Virus record (IMG/VR): IMGVR_UViG_3300045413_000158
Coordinates: 1 to 36,245 of that record
From: a virus
Length of the DNA stretch: 36,245 nt
Reading direction: 5' to 3' (one strand)
The translations under genes were made by a program, and so were the position numbers. The notes beneath the pieces are model-generated. The model was given only the letters and a program-made list of their open reading frames with translations. It was not told the DNA's origin and did not search any database. The number at the start of each line of letters is the position of its first letter. Positions within the stretch are counted from its first letter, which is position 1. Positions 1-36,245 of the stretch are shown in pieces.

Positions 1-127
1 AGCTCACTTTCGACGAAGGAACGAGTTCAGAAGAACACATGTACGCCACGATGAGCGGGGCATCGGGTACTGTGACTCGTCGTGGACTTTCAAAGGTAGA
101 CGCATGGACGGAAGTTGCTGGGAATAA
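1..127. repeat. Terminal overlap copy A (identical to 36119-36245)
   Basis: Read directly: the first 127 nt (agctcactttcgacgaagga...gttgctgggaataa) recur exactly as the last 127 nt. This implies a circular or circularly permuted 36,118-bp unit. Confidence 0.95.
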
Positions 128-1631
128 GTTTATCCATAATCGTTCTGCCTCAGTGAAGGTGACGAACCTTTCCCTTGTTCTTATCAACCGTCTCCTCCTC
201 GGAACCGATACGTTCAATGCACCGGATTGGACTGGTGTGAATAGTATTAGTGGTCTTGCGACACCAACTTCGAGTGAAACAACGAAGGCCGCGAATGTGG
301 CATATGCGAATGCACTTGCGATTGCTGGTGCTCCGGATGCCTCTACGACGGTAAAGGGGATCGTTGAGGAAGCAACACAAGCCGAAGTCGCTGCTGGTAC
401 TGCCGCTGGGAGTACTTCTGCGCGTCTGTTTACGAATCCATCAACACTTGCTCCTCATGTGCAGTCTGGCGCATGGATTTATGCGGTTGAGGATGGTGTT
501 GGTGGTGATGACACCTATACCGCAACAGTTACTCCTTCCCTTACGACATACACCGCTGGAATGGTACTTGTCGTGAAGATCACGATTGCGAATACTGCCG
601 CTGCGACCCTTAATATTAACTCTCTTGGTGCAAAGGCGATCAAGAAATATGTTGCTGGCGCTAAGGTGGACATCGAGACTGGTGACATTATTGCAAATCA
701 GATTTGTCGATTCGTTTATGACGGAACGGACATGATACTTATTAGTCCGATCGCTGCGATGCCAACGACGGCAAACCTTCAACTTGTTACTTCTGCGATC
801 CCAACACTTGCTGGTGGATCAACGACGAATGCGGATAGTTTCCATACTCATACTCTAATTCCGTCGTTTTTTACTGCATATCTCAATTACGGAACGATCA
901 GCGGAGCTCAAATAAAATATGCTCAATTCTGTCTCAATGCAGATAAAAGTTATGGATATTTTATTCATTGTCATGGAGCAAGTCCTGATATTTATGTATA
1001 TCGTTTTGTTCGAGACGCTAATTCAAAGGCGTATATTTACGATGGGACGAACACTGCATTATTAAACTCGACATATGGTTGGAATGGTGGCGCGTCTATC
1101 GTAGCCGGTTCTACATATGTTTGGGCGATTGGATATACAGGCACAGATAGAAAGATTGTGCGCATGGCCGCGGATCTTACTTCTCCAACGGTTATGACAA
1201 TGTCAGGTTCAGCTGATGCAACTACTCCTATTTTTGCAGGTGGTACAGATTCGTTGTTGTATATTCAAAAAAATACGACGACAATTTTGCAGTATTCTAT
1301 TTCTGGTACGACTGCAACACGCGGATCTGATATTACACTTACGTCTGGAGGAAATGTAACAGACTTCGATGGAACGAATTTCTATAGTTACCTTGCGAGT
1401 ACGAATACATTAAAGAAATATTCAACTGCTGGTGGCGCAGCAACAACGACTGCGGTGAAATACTTTGCAAACTCTGATAATCAGATTGCAGTTGCTCTGG
1501 ATGAGTATGCAGTTGGTCTCTGTTCGCTCGATTCGACGAGAATGTATCTTGTTACCGGAAGACTCATTGACTCGGCAACCGCAGGAAAAGATGGGTTTGC
1601 TTTGGACTTTACTTTGGTAACAAAGATTTAA
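1..1631 (+). CDS. Tail fibre protein, C-terminal part (the gene starts at 35983 and crosses the circular junction)
   Basis: ORF 39..1631 stays open to base 1 in the same frame. The ATG at 35983 is in frame with it through the overlap (36157-35983=174). It follows the tail-tube-like genes and has a Thr/Ser/Ala/Gly-rich, fibre-like composition. Confidence 0.75.
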   Translation, partial: LTFDEGTSSEEHMYATMSGASGTVTRRGLSKVDAWTEVAGNKFIHNRSASVKVTNLSLVLINRLLLGTDTFNAPDWTGVNSISGLATPTSSETTKAANVAYANALAIAGAPDASTTVKGIVEEATQAEVAAGTAAGSTSARLFTNPSTLAPHVQSGAWIYAVEDGVGGDDTYTATVTPSLTTYTAGMVLVVKITIANTAAATLNINSLGAKAIKKYVAGAKVDIETGDIIANQICRFVYDGTDMILISPIAAMPTTANLQLVTSAIPTLAGGSTTNADSFHTHTLIPSFFTAYLNYGTISGAQIKYAQFCLNADKSYGYFIHCHGASPDIYVYRFVRDANSKAYIYDGTNTALLNSTYGWNGGASIVAGSTYVWAIGYTGTDRKIVRMAADLTSPTVMTMSGSADATTPIFAGGTDSLLYIQKNTTTILQYSISGTTATRGSDITLTSGGNVTDFDGTNFYSYLASTNTLKKYSTAGGAATTTAVKYFANSDNQIAVALDEYAVGLCSLDSTRMYLVTGRLIDSATAGKDGFALDFTLVTKI

Positions 1632-1632
1632 T

Positions 1633-4125
1633 ATGCCAGTAGACGCAGCACGAACCGCGGCAGTACGCGCACAACGCGCACAGGCGCGACAAAACCAAAA
1701 AGATCTCAAAGCACTCCGAGGAAAAGAAGCGACGTATACTCGTTCCGTTTCTGCACCGGTCACAAAGGTGGTGGATGGACGGAATGTGCAGATGGGTACA
1801 AAAACGACGATAACGCCTACTGCAGTCAACGGACGCCGTATTTCTCCTTCTGGTGCATCTCCTGTATCGAAGGTGGTCACCCGTAATCTTTCAAGAGAAC
1901 AACAGTCTCTAGCAGATGCTTTGAAAAGTCCTTCCGTTGGCGGGGCAAATGTTGGTATTCGTCCAGGAACGGATATTTCATCGTTGAATCCTGCATCTCG
2001 TGCATCCTTGCAAGAATCGATCAATCAGCGAACGTATGGGACAGCACGACCCGTATTTCGTATTCCAGAAACAACACAGATACGAGATACTGGGATAGAT
2101 CAAACGGAGCAACCAATAACTAGAGGCACTACACAACCGATTAGTCGTCCTATTGTGAATGTTGGAGAAGCAGTACAAGAAAATATACCTGGGTATTACA
2201 ACACGCAACCTGAGGCACCACAGAGCCTTCAGGATATACGCCAAGACACACTTAGCCGGTATCAGCAGATGGTGAGTGCAACTCAGGATTATTACACGAA
2301 TCAAATTCAGAATATCCAGGAACAAGGTCGCCAGCTCGCAGCACGCGTTGGCTCGATGGATGTTGGAGCAGGTCTTGCAGGGTCTCCATTTGCTCAAGGG
2401 AATCAGAATCAAGTACAAGAAGCGACAAATCGTGCGATCCAACAAGTTGCAGCACAACGCAGTGCCGAAGTCGCAGGTTACCTTAATGATGCCTATAACA
2501 AAGCGGATCAGTTGTATCAGCAGAGGATTGAGAATTATCAGCAACAGCAAGGTGTTTATATTTCAGAACGTGACAAACTTCTTTCTCGACAAGATAAGAT
2601 GATTGCAGATCAGGAAGCAAAGAAGGAAGCACTGAAAAAATCAGCAGTTGAATCAATTGGAAATATTGCGACCGGTGGATATTCTATCGATGAACTCCCC
2701 GAGGCGCAGTATCAGAAACTTCTTCAAGACTCCGGCATGAGCGATTTCGAGGCTCGTGCGATTTGGGTTGCAAAAACACCAGAAGCGAATGCGAGCTATT
2801 CGGTCAGTGGTGACTATCTCGTCCAGCAATACTTTGATCCGAGAACTGGCAAGGCAGTCGTGAAGGCAACGCCGCTTCCCGATGAATTGAAAGGATCAAC
2901 GAATCCATCGATTAAGACGATAACGACGGGTGACGGACAAGTCTATTGGTACGATGAGAATAATCCGGTGAATCCCGATGGGAGTTTGAATGCAGTACCG
3001 ATTGGTGGGAAAAAGAGTTCATCATCGGAAGGTGCGCCAACAATAAAGACTTTCGCAGGCCAAGACTATCAATGGAATGAGTCTACCGGTTCTTGGGATG
3101 TCGTCAGTTTGCCTGATGAACTTTCCTCACAACAAAGTGAAAAAGCGAAAGAAATTAAAGACGTTGCATTAGATTTGCTCTCGGATGAATCACTTGGTGC
3201 AGCCGTCGGCCCCATTTCTTCCCGACTTCCGACACTCTTTGGTGGTACTTCTGATTTTGAAGAGAAATACAATCACCTTAAATCTCTCCTCACTCTTGAT
3301 AATATCGGACTTTTAAAAGGTACTTTGTCAGATAGGGATATGCAGATTCTCGAAAGTGCTGGTACTGCACTGAGTCTTCGTATGTCTGAAGAAGGATTTA
3401 AAGAAGAGTTGCAGAAAATTATTGGCATATCTTCTTCACAGGTGGGAGATGTACTATCTGACTATGAACCCGATCAATCCTACGTCAATGCTCTCCGCAA
3501 TAGTGTCAAAGTAGATGCTCAAGGCAATCCTCTCTCTGAGGATGAGATTGATGCGCTTGCTCGTTATGCAACAATGCTTACGAGTCAAGGGAAAACACAA
3601 CAGGAAATCATTGATAGTATCAATGCTGCCCTTCGTGGCGAAAAACAATCTTTTAACCAAGACCTGAGCATGTCGCAAAACGGCTCACCACTGGAGATTG
3701 CCAAGTCTTATATTGGACTTAATGCAAGCAATCCAAAGCAAGCAAAGACGCTCAGCGCATTCTTCAAAAAAGCAGGTGGTCTCGATGTTGATCCGGCTAC
3801 AACGGCTTGGTGTGCGGCATTCGCAAACTCGGTATTAGGTGCATCTGGCATTAAAGGCACCGGATCTCTCATGGCTCAAAGTTTCTTGAAATTTGGAACT
3901 CCAGTAGAAAAGCCAGCGAAGGGTGATATCGTTGTTTTTGAACGTGGGAAACGTGGTAGTGGATTAGGACATGTTGGTTTTGTCGTTGGTGTTAATGAAA
4001 ACGGTACATTGAAAGTGCTCGGTGGCAATCAAAATAACTCAACAAGTATTCAGACTTTCAAGACGGATCGTGTACTTGGATACCGAAGGATAAATAAGAA
4101 AAGTGTCCGTGAATATACTGGTTAA
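1633..4125 (+). CDS. Internal virion/ejection protein with a C-terminal peptidoglycan hydrolase domain (TIGR02594 / NlpC-P60-CHAP-like)
   Basis: 830 aa. The C-terminus AWCAAFANSVL...GDIVVFERG...GHVGFVVG...LGGNQNN has the Cys...His layout of phage TIGR02594-type cell-wall hydrolases. The centre is Gln-rich and coiled-coil-like. It joins the fibre gene through a TAATATG junction. Confidence 0.7.
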   Translation: MPVDAARTAAVRAQRAQARQNQKDLKALRGKEATYTRSVSAPVTKVVDGRNVQMGTKTTITPTAVNGRRISPSGASPVSKVVTRNLSREQQSLADALKSPSVGGANVGIRPGTDISSLNPASRASLQESINQRTYGTARPVFRIPETTQIRDTGIDQTEQPITRGTTQPISRPIVNVGEAVQENIPGYYNTQPEAPQSLQDIRQDTLSRYQQMVSATQDYYTNQIQNIQEQGRQLAARVGSMDVGAGLAGSPFAQGNQNQVQEATNRAIQQVAAQRSAEVAGYLNDAYNKADQLYQQRIENYQQQQGVYISERDKLLSRQDKMIADQEAKKEALKKSAVESIGNIATGGYSIDELPEAQYQKLLQDSGMSDFEARAIWVAKTPEANASYSVSGDYLVQQYFDPRTGKAVVKATPLPDELKGSTNPSIKTITTGDGQVYWYDENNPVNPDGSLNAVPIGGKKSSSSEGAPTIKTFAGQDYQWNESTGSWDVVSLPDELSSQQSEKAKEIKDVALDLLSDESLGAAVGPISSRLPTLFGGTSDFEEKYNHLKSLLTLDNIGLLKGTLSDRDMQILESAGTALSLRMSEEGFKEELQKIIGISSSQVGDVLSDYEPDQSYVNALRNSVKVDAQGNPLSEDEIDALARYATMLTSQGKTQQEIIDSINAALRGEKQSFNQDLSMSQNGSPLEIAKSYIGLNASNPKQAKTLSAFFKKAGGLDVDPATTAWCAAFANSVLGASGIKGTGSLMAQSFLKFGTPVEKPAKGDIVVFERGKRGSGLGHVGFVVGVNENGTLKVLGGNQNNSTSIQTFKTDRVLGYRRINKKSVREYTG

Positions 4126-4138
4126 TTAAATTAACTAT

Positions 4139-6214
4139 ATGTCTCTCGTTAGCCAAGCAATTACTATACGAAAAGATACCACACCGAAGAAAAAAGGTGG
4201 GTTAGAGAAATTTGCAGATACCATATCTGCTCCATTTGAAGCAGCAAGTAATCTTCTTGTAAAACCGGTTGTTGAGACATTTGCAAAACCATTTGGTGAA
4301 ACTATTGCTTCATCATATGAACTTGCAGGACGACAAGCTCCAGCATGGACACGAAGTAATCGTCTTTCTTCTCCAGAAATTCTTGCACTTGATCGTGTAG
4401 GGCTTAAGGGGCTTACTTCGAAAAAAGGAATTGCACAGGTACGCAATACTGCACAAGCCATGAAGAATCAGGGATATAAAGGAGCTGGTGCAACTGATAT
4501 TCTTAATGTTCTCTCACTTCTTCCTGGTGGGGCTTTTGCAAAAGGTGGACAAGCGATTGCTCGTGGTGCAGAAGTCGCAAGTGGTGCAGAACGATTTTTG
4601 CCAACGCTTGGGCGTACTTTCAAAGAAACTGTACCCGCTGCTGCTGGTTGGGGAACTGCGTATGGCGCAGCCGAAGCATACGACCAAGATGGATCAGCGA
4701 GGGATATCGCTACAGGTGCTTTGAAAGGTGGTCTTGTCGGTACAGCACTTGGTCTTGGACTTGGTACAGCATCAGCAATAGGAGGTGCTGGACTTCGGGC
4801 ACTTTCAAAGGCAACAAATAAGAGTGTTGCAGAAGAATCTGCTGTACGAAATAATCTTCGAAATTTGAATCAACTTGAAGATAATAATACACCACTCAAG
4901 AAACTTACATCGAAATACATGAGTCAGGGCATCGATGTGAAAGATATGGTATCAAAATCTGATTATCTTAAAGGAGCAGTAGATTCTAATGGTGTGATTC
5001 ATACCCTTCAAGAAGGAGGTGCTCTTTCTCAAGTAGATGATTATATTAAGCCATACGAAAGCGTCGTGAGTGATCTTTTAAAACGTGAAGGTAATACGAT
5101 TGGATTAGATACAGTTGAAGCATCAATGCGTTCAAAAATTGATTCAAGTGGCCTTGAAGGTGAAGCACTTGATGCTGCACATCGAAAGGTCAGTGCAGAA
5201 ATCAGCGGTCTTATACGACGTGCAGATAAGAGCGGCCGTATTCCTGTTGCACTTCTTCAGGATGCGAAGGTAAATAAGTACTCAACAATCAATTATCTTG
5301 ATCCTGCATCAAAAAAAGCAGATAAGACGATTGCACGGACATATCGTGATCTTATCGCGAAAAATACAACTTCTGCTGATGTTAATGCAGTAAATAAAGA
5401 ACTTCAGAAATACTATGCAGTAAAAGCATTTCTTGAGAAACTCGATGGAAGGAAAGTACAAGGAGGAAGACTTGGGAAGTATTTTGCACAAACCGTTGGA
5501 TCAATAGCCGGATCTCACTTTGGCCCGATTGGCTCCATTCTCGGTGCAGAACTTGGTGGCCGTATTCGTGGAATGGGATTAACTTCGACGTTTAATAAAG
5601 GACTCGGAAGAGGACTTACAGAATCCGATATCCTCATGGAAGCAAAAGCGCTCAGTAAAACTCCGCGTCCTCTTGTTCCTGAACATCTCCGGCTTCCAGC
5701 ACCAGATATTTCAAAATCTGGTCCAGTAATTCCACTTCGGGGGCCAACAACGTATGAGTCACGTGCTCCGATTGTTGGTGGTGAAGGACAAAATTTAAAG
5801 ACAGCAGAAAAAATATTAACACAACCTTCCGGTGTAATAGAGGGGAAACTTAAAACTCTACAAGATTTTTCTGATGAGATAAATTCTCGTGTTGATAAAT
5901 TCAGGAAAGAAGCGGGTATTATAGCGAACCGTGAAGGTGCTGGTGTGCGATTACGAAGTGTTGAAGATGGTGCTGGTAATATAAATTTTGTTACAAAAGG
6001 TTTCAATCTGAATCGTGCAAAAGCAAACATGAAAGCACAAGCAGATAGCGCAAAAAAATATGCTAAAACTCTATTATACGATAGTGATGAAGAGTTTAGA
6101 TCCCTTGTAGATTTTTATGATGCTCTTTTAGAAGAAGAAGCAAAAAAAGCAGATACAATACAAAGCATTGATAAAGTACTTCAAAAAATCAACGAAGAAA
6201 TAGACCTCTTCTAA
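4139..6214 (+). CDS. Large virion-associated protein (putative internal/ejection protein)
   Basis: 691 aa. It has Gly-rich hydrophobic segments (GGLVGTALGLGLGTASAIGGAG; VGSIAGSHFGPIGSILGAELGG). Its position after the hydrolase-bearing internal protein mirrors the T7-type layout. The function is inferred from position only. Confidence 0.45.
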   Translation: MSLVSQAITIRKDTTPKKKGGLEKFADTISAPFEAASNLLVKPVVETFAKPFGETIASSYELAGRQAPAWTRSNRLSSPEILALDRVGLKGLTSKKGIAQVRNTAQAMKNQGYKGAGATDILNVLSLLPGGAFAKGGQAIARGAEVASGAERFLPTLGRTFKETVPAAAGWGTAYGAAEAYDQDGSARDIATGALKGGLVGTALGLGLGTASAIGGAGLRALSKATNKSVAEESAVRNNLRNLNQLEDNNTPLKKLTSKYMSQGIDVKDMVSKSDYLKGAVDSNGVIHTLQEGGALSQVDDYIKPYESVVSDLLKREGNTIGLDTVEASMRSKIDSSGLEGEALDAAHRKVSAEISGLIRRADKSGRIPVALLQDAKVNKYSTINYLDPASKKADKTIARTYRDLIAKNTTSADVNAVNKELQKYYAVKAFLEKLDGRKVQGGRLGKYFAQTVGSIAGSHFGPIGSILGAELGGRIRGMGLTSTFNKGLGRGLTESDILMEAKALSKTPRPLVPEHLRLPAPDISKSGPVIPLRGPTTYESRAPIVGGEGQNLKTAEKILTQPSGVIEGKLKTLQDFSDEINSRVDKFRKEAGIIANREGAGVRLRSVEDGAGNINFVTKGFNLNRAKANMKAQADSAKKYAKTLLYDSDEEFRSLVDFYDALLEEEAKKADTIQSIDKVLQKINEEIDLF

Positions 6215-6224
6215 TAACACTTAT

Positions 6225-6329
6225 ATGAAAGGTTTACTTAAACGTAGCAAAGAAAGACTAAAAAAGTTACGAACTATAAAATTGAAACTCGAAACAAATA
6301 GAAAACTGATAGAAAAATCAAAAAACTAA
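6225..6329 (+). CDS. Micro-ORF, 34 aa, very basic (MKGLLKRSKERLKKLRTIKLKLETNRKLIEKSKN)
   Basis: ATG-to-TAA frame read by hand in an AT-rich gap. It is below the ORF-track cut-off, and there is no other support. Confidence 0.25.
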   Translation: MKGLLKRSKERLKKLRTIKLKLETNRKLIEKSKN

Positions 6330-6462
6330 ATGTTTTTAATCTTCAAAAAGTTTTGGTAATCGATAAACCATCCACCAGATTACGAATATGATTACGAGAA
6401 TATGAAGCATATGCCTAGAGTATAGAATAAAAAACAGGCTACTTTACAACAAATCCACAGGT

Positions 6463-6490
6463 TCGTCAACGTGAGTCACTATGTTATACT
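6463..6490 (+). promoter_or_regulatory. Candidate sigma70-type promoter (TCGTCA-16 bp-TGtTATACT)
   Basis: An extended -10 (TGt TATACT) lies at 6482-6490 and a 4/6 -35 at 6463-6468. It sits about 50 nt upstream of the 6541 gene, after a 326-bp gap. Confidence 0.3.
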
Positions 6491-6540
6491 AAAACCATCA
6501 ACGACCTTCCCGAATGGGATGAGCCGTCTTTTTTACTTCT

Positions 6541-6846
6541 ATGTCATTGCAAATCATTAAATGTTCGCAGTCAACGAACTCCGGTATCTCTTCTGCAACA
6601 GCAACATCCGTTGCAAATGAGGCAAGAATCGGATACAGCATCCAGAATCTTGGGACGAATCCTCTCTTTGTGAAAGAAGGTACAAGTGCTTCAACGTCTG
6701 ATTTCTCGTATATCCTTGCGGCAGGTTCAGGAAATGATAACGGAACCGGTGGGAAATACGAATCTCCAGCAGGGCGTATTTACACTGGCGCTCTTTCGAT
6801 TGCTGGCACATCACCACGGTACGTCTTCGTTGAACAGAAACAATAA
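6541..6846 (+). CDS. Small virion-module protein sharing a domain with the C-terminus of the 7345..9507 protein
   Basis: 101 aa. ARIGYSIQNLGTNPLFV...GRIYTGALSIAG...VFVEQ aligns by eye with SRKGLQLVNTSNTAISL...RYFYTGAINAIAG...LAIQEW at the end of the 720-aa protein. Confidence 0.6.
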   Translation: MSLQIIKCSQSTNSGISSATATSVANEARIGYSIQNLGTNPLFVKEGTSASTSDFSYILAAGSGNDNGTGGKYESPAGRIYTGALSIAGTSPRYVFVEQKQ

Positions 6847-6855
6847 AAAATTCTT

Positions 6856-7338
6856 ATGCCAATCGAAACGCCAGTTATCCAAGAAGAATTGCCAGAAAAA
6901 GTAAAAATGGCCGTATTTTTTGCGAACGAGAAGGTATCTATTCTTGAAGAAAAGGCACTCCGTCTTGATGAAATGCACAAAGAGAAAGTGCGCGACATTA
7001 CAAAATTGGATATGGAGTGTGATGAGAAGCGTGTTATCGTGCAACAATTACGCGCTGAAGAAGAATCTGCACGAGTATCTTGTGAAAAGATGAAAGAAGA
7101 ACTCGCAAAAATCATGGGTGATCTTGATGTTGCAAAAAGTGATCTTCAACTTCTTCAGAAAGAACGAGAAGGTGTTGACACGTCTATCATGGAAGAATCA
7201 CGAAAACTTTCACAGATTGTTGAACAAATTCGTGAATTGAAGGCAGCATCAGAAAAAGAAATTGCCGATCATAAAGTATCCGTTGAACTTTTTGAATCAC
7301 GCAAACAAGCCGTTCGCGATTTGCTTGCTTCTATCTAA
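6856..7338 (+). CDS. Coiled-coil protein, function unknown
   Basis: 160 aa with a Glu/Lys/Leu-rich heptad-like sequence. It is tightly packed between virion-module genes. Confidence 0.6.
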   Translation: MPIETPVIQEELPEKVKMAVFFANEKVSILEEKALRLDEMHKEKVRDITKLDMECDEKRVIVQQLRAEEESARVSCEKMKEELAKIMGDLDVAKSDLQLLQKEREGVDTSIMEESRKLSQIVEQIRELKAASEKEIADHKVSVELFESRKQAVRDLLASI

Positions 7339-7344
7339 AAATTT

Positions 7345-9507
7345 ATGAGCCAGATGCCTGGATTCAAGGGAAAGATCCGCGAGTTAGCGACTTCCTACGC
7401 GCTTGATGTGTCTATTGTTGATGGCACTGGCGCACAAATCACAACGTTTGGTGGTGGAACTCAATATACAGAAGCAGATGTCGATACAACGATAACGGGT
7501 ACGGCGATCATGTGGGAAGATACAAGTGATACATTACGTGCTGTATCAGCAGCAAAACCGCTCCCTGTTGCCATTATTTCTGGTGCTGGTTCTGGTGGTA
7601 CTGCAATGACTGATGATGCAGCATTTACTGTTGCAACAACATCGTTTACTCCTGCCGGTGGTACATATCGTTCTGTTCGTGATTCTGTTGATGATAATGA
7701 TGGTGGTGCATTTGCCATGACACAGAAACGTGCATTGCTTGCTGCGATCGAAACACCAAACGGAGATTCCGCAATGGATGATACAAATGATGCCGTTCGG
7801 GTAAACGTCGTCACAGGATCGACTGCTGGTACGCAATACACAGAAGGTGATGTTGATACGACGATCACGGGTAATGCAATCATGTGGGAAGATGCATCAG
7901 ATACGCTTCGAGCTGTATCAGCGTCGAAACCACTTCCCGTTGATACAGAATTACCTGCTGCTGCTGCACTTGCCGATGATACATCGAATCCAACGGTTCC
8001 AGGTATTGCGTCATATCTCATGGTCTATGATTCTACCGCTGGGCAATGGGATCGTGCTCGTGGAACACCAACAACCTCTGATGGGCAAGCTGGGCACTCT
8101 CAATCGATTCTCGATGTTCAGTCACATCCAATGATGTATAACGGTACAACATGGGATCGTTTTCGGGGTAGTTCAACTGATGGTCTTTTGGTTGATCTTG
8201 GGACGAATAATGATGTCACGATTACCGGTACTGTCACTGTTTCTGGGACGGTAACATCAAACATTGGTACGACAAACGGTCTTGCTCTTGATGCAACACT
8301 CACAGGCGGGACAATGCGGACAAAGTTATACGATGGTACTGATACAGCATTGATTACCGCTTCTGGTGAATTAAATGTTATCGCAACGGCACAGCCAGGT
8401 GTTGATATTGGTGATGTTACGATCAATAACGCATCTGGAGCTTCAGCGGTTAATATTCAAGATGGTGGGAACAGTATTACCGTTGATGGTACGGTTTCGG
8501 TTACTGGTTCAGTAGATACTGAATTAACAACTGCTGATTTAGATACCGGTGTCGGAACCGATACTCGTGCCGTTGTTGGGCTTGTTCTTGCTGCTTCTGG
8601 TGGCGGTGTTCTTGTTGGATCAGCAAACCCGATGCCAATTAGTGACAATGGTGGTTCAATCACGGTCGATGCAACACAATCTGGAACATGGACAGTACAA
8701 CCTGGGAATACCCCAAATACAACGCCATGGCTTGCTTCTATCCATGATGGAACAACGAAAGCGACGGTGCGTGAGCTTGGTACGAATGATGCACTAAATG
8801 TTTCCATTTGTGATGGTTCTGGTAATCAAATCACAACATTTGGAGGAGGAACACAGTATACTGAAGGAGATACGGATACGACCATTACCGGAACAGCAAT
8901 GATGTGGGAAGATACAAGTGATACTCTGAGGGCAGTATCTGCATCAAAGCCACTTCCTGTTACGGTTGTTTCAGGTTCCTCTGGTCAAGCGGATAAATCT
9001 TCTTTTACAGAGGGTTCTTCAAGTTTCTCTCCTATCGGAGGAGTCTATAATGAAACAATCAGTGCTGACCCAACGGAAGATCAAGCGGCAGCAGCTCGTA
9101 TCACGGCAAAACGCGCAATTCATACAAACCTTCGGAATGTATCTGGTACTGAAATCGGTACGTCAAGTACTCCACTTCGTGTTGATCCAACCGGAACAAC
9201 AACACAACCGGTATCGATTATTGCTCCGTCAACAGCTCTCACTGCATCATCTCCAACATTTGCGACGGTTGGTACATCAAGTGCATCGGCAGTGGCATCA
9301 AATAGTAGTCGTAAAGGACTCCAGCTTGTAAATACCTCGAATACAGCAATTTCTCTTGGATTTGGTACAACGGCAGTATTAAACTCAGGAGTAACTCTTC
9401 AGCCTGGTGGATCATGGGAAATGTCAGATCGATATTTCTATACTGGTGCGATCAATGCGATTGCAGGGCTTGCTTCAAGTAATCTTGCCATTCAAGAATG
9501 GACATAA
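7345..9507 (+). CDS. Repeat-containing fibre/spike-like structural protein
   Basis: 720 aa, Thr/Gly/Ser/Ala/Val-rich. It holds three copies of the module GTQYTE.D.DTTITG.A.MWED.SDTLRAVSA.KPLPV. The C-terminal ~75 aa are homologous to the 6541 gene product. Confidence 0.65.
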   Translation: MSQMPGFKGKIRELATSYALDVSIVDGTGAQITTFGGGTQYTEADVDTTITGTAIMWEDTSDTLRAVSAAKPLPVAIISGAGSGGTAMTDDAAFTVATTSFTPAGGTYRSVRDSVDDNDGGAFAMTQKRALLAAIETPNGDSAMDDTNDAVRVNVVTGSTAGTQYTEGDVDTTITGNAIMWEDASDTLRAVSASKPLPVDTELPAAAALADDTSNPTVPGIASYLMVYDSTAGQWDRARGTPTTSDGQAGHSQSILDVQSHPMMYNGTTWDRFRGSSTDGLLVDLGTNNDVTITGTVTVSGTVTSNIGTTNGLALDATLTGGTMRTKLYDGTDTALITASGELNVIATAQPGVDIGDVTINNASGASAVNIQDGGNSITVDGTVSVTGSVDTELTTADLDTGVGTDTRAVVGLVLAASGGGVLVGSANPMPISDNGGSITVDATQSGTWTVQPGNTPNTTPWLASIHDGTTKATVRELGTNDALNVSICDGSGNQITTFGGGTQYTEGDTDTTITGTAMMWEDTSDTLRAVSASKPLPVTVVSGSSGQADKSSFTEGSSSFSPIGGVYNETISADPTEDQAAAARITAKRAIHTNLRNVSGTEIGTSSTPLRVDPTGTTTQPVSIIAPSTALTASSPTFATVGTSSASAVASNSSRKGLQLVNTSNTAISLGFGTTAVLNSGVTLQPGGSWEMSDRYFYTGAINAIAGLASSNLAIQEWT
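7399..7569 (+). repeat. Intragenic protein-level repeat R1 (extended form)
   Basis: ALDVSIVDGTGAQITTFGGGTQYTEADVDTTITGTAIMWEDTSDTLRAVSAAKPLPV. Confidence 0.85.
7828..7941 (+). repeat. Intragenic protein-level repeat R2 (core only)
   Basis: GTQYTEGDVDTTITGNAIMWEDASDTLRAVSASKPLPV. Confidence 0.85.
8791..8961 (+). repeat. Intragenic protein-level repeat R3 (extended form)
   Basis: ALNVSICDGSGNQITTFGGGTQYTEGDTDTTITGTAMMWEDTSDTLRAVSASKPLPV. The DNA differs from R1 mostly at synonymous positions. Confidence 0.85.
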
Positions 9508-9508
9508 T

Positions 9509-10096
9509 ATGTCGCTTGTTAATCCAAGGATTACCGTTGATGCGAATTACTATAAATTCTATGGTAATTCAGTATTAGAATGCTGGTATCCGATGGGTAC
9601 ATTCCATAATATTTTTTCAAGTGCTACTACAGCAGCAAATACACTTTATGCAAGTCCTTTTGTTTCTGGGAATGGAGGATGGATTGATGAAGTACGGATT
9701 AATGTTTCATCGGCATCTGCAGCAGGAGGTAAAGCAGTATTTGGAATCTATAAAAATGTAACAACAGCCGGTACCATCTATCCTGGGGATTTATTAGTGA
9801 CAAGTGGTGAGGTCTCTATTGATTCTACTGGAATAAAATCCTTGTCAACGACAACATATCTTGAACCGAATGCAAATTATTTTTTTGCAATACTTTGTAA
9901 CGCGTCAGCCACGTTTCGTGGTAGCAATGCAACTGGTCATATTGCAATTGTTGGTAAAGCAAGTCTTTCTGGTGCAGCGAGTGCAAGAACACGTTTATCT
10001 GGATCAAATGCGTATGGATCACTTCCTGTAACATTTCCTTCTGGTTTTAGTGGAGGTACAACTGTGACGATTGGAATTATGCATTTTTCATCATAA
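9509..10096 (+). CDS. Tandem paralogue 1 of 3 (195 aa), virion-module protein of unknown function
   Basis: The start is taken at the TAATATG junction (TAA 9505-9507, ATG 9509). It shares ...GIY....G..YP..L...SGE.....TG.K....T..LEPN..YF... and YGSLPVTFPSG...HFSS* with the next two genes. Confidence 0.7.
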   Translation: MSLVNPRITVDANYYKFYGNSVLECWYPMGTFHNIFSSATTAANTLYASPFVSGNGGWIDEVRINVSSASAAGGKAVFGIYKNVTTAGTIYPGDLLVTSGEVSIDSTGIKSLSTTTYLEPNANYFFAILCNASATFRGSNATGHIAIVGKASLSGAASARTRLSGSNAYGSLPVTFPSGFSGGTTVTIGIMHFSS

Positions 10097-10110
10097 TATG
10101 CTGAATAATG
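10083..10110 (+). repeat. 28-bp exact junction repeat, copy 1 (atttttcatcataatatgctgaataatg)
   Basis: The identical 28-mer spans the stop/start junction between paralogues 1 and 2, and again between paralogues 2 and 3. Confidence 0.9.
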
Positions 10111-10670
10111 TTAATAATGGAAAAGATTACGGATATTTCCGTGCTCGTAATTCATCAAGTTATTATACCTATAATCTTTTTTGTGAGTCTACGATAACAG
10201 GAGCGATGGCAGTAGATACACTTCGTGCAATACCATTTGTTTCAACACCTTCTGGAACAATAGGACGATTTGGTTTTGAAGTGACAACCGCTGCAGCATC
10301 ATCAGTTGGTCGCTGTGGGATTTATACTGTTGTTAATTCAGGTGCACTCTATCCCAATGCGCTTGTTGTTGAGACCGGTGAGTTAAGTTGTGCAACAACG
10401 GGAGAGAAAGCTGTAACAACGACAACAGTATTAGAACCAAATACGGTATATTTCGCCGCATTTTTATTTGGTACTGCTACACCAACAGTTCGTATTCATT
10501 CGAGTACGCATTGTCCTCAGCTTTTTGGAGTTCCTTCAACATTTGGTTCAAGTGTTCGTGCAAGTTTTTCTATTGCACAAGCGTACGGAGCAATACCATT
10601 AACATTCCCAAGTGGTGCTTCATTTGCAACTGGTGGAAGTCCAGAATTTTATCATTATTTTTCATCATAA
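10098..10670 (+). CDS. Tandem paralogue 2 of 3 (190 aa)
   Basis: TAATATG junction. It starts MLNN like paralogue 3 and shares RCGIYT, LEPNTVYF, YGAIPLTFPSG and the ending HYFSS*. Confidence 0.7.
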   Translation: MLNNVNNGKDYGYFRARNSSSYYTYNLFCESTITGAMAVDTLRAIPFVSTPSGTIGRFGFEVTTAAASSVGRCGIYTVVNSGALYPNALVVETGELSCATTGEKAVTTTTVLEPNTVYFAAFLFGTATPTVRIHSSTHCPQLFGVPSTFGSSVRASFSIAQAYGAIPLTFPSGASFATGGSPEFYHYFSS

Positions 10671-10684
10671 TATGCTGAATAATG
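10657..10684 (+). repeat. 28-bp exact junction repeat, copy 2
   Basis: Same 28-mer as 10083-10110. Confidence 0.9.
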
Positions 10685-11259
10685 ATCAAAATATTCGTTC
10701 TGCTGGATGGTTCCATAATATCGAATCAACATATTATGACGCATGGTATATTGGAGGTATTCTAACTCAACCATATGGAGGAGGAGTACTCGGAAGTAAC
10801 TCCCCGTCTCCAAATATTTTGTATGCGGTTCCCTATCTTACCGGACACGGTGGGGTTGTTGATGACATTCGTTATGAAGTAACCGCGACGGGAGGTGTCG
10901 GTCGCTGTGGGATTTATACTTCAACAAGTCATTATAATCCGTACCCAGATCAACTTCTTCTTGATAGCGGTGAAAATGTTCATTCAACAACAGGAATAAA
11001 AAGTACAACAACATCGACGAGACTTCCTGAAAATTCTTTAGTCTGGTTTGTATATTTACAAAGTTTAACAAGCAATGTTCGGGCTATTTCAGCAGGATCA
11101 GGCTGGTTCTTTTTAGGTTCAGACAGCTCTATGTCTACATCGATCCGTGGTCGAATAACAATTTCTTATTCATACGGGAGTCTTCCAGCGACTTTTCCTG
11201 CCGGAGGATCAACTACTTCAACAATTGCCCCAGCAATAGGTGTACATTATTCTTCCTAA
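10672..11259 (+). CDS. Tandem paralogue 3 of 3 (195 aa)
   Basis: TAATATG junction. It starts MLNN and shares RCGIYT, YGSLPATFPAG and the ending HYSS*. Confidence 0.7.
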   Translation: MLNNDQNIRSAGWFHNIESTYYDAWYIGGILTQPYGGGVLGSNSPSPNILYAVPYLTGHGGVVDDIRYEVTATGGVGRCGIYTSTSHYNPYPDQLLLDSGENVHSTTGIKSTTTSTRLPENSLVWFVYLQSLTSNVRAISAGSGWFFLGSDSSMSTSIRGRITISYSYGSLPATFPAGGSTTSTIAPAIGVHYSS

Positions 11260-11260
11260 T

Positions 11261-11563
11261 ATGAAATATAAAATCACATACGATCTTTTGACGAATGAGC
11301 TCCTCTTCGTTGAGCCGGTAACAACGGGCATTGTTGAAGTAGAAGATGATCCCATCGCAGAGAAATGGCTCTCAGAAGGATGTCGTGCACACCTCATTGA
11401 TGGTGTTCTTGTTGAAAATACCGAACCTATCTGTATCGAACGGAATATCTGTCCCGATAAAGACATTGCCGAAATTGTAAACATCCCTTCAAATGTTGGG
11501 ATGAAAGAGGCAGAATATGAACATGTCCTGAATGATGCCTTCAATATTTTGATGAGTGAATAA
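11261..11563 (+). CDS. Hypothetical protein (100 aa)
   Basis: The start is taken at the TAATATG junction (ATG 11261). The ORF-track start at 11240 lies inside the upstream gene. Confidence 0.6.
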   Translation: MKYKITYDLLTNELLFVEPVTTGIVEVEDDPIAEKWLSEGCRAHLIDGVLVENTEPICIERNICPDKDIAEIVNIPSNVGMKEAEYEHVLNDAFNILMSE

Positions 11564-11564
11564 T

Positions 11565-11900
11565 ATGACTGAGACGATTCACGAACAACAGAATAAAGAG
11601 ATTCGCAATATTGAACTTCGTCTTGAACGGATGGAGGTTATTTTCTTGGAGCGCAATCGGAAAAGTGATGACCATGCTGCAGGATTGACTCGCATTGAAA
11701 CGAAGTTTGATACGTTTATTGCGACATTACCAAAAGAATACGTTTCTGTTCGTGAATTTTCAGAATACAAAGACAACCTTAAAACACTTCTCTCAGAACG
11801 TAAAGATGGAGCAAAGTCATGGCAAAGTTGGGTGATGTTACTCGTTCCCACATTTATGTCTGCTATAATGACATTGTATGTCATCTTCGGTCAGCGATAA
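11565..11900 (+). CDS. Membrane-anchored coiled-coil protein (lysis-cassette candidate)
   Basis: 111 aa from the TAATATG junction. It has an N-terminal coiled coil and a C-terminal transmembrane helix (WQSWVMLLVPTFMSAIMTLYVIF). Confidence 0.55.
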   Translation: MTETIHEQQNKEIRNIELRLERMEVIFLERNRKSDDHAAGLTRIETKFDTFIATLPKEYVSVREFSEYKDNLKTLLSERKDGAKSWQSWVMLLVPTFMSAIMTLYVIFGQR

Positions 11901-12093
11901 GCTACAAGAAATTCATCAACGTATTGATCTTCTTGAACGTCTTGTCGCCACTCCTATTGTTTCTAAACGTGATATTCGATGGATTATCTTTTCTCTCGTT
12001 GCTATCGCATTTGTTTTTCTTATTGGAGTATTTGAACAGATTTATCTTCTTTCGAAGGTGAGTGATATTTACTCTTTACTTGAAAGCGTATGA
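11878..12093 (+). CDS. Small membrane protein (lysis-cassette candidate)
   Basis: 71 aa with one clear transmembrane helix (IRWIIFSLVAIAFVFLIGVF). It overlaps the upstream gene by 23 nt in another frame. Confidence 0.55.
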   Translation: MSSSVSDKLQEIHQRIDLLERLVATPIVSKRDIRWIIFSLVAIAFVFLIGVFEQIYLLSKVSDIYSLLESV

Positions 12094-12194
12094 CAAAAGC
12101 AGCACGGTTAATGACACGGGTACGAAAGGCAAACAAAGCAAAGCGTGATGCGAAGCCGAAGAAGAAGATTCGTTTGTACAAAGACTACGCGTGA
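12090..12194 (+). CDS. Micro-ORF, 34 aa, highly basic (MTKAARLMTRVRKANKAKRDAKPKKKIRLYKDYA)
   Basis: Hand-translated. Its ATG overlaps the upstream stop (GTATGA). It is below the ORF-track cut-off. Confidence 0.4.
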   Translation: MTKAARLMTRVRKANKAKRDAKPKKKIRLYKDYA

Positions 12195-12195
12195 T

Positions 12196-12309
12196 ATGTC
12201 GAAAAACCTTGAGAATCGTTTGAAACGTGAGGCAAAAAAGAAGGGATTCGGAAAGAAACGTACGGGCGCGTATGTATACGGGACACTTTCAAAGCTAAAG
12301 AAAAAATAG
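12196..12309 (+). CDS. Micro-ORF, 37 aa, highly basic (MSKNLENRLKREAKKKGFGKKRTGAYVYGTLSKLKKK)
   Basis: Hand-translated. It starts 1 nt after the previous stop (TGATATG) and fills an otherwise empty gap. Confidence 0.4.
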   Translation: MSKNLENRLKREAKKKGFGKKRTGAYVYGTLSKLKKK

Positions 12310-12313
12310 TCCT

Positions 12314-12505
12314 ATGTCATCAAAAAGAATCAAGATGAAGGTGACATTGACAAACCTTGATACGAATGAATCATGGGATTCTATACAAGAGTTTAACTCC
12401 GATGTTCCTATGGATGTTCTTGTGAAACGGGGGAGTATGGAATCCGCAATCAGCCAGGCGGCATCAGCAGCATTCATTGAACTTTCAAAGCACATTGAAT
12501 CGTAA
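12314..12505 (+). CDS. Hypothetical protein (63 aa)
   Basis: ORF from the track. It is tightly packed and ends in the TAATATG junction with the endolysin gene. Confidence 0.55.
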   Translation: MSSKRIKMKVTLTNLDTNESWDSIQEFNSDVPMDVLVKRGSMESAISQAASAAFIELSKHIES

Positions 12506-12506
12506 T

Positions 12507-13013
12507 ATGAATATTCTTAATATTAGCGGCGAATTGCCATGGAAAGGCTCTTTAGGACGACGGAAAAAGGAAGATATTAAGTTTGTCTTATTGCACCATG
12601 ACGCTTCGCTTGCCGGAGATGTCTATGACGCGAAGAAACTCTACGCTCAAGAAGCTAATTACCATATCTCTAAAGGTTGGGGCCATCTTGGGTACTCTTT
12701 TCGTATTGCTCGCGATGGTACTATCTATCAGACAGTGCCTTATGAGGAAATTGGAGCGCATGCAGGAAATTACAAATACTTCCGTAATAGTATGGGAGTA
12801 TGCCTAGATGGGAGCTTTGATAAACAAAAGCCGTCTGATGCACAGATAAAGGCGTTACGTGACTTCATGGATCATCTCTCGTATCACTCACCAGAGCTTC
12901 CTGGTGTTGTACGAAAGAGTTGGTATTCTCATAAAGAGGTTCGGACGAATCCAACATTTTGTTGTGGTCCGGATATTACAAAGATCGTTCAAAATTATCG
13001 TAATACAAAATAA
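12507..13013 (+). CDS. N-acetylmuramoyl-L-alanine amidase endolysin (Amidase_2 / PGRP / T7-lysozyme-like)
   Basis: 168 aa. FVLLHHDAS..., GWGHLGYSF, GAHAG and YSHKEV...FCCGPD match the His...His...Cys zinc-ligand pattern of T7-lysozyme-type amidases. The start is at the TAATATG junction. Confidence 0.85.
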   Translation: MNILNISGELPWKGSLGRRKKEDIKFVLLHHDASLAGDVYDAKKLYAQEANYHISKGWGHLGYSFRIARDGTIYQTVPYEEIGAHAGNYKYFRNSMGVCLDGSFDKQKPSDAQIKALRDFMDHLSYHSPELPGVVRKSWYSHKEVRTNPTFCCGPDITKIVQNYRNTK

Positions 13014-13015
13014 AT

Positions 13016-13222
13016 ATGTCAGCAGAAGGAATTGGCAAGAAATGGTACATGTCACGGGGTGTATGGATCGCTGTGCTCACTTTTCTTATTGGTGCATCGG
13101 ACGTCATCATTGAATTGATCCGTTCTGAGGACTACTCAGCAATGGGAATTGCAATGGCGGTTGCCGGAATCCTCAAGTTTGCAGAACGGATGACATCAAA
13201 TGGTGAGCCAGTGAATCTCTAA
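13016..13222 (+). CDS. Holin-like small membrane protein
   Basis: 68 aa with two hydrophobic helices (VWIAVLTFLIGASDVIIELI; MGIAMAVAGILKFA). It lies immediately after the endolysin and is the last gene before the terminator. Confidence 0.55.
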   Translation: MSAEGIGKKWYMSRGVWIAVLTFLIGASDVIIELIRSEDYSAMGIAMAVAGILKFAERMTSNGEPVNL

Positions 13223-13252
13223 AAAAAAGAAGCCGTAATGGCTTCTTTTTTT
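13221..13252 (+). terminator. Intrinsic terminator ending the late/lysis operon (A-tract, hairpin, T-tract; potentially bidirectional)
   Basis: aaaaaaaa GAAGCC gtaat GGCTTC ttttttt. The stem is 13229-13234/13240-13245 and the T-run 13246-13252. Confidence 0.8.
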
Positions 13253-13290
13253 ATAAAAAAATAGTGCGCGGTTTCACCTAACCACCGCGC
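13253..13290 (-). terminator. Intrinsic terminator ending the - strand early operon
   Basis: On the - strand: GCGCGGU-ggttaggtgaa-ACCGCGC followed by ACUAUUUUUUU. The stem is 13266-13272/13284-13290. Confidence 0.7.
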
Positions 13291-13301
13291 GAAGGTTTCG
13301 T

Positions 13302-13505
13302 TCACAACATAGAATTAAAGACTATGAACTCTTTTCTTTCAAAATAGTGTGAAATTACACCATTAAATTCATGCCCTTCTCCTTGTTGTTTTTTATGGAG
13401 TGTATGGATGAAAGACTCTACCTTTGTTTCTGAAGGGAATCGAACATTCCAGCCACAGATATGACATGTCACACGTATAACCTGAACCAGATCATCGTTG
13501 TGCAT
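13302..13505 (-). CDS. Small protein with a CxxC motif (67 aa)
   Basis: The start is taken at the internal ATG (MHNDDLVQVIRVTCHICGWN...). The longer track ORF (to 13640) overlaps the upstream zinc-ribbon gene in another frame. Confidence 0.5.
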   Translation of the reverse strand: MHNDDLVQVIRVTCHICGWNVRFPSETKVESFIHTLHKKQQGEGHEFNGVISHYFERKEFIVFNSML

Positions 13506-13719
13506 ACTTATAATGAATAACAGGAAGTCCGTTATCGAGTGCCTCATTGAATACTCTTTTTGAGATATCCTTGAAACATCGGACAGTGGAACCATCATTA
13601 CAAACATGACAACGGGTGAGGTAGACGATACGACCATCATCTGTCAGAAGGACAAGACGAATAGTAAGCACGGTGCTGCAATCAGGACATGAGATGCAAG
13701 AAATTGTATCCCAGATCAT
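13492..13719 (-). CDS. Zinc-ribbon protein (75 aa)
   Basis: MIWDTISCISCPDC...TRCHVCNDG has two CxxC pairs. Its ATG overlaps the stop of the upstream micro-ORF (ATGA). The track start at 13854 is a TTG. Confidence 0.55.
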   Translation of the reverse strand: MIWDTISCISCPDCSTVLTIRLVLLTDDGRIVYLTRCHVCNDGSTVRCFKDISKRVFNEALDNGLPVIHYKYAQR

Positions 13720-13838
13720 TGTTGCACACGGCGGTCGTAGAGACAGGCGTGAAGGATCAGAAGCGGCAGAATGCACGCAAACAAGATACTTGGCTTCTCT
13801 ATTGCAGCCCACATGATCCACGAATGAAAGAACGACAT
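13716..13838 (-). CDS. Micro-ORF, 40 aa, hydrophobic (MSFFHSWIMWAAIEKPSILFACILPLLILHACLYDRRVQQ)
   Basis: Hand-translated. It is preceded by GGAGGAatcactATG, one of the very few strong Shine-Dalgarno sequences in the genome. It is coupled to the next gene by an ATGA overlap. Confidence 0.45.
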   Translation of the reverse strand: MSFFHSWIMWAAIEKPSILFACILPLLILHACLYDRRVQQ

Positions 13839-13951
13839 AGTGATTCCTCCACAACTGCTCACATTCTTTGGGAGAATATCATCTCAAAAGGAGGATAATG
13901 AGATAATACACGGCCGAAGCCAGGAACATCAGCATGTGAGGAGGAATCACT
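13839..13951 (-). promoter_or_regulatory. Structured intergenic RNA that can sequester the Shine-Dalgarno sequence of the 13838 micro-ORF
   Basis: A perfect 12-bp inverted repeat (13839-13850 / 13940-13951) pairs AGUGAUUCCUCC with GGAGGAAUCACU on the - strand. The enclosed region has an 11-bp hairpin with CCUCC in its loop and a GGC-UUCG-GCC hairpin. Confidence 0.5.
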
Positions 13952-13968
13952 GAGAGTATATCACGTTT

Positions 13969-14304
13969 TTATACTGTATTTTTTGCCTCTTCCAAGAAAT
14001 ACTTTTGAGCGGCTTTGAGAGAACGGATCAATTCCTCGATTGCTTTAATTCGTCCGGTGAGTTTAATGACTCGTTTTCCTTCATCGCTTCCACGAACAAG
14101 CTGCTTTGCTTTTGCTGATGTTACTGTTTCATCTTTGAGAAGCTCACACTCCATCTTTGCGGTGTCCGCCAGCGCATCACATAATTCTACGGAATATTGT
14201 GCAAATATACTTGTGAGAAATGAATAGTAATGGACCACATTTGCTGGAGTAAGACTATCCGGTCGCTTCATGTGATCGATGATCCCTTCGATTGTAAATT
14301 CCAT
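13969..14304 (-). CDS. Hypothetical helical protein (111 aa; alternative start at 14271)
   Basis: ORF from the track. The ATG at 14271 forms an ATGA overlap with the upstream stop and would give 100 aa. Confidence 0.6.
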   Translation of the reverse strand: MEFTIEGIIDHMKRPDSLTPANVVHYYSFLTSIFAQYSVELCDALADTAKMECELLKDETVTSAKAKQLVRGSDEGKRVIKLTGRIKAIEELIRSLKAAQKYFLEEAKNTV

Positions 14305-14501
14305 AGATGTTGGATTTTGAGGAAAAATGTATTTGATCGCTCAGTTCTTTCGTGGCATGTCCGACAAAGATCAACAAGTACAGATGGATCATTTTTGCGT
14401 TCCGGAGATGTGCTTCTTCGTTCAGTATGGTGTCGATCAATCATTTCTACTGTTGATGGTTTACCACACCAAAAGCAAGAACGGGATTGATCGAATAGCA
14501 T
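14268..14501 (-). CDS. Small HNH-type endonuclease-like protein (77 aa)
   Basis: CFWCGKP...DRHHTERRS...LCRTCHERTE fits the CxxC...HH...CxxCH layout of HNH nucleases. Confidence 0.6.
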   Translation of the reverse strand: MLFDQSRSCFWCGKPSTVEMIDRHHTERRSTSPERKNDPSVLVDLCRTCHERTERSNTFFLKIQHLWNLQSKGSSIT

Positions 14502-14503
14502 AT

Positions 14504-15025
14504 TTATCCTGCCGCGATTAACCTCGCGACTTCTTTGATTTTACTTTCGGTTCCTTGTAATGCGTGTATGTCCACTGAATTGTATGAAGTGGCATCGTTG
14601 TACTTCCTCCGATCCATGACGAATGGTAAACATCCTTCTCCCTTTCCGTCTGAATAATCCACTCCTGTATATTCCACTTGTTTTCCATCGGAATTTCTGG
14701 AAAGTGGCAATGGATTAGTGCGTTCCAGGGAAGCAATGAATGCGTCTTGAGTAATAAGCTCGTCAGTTTTTCCGCATCCTTCTTCATCAAGGTCGCGAAG
14801 TGATAATCCTGTTGTGTTGTCTTCTCCTTCATTCCCTTCCATCGATTCTCGCATATCTGCGCCCAGTACAGCATCTTCTTTTTCAATCGATGAATACGGA
14901 ACATTACAAATAATCCATACATATTCCTTGAAGTTAATGCGCTTTTCTTCTCGAAGAGGCTTGTATTTTGCAACCCGTTCGTCGTAGGACATTGCTTTCA
15001 GTTGTTCAAGCTCTTCTAACGTCAT
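14504..15025 (-). CDS. Hypothetical acidic protein (173 aa)
   Basis: The start is taken at MTLEELEQL (ATG 15025), 4 nt after the upstream stop. The track start at 15064 overlaps the upstream gene. Confidence 0.6.
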   Translation of the reverse strand: MTLEELEQLKAMSYDERVAKYKPLREEKRINFKEYVWIICNVPYSSIEKEDAVLGADMRESMEGNEGEDNTTGLSLRDLDEEGCGKTDELITQDAFIASLERTNPLPLSRNSDGKQVEYTGVDYSDGKGEGCLPFVMDRRKYNDATSYNSVDIHALQGTESKIKEVARLIAAG

Positions 15026-15029
15026 AAGA

Positions 15030-15215
15030 CTATTTGTTTGATTCTTTTCCCTTTCGTATTGCATCAGACCATGCTTTCTTTTCCTCGTCGGTTTTCTTCG
15101 CCCAGCGATACTTATTTCGCTGCGTTGCCATGACGCTCCGTGCGATGCTCAATACTTCTTCTTCAGAGGCAATATGTTTCTTCCCATTTTCGTCGATCCA
15201 AATCTTCTTTTCCAT
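15030..15215 (-). CDS. Hypothetical basic protein (61 aa)
   Basis: ORF from the track with an ATG start, packed within the operon. Confidence 0.55.
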   Translation of the reverse strand: MEKKIWIDENGKKHIASEEEVLSIARSVMATQRNKYRWAKKTDEEKKAWSDAIRKGKESNK

Positions 15216-15256
15216 ACCTGCATTATATCATGCCATTAGTGAAACTATGTGAATAA

Positions 15257-15427
15257 CTATTCTATCATTAATAGTACTGCAATGGCTAAATCGAAAGCAC
15301 CCATAAAAATTCCAATAATTGATAACGGAACATTTATTTCTCCTCCCTTTTTTACTCCACCAGAAGACGCAATAAAGAGTATCAATATACCTTGGAGAAA
15401 CATTATGAGAGCTAATATATATTTCAT
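15257..15427 (-). CDS. Micro-ORF, 56 aa, two-helix membrane protein (MKYILALIMFLQGILILFIASSGG...IIGIFMGAFDLAIAVLLMIE)
   Basis: Hand-translated with an ATG start. It forms a clean transmembrane hairpin. I prefer it to the overlapping TTG-started 67-aa track ORF 15228..15431. Confidence 0.45.
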   Translation of the reverse strand: MKYILALIMFLQGILILFIASSGGVKKGGEINVPLSIIGIFMGAFDLAIAVLLMIE

Positions 15428-15454
15428 ACAAGGACTTTTTGAGATTCTTTCATA

Positions 15455-15562
15455 TTATTTCTTCTCTTCACATTCAGGACATAACCCTTTGAATGGTTCG
15501 TATGGATGTGTCTTGATCCAAAGGAAGATCTCGCCGCATTGTTCGCAGTACATGTGTGGCAT
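15455..15562 (-). CDS. Micro-ORF, 35 aa, zinc ribbon (MPHMYCEQCGEIFLWIKTHPYEPFKGLCPECEEKK)
   Basis: Hand-translated. It has two CxxC pairs, with AAGGA 7 nt upstream of the ATG. It fills the gap after the 15582 gene. Confidence 0.5.
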   Translation of the reverse strand: MPHMYCEQCGEIFLWIKTHPYEPFKGLCPECEEKK

Positions 15563-15581
15563 ATTTCATCCTTACGAATCT

Positions 15582-15959
15582 TCACGGCCGAACCCACAGC
15601 ACATTATCTGCTTTTGTTTTATTACACTCGTGACAACATGTGACAAGGTTTCTTTTGTCATTTGTTCCACCTTTTGAGACCGGAATAATGTGATCGATTG
15701 TGAGATTCATTTTCTCCACCACCTTCAGTGCACGACGGAGAGTATCGGAGAAGACAGGGTAATTGTTATGAAGGGCGACGATATAATTTGCATCCTCAAT
15801 TTCGCATGCTGGCCATTCAGTGCCAGATGCAACACCAGGGGCTATATCCACTAAAGAAGGATATGCATCACTCCATGGCTCAGAGATATTCCACTCACCC
15901 TGTGTCGCTTTTTCGCGTAGTTCATCCAACACGTCGAGTATTTTTAGGATGTCTTGCAT
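15582..15959 (-). CDS. Ead/Ea22-like N-terminal region fused to an HNH nuclease motif
   Basis: 125 aa. ...EKATQGEW...EIEDANYIVALHNNYPVFSDTLRRAL resembles the Ea22-like pattern. The C-terminus IDHIIPVSKGGTNDKRNLVTCCHECNKTK is a classic HNH core. Confidence 0.55.
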   Translation of the reverse strand: MQDILKILDVLDELREKATQGEWNISEPWSDAYPSLVDIAPGVASGTEWPACEIEDANYIVALHNNYPVFSDTLRRALKVVEKMNLTIDHIIPVSKGGTNDKRNLVTCCHECNKTKADNVLWVRP

Positions 15960-16324
15960 AGGGTAATGAGGTTATGTTCGAGGAGATGAATGAGTGCTTT
16001 TGCACGAGCATCCGCTTCGGTATCAGAAAGGAATACTGTTGCATCAATATCTTTATTCCATTCCGTTACCCATTGATCCGGAATATAGCCTATTGTAGGA
16101 GCGTATTCGCTTTTTACCTTTTTCATCATTTCTCCTAATTCTGCGACAGTGAAGGCTGAATACGCATCTGGATTTCCATTCTTCTTGAGTTTCTTTACTT
16201 TAAAACGCATTTCGTCTACGTCTGACATTATTCCTTCCCACATGAAATAGCTTTTTTGTTCAACCCCGAGTTCTTTCAACCTCTTCGCATGTTCGAGCGA
16301 GCAAATATGTTTTTTTATTTGCAT
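15944..16324 (-). CDS. Hypothetical protein (126 aa), distant paralogue of 16519..17019
   Basis: Shared pattern by eye: HAKRLKELGV / TAVKLKEAGW near the N-terminus and a helical ...A.A.l.l.e.NL C-terminus. Confidence 0.6.
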   Translation of the reverse strand: MQIKKHICSLEHAKRLKELGVEQKSYFMWEGIMSDVDEMRFKVKKLKKNGNPDAYSAFTVAELGEMMKKVKSEYAPTIGYIPDQWVTEWNKDIDATVFLSDTEADARAKALIHLLEHNLITLCKTS

Positions 16325-16342
16325 AGGACCTTTTTCATAAAG

Positions 16343-16522
16343 TTATTTTTTACAAAAGAATTTATGTTCTACGCTACGTCTCAAAATGAGACCACCCATT
16401 TCTTTCTCGATGTATATTGCTCCTCCGCAACAAAATAATATTTCCTTACTTAATATGCCAGTCTTAAGCGTTATTGGCACAATAGCCTCCCGTACGGCGG
16501 CGAGGGTGTCGATGGGGGTCAT
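16343..16522 (-). CDS. Micro-ORF, 59 aa (MTPIDTLAAVREAIVPITLKTGILSKEILFCCGGAIYIEKEMGGLILRRSVEHKFFCKK)
   Basis: Hand-translated. Its ATG overlaps the upstream stop (ATGA at 16519-16522). It is one residue below the ORF-track cut-off. Confidence 0.5.
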   Translation of the reverse strand: MTPIDTLAAVREAIVPITLKTGILSKEILFCCGGAIYIEKEMGGLILRRSVEHKFFCKK

Positions 16523-17019
16523 AAAAGATTTTGTTCTTTAGCCCATAGCCATGCAGACGCACATGCTTCGCTGAATTCCGTACCGAACATGCTACCAATT
16601 GTTTCTGGTGTGTTTAACGCCGAGTGTTTGTATGTAATACAAGAGTCAATGAGAGAACTTGTTCCATTATCCCCGAAGTAGAATGTCCAGAAACATCCGC
16701 TATCGTTCCATGTGATTGCACATTCGTTTGTGATGTCGAGTTCTTTGAGGATTTCTTGTGCATCTGGTGCCTTCAAAGCTTCTTTTACTGTCCATGTATT
16801 AGGGAATAATGGCATGTTTGAAAGGAAATTTATTTCACGCAAAGATTCTACAGGAATCAATTTCCACCCTATTACGAATATTCCAAATGGCTGATTGTGT
16901 ATCTTTCTACCTGTTTCATCGTGAATGAGTATATATTCACGTTCCGTCTCAGATTCCCATCCCGCCTCCTTCAACTTCACCGCTGTTTCGTGTGAGATGC
17001 ATTTCGATGATGAGGTCAT
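16519..17019 (-). CDS. Hypothetical protein (166 aa)
   Basis: The start is taken at MTSSSKC (ATG 17019), 2 nt after the stop of the upstream micro-ORF. The track start is 17058. Confidence 0.6.
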   Translation of the reverse strand: MTSSSKCISHETAVKLKEAGWESETEREYILIHDETGRKIHNQPFGIFVIGWKLIPVESLREINFLSNMPLFPNTWTVKEALKAPDAQEILKELDITNECAITWNDSGCFWTFYFGDNGTSSLIDSCITYKHSALNTPETIGSMFGTEFSEACASAWLWAKEQNLL

Positions 17020-17021
17020 AT

Positions 17022-17177
17022 TCAGTTCTTCCATAACAGTGCGAGTGCAACTGACCATCCACAGAATGCGAAGAAGTTTCCGTCAATTATTGCTAGTAAG
17101 ATACCTGCTTGGGTGAGTATGAAGAGAACTTTTTTAGCTGTTTTGTTATTTTTTGTGCGTGTCTCTATATTCAGCAT
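17022..17177 (-). CDS. Micro-ORF, 51 aa, membrane protein (MLNIETRTKNNKTAKKVLFILTQAGILLAIIDGNFFAFCGWSVALALLWKN)
   Basis: Hand-translated. It has a basic N-terminus followed by hydrophobic helices. Its stop abuts the next start (TGAATATG). Confidence 0.45.
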   Translation of the reverse strand: MLNIETRTKNNKTAKKVLFILTQAGILLAIIDGNFFAFCGWSVALALLWKN

Positions 17178-17273
17178 AATCAATGTTTATTTTTCCATCG
17201 TCGGTGTTGTCATAGGTTTTTATATATAGTGCACTGACGAAGAAACACCGGTTTGTTTGTGATTGTACTTGGA

Positions 17274-17459
17274 TTAAAGATAGATTCTGTGTGATTGTGT
17301 GTACTTGCAAACCTTACACTCACGGCATTCCTGTATATACGTTTTTATTGGGAGCGTTGTTGAAGCACTAGAATCAAATATTTTGTTCAAGAACGGTACT
17401 CCATCTGTATTTTTTACTGTCTTCCATTTACTCCAATCGTGAAAGATGTGGAATTTCAT
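17274..17459 (-). CDS. Hypothetical protein (61 aa) with a C-terminal CxxCxxC motif
   Basis: ORF from the track, with the motif ECRECKVCKY. Confidence 0.55.
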   Translation of the reverse strand: MKFHIFHDWSKWKTVKNTDGVPFLNKIFDSSASTTLPIKTYIQECRECKVCKYTQSHRIYL

Positions 17460-17462
17460 AGA

Positions 17463-18110
17463 TCAAAACGGTATTTCTTCGAGTGGTATAGTCTCTGTAG
17501 CCTCTTGTGGTGTGCTCGGCGGTACGAATCGTTCACCGGCCTTGTATTTGTTTCCACATACTCCCGAACAATTCATCGCATTCGGGAATTTCGCGTCTAC
17601 TGCGAACGTTTTATTGCACACAGCACAATTCTTCGTATTTTGCTTTTGCGACGATCCTGAGGCATTTGGTGTGGTCTGGGAGGCCTTCGGTGCGACTTCG
17701 TGTGTCTGCGTCTCGGTATCTTTCTCGTCTTCTGTTGGGATACAGAATAGTTGCATCATGGCGTACTTGTACGCTGCGCTCATTGCCTTGTTGCTACCCT
17801 TATCTCCACTGTCCATAGCTTCACCGATGGTAACGAGGCGTACATTCGTCCCATCCGAGGCATAAACGGTAAATTCTACATTGAGGATAGTGTAGAGAAG
17901 TAATCCGCCCTTTGTGCTCGTTCGCTCCTCACGTTTCTCAGAGAGAACAACTGGACAAAAGAACACTCCATACCTCGAAAGAATAGGATTGAGTGCGTTG
18001 TACACGTCGTCGATCCCACGGAACTTATAATTTTGTAGATCGTTCTTACGATCCTTTGAGATAGGCTCAATCTCCTCCATGACTTTCTGAATGCTTTGGT
18101 AGATGTTCAT
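17463..18110 (-). CDS. erf: ERF-family single-strand annealing recombinase
   Basis: 215 aa from MNIYQSIQKVMEEI. NYKFRGIDDVYNALNPIL, GEAMDSGDKGSNKAMSAAYKYAMMQLFCIPT match the ERF signature. The start is taken 1 nt after the upstream stop. Confidence 0.75.
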   Translation of the reverse strand: MNIYQSIQKVMEEIEPISKDRKNDLQNYKFRGIDDVYNALNPILSRYGVFFCPVVLSEKREERTSTKGGLLLYTILNVEFTVYASDGTNVRLVTIGEAMDSGDKGSNKAMSAAYKYAMMQLFCIPTEDEKDTETQTHEVAPKASQTTPNASGSSQKQNTKNCAVCNKTFAVDAKFPNAMNCSGVCGNKYKAGERFVPPSTPQEATETIPLEEIPF

Positions 18111-18111
18111 A

Positions 18112-18273
18112 CTACATGCTTGCTTTAAGGCCGATAAATAAGAGTGCAGTACCAATCACGAACATTCCGAGGATCACGAACCACACGCCTTTCTCGATGC
18201 GCCACTGTCGATGTTCACGCTTCACGGCACGAATGCCTGGAAGTGCCCAGTTGCTGTATTGAGGCTTGTACAT
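18112..18273 (-). CDS. Small membrane protein (53 aa)
   Basis: The start is taken at the ATG of the TAATAATATG junction (18273). It has one transmembrane helix (VWFVILGMFVIGTALLFIGL). The track start is a TTG. Confidence 0.5.
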   Translation of the reverse strand: MYKPQYSNWALPGIRAVKREHRQWRIEKGVWFVILGMFVIGTALLFIGLKASM

Positions 18274-18277
18274 ATTA

Positions 18278-18409
18278 TTAGCAATTATTACATCGACGCG
18301 GGATTCCAACGTCTTTTACTTCGTCCCCACACTCGAAACAGCAACAGTTGCATTCGGTATCACACGCTTTACTAGTGATGGCATGTGCGGTATCGGTTCG
18401 ATCGGACAT
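18278..18409 (-). CDS. Micro-ORF, 43 aa, cysteine-rich (9 Cys: ...KACDTECNCCCFECGDEVKDVGIPRRCNNC)
   Basis: Hand-translated. It starts 1 nt after the upstream stop (TAGTATG) and ends in the TAATAATATG junction. Confidence 0.45.
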   Translation of the reverse strand: MSDRTDTAHAITSKACDTECNCCCFECGDEVKDVGIPRRCNNC

Positions 18410-18410
18410 A

Positions 18411-18590
18411 CTAGAAATCAGTTACTTCTCGTGTATCTGCGGTGAGTGCCTTTGCGTCTGCTGCAAGTGCCATATCAAGGTCAGCGAGTACATAACGGAA
18501 GGGTGCCGCGGTCGCACGGTCGAATGCACCTTGGAGTTGATTGATTGCACATTCCATGTTCTTGAGTGCCATTGTCTGGTCGTATGTCAT
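18411..18590 (-). CDS. Micro-ORF, 59 aa, Ala-rich helical protein (MTYDQTMALKNMECAINQLQGAFDRATAAPFRYVLADLDMALAADAKALTADTREVTDF)
   Basis: Hand-translated. Its ATG overlaps the upstream stop (ATGA at 18587-18590). Confidence 0.5.
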   Translation of the reverse strand: MTYDQTMALKNMECAINQLQGAFDRATAAPFRYVLADLDMALAADAKALTADTREVTDF

Positions 18591-18847
18591 AGCGATGGGT
18601 TAATTTCTGGCTCTTGGTATCCGTGTTCTTTTACCTTTGCACGTCCCCATTCTTGGATGCGTTCAAATTCTCTGGCATTACTCATGGCAAGATCATATTT
18701 CAGTTTAATCACTCGCTGAATAATGTCAGATGCCTGTTGCTTTGAAAGGTGTGTCTCGATCCATTTTGTGCAGTGCTCTTGATTCTTCTCTTTCGTATAC
18801 AATTTCTTGCCAATCACTTCTGCTTGTTTTGCGGTGCATGGTTCCAT
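18587..18847 (-). CDS. Hypothetical protein (86 aa)
   Basis: ORF from the track with an ATG start. It is the first gene after the internal promoter/hairpin. Confidence 0.6.
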   Translation of the reverse strand: MEPCTAKQAEVIGKKLYTKEKNQEHCTKWIETHLSKQQASDIIQRVIKLKYDLAMSNAREFERIQEWGRAKVKEHGYQEPEINPSL

Positions 18848-18867
18848 AGAATGACATTAGGAACGAG

Positions 18868-18915
18868 AAGCCACAGAGCATCAGACAGTCGAGACCATGT
18901 GATGTTCTGTGGCTT
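18868..18915 (-). promoter_or_regulatory. Long 5' UTR hairpin (16-bp stem, 16-nt loop), 21 nt upstream of the 18847 start
   Basis: aagccacagagcatca / tgatgttctgtggctt are complementary apart from one G:U position. Confidence 0.5.
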
Positions 18916-18947
18916 TTGAAGGTGGAGGCTCTCGCCATCACGAAGGT

Positions 18948-18975
18948 ATCATACCACGCCATTAGTGAAAGGCAA
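18948..18975 (-). promoter_or_regulatory. Candidate sigma70-type promoter (TTGCCT-16 bp-TGgTATGAT) inside the early block
   Basis: On the - strand the -35 is 18975-18970 and the extended -10 is TGgTATGAT, with its hexamer at 18953-18948. It lies just downstream of the terminator at 19018-19046. Confidence 0.4.
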
Positions 18976-19017
18976 GTTTATGTTGTGTATATCTCATAAA
19001 TAGCCTGATAGAAGTGA

Positions 19018-19046
19018 TAAAAACACAAAACCACAGTTTCCCGTGG
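19018..19046 (-). terminator. Intrinsic terminator after the first early gene
   Basis: On the - strand: CCACGG-GAAA-CUGUGG (GNRA loop, one G:U pair) followed by UUUUGUGUUUUU. Confidence 0.65.
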
Positions 19047-19072
19047 CGTGTGTGTACCGACCATTGTTTTCT

Positions 19073-19384
19073 TTAGAGTGTTTTGATCAGAGTATCCATC
19101 GCCTCGATGAAGTCAGACACCTTGTCAAGCTTCATGAGTTTCTTGTCTTGGAGCGCCTTGATAATCTCGAAAGCTTGCTTCCCCTTATCTTGTGCTCGTT
19201 CCTGGAGATAAACGGGATACGATTCTTTAATGACGGTCGGGTAGTACCAGTTCGACCAGCAATCCCAAGTCGTCGACGGCCAGTACCCAAAGTTTGCACT
19301 ACCTGACGTTATTGTTCCTGTCTGAGGGAGAACAGTATTGCCCGTAACAAACGCATCCATGAGTGCCTGTGAGTGTGAATCCAT
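19073..19384 (-). CDS. First early-block protein, function unknown (103 aa; the track ORF extends to a GTG at 19450)
   Basis: The first ATG gives MDSHSQALMDAF.... The N-terminal half is Trp/Tyr-rich and the C-terminus helical (AFEIIKALQDKKLMKLDKVSDFIEAMDTLIKTL). Confidence 0.55.
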   Translation of the reverse strand: MDSHSQALMDAFVTGNTVLPQTGTITSGSANFGYWPSTTWDCWSNWYYPTVIKESYPVYLQERAQDKGKQAFEIIKALQDKKLMKLDKVSDFIEAMDTLIKTL

Positions 19385-19450
19385 AGATAGTGCGTGGGCG
19401 GGATAAGCGACCACGGAATAGTTAGGATCGGTACTCCTCCATAGTAACAC

Positions 19451-20117
19451 AATACCGCCCCGGAGGAGAGCGGTATGTGTGGTAACGCGGATAGTTTGTC
19501 CCTAATTTCGACGAGGCGTTCTGTGAGCGAACAATGATGGGTGTAACTTGGGGCCGCGTTTCACGCGTAAGGTAACGCGGCTATCCTGCGAAGCTAGCAA
19601 TAGGAGTTCAATTCTTCGGTTCGCACCGAACTGGAATTTCTCCCATAGGAACATCACCATTGTACTATTGTGGATTTTCTACTGAACCGTGGAAGGTGTT
19701 GATAAATGAACTAAAACACCCCCTATGCCTTTCGGATAAGAGGTGTTATAGTCTTTATCGTTGGAAATAAAGGATGAGTAAAGTATTTCATTACTTGTCA
19801 TCCTTGTCAACCGACAGGGATATTTTTATCCCGAATCTCTGACGGGAAGGTCGGGTGAACCGATAGAGCCTCCGTTGGCTGCCAAGTTAAATCTATCGGA
19901 TTGATGTTTGTGATGTCCACGGCAGCATCCGTGGTGGACTCAAAGCTTCAATCTCATATTACGTCAACCGTACCAACGTAATATGTTATAGCCAATCTCC
20001 ACCGAGGTGGGGCGAGGACAGGGAAACGGTGCAGGGGATCGAAGGTTTCTTCTCCCTGAAAGAGCTGGCTCACCAGACGGGCTTTTGTTCTTCTTTTGGA
20101 TCTAAAGCTTCAAGGCT
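19451..20117 (-). ncRNA. Candidate large structured RNA, or an unusually long structured 5' leader, transcribed from the - strand
   Basis: 667 nt have stops in all six frames, and the sampled GC is about 55-57%. At least 12 local hairpins are present. Five of them gain G:U pairs and/or GNRA loops (GAAA, GAAA, GCGA) only when read on the - strand. The class is unknown. Confidence 0.4.
19782..19810 (-). promoter_or_regulatory. Candidate - strand promoter inside the structured region (TTGACA-17 bp-AATACT)
   Basis: A perfect -35 (TTGACA) lies at 19810-19805 and a 4/6 -10 at 19787-19782. The -35 overlaps a TGACAAG-ga-TGACAAG direct repeat. Confidence 0.3.
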
Positions 20118-20600
20118 ATGAAAAAGAAATTGACTCAGGAATATCTTAGCTATATTCAATCATCTGATTGGTTTAAAAAAGCTCAAAGAATTAGAGATAG
20201 AGACGTAGTGTGTCAAGGTTGCGGGTCGGAAAAGAATTTGGATGTGCACCATAAAACGTATAAACGCTTTAAGCACGAAAGTGATGAAGATTTAATATTA
20301 ATATGCAGACAATGCCATGAACAGATCCATAAAAAGAAAAAGAAATCGAATCTTGATAAAGTAACTAATAAGCTAATTAAAATGACACAAAATAGAGCGA
20401 TGAGATTTGATAAGCTTGATGAAAAGTGTAGAAAGTGCGGCGGTATTCTAATTATGAGACAAGCAAAACTCACTGAGAAACGGTTAAAACGCGCATATCA
20501 TTTTTGTCATTTTAAGCAATGCTTGTCATGTTCTGCATTTTTTATGCTCGAGGAATTTAAGACATATCCAAATGAAAGTTGTAATTGTGAGCGTGTATAA
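20118..20600 (+). CDS. Free-standing HNH endonuclease with a C-terminal zinc ribbon
   Basis: 160 aa. SSDWFKKAQRIRDRDVVCQGCGSEKNLDVHHKTYKRF...DLILICRQCHEQIH is the common phage HNH pattern, and a second CxxC...CxxC lies at the C-terminus. The gene is markedly AT-rich (first 60 nt are 27% GC) relative to its GC-rich flanks. Confidence 0.8.
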   Translation: MKKKLTQEYLSYIQSSDWFKKAQRIRDRDVVCQGCGSEKNLDVHHKTYKRFKHESDEDLILICRQCHEQIHKKKKKSNLDKVTNKLIKMTQNRAMRFDKLDEKCRKCGGILIMRQAKLTEKRLKRAYHFCHFKQCLSCSAFFMLEEFKTYPNESCNCERV

Positions 20601-20738
20601 GGGTTGGGAAAGAGCCGTCTCAAAAAAGAGAGCGGTAGTTTAGCTATACATGTCAGCTTCATGCCTGTGAGTAACTCTATGCACATGGGTGTATAATGTT
20701 TTTTGTCACAAGGTTGCGATTACCCCCGCAACGTGTAG

Positions 20739-20806
20739 AAAACTCTTTTTCCCTGGTGCCTGATCCGCAAGGATTCGGGGGGTACGCCAGGGGAGAAGAG
20801 TTTTTT
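20739..20806 (+). terminator. Long terminator/attenuator hairpin immediately upstream of the replication gene
   Basis: The 18-bp basal stem aaaactctttttccctgg / ccaggggagaagagtttt has two G:U pairs that are valid only on the + strand. The upper stem is tipped by a GCAA tetraloop (20767-20770). A T6 run follows at 20801-20806, and the ATG at 20835 is 28 nt downstream. Confidence 0.6.
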
Positions 20807-20834
20807 ACATCCTCATTGGGGCGAAGAAGTTTAT

Positions 20835-21575
20835 ATGGATACAGGATGGATCAAGATTCATCGAAAGCTGCTAGATAATCCCACGGTTATGAAAGACGCC
20901 GACCATTTCGCGATATGGGTTTGGCTTCTTTTGAAGGCAACGCATGAGGGCATCGACGTAATCTTCGGAGGAGAAAGAATTACCCTATCACCTGGACAAT
21001 TTACTACCGGAAGAAAGGTTATCTCTAATGCTTTGGGCGTTTCTGAAAGTAAAGTGCAACGTGTTTTATCTTGCTTCGAAAGTGAACATCAGATTGAACA
21101 ACGAACAGATAGACAATGTAGGCTAATAACAGTACTAAAATGGTCTGAGTATCAAAAACGTGAACAACGAAATGAACATCAAATGAACAACGATCGAACA
21201 ACGAGTGAACAACGAGTGAACACTAAACAAGAATGTAAGAATGAAAGAATGAAAGAAACTGAGAGTGAGGCGACTACGTCGCTCGCTCCCATAAAAACAA
21301 AAAAGACTCCATCACAGATTGCTCATACATTCTTCGAAGATGGCGCGGATCATACCCAGACGATTGAGTACCTCGTTGGAAAGGGCGTACCAGAAGAAGT
21401 AGCAAAACAAGAGATGGCAAAGTTTATCTCTTACTGGACTGAGCCAAATAAAAGCGGGACGAAGGTGAGGTGGCAGGGAGAAACACACTTTGATCTCAAA
21501 AGGAGAATGGTGACATGGTTCAGCCGCATCCGAGGATATAGTGAAAATAAAGAATCTAAAGGAATCAAACTATGA
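20835..21575 (+). CDS. Replication initiation / replisome-organiser-like protein (winged-helix N-terminus, Phg_2220_C-like C-terminus)
   Basis: 246 aa. GWIKIHRKLLDNP...HFAIWVWLLLKA...TGRKVISNALGVSESKVQRVL is an N-terminal DNA-binding fold typical of phage replication organisers. The C-terminus has F..YW....K.G...RWQ....FDLKRR...W. An iteron array lies in the central linker. Confidence 0.6.
   Translation: MDTGWIKIHRKLLDNPTVMKDADHFAIWVWLLLKATHEGIDVIFGGERITLSPGQFTTGRKVISNALGVSESKVQRVLSCFESEHQIEQRTDRQCRLITVLKWSEYQKREQRNEHQMNNDRTTSEQRVNTKQECKNERMKETESEATTSLAPIKTKKTPSQIAHTFFEDGADHTQTIEYLVGKGVPEEVAKQEMAKFISYWTEPNKSGTKVRWQGETHFDLKRRMVTWFSRIRGYSENKESKGIKL
21083..21226 (+). repeat. Iteron array (putative origin of replication) inside the replication gene
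   Basis: TGAACAACGA or close variants occur at 21083 (variant), 21095, 21161, 21173 (variant), 21184, 21195, 21206 and 21217 (variant). The last six are spaced 11-12 bp apart. An AAGAATG x3 A-rich tract follows at 21229-21255. Confidence 0.65.
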
Positions 21576-21922
21576 ACAATGAATTATCAAAATCACTCAT
21601 GTGCGTACAGATGCGTTCTGGTGTAGAAATTTGGCTCGAAGAAGACAAAGCGTCCAATTTACAAAATGCGCTTCAAAGTATCACCACGAGCAAGTTCGTT
21701 ATGCTTCCGGATGGAAGGCAGACAATCAATACTGCTGATATCGTTGGCGTATTTCTTGCCTCGACAATGGAGGAGACCACACGAAGAAAACTCGGAGAGT
21801 GGAAGTGCGCTAGCGGAAATTGGCATCAGAAGAAAGGAGAATGTTCATGTAGGGATTCTGTGCGTACTGATGAGCAAGAAGCGTTTTTCCGTGAAAACGG
21901 ATATTACAAAATTGGCTCATAG
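21572..21922 (+). CDS. Hypothetical protein (116 aa)
   Basis: ORF from the track, with an ATGA overlap onto the replication gene. Confidence 0.6.
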   Translation: MNNELSKSLMCVQMRSGVEIWLEEDKASNLQNALQSITTSKFVMLPDGRQTINTADIVGVFLASTMEETTRRKLGEWKCASGNWHQKKGECSCRDSVRTDEQEAFFRENGYYKIGS

Positions 21923-21924
21923 CT

Positions 21925-22326
21925 ATGTTTGATCTAGAAAAACTACGGGAATTGAGCAAAAAGGGTACGACCGGAAAATGGATTATTTCAGGTAATCCCG
22001 AGGAGGATTGTGTGGAATGTGTAATTGCATTGAAGGATGGCGGAACAATGAAATACAATTTTTATCTAGAAGACGTAGAACTATCTTGTTTTTTACATAA
22101 TTCTATTCCACTAATTCTCAAAGAACTCGAAGCAGGAAGGGAATTGGTGAAATCAATGAGAAAAATTGACTGTGAAGATCTTGATCTCGAGAAGGCAAAA
22201 AGCGAAGCGAATCCTGTCATGCGTGCAATGATGCAAGGTGCGTGTTCTTGTGTGAACGAGCAGAATACTAGATGGCGTTATCAGCGTGACTCTGCACTTT
22301 CAGAGTGGGAAAATTCTGTAAAATAA
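21925..22326 (+). CDS. Ead/Ea22-like protein
   Basis: 133 aa. LRELSKKGTTGKW...EDVELSCFLHNSIPLILKELEAGREL has the same layout as the N-terminus of the 15582..15959 protein. Confidence 0.5.
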   Translation: MFDLEKLRELSKKGTTGKWIISGNPEEDCVECVIALKDGGTMKYNFYLEDVELSCFLHNSIPLILKELEAGRELVKSMRKIDCEDLDLEKAKSEANPVMRAMMQGACSCVNEQNTRWRYQRDSALSEWENSVK

Positions 22327-22396
22327 AAAATGAAGCGTAGACACCCGTCGCTCCATTTCATGTCAGCAAGTTTGGTAGGTGATAGAATTATAGCAT

Positions 22397-22624
22397 ATGA
22401 AGAAAGACACAATAAACCTTCTTGAAGAGTATTTGCTCCAAGGTTTAGATGGGCATGACCCATATACGAAGCAAATGGAGTTTATTCGTGAGACTACGAA
22501 ACATTATATAAAGAATCGTGTAGAGGAATTTCGAAAGTCTCACACTTTTCCATGTGGTAACTGCTCAGAACCACATGAAGTTATTTTAGAAAATGGTGAA
22601 AAGGTTTTTGTGACGTGTTTATGA
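22397..22624 (+). CDS. Hypothetical protein (75 aa)
   Basis: ORF from the track with an ATG start. Confidence 0.55.
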   Translation: MKKDTINLLEEYLLQGLDGHDPYTKQMEFIRETTKHYIKNRVEEFRKSHTFPCGNCSEPHEVILENGEKVFVTCL

Positions 22625-22779
22625 AAATAATATTAGACGAGTGTTCTTTCGATGATTCCATGTGTAACGACGGTTTTGTGAGTATCGACATCGAAGGTAA
22701 GATTGCTACAGAAAGTGTTGACGAGCTATATAGGGCTATTTGTGCGATGAAAGCTACTCACACCATTCAAGAGAAATAA
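22621..22779 (+). CDS. Micro-ORF, 52 aa, acidic (MKIILDECSFDDSMCNDGFVSIDIEGKIATESVDELYRAICAMKATHTIQEK)
   Basis: Hand-translated, with an ATGA overlap onto the upstream gene. It fills the gap before the 22798 gene. Confidence 0.5.
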   Translation: MKIILDECSFDDSMCNDGFVSIDIEGKIATESVDELYRAICAMKATHTIQEK

Positions 22780-22797
22780 TGGTACAATAGTGGTGAT

Positions 22798-23118
22798 ATG
22801 GGACTATCCGAGAACAAAGTCACAGAACAGGTTCGTACCTTCCTCGAAGAACACGGATACTTGGTGTTTCGGATGCAATCGGGTCGCTTTCGAGGAGCAG
22901 GGGGTTGGATCACTATGAATCCGAAGGGTACACCGGATCTGTTAGCCATCCATAAAGGTACTCAGTCCGCTACGTTCATCGAAACGAAGACGAAGGATGG
23001 AAAGGCGAATAAAGACCAAAAACGCTTCCAGAACGATTATAGAGCTTTAGGAGGCACATCACTGATTGTTCACTCGCGTGGGGATTTAATTCAGCAATTA
23101 GGTTTTGAACAAATATGA
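22798..23118 (+). CDS. VRR-NUC domain nuclease (PD-(D/E)xK)
   Basis: 106 aa. GTPDLLAIHKG...ATFIETKTKDGKANKDQKRFQ matches the D...ExK core and the Q..F motif of VRR-NUC proteins. Confidence 0.75.
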   Translation: MGLSENKVTEQVRTFLEEHGYLVFRMQSGRFRGAGGWITMNPKGTPDLLAIHKGTQSATFIETKTKDGKANKDQKRFQNDYRALGGTSLIVHSRGDLIQQLGFEQI

Positions 23119-23315
23119 AAGAAATAACAATCATGGATTTTGATGATGGTGCAATGCCGACCATTCAATGCGACACAAATGGTTTTATCAAAGTTTTAGT
23201 AAAAGATATCGAGAATCTTGGTAGGATGCTTAATAACAATATTAGGAGTTTAGGCGTTCTTATTTATTATCAAGATAAAGAATCAGGTGAAATCAAAGTT
23301 TGGGATGGGGAATAA
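23115..23315 (+). CDS. Hypothetical protein (66 aa)
   Basis: ORF from the track, with an ATGA overlap onto the nuclease gene. Confidence 0.55.
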   Translation: MKEITIMDFDDGAMPTIQCDTNGFIKVLVKDIENLGRMLNNNIRSLGVLIYYQDKESGEIKVWDGE

Positions 23316-23316
23316 T

Positions 23317-23502
23317 ATGAACGAATACAAACAGGATAATGTGATTTTACTCGAAGAGGACGACGGATCACTCTATCTCTACGTCCAAGACGAGATCGCC
23401 ACGCTTGCGGTACAGGAACTCGCGATCCTTGACACCGAAGTCGATCGGATCATAGCTGTGTGTAAACAATACCGAGCGAAGTGGGGACGTGAGACGGAGT
23501 AA
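23317..23502 (+). CDS. Hypothetical acidic protein (61 aa)
   Basis: The start is taken at the TAATATG junction (ATG 23317). The track start at 23287 lies inside the upstream gene. Confidence 0.55.
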   Translation: MNEYKQDNVILLEEDDGSLYLYVQDEIATLAVQELAILDTEVDRIIAVCKQYRAKWGRETE

Positions 23503-23510
23503 AACATTAT

Positions 23511-23669
23511 ATGGGTCAATGGAAAAACAAGTCATGTACGAAAAACTTGCCACTCCACGACGAGGCATGGAAGAAGAAAATCACTATCGCTCACTTAATG
23601 TTGAAAGGTTACACACAGGAAGAAGCACAACATAAGGCAGATGTTTGGTATAATTCATGTGAGCAATAG
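23511..23669 (+). CDS. Micro-ORF, 52 aa (MGQWKNKSCTKNLPLHDEAWKKKITIAHLMLKGYTQEEAQHKADVWYNSCEQ)
   Basis: Hand-translated. It fills the gap between annotated ORFs on the operon strand. Confidence 0.45.
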   Translation: MGQWKNKSCTKNLPLHDEAWKKKITIAHLMLKGYTQEEAQHKADVWYNSCEQ

Positions 23670-23680
23670 CTCCGTTTTTC

Positions 23681-23764
23681 ATGAGCGAAAATCATGATAC
23701 GTCCGTGGATGTGACGGTTTCGACTCTCGCACTCCACACTGGACGTTTATTTCTCTCTTTATGA
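23681..23764 (+). CDS. Micro-ORF, 27 aa (MSENHDTSVDVTVSTLALHTGRLFLSL)
   Basis: Hand-translated. The only support is its ATGA overlap with the 23761 start. Confidence 0.25.
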   Translation: MSENHDTSVDVTVSTLALHTGRLFLSL

Positions 23765-23979
23765 TGAAAGCACCATTAAAACAGTTTGAAGATGTTATTG
23801 CGACATTACGTGCCCAGGGAGCAACAGATGAAACGATGATCGTTCTCTCCCTTCGTGTGAATGAGGTGAAATTCACACCAGAACCCGCAACGGTTCCTCT
23901 TGCGCCAGAAGGACAACCAAAACCAATGATTGATGAGTCTGCTCCAGAACCAGCTCCGGCTTCCGAAGAAGCAAAATAA
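23761..23979 (+). CDS. Hypothetical protein with a Pro/Glu/Ala-rich tail (72 aa)
   Basis: ORF from the track, on the operon strand. Confidence 0.55.
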   Translation: MMKAPLKQFEDVIATLRAQGATDETMIVLSLRVNEVKFTPEPATVPLAPEGQPKPMIDESAPEPAPASEEAK

Positions 23980-23981
23980 AT

Positions 23982-24197
23982 ATGCTCGAAGGTATCATGG
24001 AAAAATTTGGGTATATTCCTTCTGAACGCTTTGAGAAAATGTATAGTGATCTCCTTCAAGAGATTCGTTTACAGAGCCAGCTCATCCATCAGAAGGAAAC
24101 AACGATCCAAGAGTTAGCGGAGCAGGTACGAAAATACGCTCCTGTTCCAAAGAAGCGCGGTCGTCCAGCAAAGAAGAAAGAAGACATTGTCGTGTAA
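23982..24197 (+). CDS. Small protein with a C-terminal AT-hook-like motif (KKRGRPAKKK)
   Basis: 71 aa. A coiled-coil segment is followed by an RGRP core. A DNA-binding role is inferred from the motif only. Confidence 0.5.
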   Translation: MLEGIMEKFGYIPSERFEKMYSDLLQEIRLQSQLIHQKETTIQELAEQVRKYAPVPKKRGRPAKKKEDIVV

Positions 24198-24199
24198 TT

Positions 24200-24322
24200 A
24201 TGAAGACAGTCGCATCCCTCATTGAGGATTTACAGAAGCTCCCACCAGATTCCGAAATTACTTTTCAAGTCACGATCGCAGTAAAAGAGAATCAGAATAC
24301 AGAAGAAGCTCCCGTGGAATAA
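24200..24322 (+). CDS. Micro-ORF, 40 aa, acidic (MKTVASLIEDLQKLPPDSEITFQVTIAVKENQNTEEAPVE)
   Basis: Hand-translated. It starts 2 nt after the upstream stop (TAATTATG). Confidence 0.45.
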   Translation: MKTVASLIEDLQKLPPDSEITFQVTIAVKENQNTEEAPVE

Positions 24323-24336
24323 CCATGGGATAATGT

Positions 24337-24657
24337 ATGTGGAGCATCAGGAGAAAAAAAGATCTAAACGCAATCCACATACCAGGACGACGTTCGAGTA
24401 GGGATTTTGTCGAACATGCGTTGTGGGAGTACGATATGCTCAACGTACTTCACAAGAAAGTAGCGGTGTATTGTCCTCTCTGCTTTTGTTGGTATATTCC
24501 CGAAGGATATGAGCGTACATGCTCGAATGCTCAATGTGATAATTTTGAACGAGATGTCGAATTTGTTTATCCGAAGTATCATGAAGAAGAAAATCTCCGC
24601 CTTGTGCGATATGAGATGTATCGCCTCCCACCGGAGAAATATAAAAAGAAATACTAA
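24337..24657 (+). CDS. Cys-rich hypothetical protein (106 aa)
   Basis: ORF from the track. CPLCFC...CSNAQC suggests metal binding. Confidence 0.55.
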   Translation: MWSIRRKKDLNAIHIPGRRSSRDFVEHALWEYDMLNVLHKKVAVYCPLCFCWYIPEGYERTCSNAQCDNFERDVEFVYPKYHEEENLRLVRYEMYRLPPEKYKKKY

Positions 24658-24731
24658 AATTTGTGGCAGAAACAAATCCTTATGGGGCAAATCAGCACAC
24701 CAGACCTAAGATAAGCAGTGTGTAATGTGGT

Positions 24732-25832
24732 ATGAAGATATCTGAAATAAAAACTTCATTACTGATCCCATATAGTAGAAATGCAAAAAAGCATCCGAAG
24801 GATCAGATTGAGAAAATAGCGGCATCGATTAAACAATTTGGATTTCGTCAGCCACTCGTTATTGATAAAGAAAACGTGGTTGTTATTGGACATGGAAGAT
24901 TGGAAGCAGCAAAGGTACTGAAGCTTGAAACTGTGCCATGTCATTACGCAGATAATCTCACGAAAGATGAGATAAATGCGCTAAGACTAGCGGATAATAA
25001 GCTCAATGAAAGTGAATGGGACATCGAACTTGTGCAGATGGAGTTAGATGAGATTTCTGAAGAACTCCGACCACTCACGGGGTTTGATTCGATGGACATT
25101 ACAAAGGGTGAGGACGACGATTTCGATACTACACCAGCCGTCGGGGAACCTAAGGCCAAGATGGGCGACGTATACGCGCTAGGCGAGCATCGTTTGATGT
25201 GCGGTGACAGTACGAAACTGGAAGATGTGGAGAAACTGATGGGAGGGGAGAAGGCGGATATGGTATTTACAGACCCGCCTTATGGTATTTCACACTCTGG
25301 AAAAGGTATTGAAGGGGTTGTTCAAGGGAATGATTTTGGAGAGATTTTAGGTGATGGGGATGTAAATATCGCAAAAGAGGCCGTAAGAATTTTGTTAGAC
25401 ATGGGCGTCCCGAGTGTTATTTGGGGAGCAAATTATTTTCCATCAGTTTTTGAGGACGGTCATGGATGGATTGTATGGGATAAACAACGTGAAGGGGATA
25501 TTTGGTCTGGCGCGGAAATTGCCTATTCTAATATAGGCGTTCGTGTAGATATTTTTCGTCATCAATGGCATGGGATGGTGAAGGAAAGCGAACACGGAGA
25601 AAAGCGCATACATCCAACGCAAAAACCAATTGCGCTCGTAAATTGGTGTATAGAACGCGTTGGTAATCCGCGTATAATTTTGGATGTATTCGGCGGTTCT
25701 GGTTCGACTCTCGTTGCCTGTGAGCAGACAGGTCGCAAATGCCGCATGATGGAGTTAGACCCGAAATACGTGGATGTCATCATCACACGATGGGAGAAAC
25801 TTACCGGTAAAAAAGCAGAGTTAATCAGCTAG
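24732..25832 (+). CDS. ParB-like nuclease domain fused to a DNA methyltransferase (N6A/N4C, DPPY type)
   Basis: 366 aa. The N-terminus has QPLVID...VVIGHGRLEAAKVL (ParB N-domain). The centre has MVFTDPPYG, and the C-terminus ILDVFGGSGSTLVACEQTGRKCRMMELD (AdoMet-binding motif). Confidence 0.85.
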   Translation: MKISEIKTSLLIPYSRNAKKHPKDQIEKIAASIKQFGFRQPLVIDKENVVVIGHGRLEAAKVLKLETVPCHYADNLTKDEINALRLADNKLNESEWDIELVQMELDEISEELRPLTGFDSMDITKGEDDDFDTTPAVGEPKAKMGDVYALGEHRLMCGDSTKLEDVEKLMGGEKADMVFTDPPYGISHSGKGIEGVVQGNDFGEILGDGDVNIAKEAVRILLDMGVPSVIWGANYFPSVFEDGHGWIVWDKQREGDIWSGAEIAYSNIGVRVDIFRHQWHGMVKESEHGEKRIHPTQKPIALVNWCIERVGNPRIILDVFGGSGSTLVACEQTGRKCRMMELDPKYVDVIITRWEKLTGKKAELIS

Positions 25833-25835
25833 TAT

Positions 25836-26228
25836 ATGGCACAGGGGATTGCTAGGAATAAGGAAGAAGTTCTCGAAGTATTACGACCATACTTCCAGCT
25901 TGGATGTAGTGTTAATAAAGCCTGTAAGTATGCAGGCATACCTGAGTCTACTGTAGATACATGGTTAGCAGCAGATGACGATCTTCGGGCAAAAGTAGTC
26001 GCATGGCAGAACGAAATTAACGCTAAGGCTCGCGCAAATTGGCGTGCGAAGATTGCATCTGGTGACTTTGAACCATCGAAACAATGGCTCGAACGTACGG
26101 AGAAAGATGATTTCAGTATAAAGACCGAGACTGATATTACAACGGGTGGTGAGAAGATAAACGGTGATATAGTAGAAAAGGTAACGAGTGCACTCGATGA
26201 GTACTTTGCTCAAAGAAATACTCAGTAA
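25836..26228 (+). CDS. terS: Terminase small subunit (putative)
   Basis: 130 aa with an N-terminal helix-turn-helix-like segment (CSVNKACKYAGIPESTVDTWL). It lies directly upstream of, and overlaps, the large terminase gene. Confidence 0.6.
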   Translation: MAQGIARNKEEVLEVLRPYFQLGCSVNKACKYAGIPESTVDTWLAADDDLRAKVVAWQNEINAKARANWRAKIASGDFEPSKQWLERTEKDDFSIKTETDITTGGEKINGDIVEKVTSALDEYFAQRNTQ

Positions 26229-27762
26229 CGGAACCGACGCTGAGAAGAAAGCTCTCTTTCAATTTTCCTCACAGGATAATGAGGAGAGGATTTTATTGAA
26301 GTTTAATCTTTGGGCGCGGTACTTCATGCCTCAATACTTTGAGAGTCCGGATGCACCATTTCACGAGGATATTAACCGGAACAATCTCCAAGCATATCGA
26401 GGTGCACTGGATTATTTTGTTGATATTGCATTTCGTGGTGCTGGTAAGGACGTAAAGACTAAGCTCTTTATTGCATATACAATCCTCAACGATACTGAGC
26501 ATACTCGGAAGTATTACAAGATTTTATCAGCAGACCTTACAAATGCACGACAATCTGTCACAGACATTTACAATATGTTCGTGAACCCACGTGTGATTGC
26601 GATGTATCCCGATACGCTGCAAAAGACGCAGTACAAAAGGGAAGAACAGATGGGATCATTTACGACTGCATCGGGGATTAAAGTGATTGCAGATACGGTA
26701 GGAACAGAACAACGGGGTGCAATCCAGGAAGCAACACGTCCCGATTTTGTTTGGCTGAACGATTTTGAAACACGCAAGACACTCCGTTCAGCGATTATTA
26801 CGCGTGCTATATGGGATAACATGGAAGAAGCACGAACCGGTCTCCAGAAAGGCGGAGCGATGGTTTTTACTTGTAATTATATTTCTGAGCTTGGGAATGT
26901 TCATCGGCTTGTTACAGAGAAGAAAAGCCCACGGAAGAAGGTGCTGATTGTTCCAATACGCAATGACGATGGTGTTGTTGCCTGGAGCCGGTATACGAAA
27001 GAGGATATTGCGGAAATGGAACGGACGGATGATGACTTCGAGGGGGAACGTCTTTGTAAGCCTTCAGCATCAAGGGATGTTTTATTTGACCGCGAGAGGT
27101 TAGATGCAATGCCGACACCACAGCCAAAGCGAGAGAGTGCAGGATTTAAGATATTTAAGGAGTTTGATCCGTCCCATCGCTATGGGAGTGGCCATGATGT
27201 TGCAGGGGGAGTTGGGCTTGATAGCTCAACATCGGTGTTTATTGATTTTGATGTAGTGCCTGCACAAGTTGTTGGTACATTTTATTCAAATACATTACAG
27301 CCAGAGCCGTTTGGTGCTGAGGTATATCGCGAAGGGCAGATATTCGGTGGATGTATTCAAGCAATCGAGAATAATAAGTTTGACCAAGCAATCCTTAAGG
27401 CAAGACAGATGGGGGCAAATCTCTTCATGACGCAACCAAAGGATACGAAAGTGGATCATACAATGCCGACAACATATGGGTGGAATACGAACAGTCTGAC
27501 AAAGCCAAAGATGCTTTTAGCACTTGCAAAGGCGATTGAGGACGGTTTTATTCAGCTCAATGATCCTGACCTTATCCAAGAGGCAAGAAGCTATTCCCGT
27601 AATGATCTTATGGATAGAGAGGAAGATCCTCGACTTACAACAAGACACTTTGATCTTTTGACGGCATGTGCTATTGCATGGCAAATGAAGGACTTTGCAT
27701 TTAATGCTATGATCAATAGGAAACAACATAAAACAAATGTAAAACTTACCAAGTGGGGATAA
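26197..27762 (+). CDS. terL: Terminase large subunit
   Basis: 521 aa from the first ATG (the track start at 26188 is a GTG). It has the Walker A-like FRGAGKDVKT, the Walker B-like PDFVWLNDFE and a C-terminal nuclease-sized domain. It sits upstream of the portal gene. Confidence 0.8.
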   Translation: MSTLLKEILSNGTDAEKKALFQFSSQDNEERILLKFNLWARYFMPQYFESPDAPFHEDINRNNLQAYRGALDYFVDIAFRGAGKDVKTKLFIAYTILNDTEHTRKYYKILSADLTNARQSVTDIYNMFVNPRVIAMYPDTLQKTQYKREEQMGSFTTASGIKVIADTVGTEQRGAIQEATRPDFVWLNDFETRKTLRSAIITRAIWDNMEEARTGLQKGGAMVFTCNYISELGNVHRLVTEKKSPRKKVLIVPIRNDDGVVAWSRYTKEDIAEMERTDDDFEGERLCKPSASRDVLFDRERLDAMPTPQPKRESAGFKIFKEFDPSHRYGSGHDVAGGVGLDSSTSVFIDFDVVPAQVVGTFYSNTLQPEPFGAEVYREGQIFGGCIQAIENNKFDQAILKARQMGANLFMTQPKDTKVDHTMPTTYGWNTNSLTKPKMLLALAKAIEDGFIQLNDPDLIQEARSYSRNDLMDREEDPRLTTRHFDLLTACAIAWQMKDFAFNAMINRKQHKTNVKLTKWG

Positions 27763-27763
27763 T

Positions 27764-29782
27764 ATGGACTCAAGGCTTAAAGATAAGCTCGTTCATGTCG
27801 CACTGCGACAGTTACAAGAGGGACTTCGTGCGCAAAGCAGACGAATGAAGATCATTCAAGAGATTAGTGACTTGTACAATAATAAAACGATCGAGCTTGA
27901 TAGTGACATGGTAAATATTCCATTTCCTATTCTTGCCGGAATGGTGGATCAGTTCTACGCAAAGATTGATAATCCTCCAACGCTTGAGTTTAAGATACCG
28001 AATAAACCAACACTTTCTGGGAAGATCCAAGCGGCATGGACACAGGAAATGAGTAGTACAAAAGCCGGATGGAAACGGAAAGATCGCGCCGAAAAGAAGA
28101 TTGCATTGTTGAGTGGTCGGGGGGTTTCGAAGTGTTTTGCTTCCTCAATGGAGAATCAATACCGTAGCCACATGGAAGTGGTTGATATTTTTTCATTTGT
28201 TGCTGACCCAACACGAGGATTCCTAGAGGACGGTAACTATCATGGTGAGACAGATATTTTCAAGACCCATTCTCAGTTGAAGGCAGGTATTCAAGCCGGT
28301 ATTTATGATGCTGAGGCAGTGCGATCATTGATGGATAGGAAAGACACAGAAAGAGATGGGAATAGTCTTGTCGTCCAATATAAGTTCGATCGCTTAAAGA
28401 CAATGGGAGTTGATGTACAGACAACCTCATTTGCTGGTCAAGAGGGAGTAAACATGACGGAATGGATAATGCGTCATGACAATATCTGGTACTACATGTT
28501 TTTTGATCCTATTTCTGGTATTTGTGTGCGATGTGAGCCTCTTCAAAAGATTTTCATGAGTGGCAAAACTCCATTTACGTCATGGGCAACGCATCCCGAT
28601 GAGTTTAATTACTGGTCAAAGGGTGTTTGTGATGATATTTACCCAATGGCTGAGGCAATTCGATTGATTCTCAATAATGCGCTTGAGAATGAAAAGCGAC
28701 GAACACGCCCAATGCGAATTGTTGAAGGGGGAGCATTCATGGATGTGAATGACTTACAGGATTATGTTCCGGATAATGTGATCGTTACACAAACAGGACG
28801 ACAGCCGAACATCATTACGGTAGAAACACCAGAAACAAAGACAACGATCAACATGATCGAGTTCCTCGATGGGATGATTCAGAATAAGAGTGGTGTATCC
28901 GATCCATCGATTGATGAGGCGAGTACGAAAGTCGGTGTGTACTATGGCCGCTTGCAGCAAGAAGCGGATCGTATCGGATCGATCAACAAAGAGTATTCAG
29001 AAAGCTATGCACATAAAGGATACCGATTCTTCTGGGGGCTGAAACAACATCTTTCTGGACCAAAACAAATCGAGATGCTTGGTAAAGATGGCATTAAACT
29101 TCAACAACTCACGAAGTTTGATTTCAAAGATGTGGATGATGTGGATGACGTTATTGTATCTGGTGGTTCGCAAGAGGCTGAAACGACCGCCGTCGAACAA
29201 AAGACAAAACTTGAGGCAATATCACAACTCACTGCGTCATATCCCGATAAGCTCAATCCTGAATGGGTTATCTCAACAGTACTGAAATACTCTTCCTTTG
29301 AAGAGGAGGATATTCGTAATGCCCTTAATGCAGATGGTTATGTTGCTCGTGAGTCATGTGAACATGCAGATCAATCGATCCAGTCAATTCTTCTTGGAGA
29401 AACCCCGAACCTCTATATGGGTGCTGATATTGATTTTATTCAGCGCATTATTGATTACGTCCGTGAAGATTTGAATTACGTTAAATTGAATGAGAAAGGT
29501 CAAGAAATCGGTATTGATAAAAAGATGAAAGATCAGGCTGATAAGCTCCTTGCTTATGTTGATGCCCATCAGCGTATTGTTATGGAAAATATGCAAATGA
29601 AGGCGCAGAAAGTATCTATGGCGCAACAGATTATTCCGCAAGGTGGAGCGGTCGATGTTCAACCGGCAATGGGTCAAGCATCGCAGCAAGCCGCAGCAAT
29701 GCCAGGGAGCGGATCAGCACCAATGGGAACACCACAAGGGACACAGGCTTTGAGTGCAAGAATTACTAATGCTGTGACATAG
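27764..29782 (+). CDS. Portal protein
   Basis: 672 aa, immediately after terL via a TAATATG junction. Size and position are typical, and the C-terminus is Gln/Ala/Gly-rich. Confidence 0.7.
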   Translation: MDSRLKDKLVHVALRQLQEGLRAQSRRMKIIQEISDLYNNKTIELDSDMVNIPFPILAGMVDQFYAKIDNPPTLEFKIPNKPTLSGKIQAAWTQEMSSTKAGWKRKDRAEKKIALLSGRGVSKCFASSMENQYRSHMEVVDIFSFVADPTRGFLEDGNYHGETDIFKTHSQLKAGIQAGIYDAEAVRSLMDRKDTERDGNSLVVQYKFDRLKTMGVDVQTTSFAGQEGVNMTEWIMRHDNIWYYMFFDPISGICVRCEPLQKIFMSGKTPFTSWATHPDEFNYWSKGVCDDIYPMAEAIRLILNNALENEKRRTRPMRIVEGGAFMDVNDLQDYVPDNVIVTQTGRQPNIITVETPETKTTINMIEFLDGMIQNKSGVSDPSIDEASTKVGVYYGRLQQEADRIGSINKEYSESYAHKGYRFFWGLKQHLSGPKQIEMLGKDGIKLQQLTKFDFKDVDDVDDVIVSGGSQEAETTAVEQKTKLEAISQLTASYPDKLNPEWVISTVLKYSSFEEEDIRNALNADGYVARESCEHADQSIQSILLGETPNLYMGADIDFIQRIIDYVREDLNYVKLNEKGQEIGIDKKMKDQADKLLAYVDAHQRIVMENMQMKAQKVSMAQQIIPQGGAVDVQPAMGQASQQAAAMPGSGSAPMGTPQGTQALSARITNAVT

Positions 29783-29783
29783 T

Positions 29784-30098
29784 ATGGACTTTCAAGCACT
29801 CCGAGAGAAAAATCCACACCTTTCAAAACGGATTGACGCATGGGAGAAAACCGTGCGTCTCTCGGAGATTGCTTTGGAGACACAAAATAATCCAATCATT
29901 GAGGAAATATTGCGAGGACTCCACGAAAGTATTGAGTTTATCAATTCTAAACTCATCACTGATGAAAAAATGACACAAGAAGAACGACTTATTTTCTTTG
30001 CACGACGTGAATGCTATCAGTGGGTCATGGATAAATTCACTGGTACGATTGAAGCAGGGAAATCTTTAGAAAAGAATCTTAGAAGGAAATATGAATAA
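29784..30098 (+). CDS. Hypothetical head-module protein (104 aa)
   Basis: ORF from the track with a TAGTATG junction. Confidence 0.55.
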   Translation: MDFQALREKNPHLSKRIDAWEKTVRLSEIALETQNNPIIEEILRGLHESIEFINSKLITDEKMTQEERLIFFARRECYQWVMDKFTGTIEAGKSLEKNLRRKYE

Positions 30099-30504
30099 AG
30101 AGGAAATGCAGAAATCTCTTGATGCACAAGGTATAAAGTACGATAAACGATGGGCTGAACCGAAACTGAAAGAGTTTTATGATGCAAATGAATTAAAGAT
30201 TAAGACGATCATAGAAGAAGTTTCTGGAAAGAATGATCGACCTATTGAAAACCTTACTTCAACACTGGATCGAACAGGTAAATTTCCTGTCACTCCAGGT
30301 GGTATTGCAATTCCATGGAGTGTAATGAAGGGATTTGAGAAAACAAAATGGACATATTCATTGAAGAAACTTGCAACGAAGTGCGTTGTTCAAAGAATGA
30401 TGTATAATGGGGTTTGTGAAGATGTGAGAGAATATTCACAGAATGATCACGGTGAAAGATACCTTGATCTCGCAGAACAATTTGTCCGTAAAAATAATCA
30501 GTAG
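30091..30504 (+). CDS. Hypothetical protein (137 aa) with an HeH/SAP-like N-terminal motif
   Basis: MQKSLDAQGIKYDKRWAEPKLKEFY resembles HeH/SAP helix-extension-helix motifs. This is a weak call. Confidence 0.5.
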   Translation: MNKEEMQKSLDAQGIKYDKRWAEPKLKEFYDANELKIKTIIEEVSGKNDRPIENLTSTLDRTGKFPVTPGGIAIPWSVMKGFEKTKWTYSLKKLATKCVVQRMMYNGVCEDVREYSQNDHGERYLDLAEQFVRKNNQ

Positions 30505-30591
30505 TTCTCTTACAATCATCAACGACGTCACTTGGAAGTACTGCGCTGGCTTCTGAGGGGTATATCGTCGTTGAGTATCCTTTGGCTCCAG

Positions 30592-30623
30592 CCCCGTACT
30601 CCTAAGGTACGGGGTTTTCGTTT
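30592..30623 (+). terminator. Intrinsic terminator upstream of the scaffold/capsid genes
   Basis: CCCCGTAC-tcctaag-GTACGGGG followed by TTTTCGTTT. Confidence 0.7.
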
Positions 30624-30714
30624 ATGCGTGGACGCGCGATACAAACCACTTTAGTTTTCGGAGCCAAACTCAAAGGCTGACCGCCACAGTCAAGTGGATT
30701 TCAAATCTTTCTCT

Positions 30715-31500
30715 ATGCCGGAAGGCGCAGAAGTTCTCGATCAGAACGCAAATGATCCCATTGAAGGAGCACAGCCAGTCATTGAGACTCCGGTTGCTGA
30801 ACCTCCAAAAGAAGAGTCAAAGCAAGAAAAGGTTGATCGTCCTACATGGTCAATGCCCGTTGCAAAGGCTCAAGAAGAAAAGCGCAAGGCGGTCGAAAAG
30901 GCACGTCTTGAGGCTATCGAAGAAAAAGACCGTGAGATTGAGCGCATGCGTGAGGAGTACGAAAAGCGATTGTCTGCAGTCAAGCCTATTGAAAGCGACA
31001 TTGAGCGAATCGCCTCAGAACATGGGCTTGAATCAAAAGCGGTGAATGATCTCTATGAAGTATTTGAAAAACGTGTCGCTGGGAAAATCCCCGACATGAG
31101 CAAATACGATGAGATTGTGAAACAAAAAGAACTCGAAAATCATCGGCTCGCTGTTGAGCGCGAATTTGACGAGAAGGTGGCTCCTTTACTTCTGAAAGAT
31201 TTTCCAGCAGCGACTCCACAACATCTCATTGATGCTCGAAAGAAACTCACTGACCTTGCCTTTACTGATGGGTTTAATACCTATCGCATCGAGGACATCT
31301 ATAAGGTCAATCGTGAAGAATTTGAGTATAAAAATGGGTACTCTGCGGAATCGTCAGGCGGTCGTTCTTCTGAACTCGTTGATTTCGATACGATGACGGA
31401 TGAAGAAGAACATGAACTCGCACAAAAGAATCCTGAAAAATATAAGGAATTCTTAAAATGGCAGGTCTCAACGAAGGGGAGTCTCTATCAAAATATTTAG
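30715..31500 (+). CDS. Scaffolding protein (putative)
   Basis: 261 aa from the first ATG (the track start at 30694 is a GTG). It is highly charged, Glu/Lys-rich and helical, and lies directly upstream of the capsid gene. Confidence 0.55.
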   Translation: MPEGAEVLDQNANDPIEGAQPVIETPVAEPPKEESKQEKVDRPTWSMPVAKAQEEKRKAVEKARLEAIEEKDREIERMREEYEKRLSAVKPIESDIERIASEHGLESKAVNDLYEVFEKRVAGKIPDMSKYDEIVKQKELENHRLAVEREFDEKVAPLLLKDFPAATPQHLIDARKKLTDLAFTDGFNTYRIEDIYKVNREEFEYKNGYSAESSGGRSSELVDFDTMTDEEEHELAQKNPEKYKEFLKWQVSTKGSLYQNI

Positions 31501-31519
31501 ACTCTAATTTCCTATTTTT

Positions 31520-32764
31520 ATGGCAAATACTGTAGTATTCGAGACAAAGTTCTCGGATCGAATGCAGGTGGTTCGTTACTCGACCGGTGTCTATTCACAA
31601 CAGGCATCGTTTGAGGAACGTGCAAAACTTGTTTCAGGTCAAGTTGTTACTCGCCCATTTATCGGACGCTTCTTTGAACAGACGTATACACGAGGAAGTG
31701 ATCTCACCATTCCAAATGTAACGGAAACGGGAGAAAACCTTACAGTGAACACAGCGAAGGCAACACCGTTCTCGGTAGATGATCTCGACGCACTTCAAAG
31801 TAATTACAACTCGATGGATGAATATTCAAAAGGTTCAATGGCAGCTTTGAACAAAGCAATCGATGCAGATTATCTTGCCGAAGTTGCGAATGCAACATCG
31901 TCTGTTGACGCGGGTGATGTTGGTGGAACGTCCGGTCAAGGTATTACGCTTGATTCGACAAACATCCTTCAAATCTTTGCGGCAGCACGTCGGAAACTCA
32001 TGCTCCAAAATGTTGACATCGTTGGAATGAGTGATAAGCGTGCAGCAATCGGAAACATGAAACCAATGGGTGCAGCAGCGTTTGCTGACATGAACCCATA
32101 CGTTTCTGAGCAGCTTTTCTACTCGATGGCAGGTCGTGAAACACCAGGTGGTGATCAAAGTGGAAAAAATGGATATCTTTCAAGTCACTTTGGATTCGAT
32201 ATTTACGAAACAACGAACGGATACTGGACGGGTACGCTTGCACTTGCAACACAGCCAACTGATGGTGACACAGTAACGATTAACGGTGTTGTCTTTACCT
32301 TTAAGACGACTCTTGGATCGACCGCTGGGAACGTCCTCATTGGTGCATCTGCTGCAACGGCAAACACGAACCTTGCAGCGTTGATCAACACTCCAGGTAC
32401 GACGACGGCACAGGGTGTTGCTCTCTCAACGGATAACCAGAACCTTTTGAAGCGTGTCACTGCAACGGCAGCATCAACATCAACCGCAATCGTTGCGAAG
32501 GGCTACGGATATCTTGTGGTTTCTGAAACGCTTACTGCAGCAGCAGACGTTTGGACGACGACTGCACAGATTTCTCACAATCTTTTCGGACAGAAGGGAT
32601 CAATCGATATGGTTCTTGCGAAGGAACCTTCTGTGAAGGTTGACTCTATCCCTCTGCAGCTTGGTGTCTACGTGAAGCCACATACCTTGTATGGTGTAAA
32701 AACATTCACCGAAGGCGCAAAAGGTCTTGTTAACGTGAAGGTCAAGTCTTCCTCTTGGGTCTAA
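31520..32764 (+). CDS. Major capsid protein (putative HK97-fold with an internal insertion)
   Basis: 414 aa. It follows the scaffold gene and is followed by a strong terminator. The call rests on position and size only. Confidence 0.7.
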   Translation: MANTVVFETKFSDRMQVVRYSTGVYSQQASFEERAKLVSGQVVTRPFIGRFFEQTYTRGSDLTIPNVTETGENLTVNTAKATPFSVDDLDALQSNYNSMDEYSKGSMAALNKAIDADYLAEVANATSSVDAGDVGGTSGQGITLDSTNILQIFAAARRKLMLQNVDIVGMSDKRAAIGNMKPMGAAAFADMNPYVSEQLFYSMAGRETPGGDQSGKNGYLSSHFGFDIYETTNGYWTGTLALATQPTDGDTVTINGVVFTFKTTLGSTAGNVLIGASAATANTNLAALINTPGTTTAQGVALSTDNQNLLKRVTATAASTSTAIVAKGYGYLVVSETLTAAADVWTTTAQISHNLFGQKGSIDMVLAKEPSVKVDSIPLQLGVYVKPHTLYGVKTFTEGAKGLVNVKVKSSSWV

Positions 32765-32771
32765 AAGAAAC

Positions 32772-32796
32772 GGGGGTAGCAATACCCCCTTTCTTC
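32772..32796 (+). terminator. Intrinsic terminator after the capsid gene
   Basis: GGGGGTA-GCAA-TACCCCC (GNRA loop) followed by TTTCTTC. Confidence 0.75.
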
Positions 32797-32817
32797 TAAA
32801 TCTAACGCAAAGAATGT

Positions 32818-33429
32818 ATGTCGAAAATTTTTACACGAGCAGTTGAGCTTTCTCCTGGCGCAACACTCACACGAAATGGTGTTACTTTGATTGATTCGAA
32901 TGGTAACTTCAATGTTCCAACAACGATCACATTATCGACGGGGGATGCTCTTGTTGATGACAACTCGAATGAGCTTTTGAAGTTCAGTTCTACTGCAAGT
33001 GCCGTAAATGAACTTACAATCACAAACTCGGCAACGGGTAACGCTCCTGAGCTTTCAGTGACTGGCGGTGATACAAACGTCAGTATGAAGCTCTCTCCGA
33101 AAGGAACGGGTATTGTGCAGTTTGGTGGTGTTGCATCAACAGCAAGTGCAGTCGCTGGTGCGGCAACCGCAAACGCACAGGTTTCTGTGATTACGAGTGA
33201 AGCACTTACGACGGCAGCTGATGGAACGTATACACTTACGTTGACGAATAACAAAGTTTTAACTTCTAGTGCATGTTTTGTTAAAATGGGATGGGGAACC
33301 AACTCACAGGGGCGTCCTGTTGTTGAAAATGTGACCCCAGGTTCTGGATCACTTGTTATTGTGGTACGTAATTACGCAGCAGCAACAGCATTGAATGGAA
33401 CACTTAAATTTCATGTTCTTGTTCTCTAG
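32818..33429 (+). CDS. Virion structural protein (capsid decoration/fibre-like)
   Basis: 203 aa. NELTITNSATGNAPELSVTGGDTNVSMKLSPKGTGIVQFGG is a motif I associate with phage fibre/decoration proteins. The antisense 166-aa ORF was rejected. Confidence 0.55.
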   Translation: MSKIFTRAVELSPGATLTRNGVTLIDSNGNFNVPTTITLSTGDALVDDNSNELLKFSSTASAVNELTITNSATGNAPELSVTGGDTNVSMKLSPKGTGIVQFGGVASTASAVAGAATANAQVSVITSEALTTAADGTYTLTLTNNKVLTSSACFVKMGWGTNSQGRPVVENVTPGSGSLVIVVRNYAAATALNGTLKFHVLVL

Positions 33430-33477
33430 TTCTTTTCCTCAGCTCCTTCTTGGGGGCTGGGATAAGAGAAGTAGCTT

Positions 33478-34113
33478 ATGACTGGAGCAACGATTATCAC
33501 CAAGTTCAACAACATGATTGATGATGTTCTTGATAGTGATTTTGCGTATCAACTACTCAATGATGCAAAGAATGAGGTTGAAGCAATGCGTCTTTGGGAA
33601 CAATTAAAAAAGGAAACAACATATACCGTTTCATCCGGATATTCGTATACATCGGCACTCACAGCTCTTCCGACACGGTTTGCTAACGATATTCTGTTAA
33701 CAGAAGCAACAAATTTTTCTCCCTATAATAAATATAGCTTTGAGGATCTCTACGCAAAGAAAAATGCACCCTACGGATATTTTATTGATCTTGCATCGGG
33801 GAATCTTCATTTGACGGGTGAGAATCATGTCGCAACGACAGTATATTTTTATTATACGCAGTATTCTGCCGACTTAAGTTCATCCTCATCGTGGGCTTTT
33901 CCTGAGCGATTTCACTTCATTCTGCCATTAAAGATGGCTGAGCTTTATTACGCCGTAAATGCTGGTGAAAAAGGGCGTTCATGGGATGATCGTTGGAGTA
34001 ATCAGTATGAAAGGATCTTGAATGACATGTTTGCATGGGATGATAACTTGAAGACACGCAACCGTCGTCCACGGAATCATTCAGGTGGTACAAATCCAAA
34101 GGCCGTATACTAA
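33478..34113 (+). CDS. Head-tail adaptor / tail tubular protein A-like
   Basis: 211 aa. Position and size match the gp11 slot of the T7-type gene order. No motif-level support. Confidence 0.45.
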   Translation: MTGATIITKFNNMIDDVLDSDFAYQLLNDAKNEVEAMRLWEQLKKETTYTVSSGYSYTSALTALPTRFANDILLTEATNFSPYNKYSFEDLYAKKNAPYGYFIDLASGNLHLTGENHVATTVYFYYTQYSADLSSSSSWAFPERFHFILPLKMAELYYAVNAGEKGRSWDDRWSNQYERILNDMFAWDDNLKTRNRRPRNHSGGTNPKAVY

Positions 34114-34116
34114 TTT

Positions 34117-35979
34117 ATGCGGATTTTTTCAGTGAAAAACTTCGATAAAGGACTTGTCGATGCAATCGAGGATTACTCGATTCCTGAAGCCGCAGCCTCT
34201 TCTTCGCTGAACTGGCTCACTCTTGGTGATAAAATCGAACTTTCGGGTGGGTATACGATTATTGGAACCGAAAATAGTGGTTCTGGAAAGATCACAGGGC
34301 TAAAAATTGGTGAAAAGGTAGATGGGACACTTTTTCCCGTTCGTACTCGGGGGAAGAAGATTGAATATTATTCGACAGCATCAAGTGACTGGGTAGAAAT
34401 TGGGACGGATCAGCTTGGAACACTTGCAGATGGTGAAGATGTTGCGATTGATAGCTATGTCTCTTCTGCGGGGTATCAAATGTGGATCTCTTCGCCAAAT
34501 TCATCTCTTTACAAGCTGATGATGGCGAATCCATCGAGTATTAAAGACATGTACGATAGCTCAAAGAACTACAAGGGCTATCTCACTATTTCAAATGCCC
34601 GTAGTTTGATGTGGAATAGGAAGAACAATAGGAATTACATTTATGGTTCCTATAAGGATCTCCAGAACTCCACAACATATACTGACGTTACTTCTGAGGC
34701 CGTCGGAGCATCGGGTGGTACGACATATACCGGAACTCTTGCAACAATTTCTGGAAAAAGGACGTGTTTTAACGTTGTTTTTACTGATGGTACGACAACA
34801 ATCAGTGATGATAAGAATGGTGGTTACTATAACAATGCAACCGGTGCGGTCATTACGGGTACGATAAATTATGCGACAGGTGCGTATTCAGTCACATTTC
34901 CTTCTCCTACGGTTGGTTCAGTTACAGTGAACTACTCTCGAGAAGACTCGACAGTTCAAGGGATTGCTGATTTTACATTTTCAGCAACCCGTACTGCATC
35001 TCAAGGGTTTTATCTTCCTCAGAATACTGGTGGGGATATCAAAAATATTCTTGGATATAACGATAGCTCTTATTGTATTCATGAGAAGAATTGTTGGCTT
35101 CTCAATATTGATGTTACGGATTTGGTTGTAACGAATAGAGAATATCGAATCAATGTTGGCATGGAGAATTGGAAGGCGGCAGTGCCAACAGGGGATGGAA
35201 TTTATTATATTGATTCCTCAAATCCAATTAAACCAACGTTTAATCTTCTTACTCTTGATAGCAGCAATTCCGAAGTCATCCCGACACCTATTTCGTACAA
35301 TATCGATCTAACCGGGTATGATTTCTCCGGTGGTGTTGGATTTTTTTGGAATAATTACATTCTTTTTACGGGCAAAACGACAGGAGCAACAAATAATAAT
35401 CGTGTTTTTGCATATAACAAGATTTGGAAATCGTTTGATGTACTTGATTACTACACGACATGTTTTGCTGATTATTCTGGTGCATTGTGGGCTGGAGATA
35501 GTGCATCAAATAATGTACAGAAACTTTTCTCAACAACGAGTGCAAACGGTGCATTGATCAATAACTATTGGGAAGGGAAACTCACACGACTTGAAGTCGA
35601 AGAGCTCAAAAAAACAAAACGCATGACGTTCAGAGGCGAGATCGGAGCAGCACAAAACACTAAAATTTCTTTGGCCTATGACAATGGTGCTTTTTCTGAG
35701 CTCGGTCGCATTCTTGGTACTGGTGATTATGTCGATACAGCCTCCTCGCACACGGTAGGAAGCTCCACAATTGGTTCTGATGAGATTGGTGGTGGTGGAT
35801 CGGGTGTTGAGGCATTTAACTATGTCCGTGAGTTCCGTGTTCGTTCCTCAAAGTTCGACCAGGTAAAAGTACGTATTGAAGCAACAGCAGCAGGATACAT
35901 GTCTGTTTCTCAGATTGACTTTTACGACATTCAGACGTTCGGACAGAAAAACGTGCTTCGGTATCGTCAAACTTCTTAA
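34117..35979 (+). CDS. Tail tubular protein B-like (nozzle)
   Basis: 620 aa. It lies between the adaptor-like gene and the tail-fibre gene. Positional inference only. Confidence 0.45.
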   Translation: MRIFSVKNFDKGLVDAIEDYSIPEAAASSSLNWLTLGDKIELSGGYTIIGTENSGSGKITGLKIGEKVDGTLFPVRTRGKKIEYYSTASSDWVEIGTDQLGTLADGEDVAIDSYVSSAGYQMWISSPNSSLYKLMMANPSSIKDMYDSSKNYKGYLTISNARSLMWNRKNNRNYIYGSYKDLQNSTTYTDVTSEAVGASGGTTYTGTLATISGKRTCFNVVFTDGTTTISDDKNGGYYNNATGAVITGTINYATGAYSVTFPSPTVGSVTVNYSREDSTVQGIADFTFSATRTASQGFYLPQNTGGDIKNILGYNDSSYCIHEKNCWLLNIDVTDLVVTNREYRINVGMENWKAAVPTGDGIYYIDSSNPIKPTFNLLTLDSSNSEVIPTPISYNIDLTGYDFSGGVGFFWNNYILFTGKTTGATNNNRVFAYNKIWKSFDVLDYYTTCFADYSGALWAGDSASNNVQKLFSTTSANGALINNYWEGKLTRLEVEELKKTKRMTFRGEIGAAQNTKISLAYDNGAFSELGRILGTGDYVDTASSHTVGSSTIGSDEIGGGGSGVEAFNYVREFRVRSSKFDQVKVRIEATAAGYMSVSQIDFYDIQTFGQKNVLRYRQTS

Positions 35980-35982
35980 TCT

Positions 35983-36245
35983 ATGTCTACGATTACTCTC
36001 CCAAAAATTCTTGCAAATTTCACTACGACGCTCGCGGCGACGATGAGCGCATCGGCGACAACGTTCACGCTGGATCGATCTACTGATCCAGACGGTACAA
36101 CACTTTCTGGGCTGTATGAGCTCACTTTCGACGAAGGAACGAGTTCAGAAGAACACATGTACGCCACGATGAGCGGGGCATCGGGTACTGTGACTCGTCG
36201 TGGACTTTCAAAGGTAGACGCATGGACGGAAGTTGCTGGGAATAA
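35983..36245 (+). CDS. Tail fibre protein, N-terminal part (continues at base 128 after removing the overlap)
   Basis: The ATG at 35983 gives MSTITLPKILANFTTTLAATMSASATTFTLDRSTDPDGTTLSGLYELTFDEGTSSEEHMYATMSG.... It is open to the window end and in frame with ORF 39..1631. Confidence 0.75.
   Translation, partial: MSTITLPKILANFTTTLAATMSASATTFTLDRSTDPDGTTLSGLYELTFDEGTSSEEHMYATMSGASGTVTRRGLSKVDAWTEVAGN
36119..36245. repeat. Terminal overlap copy B (identical to 1-127)
   Basis: Same exact 127-nt string as at the window start. The overlap lies inside an open reading frame, so it is not an intergenic physical end. Confidence 0.95.

Follow-up and report, generated by a model that had tools for sequence, protein, structure and literature searches.

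A lineage-specific, inverted-repeat-dense spacer between the divergent gene blocks of a phage genome as a candidate early control region

Genome Layout and Bounds of the Spacer

The window, which is the whole stretch of 36,245 nucleotides that was analyzed, is a complete phage genome, circularly assembled and ~36.1 kb in length, and the first 127 nt recur at its end; an identical 36,148-bp contig is present in Logan, and run SRR35384896 also has an identical contig. As shown in Table 1, two gene blocks diverge from a hairpin-rich spacer, the sole long non-coding spacer between them. The start codon of the 103-aa gene on the left is most likely the ATG at 19384, as indicated by the Logan gene call and by full-length alignment to homologues of 102–105 aa. 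With this probable start, the bounds of the spacer were set at 19385–20117 (733 nt), which makes it longer than the 667-nt segment (19451–20117) delimited in the initial annotation. A search for the function of the 103-aa neighbor gave no match in Pfam, PHROG, NCBIfam, or PDB. Relatives of the loader that occur as prophages were found mostly in Bacteroidota MAGs, and the host phylum is probably Bacteroidota. A cos or pac site was considered for the spacer and rejected, the terminase genes lying 5.7 kb away.

The segment had been described as ORF-free and GC-rich. It contains no ORF of at least 60 aa, and all three kinds of stop codon are present in each of the six frames. Stop-codon recoding was rejected, with TAA, TAG, and TGA mixed in every frame of the spacer, as was a hidden gene, six-frame translations of the spacer having no match in the fetched loci (described below) or in the rest of the genome. 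A small KGG-type gene, which relatives carry at this place, has left no remnant in the spacer. The GC enrichment is real and mild: the 667-nt segment has 47.4% GC versus 42.7% for the genome, within the top ~6% of 667-nt stretches, and the local value of 57% given for 19981–20040 was recomputed as 56.7%.

Table 1. Features of the spacer and its flanks, with positions in the window
Feature	Position	Strand	Remarks
Leftward block	13969–19384	−	ERF recombinase, two HNH genes, small ORFs
First leftward gene (103 aa)	19073–19384	−	Flanks spacer on the left
5′-UTR stem-loop ahead of the start codon of the 103-aa family	19381–19425	−	Stem 19415–19411/19397–19393, loop UCGCUUAUCCCGC
Whole ORF-free spacer	19385–20117	both	GC 47.7%; inverted-repeat excess
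Interleaved perfect 7-bp inverted repeats	19434–19476	−	Two repeats: 19476–70/19458–52 and 19468–62/19440–34
AACGCGG motif, three copies	19481–19583		Direct at 19484 and 19574, inverted at 19554; includes hairpin 19550–19584
tRNA-like stretch (Arg, anticodon GCG)	19556–19627	+	Sub-threshold; acceptor stem mismatched
Stacked hairpins with GAAA and GCGA loops	19600–19646	−	In centroid structure
Hairpin A, long stem	19697–19757	−	Core 19715–19747; GAAA tetraloop, U-rich tail UUUUAGUUCAUUU
Extended −10-like box TGTTATAGT	19744–19752	+	Sequence match
Overlapping hairpins B/C/D	B 19768–19805, C 19798–19823, D 19815–19834	+	Mutually overlapping; B + D exclude C
Best sigma-70-like promoter match	19782–19810	−	TTGACA, 17 nt, AATACT, upstream TG; 10/12
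Hairpin E	19858–19901		Perfect 8-bp stem
Hairpin F	19914–19940		Local hairpin
17-nt direct repeat, 14/17 identical	19935–19951, 20097–20113		Both copies contain AAAGCTTCAA
Hairpin G	19952–19988		Perfect 10-bp palindrome, arms 19955–64/19976–85, abutting second −10-like box
Second −10-like box TGTTATAGC	19984–19992	+	Second copy
Rightward block	from 20118	+	HNH, DnaD-like helicase loader, ParB-methylase, terminase, capsid, tail, lysis genes
HNH gene	20118–20600	+	Flanks spacer on the right

Hairpin Density, Strand Preference, and Individual Elements

All 13 of the helices listed in the initial annotation fold as they were drawn, and its description of the segment as hairpin-dense was borne out: perfect inverted repeats occur at ~4 times the level of shuffled sequences, with a count above that of every other stretch of the genome. 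At a stem length of at least 6 bp, we found 16 perfect inverted repeats, compared with 3.9 ± 1.9 in 300 dinucleotide shuffles (maximum 9) and 5.4 ± 2.5 in 93 other stretches of the genome (maximum 12); at a stem length of at least 8 bp, 4 were observed versus 0.2. The excess is concentrated at 19701–20000, and most of the inverted repeats in the spacer differ from one another in sequence. The fold z of the 667-nt segment is about −5, the most stable fold among 667-nt stretches of the genome, for which non-overlapping stretches give a background mean of about −0.8 and a minimum of −3.6. Scans of 100–150 nt placed exceptional structure only in 19676–20000, and in the 150-nt scan the stretches 19401–19650 and 20001–20150 did not exceed shuffles in structure. 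The perfect Watson-Crick stems, with spacers of 11–24 nt, suit palindromes acting at the DNA level equally well as RNA hairpins.

The claim that the segment folds only on the − strand did not hold up, as the minimum free energy is lower on the + strand (−235.7 versus −209.1) and the z scores are equal (−5.0 on + and −5.0/−4.3 on −). The hairpins that had been named as asymmetric behaved as described: 19715–19747 gives −17.5 kcal/mol on the − strand versus −8.8 kcal/mol on the + strand, and 19452–19476 and 19958–19982 also favor the − strand. Left of ~19760, 4 of 5 hairpins favor the − strand, and right of it 8 of 9 favor the + strand. To correct the asymmetry for composition, both strands of each shuffle were folded. 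The left ~390 nt (19385–19775) then gave a z of −3.55 on the − strand (−4.23 with 100 shuffles) versus −1.34 on the + strand, and a strand energy difference (z_diff −2.4) as extreme as this was reached by only 1 of 120 shuffles; the bias is mostly due to hairpin A (z_diff −3.1). The right half (19776–20117) showed no preference for the − strand (z of −2.4 on + and −1.8 on −). Strand preference thus tracks the direction of the flanking genes, as divergent transcription from the center predicts. Wobble-type mismatches beside stems numbered 7 on the − strand and 2 on the + strand, a difference that is not significant (P about 0.09).

At the left end of the spacer, the two interleaved 7-bp repeats leave loops of 1, 3, and 11 nt, which would permit an H-type pseudoknot only on the − strand, the loop order on the + strand being unfavorable. 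Such interleaving occurred in 0.2% of 1000 shuffles and in none of 171 other stretches of the genome, in a test chosen post hoc. The three copies of AACGCGG compare with 0.01 expected, and the copy at 19574 falls within GGTAACGCGG; the middle copy could pair with either flanking copy, or all three could be protein-binding sites. Hairpin A is the strongest asymmetric element, at −23.6 kcal/mol on the − strand versus −13.2 kcal/mol on the + strand, and its two or three G:U pairs form on the − strand only. On that strand it is followed by the tail UUUUAGUU, and a bulge kept it out of the automatic terminator scan. From these features, hairpin A would seem to resemble an intrinsic terminator or attenuator.

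The 10-mer GTGTTATAGT, at the −10-like box at 19744–19752, recurs in the unrelated spacer of another phage (L047, see below), where ~0.7 shared 10-mers are expected by chance, and is only a lead; genome-wide, extended −10 boxes (TGNTATAAT) are at chance level (40 versus 38.9 expected). Sigma-70-like sites numbered 6 versus 3.1 ± 1.9 expected from shuffles, and Bacteroidota promoters differ from the sigma-70 consensus; the Bacteroidota-type promoter motif TAnnTTTG is absent from the spacer. The best of these sites, a candidate leftward promoter, lies ~390 nt from the first gene, and no second promoter was identified. The surrounding stretch 19751–19850 has a fold z of −4.1/−3.4. In it, hairpin C (19800–19821) together with ATTTTTAT passes the terminator scan on the + strand and is a candidate terminator, the promoters being consensus matches only, and the overlapping hairpins B/C/D may constitute an attenuator. 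Farther right, hairpins at 19996–20085 are no better than chance, and the last ~120 nt before the HNH start are unremarkable; the second copy of the 17-nt repeat ends 4 nt ahead of the HNH ATG.

Searches with known RNA families gave little. Rfam 15 yielded zero matches at the gathering score anywhere in the window; on both strands of 19300–20250, a cutoff of E ≤ 10 gave four weak matches, of which only the tRNA-like stretch was below E = 1. GOLLD (RF01998), ROOL (RF03087), and HEARO, for which the initial annotation had proposed a check, gave no match in this region even at E ≤ 10. A HEARO/omega RNA was rejected, with no covariance-model match at the gathering score or at E ≤ 10, and so were group I and II introns, with no Rfam match and two complete divergent genes as flanks. 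The tRNA-like stretch (19556–19625 on the + strand) scored 22.8 bits with RF00005 versus a gathering score of 29, and was called by ARAGORN only at the relaxed setting -ps80, and its acceptor stem has two U·U mismatches; it is probably a chance match or a decayed tRNA. At default settings ARAGORN found no tRNA gene in the whole window, and a tRNA array was rejected, the relaxed settings yielding two poor candidates.

Relatives and the Conserved Elements Beside the Spacer

The phage is isolated: among 5.8 billion proteins, the best relatives are 65–70% identical for the left gene, 68% for the loader, and 64% for the HNH protein. A blastn search of the spacer against 50,697 phage records found no similarity. 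We collected loci around relatives of the left, DnaD-like, and HNH genes from IMG/VR, Logan/JGI/ENA, and GTDB genomes, and nhmmer and blastn searches of ~90 fetched loci (with tblastn also for earlier sets) revealed no homologue of the spacer. Exact-pattern scans of IMG/VR for hairpin A, the GGTAACGCGG pair, and the 10-bp palindrome returned chance matches only. Homologues with covarying pairs, by which a large conserved ncRNA would be recognized, did not emerge from these comparisons.

A single phage, L047, carries an orthologue of the HNH gene (64% aa and 67% nt identity). Its layout is the same, with a leftward block, a 494-nt ORF-free spacer, and the HNH gene, and homology starts only ~10 nt upstream of the HNH ATG, the spacers being unalignable. 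The L047 spacer holds one very stable 95-nt hairpin and shows neither a significant repeat excess nor a − strand bias. A mobile cassette consisting of the HNH gene and the spacer was rejected, since the only HNH relative carries an unrelated spacer. Phages with a loader orthologue (L036, L006, L061, and L062–65) have divergent spacers of 200–290 nt and lack the HNH gene. Because related phages manage with spacers of this length, the phage may not need most of its 733 nt.

Conservation was readily found on either side of the spacer segment. In L036, whose loader protein is 68% identical, the 120 nt that precede the loader gene (20690–20812) are 94% identical. This DnaD-like leader (20713–20806), ~600 nt away in the rightward direction, combines a −10 box with two hairpins, a short one and a long one of the A-tract/U-tract kind; its parts are kept in relatives down to 49% protein identity, and 15 of 27 pairs show compensatory changes. 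A covariance model of it (R1) recovers the leader in relatives with E values from 7e-9 to 2e-24. The possibility that the spacer is a paralogue of this leader was rejected, R1 having no match in the spacer or in L047; a metagenome scan with the pattern of the leader returned one unrelated AT-rich contig.

The second element is the stem-loop ahead of the 103-aa gene, which lies outside the coordinates of the initial annotation, just beyond their edge. A covariance model (R2) scores 31.4 bits at 19381–19425 (E 3.6e-4), and all 7 of its pairs covary among 15 distinct sequences, with many G:U pairs; 90.5% of the stem-loop cells are paired, compared with 51.7% in shuffles and ~45% in slid controls. 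A covarying stem-loop with G:U pairs argues for a functional RNA on the − strand, immediately ahead of the first leftward gene. Since the two neighboring elements are conserved at 49–68% protein identity, a functional RNA in the spacer would have been detectable; unlike both of them, the 667-nt segment has no detectable counterpart in relatives.

Possible Roles of the Spacer

The segment is non-coding, exceptionally dense in inverted repeats, and lineage-specific. To the explanation that we prefer, we give a little under an even chance: the spacer may be a divergent region of early control, in which the leftward leader is long and structured and terminator-like hairpins face outward. This reading is based on the layout, the excess of structure, the strand bias along the direction of the genes, and the central signals; in addition, the neighboring DnaD-like leader offers a precedent, and the proposed leader has the conserved stem-loop at its 3′ end. 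Transcription would initiate near the center (~19745–19810) in both directions. Leftward transcripts, starting from TTGACA-17-AATACT at 19810–19782, would carry a structured leader of ~390 nt, in which a promoter-proximal, terminator-like, GAAA-capped hairpin (19757–19697) would be followed by further hairpins, a possible pseudoknot (19476–19434), and the conserved stem-loop abutting the start codon (19425–19385). Rightward transcripts would cross the alternative hairpins B/C/D (19768–19834) and palindromes E–G before reaching the HNH gene. The hairpins would serve as attenuators, 5′ stabilizers, or operator palindromes that set early expression, and not as parts of one globular RNA. Several observations weigh against the control region: the promoter-like matches are not enriched over shuffles, the probable Bacteroidota host has promoters unlike sigma-70 and the spacer lacks TAnnTTTG, related phages do with spacers less than half as long, and the perfect stems would fit DNA palindromes as well.

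The promoter of phage lambda known as PR′ is reportedly followed by a proximal terminator, tR′, that is read through by Q (6S RNA). The spacer is like PR′-tR′ and leader attenuators in that, within tens of nucleotides of candidate promoters, there are stable stem-loops with U-rich tails (A on −, C on +), and like leader attenuators in its mutually exclusive hairpins (B/D versus C), a layout that the DnaD-like leader has in conserved form. Unlike in PR′-tR′, no antiterminator protein was identified in this genome, the U-tracts are modest, and both the start sites and termination are predicted.

The initial annotation had suggested a large structured RNA, either an exceptionally long leader or an independent ncRNA. 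The leader survives in reduced form, confined to 19385–19775 (z_diff −2.4), and a leader on the − strand toward the leftward operon is plausible; the single ~670-nt ncRNA comparable to GOLLD or ROOL finds no support, there being no Rfam match, no homologue, and no − strand preference in the right half. The large-RNA reading also appears weakened by a sign that the initial annotation had itself named as adverse, namely hairpins that are not conserved while the sequence drifts. That the spacer is one large independent structured ncRNA on the − strand, an orphan counterpart of these families, is in our judgment very unlikely. The most extreme fold z in the genome, GNRA-capped hairpins with G:U pairs specific to the − strand, the − bias of the left half, and a pseudoknot feasible only on that strand would all suit such an RNA, and the non-significant surplus of wobble-type mismatches points the same way. 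Against it, folding is equally good on the + strand, a − preference is missing from the right half, and the signal consists of local hairpins with no supported long-range architecture; GOLLD, ROOL, HEARO, and introns gave no Rfam match even at E ≤ 10, and the element is absent from all relatives, although two small RNA elements nearby are recognizable at the protein identities given above. In phages and prophages, GOLLD and ROOL typically adjoin tRNA genes or tRNA islands (PMC12286853), and no tRNA genes are adjacent here. Thus, the spacer is like these RNAs in being phage-encoded, ORF-free, several hundred nucleotides long, and rich in helices, and unlike them in having no covariance-model match, no tRNA-island context, no conservation in any relative, and structure that is equally strong on + and −. 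A smaller version, in which 19385–19775 would be a lineage-specific structured ncRNA, either a replication primer or activator resembling the PE1 transcript of phage c2 or a regulatory RNA with the GAAA hairpin and the pseudoknot, also strikes us as quite unlikely. To our knowledge, elements of such a kind have not been described in phages of uncultured, probably Bacteroidota, bacteria.

The main rival to the control region is a replication origin of the phage c2 (Ceduovirus) type, in which a non-coding early transcript and/or DNA hairpins would start replication; we consider it unlikely. In c2, a 611-bp ORF-free region between the divergent early and late blocks contains the origin, the early promoters EP1 and EP2 (PE1/PE2) are about 360 nt apart, and the non-coding PE1 transcript is implicated in initiation (PMC7150918). 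Origin types of Ceduovirus show no sequence similarity among themselves, and c2-type origins need no phage proteins to replicate plasmids (PMC7150918). The architecture here matches, both phages having a single ORF-free spacer (600–730 bp) between divergently transcribed blocks; the spacer analyzed here lies ~700 nt from the DnaD-like loader gene, with a candidate promoter for a leftward untranslated RNA of several hundred nucleotides (~390 nt) before the first early gene. Repeated motifs (AACGCGG three times, AAAGCTTCAA twice) would fit as well, as would the orphan status of the spacer, given that otherwise related phages differ greatly in this region (PMC7150918). However, the spacer has no similarity to any phage record, c2 included, it contains neither an AT-rich unwinding region nor a regular iteron array, and relatives with the same loader gene lack it. 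The c2 region is AT-rich and not above shuffles in structure (z −0.8/−0.9), whereas the spacer is GC-richer than its genome and packed with hairpins; since the c2 origin is not unusually structured, hairpin richness is no hallmark of such origins. The phage analyzed here also differs in encoding a DnaD-like loader, and an origin role is a candidate only. Lambda ori is an iteron-type phage origin, and the spacer resembles it in lying near a replication-initiation gene and in having some repeated short motifs, but not in any regularly spaced iteron array or AT-rich region. An iteron-type origin, for which at least three regularly spaced direct repeats with an adjacent AT-rich region were required, was rejected: the direct repeats have no more than two copies, the single three-copy motif has one copy inverted, and the GC of 47% is above the genome mean.

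It is likewise improbable, in our estimate, that the spacer is a largely non-functional, fast-evolving mosaic junction, in which a few terminators or operators would function and the other hairpins would be incidental; such a junction may have arrived together with the HNH gene, or may derive from decayed genes or tRNAs. A junction of this kind would account for the lack of homologues in phage records and fetched loci, for the short spacers and missing HNH gene in the closest relatives of the DnaD-like gene, for the unrelated spacer of L047 with its non-significant inverted-repeat count, for the two stretches (19401–19650 and 20001–20150) that fold no better than shuffles, and for the tRNA-like remnant. 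It is opposed by an inverted-repeat density and a fold z that no other stretch of the genome reaches and that shuffles fall far short of, by a left-half strand bias in excess of composition, and by the rarity of the interleaved 7-bp repeats; moreover, the spacer has no translated similarity to the fetched loci and so gives no sign of decayed genes.

If the spacer is a control region, it would be an ordinary phage early-control region, unusually ornate, and a worked example that high hairpin density and a strong fold z alone are no sign of a GOLLD-like RNA. The importance would be greater if the leftward leader primed replication or acted as a regulatory RNA in a phage of the Bacteroidota type; as far as we know, little is understood of how such phages regulate early genes or of their origins. 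The more solid by-products of the analysis are the stem-loop and the DnaD-like leader, neither of which matched any Rfam family in these searches; the 103-aa phage gene family behind the stem-loop is widespread.

Structured RNA candidates upstream of two phage genes

The DnaD-like gene (20835-21575) is preceded by a structured leader that is conserved among related phage loci carrying an orthologue of this gene. When one of these loci, L036, was compared with the window, the leader was 94% identical, compared with only 68% identity for the DnaD-like protein, and the leader was also found in L006, L061 and L062-65. Across the window and its relatives, compensatory changes were present at 15 of the 27 pairs. 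The leader, whose promoter-like box and hairpins are listed in the table, could be an attenuator, an antitermination target or an origin element. In L036 (95-259, - strand) and L006 (3613-3789, - strand), a small gene lies divergent from the leader and encodes a Lys/Gly-rich product of 55-58 aa with a KGG- or AGG-type motif; a search of the window revealed no trace of this gene.

We also found a small stem-loop in front of a widespread phage gene family that encodes 103-aa proteins; it abuts the start codon from upstream. In this motif, uAAC is followed by a covarying stem of 7 bp with a loop that resembles UCGCUAAUACCGC, and then by UUGAAA and AUG. Among 15 distinct sequences, all 7 pairs of the stem covary, with some G:U pairs, and this element may be a translational operator. 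Rfam searches gave no match covering either this stem-loop or the DnaD-like gene leader.

Features located in the window
Feature	Position	Strand	Remark
Small stem-loop motif	19381-19425	-	Just left of the start of the hairpin-dense segment (19451-20117)
Structured conserved leader	20690-20812	+	5' of DnaD-like gene
TATAAT box in leader	20692-20697	+	
First hairpin of leader	20713-20732	+	
Long A-tract/U-tract hairpin of leader	20738-20806	+	3' end is U6, 28 nt upstream of ATG
HNH gene	14268-14501	-	
HNH gene	15582-15959	-	
HNH gene	20118-20600	+	Cys-rich C-terminal extension
Strong-fold window, coding	11201-11350	+	150 nt
Strong-fold window, coding	24301-24450	-	150 nt
Strong-fold window, coding	29801-29950	+	150 nt
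Strong-fold window, coding	31201-31350	+	150 nt

HNH genes and the spacer of a related locus

The 36-kb genome carries three separate HNH-endonuclease genes, and the one at 20118 is labelled by JGI as "terminase large subunit GpA-like." In the related locus L047, the orthologue of this gene lies behind a spacer unrelated to that of the window, and this L047 spacer contains a hairpin of ~95 nt (4612-4706, + strand) followed by TTTTT (fold z of -6.6/-5.8 for 4601-4720). This hairpin lies about 18 nt 3' of the 10-mer GTGTTATAGT, which is common to the L047 spacer and window positions 19743-19752.

Convergent junction, coding-region folds and genome ends

The gene blocks converge at 13101-13250 and the ORF-poor stretch 13223-13968, ~750 nt with doubtful ORFs only. 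A scan of 150-nt windows, with 20 shuffles each, revealed a very stable local fold at 13101-13250 (z of -5.4 on the + strand and -4.0 on the - strand), and the junction probably holds bidirectional terminators. Several windows within coding regions had fold z values between -4.6 and -5.8 in the same scan.

Because the last 127 nt of the window (36119-36245) repeat the first 127 nt (1-127), it is either an assembly closed into a circle or a complete genome with terminal redundancy, ~36.1 kb in size.

Follow-up and report, generated by a model that had tools for sequence, protein, structure and literature searches.

The window analyzed here (the whole 36,245-nt stretch of DNA) holds a complete, circular phage genome of about 36.1 kb, of lake-water origin and with a 127-nt terminal repeat; because the genome is complete and circular, nothing is hidden outside the window. 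Gene orientation switches at a long intergenic gap, with all leftward genes on the - strand and all rightward genes on the + strand, in agreement with the divergent operons proposed for this region in the original prediction. From left to right, the region comprises a - strand gene for a small protein (19073-19384), the gap (about 19361-20117, or 19385-20117), an HNH endonuclease gene (20118-20600, + strand), a folded leader (20713-20810, + strand), and a gene for a DnaD-like replication organizer/helicase loader (rep; 20835-21575, + strand; phrog_2514, E value of 8e-34). Among public sequencing runs, the sequence was found in one DNA run and in no RNA run. An Rfam scan of the whole window gave no matches at gathering score, and the best match in a scan of 19300-21000 had an E value of 0.08. 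No integrase or repressor was recognized among the unassigned ORFs tested. Most genes of this phage lack Shine-Dalgarno sites.

The first - strand gene had been thought to start at 19450. Its 181 homologs have variable N termini and align only from about residue 25, which places the probable start at the ATG at 19384 or 19360 and gives a product of 95 to 103 aa (95 aa according to the gene caller). Because the gene probably starts at one of these two positions, the gap measures about 733 to 757 nt. The protein is a member of a widespread family of small proteins whose C-terminal ~65 aa are conserved (YYPxVIRESYPVYLQERAxDKGKQAFEII...). The contexts of its homologs are not syntenic; in one locus (L001), the homolog adjoins another HNH gene and terminase genes. 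A terminator-like hairpin with a U-run (19030-19047, - strand) lies just past the stop codon of the 95-aa gene, and beyond it is a promoter-like site (18975-18948, - strand) that would serve the next - strand genes. The gene appears to be a self-contained cassette.

The HNH gene is an intact ORF of 160 aa, and profile searches bore out its earlier identification. The protein matched Pfam family PF01844 (HNH) above the curated cutoff (E value of 2.1e-5, 25.0 bits versus a cutoff of 21.4), with residues 32 to 73 covering profile positions 1 to 47 of 47, and it also matched eight PHROG families annotated as HNH endonuclease. By inspection, its ligands are C32xxC35...H44H45...C63xxC66-H67...H71, and C32xxC35, H44-H45, C63xxC66, H67, and H71 are all invariant in an alignment with protein P0002. 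The N-terminal HNH/zinc module (about residues 6 to 75) is accompanied by a second, C-terminal Cys-rich module (about residues 100 to 159; 104 to 157 by inspection), which is also found on its own. The HNH module has 18,788 representatives and the full two-domain architecture only 3; domain shuffling may lie behind this architecture. An AlphaFold (AF2) model built from a two-sequence alignment had a pLDDT of 45, and a PDB sequence search returned no match below an E value of 0.18. We found no RuvC or other guide-RNA-binding domain in the protein with Pfam and PHROG profiles.

At 32.9% GC, the HNH gene is the lowest among 40 genes (mean of 42.1, standard deviation of 3.6), and no more than about 1% of 483-nt windows reach a GC content this low, which agrees with its earlier description as compositionally foreign. 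Recounting also reproduced the GC contents given for its first 60 nt (20118-20177; 26.7%, earlier 27%) and for 19981-20040 (56.7%, earlier 57%); the flanks, which had been estimated at 50 to 57%, averaged 47%. The ORF lies between genes, outside any intron or intein, and just as no interrupted gene had been noted at first, we found no split gene or exon halves on either side. A short hairpin with a weak U-run in the MFE structure (20613-20636, + strand), a short way 3' of the stop codon, may mark the end of the HNH transcript. Imperfect direct repeats bracket the ORF (20058-20072/20608-20622 and 20106-20121/20655-20670); a target-site duplication was considered and rejected, as the local alignment score is at the level of chance (p about 0.06).

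The block between the HNH gene and rep (20601-20834) had been described as structured on the + strand, and its whole fold has a z score of -6.8. The folded portion is 20713-20810 and consists of two hairpins on the + strand. Hairpin A (20713-20732) has a 6-bp stem and an 8-nt loop. Hairpin B (20733-20810), which is supported by its fold, conservation, and covariation, comprises 34 bp with a U-run: the 26-bp lower stem has an A-run on the 5' side and a U-run (UUUUUU, 20801-20806) on the 3' side; above it, across an internal loop of 5 nt on the 3' side, an apical stem of 8 bp is capped by a GCAA tetraloop. From the end of hairpin B to the rep ATG there are 24 nt. With a stable stem and a U-run on the transcribed strand, hairpin B has the form of an intrinsic terminator or attenuator. 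A simple terminator scan missed it, owing to the internal loop and the length of the hairpin. A TATAAT -10-like element (20692-20697, + strand), 15 nt upstream of hairpin A, is a candidate rep promoter; in six relatives (L046, L006, L055, L047, L048, and L049), a -10-like hexamer likewise precedes hairpin A, by 14 to 27 nt.

Rep-bearing relatives without the HNH gene have a leader of this kind as well. In L046, the closest rep relative (68% amino acid identity in rep), a divergent gene for a small basic protein lies 240 nt upstream of rep. Homology of the window with L046 picks up again at about 20703-20712, the left side being without a covering relative, and the leader (20703-20822) is about 95% identical at the nucleotide level, compared with about 72% for the rep coding sequence. 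In an alignment of the window, L046, L006, and L055, five of the six pairs of hairpin A show compensatory double changes, and 100% of cells are paired. Across the leader, 98.4% of cells are paired, compared with 52 to 61% when the structure is slid, and none of 500 shuffles was as high; eight pairs have double changes, and in hairpin B the G-U at columns 31-98 is invariant. The GNRA/UUCG apical loops and the conserved G-U pairs point to an RNA on the + strand. Leader hairpins in six relatives fold with z scores of about -7. Eight more distant relatives, also without the HNH gene, have a terminator-like hairpin with a U-run 2 to 20 nt before the rep ATG, preceded in five of them by a short hairpin A; the U-runs are present in nine of nine relatives. 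Hairpin A analogs of unrelated sequence occur in L047/48 and L049, and the same leader architecture with unrelated sequence is found in other relatives. Since a covariance model of the leader (R1) recovers close relatives alone (the window, L046, and L006), the distant leaders were compared by their own folds. The motif is absent from Rfam. In these comparisons, the conservation and covariation of the leader are independent of the HNH gene, and we assign the folded stretch of the right block to the DnaD-like replication gene, as its leader, and not to the HNH gene.

In the mechanism we propose, the leader would act at the RNA level on the + strand, in the order -10-like box, hairpin A, and 34-bp hairpin B with its U-run, and hairpin B would be an attenuator or terminator that has to be read through for rep to be expressed. 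Alternatively, it could be an RNase III-type processing site; its long stem resembles the RNase III processing sites of T7 and of the lambda N leader. In lambda, tR1 precedes O-P and is read through by N, and in pT181, antisense-RNA-driven attenuation occurs upstream of repC. Like these leaders, the one described here has a stable U-run hairpin between the candidate promoter and the initiator start, with no room for a second promoter. It differs from them in its unusually long stem (34 bp, with an internal loop and a tetraloop), and no antiterminator, nut/put site, or antisense promoter was identified here. As a covariation-supported RNA upstream of DnaD-like replication-organizer genes, the leader may offer a handle on replication timing.

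The distribution of the HNH gene at the rep locus is sporadic. None of the rep-bearing relatives examined has it at the corresponding site (upstream of rep in L046, L006, L055, L047, L048, L049/50, L056, and L057), no HNH gene was found within 3 kb of rep across 80 genome loci, and in a tblastn search of 137 loci, HNH matches were rep-proximal only in the window and in L038. Among the other rep-bearing relatives examined, L038 alone has the gene, which is therefore dispensable. A search of the source run for a variant without the HNH gene returned one contig and no joints. The homolog in L038 lies downstream of rep and a gp116 homolog, with overlapping ORFs and no RNA flank, and the homolog in L028 precedes a primase-like gene; neither has any noncoding flank. 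In Streptomyces phages, homologs lie beside DnaE. The homolog in L027 (64% amino acid identity) is the first + strand gene, as in the window, and follows an unrelated gap of 494 nt that is mildly structured (z score of -3.1). This shared placement could reflect a positional or functional preference instead of random insertion.

We consider it probable that the HNH ORF was acquired horizontally as a free-standing endonuclease gene, most likely a selfish or accessory cassette of the homing type, and that it sits in an accessory island that measures ~1.7 kb (roughly 19030-20711) and separates the promoters of the leftward recombination operon and the rightward replication operon. The left limit of the island is marked by the terminator-like hairpin at 19047-19030 and the promoter-like site that follows it. 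Within the island, two monocistronic units would lie back to back, the gene for the 95- to 103-aa protein on the - strand with its terminator and the HNH gene on the + strand, and overlapping divergent promoters near 19782-19824 would probably drive both. Homing activity of the HNH protein, use of the candidate promoters, and termination are inferred. A free-standing invader was one of two explanations offered at first, and it fits a gene that is intact, foreign in composition, missing at the corresponding sites of rep relatives, and located elsewhere in L038.

Free-standing phage HNH HEGs, such as T4 mobE, are known, and HEGs occur at genetic-exchange boundaries (Barth et al. 2023, PMC10448857; PMC2790892). 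Like them, the HNH gene described here is small and intergenic, with candidate expression signals of its own, has modular domains and a foreign composition, is sporadic among related genomes, and lies beside an essential replication gene at a mosaic boundary. Unlike them, it carries a rare C-terminal Cys-rich module (three full-length representatives) and is located in a divergent promoter region, not between co-directional conserved genes. Because the right-hand RNA belongs to rep, the locus is an example of ordinary phage mosaicism and not of a new RNA-protein system; it adds one more nuclease gene at a mosaic boundary beside essential phage genes, with the idea of an RNA-protein unit set aside.

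An alternative hypothesis, which we regard as unlikely, is that the phage has domesticated the HNH protein, for example as a nicking or processing nuclease of replication/recombination or as an HK97 gp74-type packaging helper, and that its gene occupies the first slot in the rightward operon so that the protein is made early. The homologs in or beside replication modules (after rep in L038, with the primase-like gene in L028, and with DnaE in Streptomyces phages) and the first-gene position in L027 are consistent with this hypothesis, as are a weak match of the protein to a PHROG family labeled terminase small subunit and the name "terminase GpA-like" that one source gives to P0002. However, the terminase-labeled matches span the HNH module alone, the terminase genes (TerS, 25836-26228; TerL, 26188-27762) lie at a distance of 5.2 kb, with more than 10 genes in between, and both the dispensability of the gene and its foreign base composition argue against domestication. 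Terminase-associated HNH proteins of the HK97 gp74 type were reportedly described by Kala et al. in 2014. The protein in the window shares with that type its small size and a zinc-binding CxxC pair, but its gene neither adjoins terminase or portal genes nor is conserved in relatives.

The gap to the left of the HNH gene is an orphan. None of its reading frames has an ORF longer than 52 aa, no Rfam family was recognized in it, no homolog was found among 137 fetched loci, and its sequence is present in one public sequencing run only; in a blastn search of both blocks against all loci, the rep leader was the sole match. At about 730 nt, this noncoding DNA is longer than promoters and terminators would require, which counts against the reading favored here, as does its rank as the strongest fold outlier of the genome. 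The whole fold of 19451-20117 has a z score of -5.0 on each strand. In a genome-wide scan of 200-nt windows (n = 722), 19701-19900 was the most extreme (z scores of -6.3 and -5.8), and the top nine also included 19801-20000, 20601-20800, and 20701-20900, all on the + strand; 19701-20000 and 20601-20900 are thus two stretches among the most extreme fold outliers of the genome. The scan was unremarkable at 19401-19700 and 19901-20200. The left block is therefore structured, as first described, but not throughout, its signal being local and about 300 nt long.

The - strand polarity first assigned to this block held for part of it. The preference flips near 19780-19800, with the - strand favored to the left and the + strand to the right. 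At 19701-19760, the - strand folds better (-26.5 versus -18.2 kcal/mol); the hairpins at about 19800-20094 fold better on the + strand, with the exception of the palindrome at 19949-19998. The leftmost of these features is a - strand hairpin with a GAAA tetraloop (19706-19748), followed by UUUUAGUU, with G-U pairs on the - strand only and free energies of -23.6/-26.5 kcal/mol on that strand versus -13.2/-18.2 on the + strand. Located about 30 to 70 nt downstream of a - strand promoter-like site, it resembles a terminator or attenuator of - strand transcripts. That site (TTGACA-17-AATACT with TG, 19810-19782, - strand) overlaps back to back with a + strand site (TTGTCA-18-GATATT, 19795-19824), together spanning 19782-19824. 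Both are matches to the sigma-70 consensus only, and the six such promoter-like matches found are not above the number in shuffles (3.9 +/- 1.9). A palindrome (AAGGATGA...TCATCCTT, 19771-19806) and a + strand hairpin with a T-run (19800-19831) overlap the two sites. Farther right, a series of + strand hairpins within 19855-20094 (19863-19900, 19918-19941, 19995-20011, 20032-20058, and 20060-20085) is a candidate leader of the HNH mRNA. Within the series lies a strand-neutral, perfect 10-bp inverted repeat (CATATTACGT-N11-ACGTAATATG, 19955-19985) that looks like an operator.

Several other candidates in the gap were considered and rejected. A weak + strand match to an Arg-GCG tRNA cloverleaf with mismatches (19556-19625; 22.8 bits against a gathering score of 29, E value of 0.08) was found by ARAGORN only at the 80% threshold, where shuffles give about 14 hits per 36 kb, and is probably a chance match or a decayed relic. 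Reading TAG as a sense codon opens a 175-codon frame, but its translation is not supported by homologs of the downstream gene, which have unrelated N termini. The Bacteroidetes-type promoter TAnnTTTG does not occur in the gap and is not enriched across the window. Relatives have a small KGG-type gene at this position, but tblastn gave no signal for a remnant of it.

We suggest that the left block is lineage-specific noncoding DNA in which promoter-like sites, palindromes, and terminator-like hairpins would serve the two cassettes. It is quite unlikely, in our estimate, that the gap is an undescribed structured RNA or switch for the two cassettes or for early divergent transcription or, separately, that hairpins A and B represent an uncatalogued, widespread class of cis-regulatory RNA that gates the expression of replication initiators. 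We give slightly less credence still to the hypothesis that the left block (about 19385-20117), independently of the HNH gene, is one or more new structured noncoding RNAs or a cis DNA element (for instance, a second origin or a regulatory hub). In its favor are the most extreme fold of the genome, the GAAA tetraloop with its strand-specific G-U pairs, and 730 to 757 nt without an ORF, and GOLLD and other large ornate RNAs are known to be carried by lake phages (10.1101/2024.12.08.627333). Against it, the signal is confined to about 300 nt that amounts to separate simple hairpins in a promoter- and terminator-like context, and neither a homolog nor an Rfam match was found.

The second of the initial explanations, that the HNH gene and its flanking RNA or RNAs form an RNA-protein unit (an RNA-guided or scaffolded nuclease or a degenerate intron-like mobile element), is extremely improbable: strong structure is predicted on either side of the gene and the L027 homolog likewise follows a long, somewhat structured noncoding gap, but 20713-20810 is kept beside rep where the HNH gene is absent (a structured flank without HNH in relatives, which had been named in advance as counting against such a unit), the L038 and L028 homologs have no noncoding flanks, similarity between the left gap and the L027 gap is not significant (p of 0.14 to 0.27), the protein has no RuvC or guide-RNA-binding domain, no gene is split, and no Rfam intron, HEARO, GOLLD, or ROOL family matched even at an E value of ≤10. 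HEARO RNA adjoins IsrB, a protein of about 350 to 400 aa with RuvC and HNH domains. The likeness to HEARO-IsrB and to intron-encoded HNH endonucleases (I-HmuI and I-TevIII) that had been drawn at first extends to an HNH ORF bordered by well-folding sequence and was not upheld by any family match in 19300-21000 at an E value of ≤10. Unlike the I-HmuI and I-TevIII introns, the window has no interrupted gene and no group I/II match (E value of ≤10); unlike the HEARO/IsrB omega-RNA, it has no RF02033 match at that threshold. The protein, as noted originally, is far too small for the IsrB type, with 160 aa, an HNH domain only, and no RuvC, PLMP, or bridge-helix parts, and the right-hand fold belongs to another gene. 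With the GOLLD and ROOL covariance models, nothing in the window reached gathering score.

There are 634 homologs of rep. Its N-terminal domain is spread over many phyla in genome contigs, and therefore no conclusion about the host was drawn from them. The rep gene contains internal iterons, GAACAACGA-type units at 21079-21217, and in this respect resembles lambda O, which has origin iterons inside the initiator gene. A block at 21181-21262 is identical to that of L046. The iteron block has very high nucleotide conservation and is common to metagenomes from many biomes.

An exact 127-nt direct repeat at the two ends of the window (1-127 and 36119-36245), together with a single lake-water metagenome contig of 36,148 nt that spans the window, shows that the phage genome is a complete circular assembly of ~36.1 kb (about 36,118 bp). 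Structural, lysis, and packaging genes occupy the + strand at 24.7-36.2 kb and 0-13 kb. The - strand block at 13.3-19.4 kb encodes, among others, an ERF recombinase (17463-18155), and another + strand block begins at 20118 with the HNH ORF, followed by the gene for a DnaD-like replication organizer (rep; 20835-21575, +; phrog_2514, E 8e-34), which has iterons inside its coding sequence. The leftward operon also contains a second HNH endonuclease gene (15582-15959, -; 125 aa), which matches many PHROG HNH families (best E, 1e-12) and is unrelated to the one at 20118. Neither an integrase nor a repressor was recognized when ORFs were scanned against PHROGs and Pfam. Shine-Dalgarno sequences are absent before most gene starts, the Bacteroidetes -7 motif is not enriched upstream of them, and rep N-domains are present in so many phyla that rep does not fix the host phylum. 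Immediately upstream of the small terminase gene, 24732-25832 (+) encodes a DNA methyltransferase with a fused ParB-like domain at its N terminus.

As the original prediction had it, the ORF at 20118-20600 (+) encodes an HNH protein and is AT-rich. The 160-aa product belongs to the HNH superfamily: its Pfam HNH score exceeds the threshold, and it has the zinc and catalytic residues, all of them shared with P0002, a homologue with 64% amino acid identity. The GC content of the gene, 32.9%, is the lowest among the 40 genes of the window; its flanks, predicted at 50-57% GC, have 47%. The lowest GC of the genome (29-35%, below that of the HNH gene) lies at 5741-6230, at the 3' end of a 691-aa ORF (4139-6214). 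Structured blocks had been claimed on both sides of the gene. Folded whole, the left block (the noncoding gap ending at 20117) has a z score of about -5 on either strand and the right block (20601-20834) one of -6.8 on the + strand. In a genome-wide scan of 722 windows of 200 nt against dinucleotide shuffles, 19701-19900 was the most extreme outlier, on both strands, and 19801-20000, 20601-20800, and 20701-20900 (all +) were within the top nine; 19401-19700 and 19901-20200 were ordinary. The structure signal is genuine but local. The prediction is partly confirmed: it stands for the HNH gene and for local structure (19701-20000 and 20601-20900) and is corrected for flank GC and for the extent of the structure. 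Further outliers (z of -4 to -5.6) occur at 13101-13400, where the + and - strand blocks converge, and at 13801-14000, 18801-19000, 24301-24500, and 4701-4900 (-).

The closest relative of the rep protein (68% amino acid identity) is encoded by L046, a Logan contig that lacks an HNH gene and in which a gene for a small basic protein diverges 240 nt upstream of rep. The two DNAs are ~72% identical through the rep coding sequence, with far higher identity in two islands, one of which is 20703-20822 (113 of 120 columns identical). In this island, a short hairpin A (20713-20732) runs straight into hairpin B (20733-20810), which has 34 bp, a 5'-side A-run, a 3'-side U-run and internal loop, and a GCAA tetraloop, and which ends 24 nt before the rep ATG. 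Loci L006 and L055 (rep identity, 52-53%) have the same leader architecture, with changes that preserve pairing. In the four-sequence leader alignment, 98.4% of cells pair, compared with 52-61% when the partners are slid 1-3 columns; compensatory double changes affect five of the six pairs of hairpin A, and a single G-U pair does not vary. Among more distant loci, L047/L048 and L049/L050 (rep, 49-54%) have hairpin A and a long terminator-like hairpin B of unrelated sequence, and L056 and L057 (47-49%) have a long hairpin with a U-run before rep; the leader hairpins of distant relatives stop 2-20 nt before the rep ATG. A z score of about -7 was obtained in each of six leaders tested (window to L049). 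In the window, L046, L006, L055, and L047, the apical loop reads GCAA, GAAA, or UUCG. In all of these relatives, near and distant, the region upstream of rep lacks an HNH gene. Judged by this conservation, the right block belongs to rep and not to the HNH gene; on this flank the structured leader is kept with rep in relatives where the HNH gene is absent, an outcome that the original prediction had itself named as telling against it.

The G-U pairs and the GCAA, GAAA, and UUCG tetraloops point to a function of the leader as + strand RNA. In all six relatives with hairpin A (L046, L006, L055, L047, L048, and L049), as in the window (TATAAT, 20692-20697), a -10-like hexamer precedes that hairpin by 14-27 nt, which would place the HNH gene upstream of rep's own candidate promoter. 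The leader may be an attenuator or terminator that would have to be read through for rep; alternatively, it could be an RNase III-type processing site. The interest of the region comes mainly from this leader RNA, which is independent of the HNH gene and backed by covariation, and from the unexplained orphan gap. The second identity island, the iteron block (GAACAACGA-type units), matches L046 at every position of 21181-21262, within rep coding sequence of ~72% identity. The 601-nt stretch 20700-21300 (leader plus iterons) aligns at ~77% with DnaD-like genes of Staphylococcus phages, and 31-mers from it recur in 23 other metagenome runs (sludge, soil, sea, gut, and sediment). The iteron block resembles an origin cassette that has been exchanged widely.

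In a word-indexed search, the HNH protein had a single close homologue, P0002. With an exhaustive HMMER search, its N-terminal HNH module yielded 18,788 representatives, and of these only 3 have the full two-domain architecture; the C-terminal Cys-rich module was also found alone, a distribution that resembles domain shuffling. In L027, the locus of P0002, the homologue comes first among the + strand genes; the 494-nt gap before it is unrelated, and the downstream genes differ from those of the window. The homologue in L038 follows rep and a gp116 homologue in overlapping ORFs with no noncoding flanks, that in L028 precedes a primase-like gene, and that of Streptomyces phages adjoins DnaE. Among 137 fetched loci, ~100 of which were picked for carrying rep, the window and L038 are the only cases of this HNH gene near rep. 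The window shows the largest GC deficit for the gene; in L027 the deficit is mild, and L038 has none. A repeat flanking the ORF in the window is at chance level.

Among phages, the HNH gene occurs sporadically, and its position shifts from one genome to another. Its sporadic presence, differing contexts, module shuffling, and GC deficit are the signature of a putative free-standing accessory or homing-type nuclease gene, in support of the first of two readings proposed originally, a free-standing homing endonuclease in the regulatory region. Apart from precise insertion boundaries, the gene shows the features of such endonuclease genes that sequence can test. Free-standing nuclease genes have been described at exchange boundaries, adjoining essential phage genes (PMC10448857), T4 mobE being one example (PMC2790892); the HNH gene likewise lies at a mosaic boundary, beside the essential rep gene. 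The second reading, that the gene and its flanking RNA form a functional unit, is unsupported, since the right-block hairpins are kept with rep without the HNH gene. Intron-encoded HNH, HEARO/IsrB, terminase-associated HNH, and GOLLD/ROOL were each ruled out by a tested defining feature.

The left gap is noncoding by an ORF check and, because the first - strand gene (95 aa) most likely starts at 19384 or 19360, is somewhat longer than first stated. No Rfam family matches it at E <= 10, neither the fetched loci nor the L027 gap shows similarity to it, and it is present in a single public run, compared with the 23 others that share words with the leader and iteron stretch. Two promoter-like sites, one on each strand, divergent and overlapping, occupy 19782-19824, where a palindrome overlaps them. 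To their left is a GAAA-loop hairpin with a U-run (19706-19748), stable only on the - strand, and to their right comes a series of hairpins that mostly favor the + strand when folded. The gap also has a perfect 10-bp inverted repeat at 19955-19985. The 95-aa gene has a terminator-like hairpin of its own (19047-19030, -), and after it comes another promoter-like site, which would serve the remaining leftward operon. Such an arrangement is consistent with transcription signals serving two cassettes placed back to back and, with that hairpin and promoter-like site, makes ~19030-20711 look like an accessory island between two core operons. At its place, most relatives hold only the small basic-protein gene or a short spacer. 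Because promoter-like matches are no more numerous than in shuffles and ~750 nt exceeds the need of promoter and terminator signals, we retain a modest probability that the left block encodes something new. The L027 gap upstream of the HNH homologue contains a long near-perfect hairpin and then UUUUU (6418-6512, +); nothing in the window is related to it in sequence.

In relatives, the gene that diverges from rep encodes a small protein that is very basic and has KGG-type repeats (L006 4613-4789, L055 802-978, L046 97-259, and L047 671-838, all -); of this gene the window has no trace. The small protein encoded at 19073-19384 (-) belongs to a large family (181 hits), in which the C-terminal ~65 aa are strongly conserved and the N-termini are of low complexity. 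At another locus, L001 (4093-5267), a homologue of this protein is found after a different HNH gene and before the terminase genes.

Follow-up and report, generated by a model that had tools for sequence, protein, structure and literature searches.

The question raised by this locus is whether, and by what means, a leader RNA with a terminator-like hairpin controls transcription into the replication genes of a phage. The window, meaning the whole stretch of DNA analysed, is a complete 36,245-bp phage record of IMG/VR with direct terminal repeats. Its early block on the minus strand (13302-19450), which includes an Erf-like annealing protein, diverges from a long plus-strand block in which the genes are ordered HNH endonuclease, DnaD-like gene, small genes, ParB-methyltransferase fusion, terminase subunits and virion genes. 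The DnaD-like gene, rep (20835-21575, +), encodes a helicase loader or replisome organiser (PHROG phrog_2514, E 8e-34; Pfam matches to Phage_rep_org_N and DnaT are weak) and is the first gene of the unit that we propose to be gated; the small ORFs downstream of it gave no matches in PHROG searches of their proteins. Within rep, at 21095-21215 (+), lie five copies of TGAACAACGA with at most one mismatch, three of them spaced at 11 bp; the genome holds 13 copies where 4.3 are expected, and the cluster is likely to be an iteron-type origin. A loose Shine-Dalgarno-like 4-mer precedes only 8 of 34 start codons in the genome, and T(A/T)TATG is the sequence at many of the starts; translation in the host probably begins independently of Shine-Dalgarno sequences.

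The first gene of the plus-strand block (20118-20600, +) encodes a 160-amino-acid HNH endonuclease (Pfam HNH, E 2e-5; HNH families of PHROG). It is context and lies outside the leader element: the map of L002, the locus with the closest full-length relative of the rep protein among those compared (52-54% amino-acid identity), has the leader without an HNH gene at the matching place, and because of this absence the gene at 20118 was probably inserted there, with the divergent control region on one side and the leader on the other. The genome has a second HNH endonuclease gene at 15582-15959 (-). The idea of a group I intron or HEARO-type RNA tied to the HNH gene was rejected for want of Rfam support, and is also countered by the flanking genes, which lie on opposite strands, and by the L002 leader, which is not accompanied by an HNH gene.

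The leader RNA ahead of rep, about 100 nt long, is a real element, supported by covariation and absent from Rfam. Its -10 hexamer, TATAAT (20692-20697, +), implies a transcription start near 20704; the best -35 candidate at 17-nt spacing is GAGTAA, a poor one, which bears out the initial annotation in its failure to find a convincing -35. Hairpin 1 (20713-20732, +) pairs GUUGCG (20713-20718) with CGCAAC (20727-20732) in a 6-bp stem that closes an 8-nt loop, AUUACCCC, and carries the heptamer UACCCCC (20721-20727, +), called U here. RNAfold joins hairpin 1 directly to a long terminator-like hairpin of 78 nt (20733-20810, +; delimited by the RNAfold minimum free energy structure and its z-score), in which an 18-bp stem (20739-20756 with 20787-20804, including the G:U pairs U20748:G20795 and U20750:G20793) is extended to a lower stem of 26 bp (20733-20758 with 20785-20810). 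The portion of this stem above the U tract amounts to 16 bp (20743-20758 with 20785-20800). Further up, an upper stem of 8 bp (20759-20766 with 20771-20779) is capped by a GCAA tetraloop (20767-20770), and GGGUA (20780-20784) is left unpaired as a 5-nt 3' bulge. This bulge region holds the second heptamer, U' (GGGGGUA, 20778-20784, +), which was confirmed to be exactly complementary to U and is predicted to form with it a duplex of -12.1 kcal/mol. U' runs directly into the 3' strand of the lower stem and lies 16 nt ahead of a U6 tract (20801-20806, +) and 50 nt from the rep ATG. A third pairing site at the start codon is absent, only a 4-nt GGGG run being present.

The two hairpins, the 18-bp stem with its two G:U pairs, the GCAA loop, the U6 tract and the ATG at 20835 all lie where the initial annotation had placed them, and its view of the long hairpin as having terminator architecture holds, in that a G+C-rich stem of 16 bp stands directly above U6. 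The 28-nt spacer that follows (20807-20834, +) has no Shine-Dalgarno sequence and leaves, as that annotation argued, no room for a promoter between the terminator and the rep ATG. No ATG-started ORF that could encode a leader peptide is present from the implied start near 20704 up to 20835, and the only ORF across the leader region begins at 20696, within the -10 hexamer. The fold is far more stable on the plus strand (-65.2 kcal/mol, z -6.55, equalled by none of 200 shuffles) than on the minus strand (-45.1 kcal/mol, z -3.9), a difference of 20 kcal/mol; for the hairpin core, which has four G:U pairs on the plus strand, the values are -35.1 and -20.9 kcal/mol, respectively. A genome-wide scan for hairpins followed by T-runs ranked the leader hairpin as by far the strongest in the window genome; no other had a G+C-rich complement upstream. 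A simple terminator scanner run on the window did not list it, probably because the rules of that scanner require a stem with a 3-8-nt loop and the bulge interrupts the stem.

Loci encoding relatives of the rep protein were gathered from IMG/VR, JGI metagenomes and GTDB genomes, and are designated by L-numbers, with WIN for the window's own leader; the closest relatives of the rep protein, such as P0002 (68% identity), are outside this locus comparison. At the equivalent place, L002 has a -10-like TAGTAT, a hairpin with an 8-nt loop and a long hairpin with a 6-nt 3' bulge and the same basal sequence as in the window (GAAAACUCUUUU ... AAGAGUUUUUU). Its loop, UUCUCGC, is complementary to its bulge, GCGAGAA, in the places where the window has UACCCCC and GGGGGUA. 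Covariation of the two 7-mers in homologues had been proposed as a check on their pairing, and the check was passed: the relatives pair with unrelated letters. Ahead of rep, they have a loop or segment (U) with a Watson-Crick match of 6-12 nt to an unpaired patch (U') of the terminator-like hairpin that follows. In type A leaders (WIN, L002, L024, L054 and L111), the loop of hairpin 1 pairs with a 3' bulge, as in L024 (CCUCAGCC/GGCUGAGG), L054 (UUAGACC/GGUCUAA, with a rep protein only 26% identical) and L111 (UGCACC/GGUGCA); the loop sequences of hairpin 1 in these four relatives all differ from that of the window. In type B leaders (L003, L067, L055 and L037), the same loop pairs with the apical loop of the long hairpin, a pairing that for L055 was found only in the fold of the whole leader and not with the hairpin from the terminator scan. 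Type C leaders (L010, L066, L009, L068, L039, L160, L065 and L077) have matches of 9-12 nt, or at two sites, to the apical region. Two further loci, L007 and L057, possess the hairpin with no detectable U partner. A -10-like hexamer stands about 10-15 nt before hairpin 1 in the relatives, several of which have promoters of the form TTGACA-16/17-TATAAT (hexamers read by eye in both cases).

The arrangement of these parts is as regular as their letters are variable. Their order in the RNA (U, 5' strand, U', 3' strand) means that U:U' together with the lower stem would constitute an H-type pseudoknot. The initial annotation had offered the pairing as either mutually exclusive with the terminator hairpin or a pseudoknot; the pseudoknot stands, and the competition does not, since U' sits in a bulge outside the terminator stem, so that the two pairings are predicted not to compete in secondary structure. 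In type A leaders, 0-1 nt separates U' from the 3' strand, and the stem that separates U' from the U tract is 16-19 bp long. The distance from the end of U' to the T-run is 14-25 nt in every locus of types A and B and in most of type C; in L039 and L010, the U' that was scored lies 1 and 7 nt, respectively, from an earlier internal T-run. The free energies predicted for the U:U' duplexes are -4 to -19 kcal/mol overall and -7.7 to -14.6 kcal/mol in type A. In most members, a G+C-rich stem is followed by five to seven U's (six in the type A leaders). The T-run lies 0-30 nt from the rep start codon across the members, reaching it directly in L111 (TTTTTTATG) and ending 2 nt before it in L024, and no leader member has a Shine-Dalgarno sequence before rep.

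A custom scan for a strong hairpin with a T-run at most 41 nt from the rep start found this combination at 24 of 139 loci of rep relatives. For 19 non-redundant loci, we scored the longest Watson-Crick match that an unpaired part of the hairpin makes within the preceding 110 nt: the match was at least 7 nt long at 15 loci, compared with two of 19 in a direct-repeat control and one of 19 in a downstream-sequence control (Fisher combined p = 1.6e-13 against 500 dinucleotide shuffles per locus). The predicted U:U' pairing is thus established by covariation. The hairpin was more stable on the plus (gene) strand at 17 of the 19 loci, with 63 G:U pairs on the plus strand against 15 on the minus strand, a test that is partly biased by ascertainment in that hairpins were selected for stability on the plus strand. 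Together with the orientation of the U tracts and the sigma-70-like promoters, the G:U pairs indicate that the leader is an RNA transcribed from the plus strand. A covariance model trained on just WIN and L002, and run with filters off, recovered L024 (E 1e-3), L111 (E 0.075) and L054 (E 1.9), each at the correct position and on the correct strand; with default filters, this model is too sequence-bound for discovery. Of the 42 loci where the gap upstream of rep is 120 nt or more, 16 have the leader, compared with 2 of the 75 where the gap is shorter than 40 nt; the leader is thus typical of loci where rep heads a transcription unit.

Searches for the motif beyond the rep relatives were made at several levels. 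In IMG/VR, an exact DNA search with the full 42-mer of the hairpin gave no match, a strict pattern for the basal stem matched only the L002 contig, and a looser pattern added L170, the remaining matches looking like chance. The leader thus added belongs to another phage (L181 1501-1636, identical to L170 10990-11125) and has a basal stem like that of the window with its own U (TCACATG) and U' (CATGTGA). It precedes a 156-amino-acid ORF of unknown function, followed by a DnaB/RepA-like helicase gene, and since this ORF is unrelated to rep, the leader is tied to replication modules rather than to one protein family. Rfam gave no family match to the leader in the window at the gathering score, only chance-level matches in 20500-20950 at E values up to 10, no match above the gathering score in the upstream spacer, and no leader match in 17 related loci, where an unrelated tRNA in L002 was the sole hit. 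A search of the literature for this leader motif found no paper describing it.

We consider the leader most likely to be an attenuator gated by a kissing loop, that is, a terminator whose closure is controlled by a pseudoknot, with the kiss favouring read-through into the replication module; in this complete form the model is tentative, with a probability that we place a little below even. Transcription would start a few bases upstream of hairpin 1, which would fold first, its loop displaying the 7-mer U. Next would come the upper part of the long hairpin and then U', emerging 16 nt before the U tract, so that U and U' would both be free to pair while the lower stem still lacks its 3' strand. 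By kissing U', U would close a ring that holds the 5' strand of this stem. The 3' strand, tethered to the polymerase, could not wind about 1.5 turns round the ringed strand without threading, and it is because of this obstacle to winding that we favour the kiss as delaying closure of the terminator base. The polymerase would meanwhile pass into rep and across the iterons at 21095-21215. If U or U' were occupied, or the kiss failed, the full stem of 16-26 bp would form and transcription would stop at the U6 tract. In read-through RNA, the stem would also bury the start region of rep, as the T-run lies so close to the start codon and the members have no Shine-Dalgarno sequence. Termination, the sign of the effect (kiss to read-through) and the existence of a modulating input are all parts of the model that we infer. 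Any ON state could only be kinetic, because the stability of the full hairpin (about -35 kcal/mol) greatly exceeds that of the 7-bp kiss (about -12 kcal/mol). The poor -35 of the window's own promoter and the two loci with no detectable U, L007 and L057, are weak points of the model.

The nearest mechanistic likeness is the guanidine-IV (mepA) riboswitch, in which an upstream hairpin loop likewise kisses the terminator hairpin, and for which the kissing loop has been proposed to aid dissociation of the terminator and so promote read-through (PMC11611296). The loops of guanidine-IV are conserved and bind guanidine, whereas the loop letters of the phage leader differ in every member; its genes encode transporters, whereas the phage leader precedes replication genes and the partner of its loop is often a 3' bulge. 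Guanidine-IV gave no Rfam match in the window, in 20500-20950 at E values up to 10 or in the 17 related loci, and the likeness is one of mechanism, not of membership. The suggestion in the initial annotation that a small molecule could be the trigger now seems unlikely, since no loop nucleotide is conserved among the members.

The sign of the effect is where the favoured model is most exposed. U' has no overlap with the terminator stem, neither heptamer is paired in the minimum free energy structure of the terminator form, and a steric estimate allows the kiss alongside the 16-bp stem provided that hairpin 1 is folded back against that stem; the kiss could therefore equally brace the hairpin. 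As a tertiary brace, it would aid folding of a constitutive terminator or protect a stable small RNA, and rep would be expressed by a fixed low leak, a behaviour known from other leader terminators such as GraL of the greA leader, which is described as giving short RNAs and a fixed fraction of read-through (PMC2836576). A stem of 16-26 bp needs no brace, however, and a brace would hardly explain why the pairing, with its constant spacing to the U tract, is retained through full turnover of its sequence in many lineages; nor is there a convincing trans target for a small RNA elsewhere in the window genome. This opposite sign of the kiss effect is a live rival, albeit one that we regard as quite unlikely. 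The closeness of the T-run to the start codon invites another, post-transcriptional reading, in which ribosomes land on the U-rich tract, the hairpin serves as a translational operator or RNase III site, and opening of the start region or cleavage of the stem depends on the kiss. Phages have RNase III sites such as T7 R1.1 and that of the lambda N leader, which stems of at least 20 bp with an asymmetric bulge resemble, and the T-run that runs into the start codon of L111 (TTTTTTATG) or stops 2 nt short of it in L024, the SD-less rep genes of all members and the few genes with Shine-Dalgarno sequences in the window genome would all suit such a role. The U tract of the window lies 28 nt from the ATG, however, the spacing varies from 0 to 30 nt among members, and a G+C-rich stem with an immediate U run is the signature of an intrinsic terminator, all of which makes this reading improbable. 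The strand evidence bears on whether the element acts as RNA at all. About 290 nt separate the leader from the iteron cluster downstream in rep, and complementarity between U and U' is symmetric between strands, as would be expected of a cruciform, an origin structure or inverted protein-binding sites in DNA; we consider such a feature highly improbable in view of the excess of G:U pairs on the plus strand (63 against 15), the orientation of U tracts and promoters with the gene, the insertion of U' in one arm only, for which sites in double-stranded DNA have no need, and an iteron sequence unrelated to U.

The variability of U and U' suggests a further reading, in which the pairing acts in trans: leader transcripts ended at the U tract would accumulate as a small RNA and kiss nascent leaders, so that termination would be set by genome dosage, or the replication genes of an incoming identical phage would be blocked. 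Such a role, which we hold to be unlikely, is compatible with the kissing-loop-gated terminator, for which it would supply the modulating input. In the released RNA, pairs between the A-tract and the U-tract extend the stem to 26 bp, hairpin 1 adjoins the stem with a linker of 0-1 nt (in the window, L002 and L024), and U and U', both unpaired, are estimated to lie about 70 A apart, a geometry suited to intermolecular kissing. WIN, L002, L025 and L170/L181 share a near-identical basal stem with four unrelated versions of U' (GGGGGUA, GCGAGAA, GCAGAA and CAUGUGA). Between WIN and L002, identity is about 50% in U/U', about 83% in the lower stem (alignment A4; 74-77% pairwise), 63-69% in the rep gene and about 40% in flanking non-coding DNA, a pattern that fits the specificity determinant of a trans-acting RNA, because in such RNAs the recognition loops are hypervariable and the flanks conserved. 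The shared basal stem with unrelated U/U' in four leaders thus hints at an RNA "address", and there are precedents for same-strand complementarity that acts in trans on the operon of the RNA itself (PMC4825925). The accumulation of a short RNA is hypothetical, however, compensatory drift alone could yield the variation in U/U', the argument from hypervariability rests on small counts, and no lysogeny genes were seen in the window phage, which counts against immunity in trans. That the leaders form a ligand-free, address-coded class of kissing-loop attenuators, widespread at phage replication modules, with U/U' as a self-recognition code read in trans, strikes us as doubtful; if true, it would provide dosage control or superinfection immunity with neither a protein nor an antisense gene, and the trans pairing would be a new kind of RNA-based self-recognition in phages. 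A search for trans targets of the leader elsewhere in the window genome found no convincing site. A 13-nt sequence, GGGAAAAAGAGTT, at 3007-3019 (+) within an 830-amino-acid ORF, is the complement of 20741-20753, within the lower stem's 5' strand, and this match is probably due to chance.

Regulation of replication genes by leader RNAs has several known forms. In phage P4 (CI RNA, with pairing of seqB to seqA and seqC) and Gifsy-1 (IsrK), complementary segments lie on the same strand of a leader, like U and U' ahead of rep, and RNA-RNA pairing decides premature termination or activation of the replication or early operon; for IsrK, a short RNA terminated in the leader acts on its own read-through mRNA (PMC4825925). 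The phage leader has no sequence or Rfam similarity to these RNAs (the P4 CI and P1 C4 RNA families had no Rfam homology in the leader or the 17 related loci) and differs from P4 CI and IsrK in that its partners lie about 50 nt apart in one compact unit of two hairpins. Among plasmids, the structure of the leader sets the supply of initiator in the antisense-driven attenuators of pT181 and pIP501 and in the rep pseudoknot of IncI-alpha/IncB, and short hairpin loops are the recognition elements of such leaders. Plasmid rep leaders need an antisense RNA gene, whereas a consensus scan of 20700-21000, with a consensus that may not be that of the host, found no promoter-like site on the minus strand; moreover, the phage leader differs from the IncI-alpha/IncB pseudoknot in that it has no leader ORF and its U' is 50 nt from the ATG rather than beside the ribosome site. 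In phage lambda, terminators that follow early promoters are released by N or Q (tR1, which gates O and P, and PR'-tR'), and a terminator directly after a promoter gates downstream genes, as proposed here. Components like N, Q, nut or qut were not found in the window, however, and the initial annotation's report that no N- or Q-like antiterminator is recognisable holds, as the 160-amino-acid protein encoded upstream matches HNH families only; integrase, repressor, N and Q homologues were not seen among the window proteins searched. The leader is absent from the cultured relatives examined: in Pseudomonas phages KLEP17-4 and Orisa03 and Shewanella phage 3/49, rep lies within a cro-like operon, with the cro-like gene before rep, and in Pseudoalteromonas phage HS2, whose record is unannotated, nothing more than a small plain hairpin stands before rep.

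The phage leader thus fits the known logic of attenuators and kissing loops in an arrangement that is itself uncatalogued. If the model of a kissing-loop-gated terminator holds, many uncultured phages would control the supply of their initiator by a small, self-contained RNA device that family catalogues have missed because the pairing alone is conserved, and an intrinsic terminator would be gated with neither protein nor ligand. Such a device would be a programmable part, in which 7-letter swaps on both sides should yield orthogonal gates.

The sole other copies of either leader 7-mer in the genome lie in a terminator-like hairpin at 32768-32796 (+), right after a 414-amino-acid ORF (31520-32764). 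Its sequence, AGAAAC-GGGGGTA-GCAA-TACCCCC-TTTCTT, builds the stem from both 7-mers and also shares the GCAA loop; reuse of U and U' as a hairpin stem elsewhere in the genome was not seen in L002 or L003. The 670-nt non-coding spacer contains a tRNA-like match at 19556-19625 (+), which at 22.8 bits (E 0.042) falls below the Rfam tRNA gathering score of 29 and in whose region ARAGORN found no tRNA; L002 has a tRNA gene (5872-5945, +; 64.8 bits) in its replication/early region.
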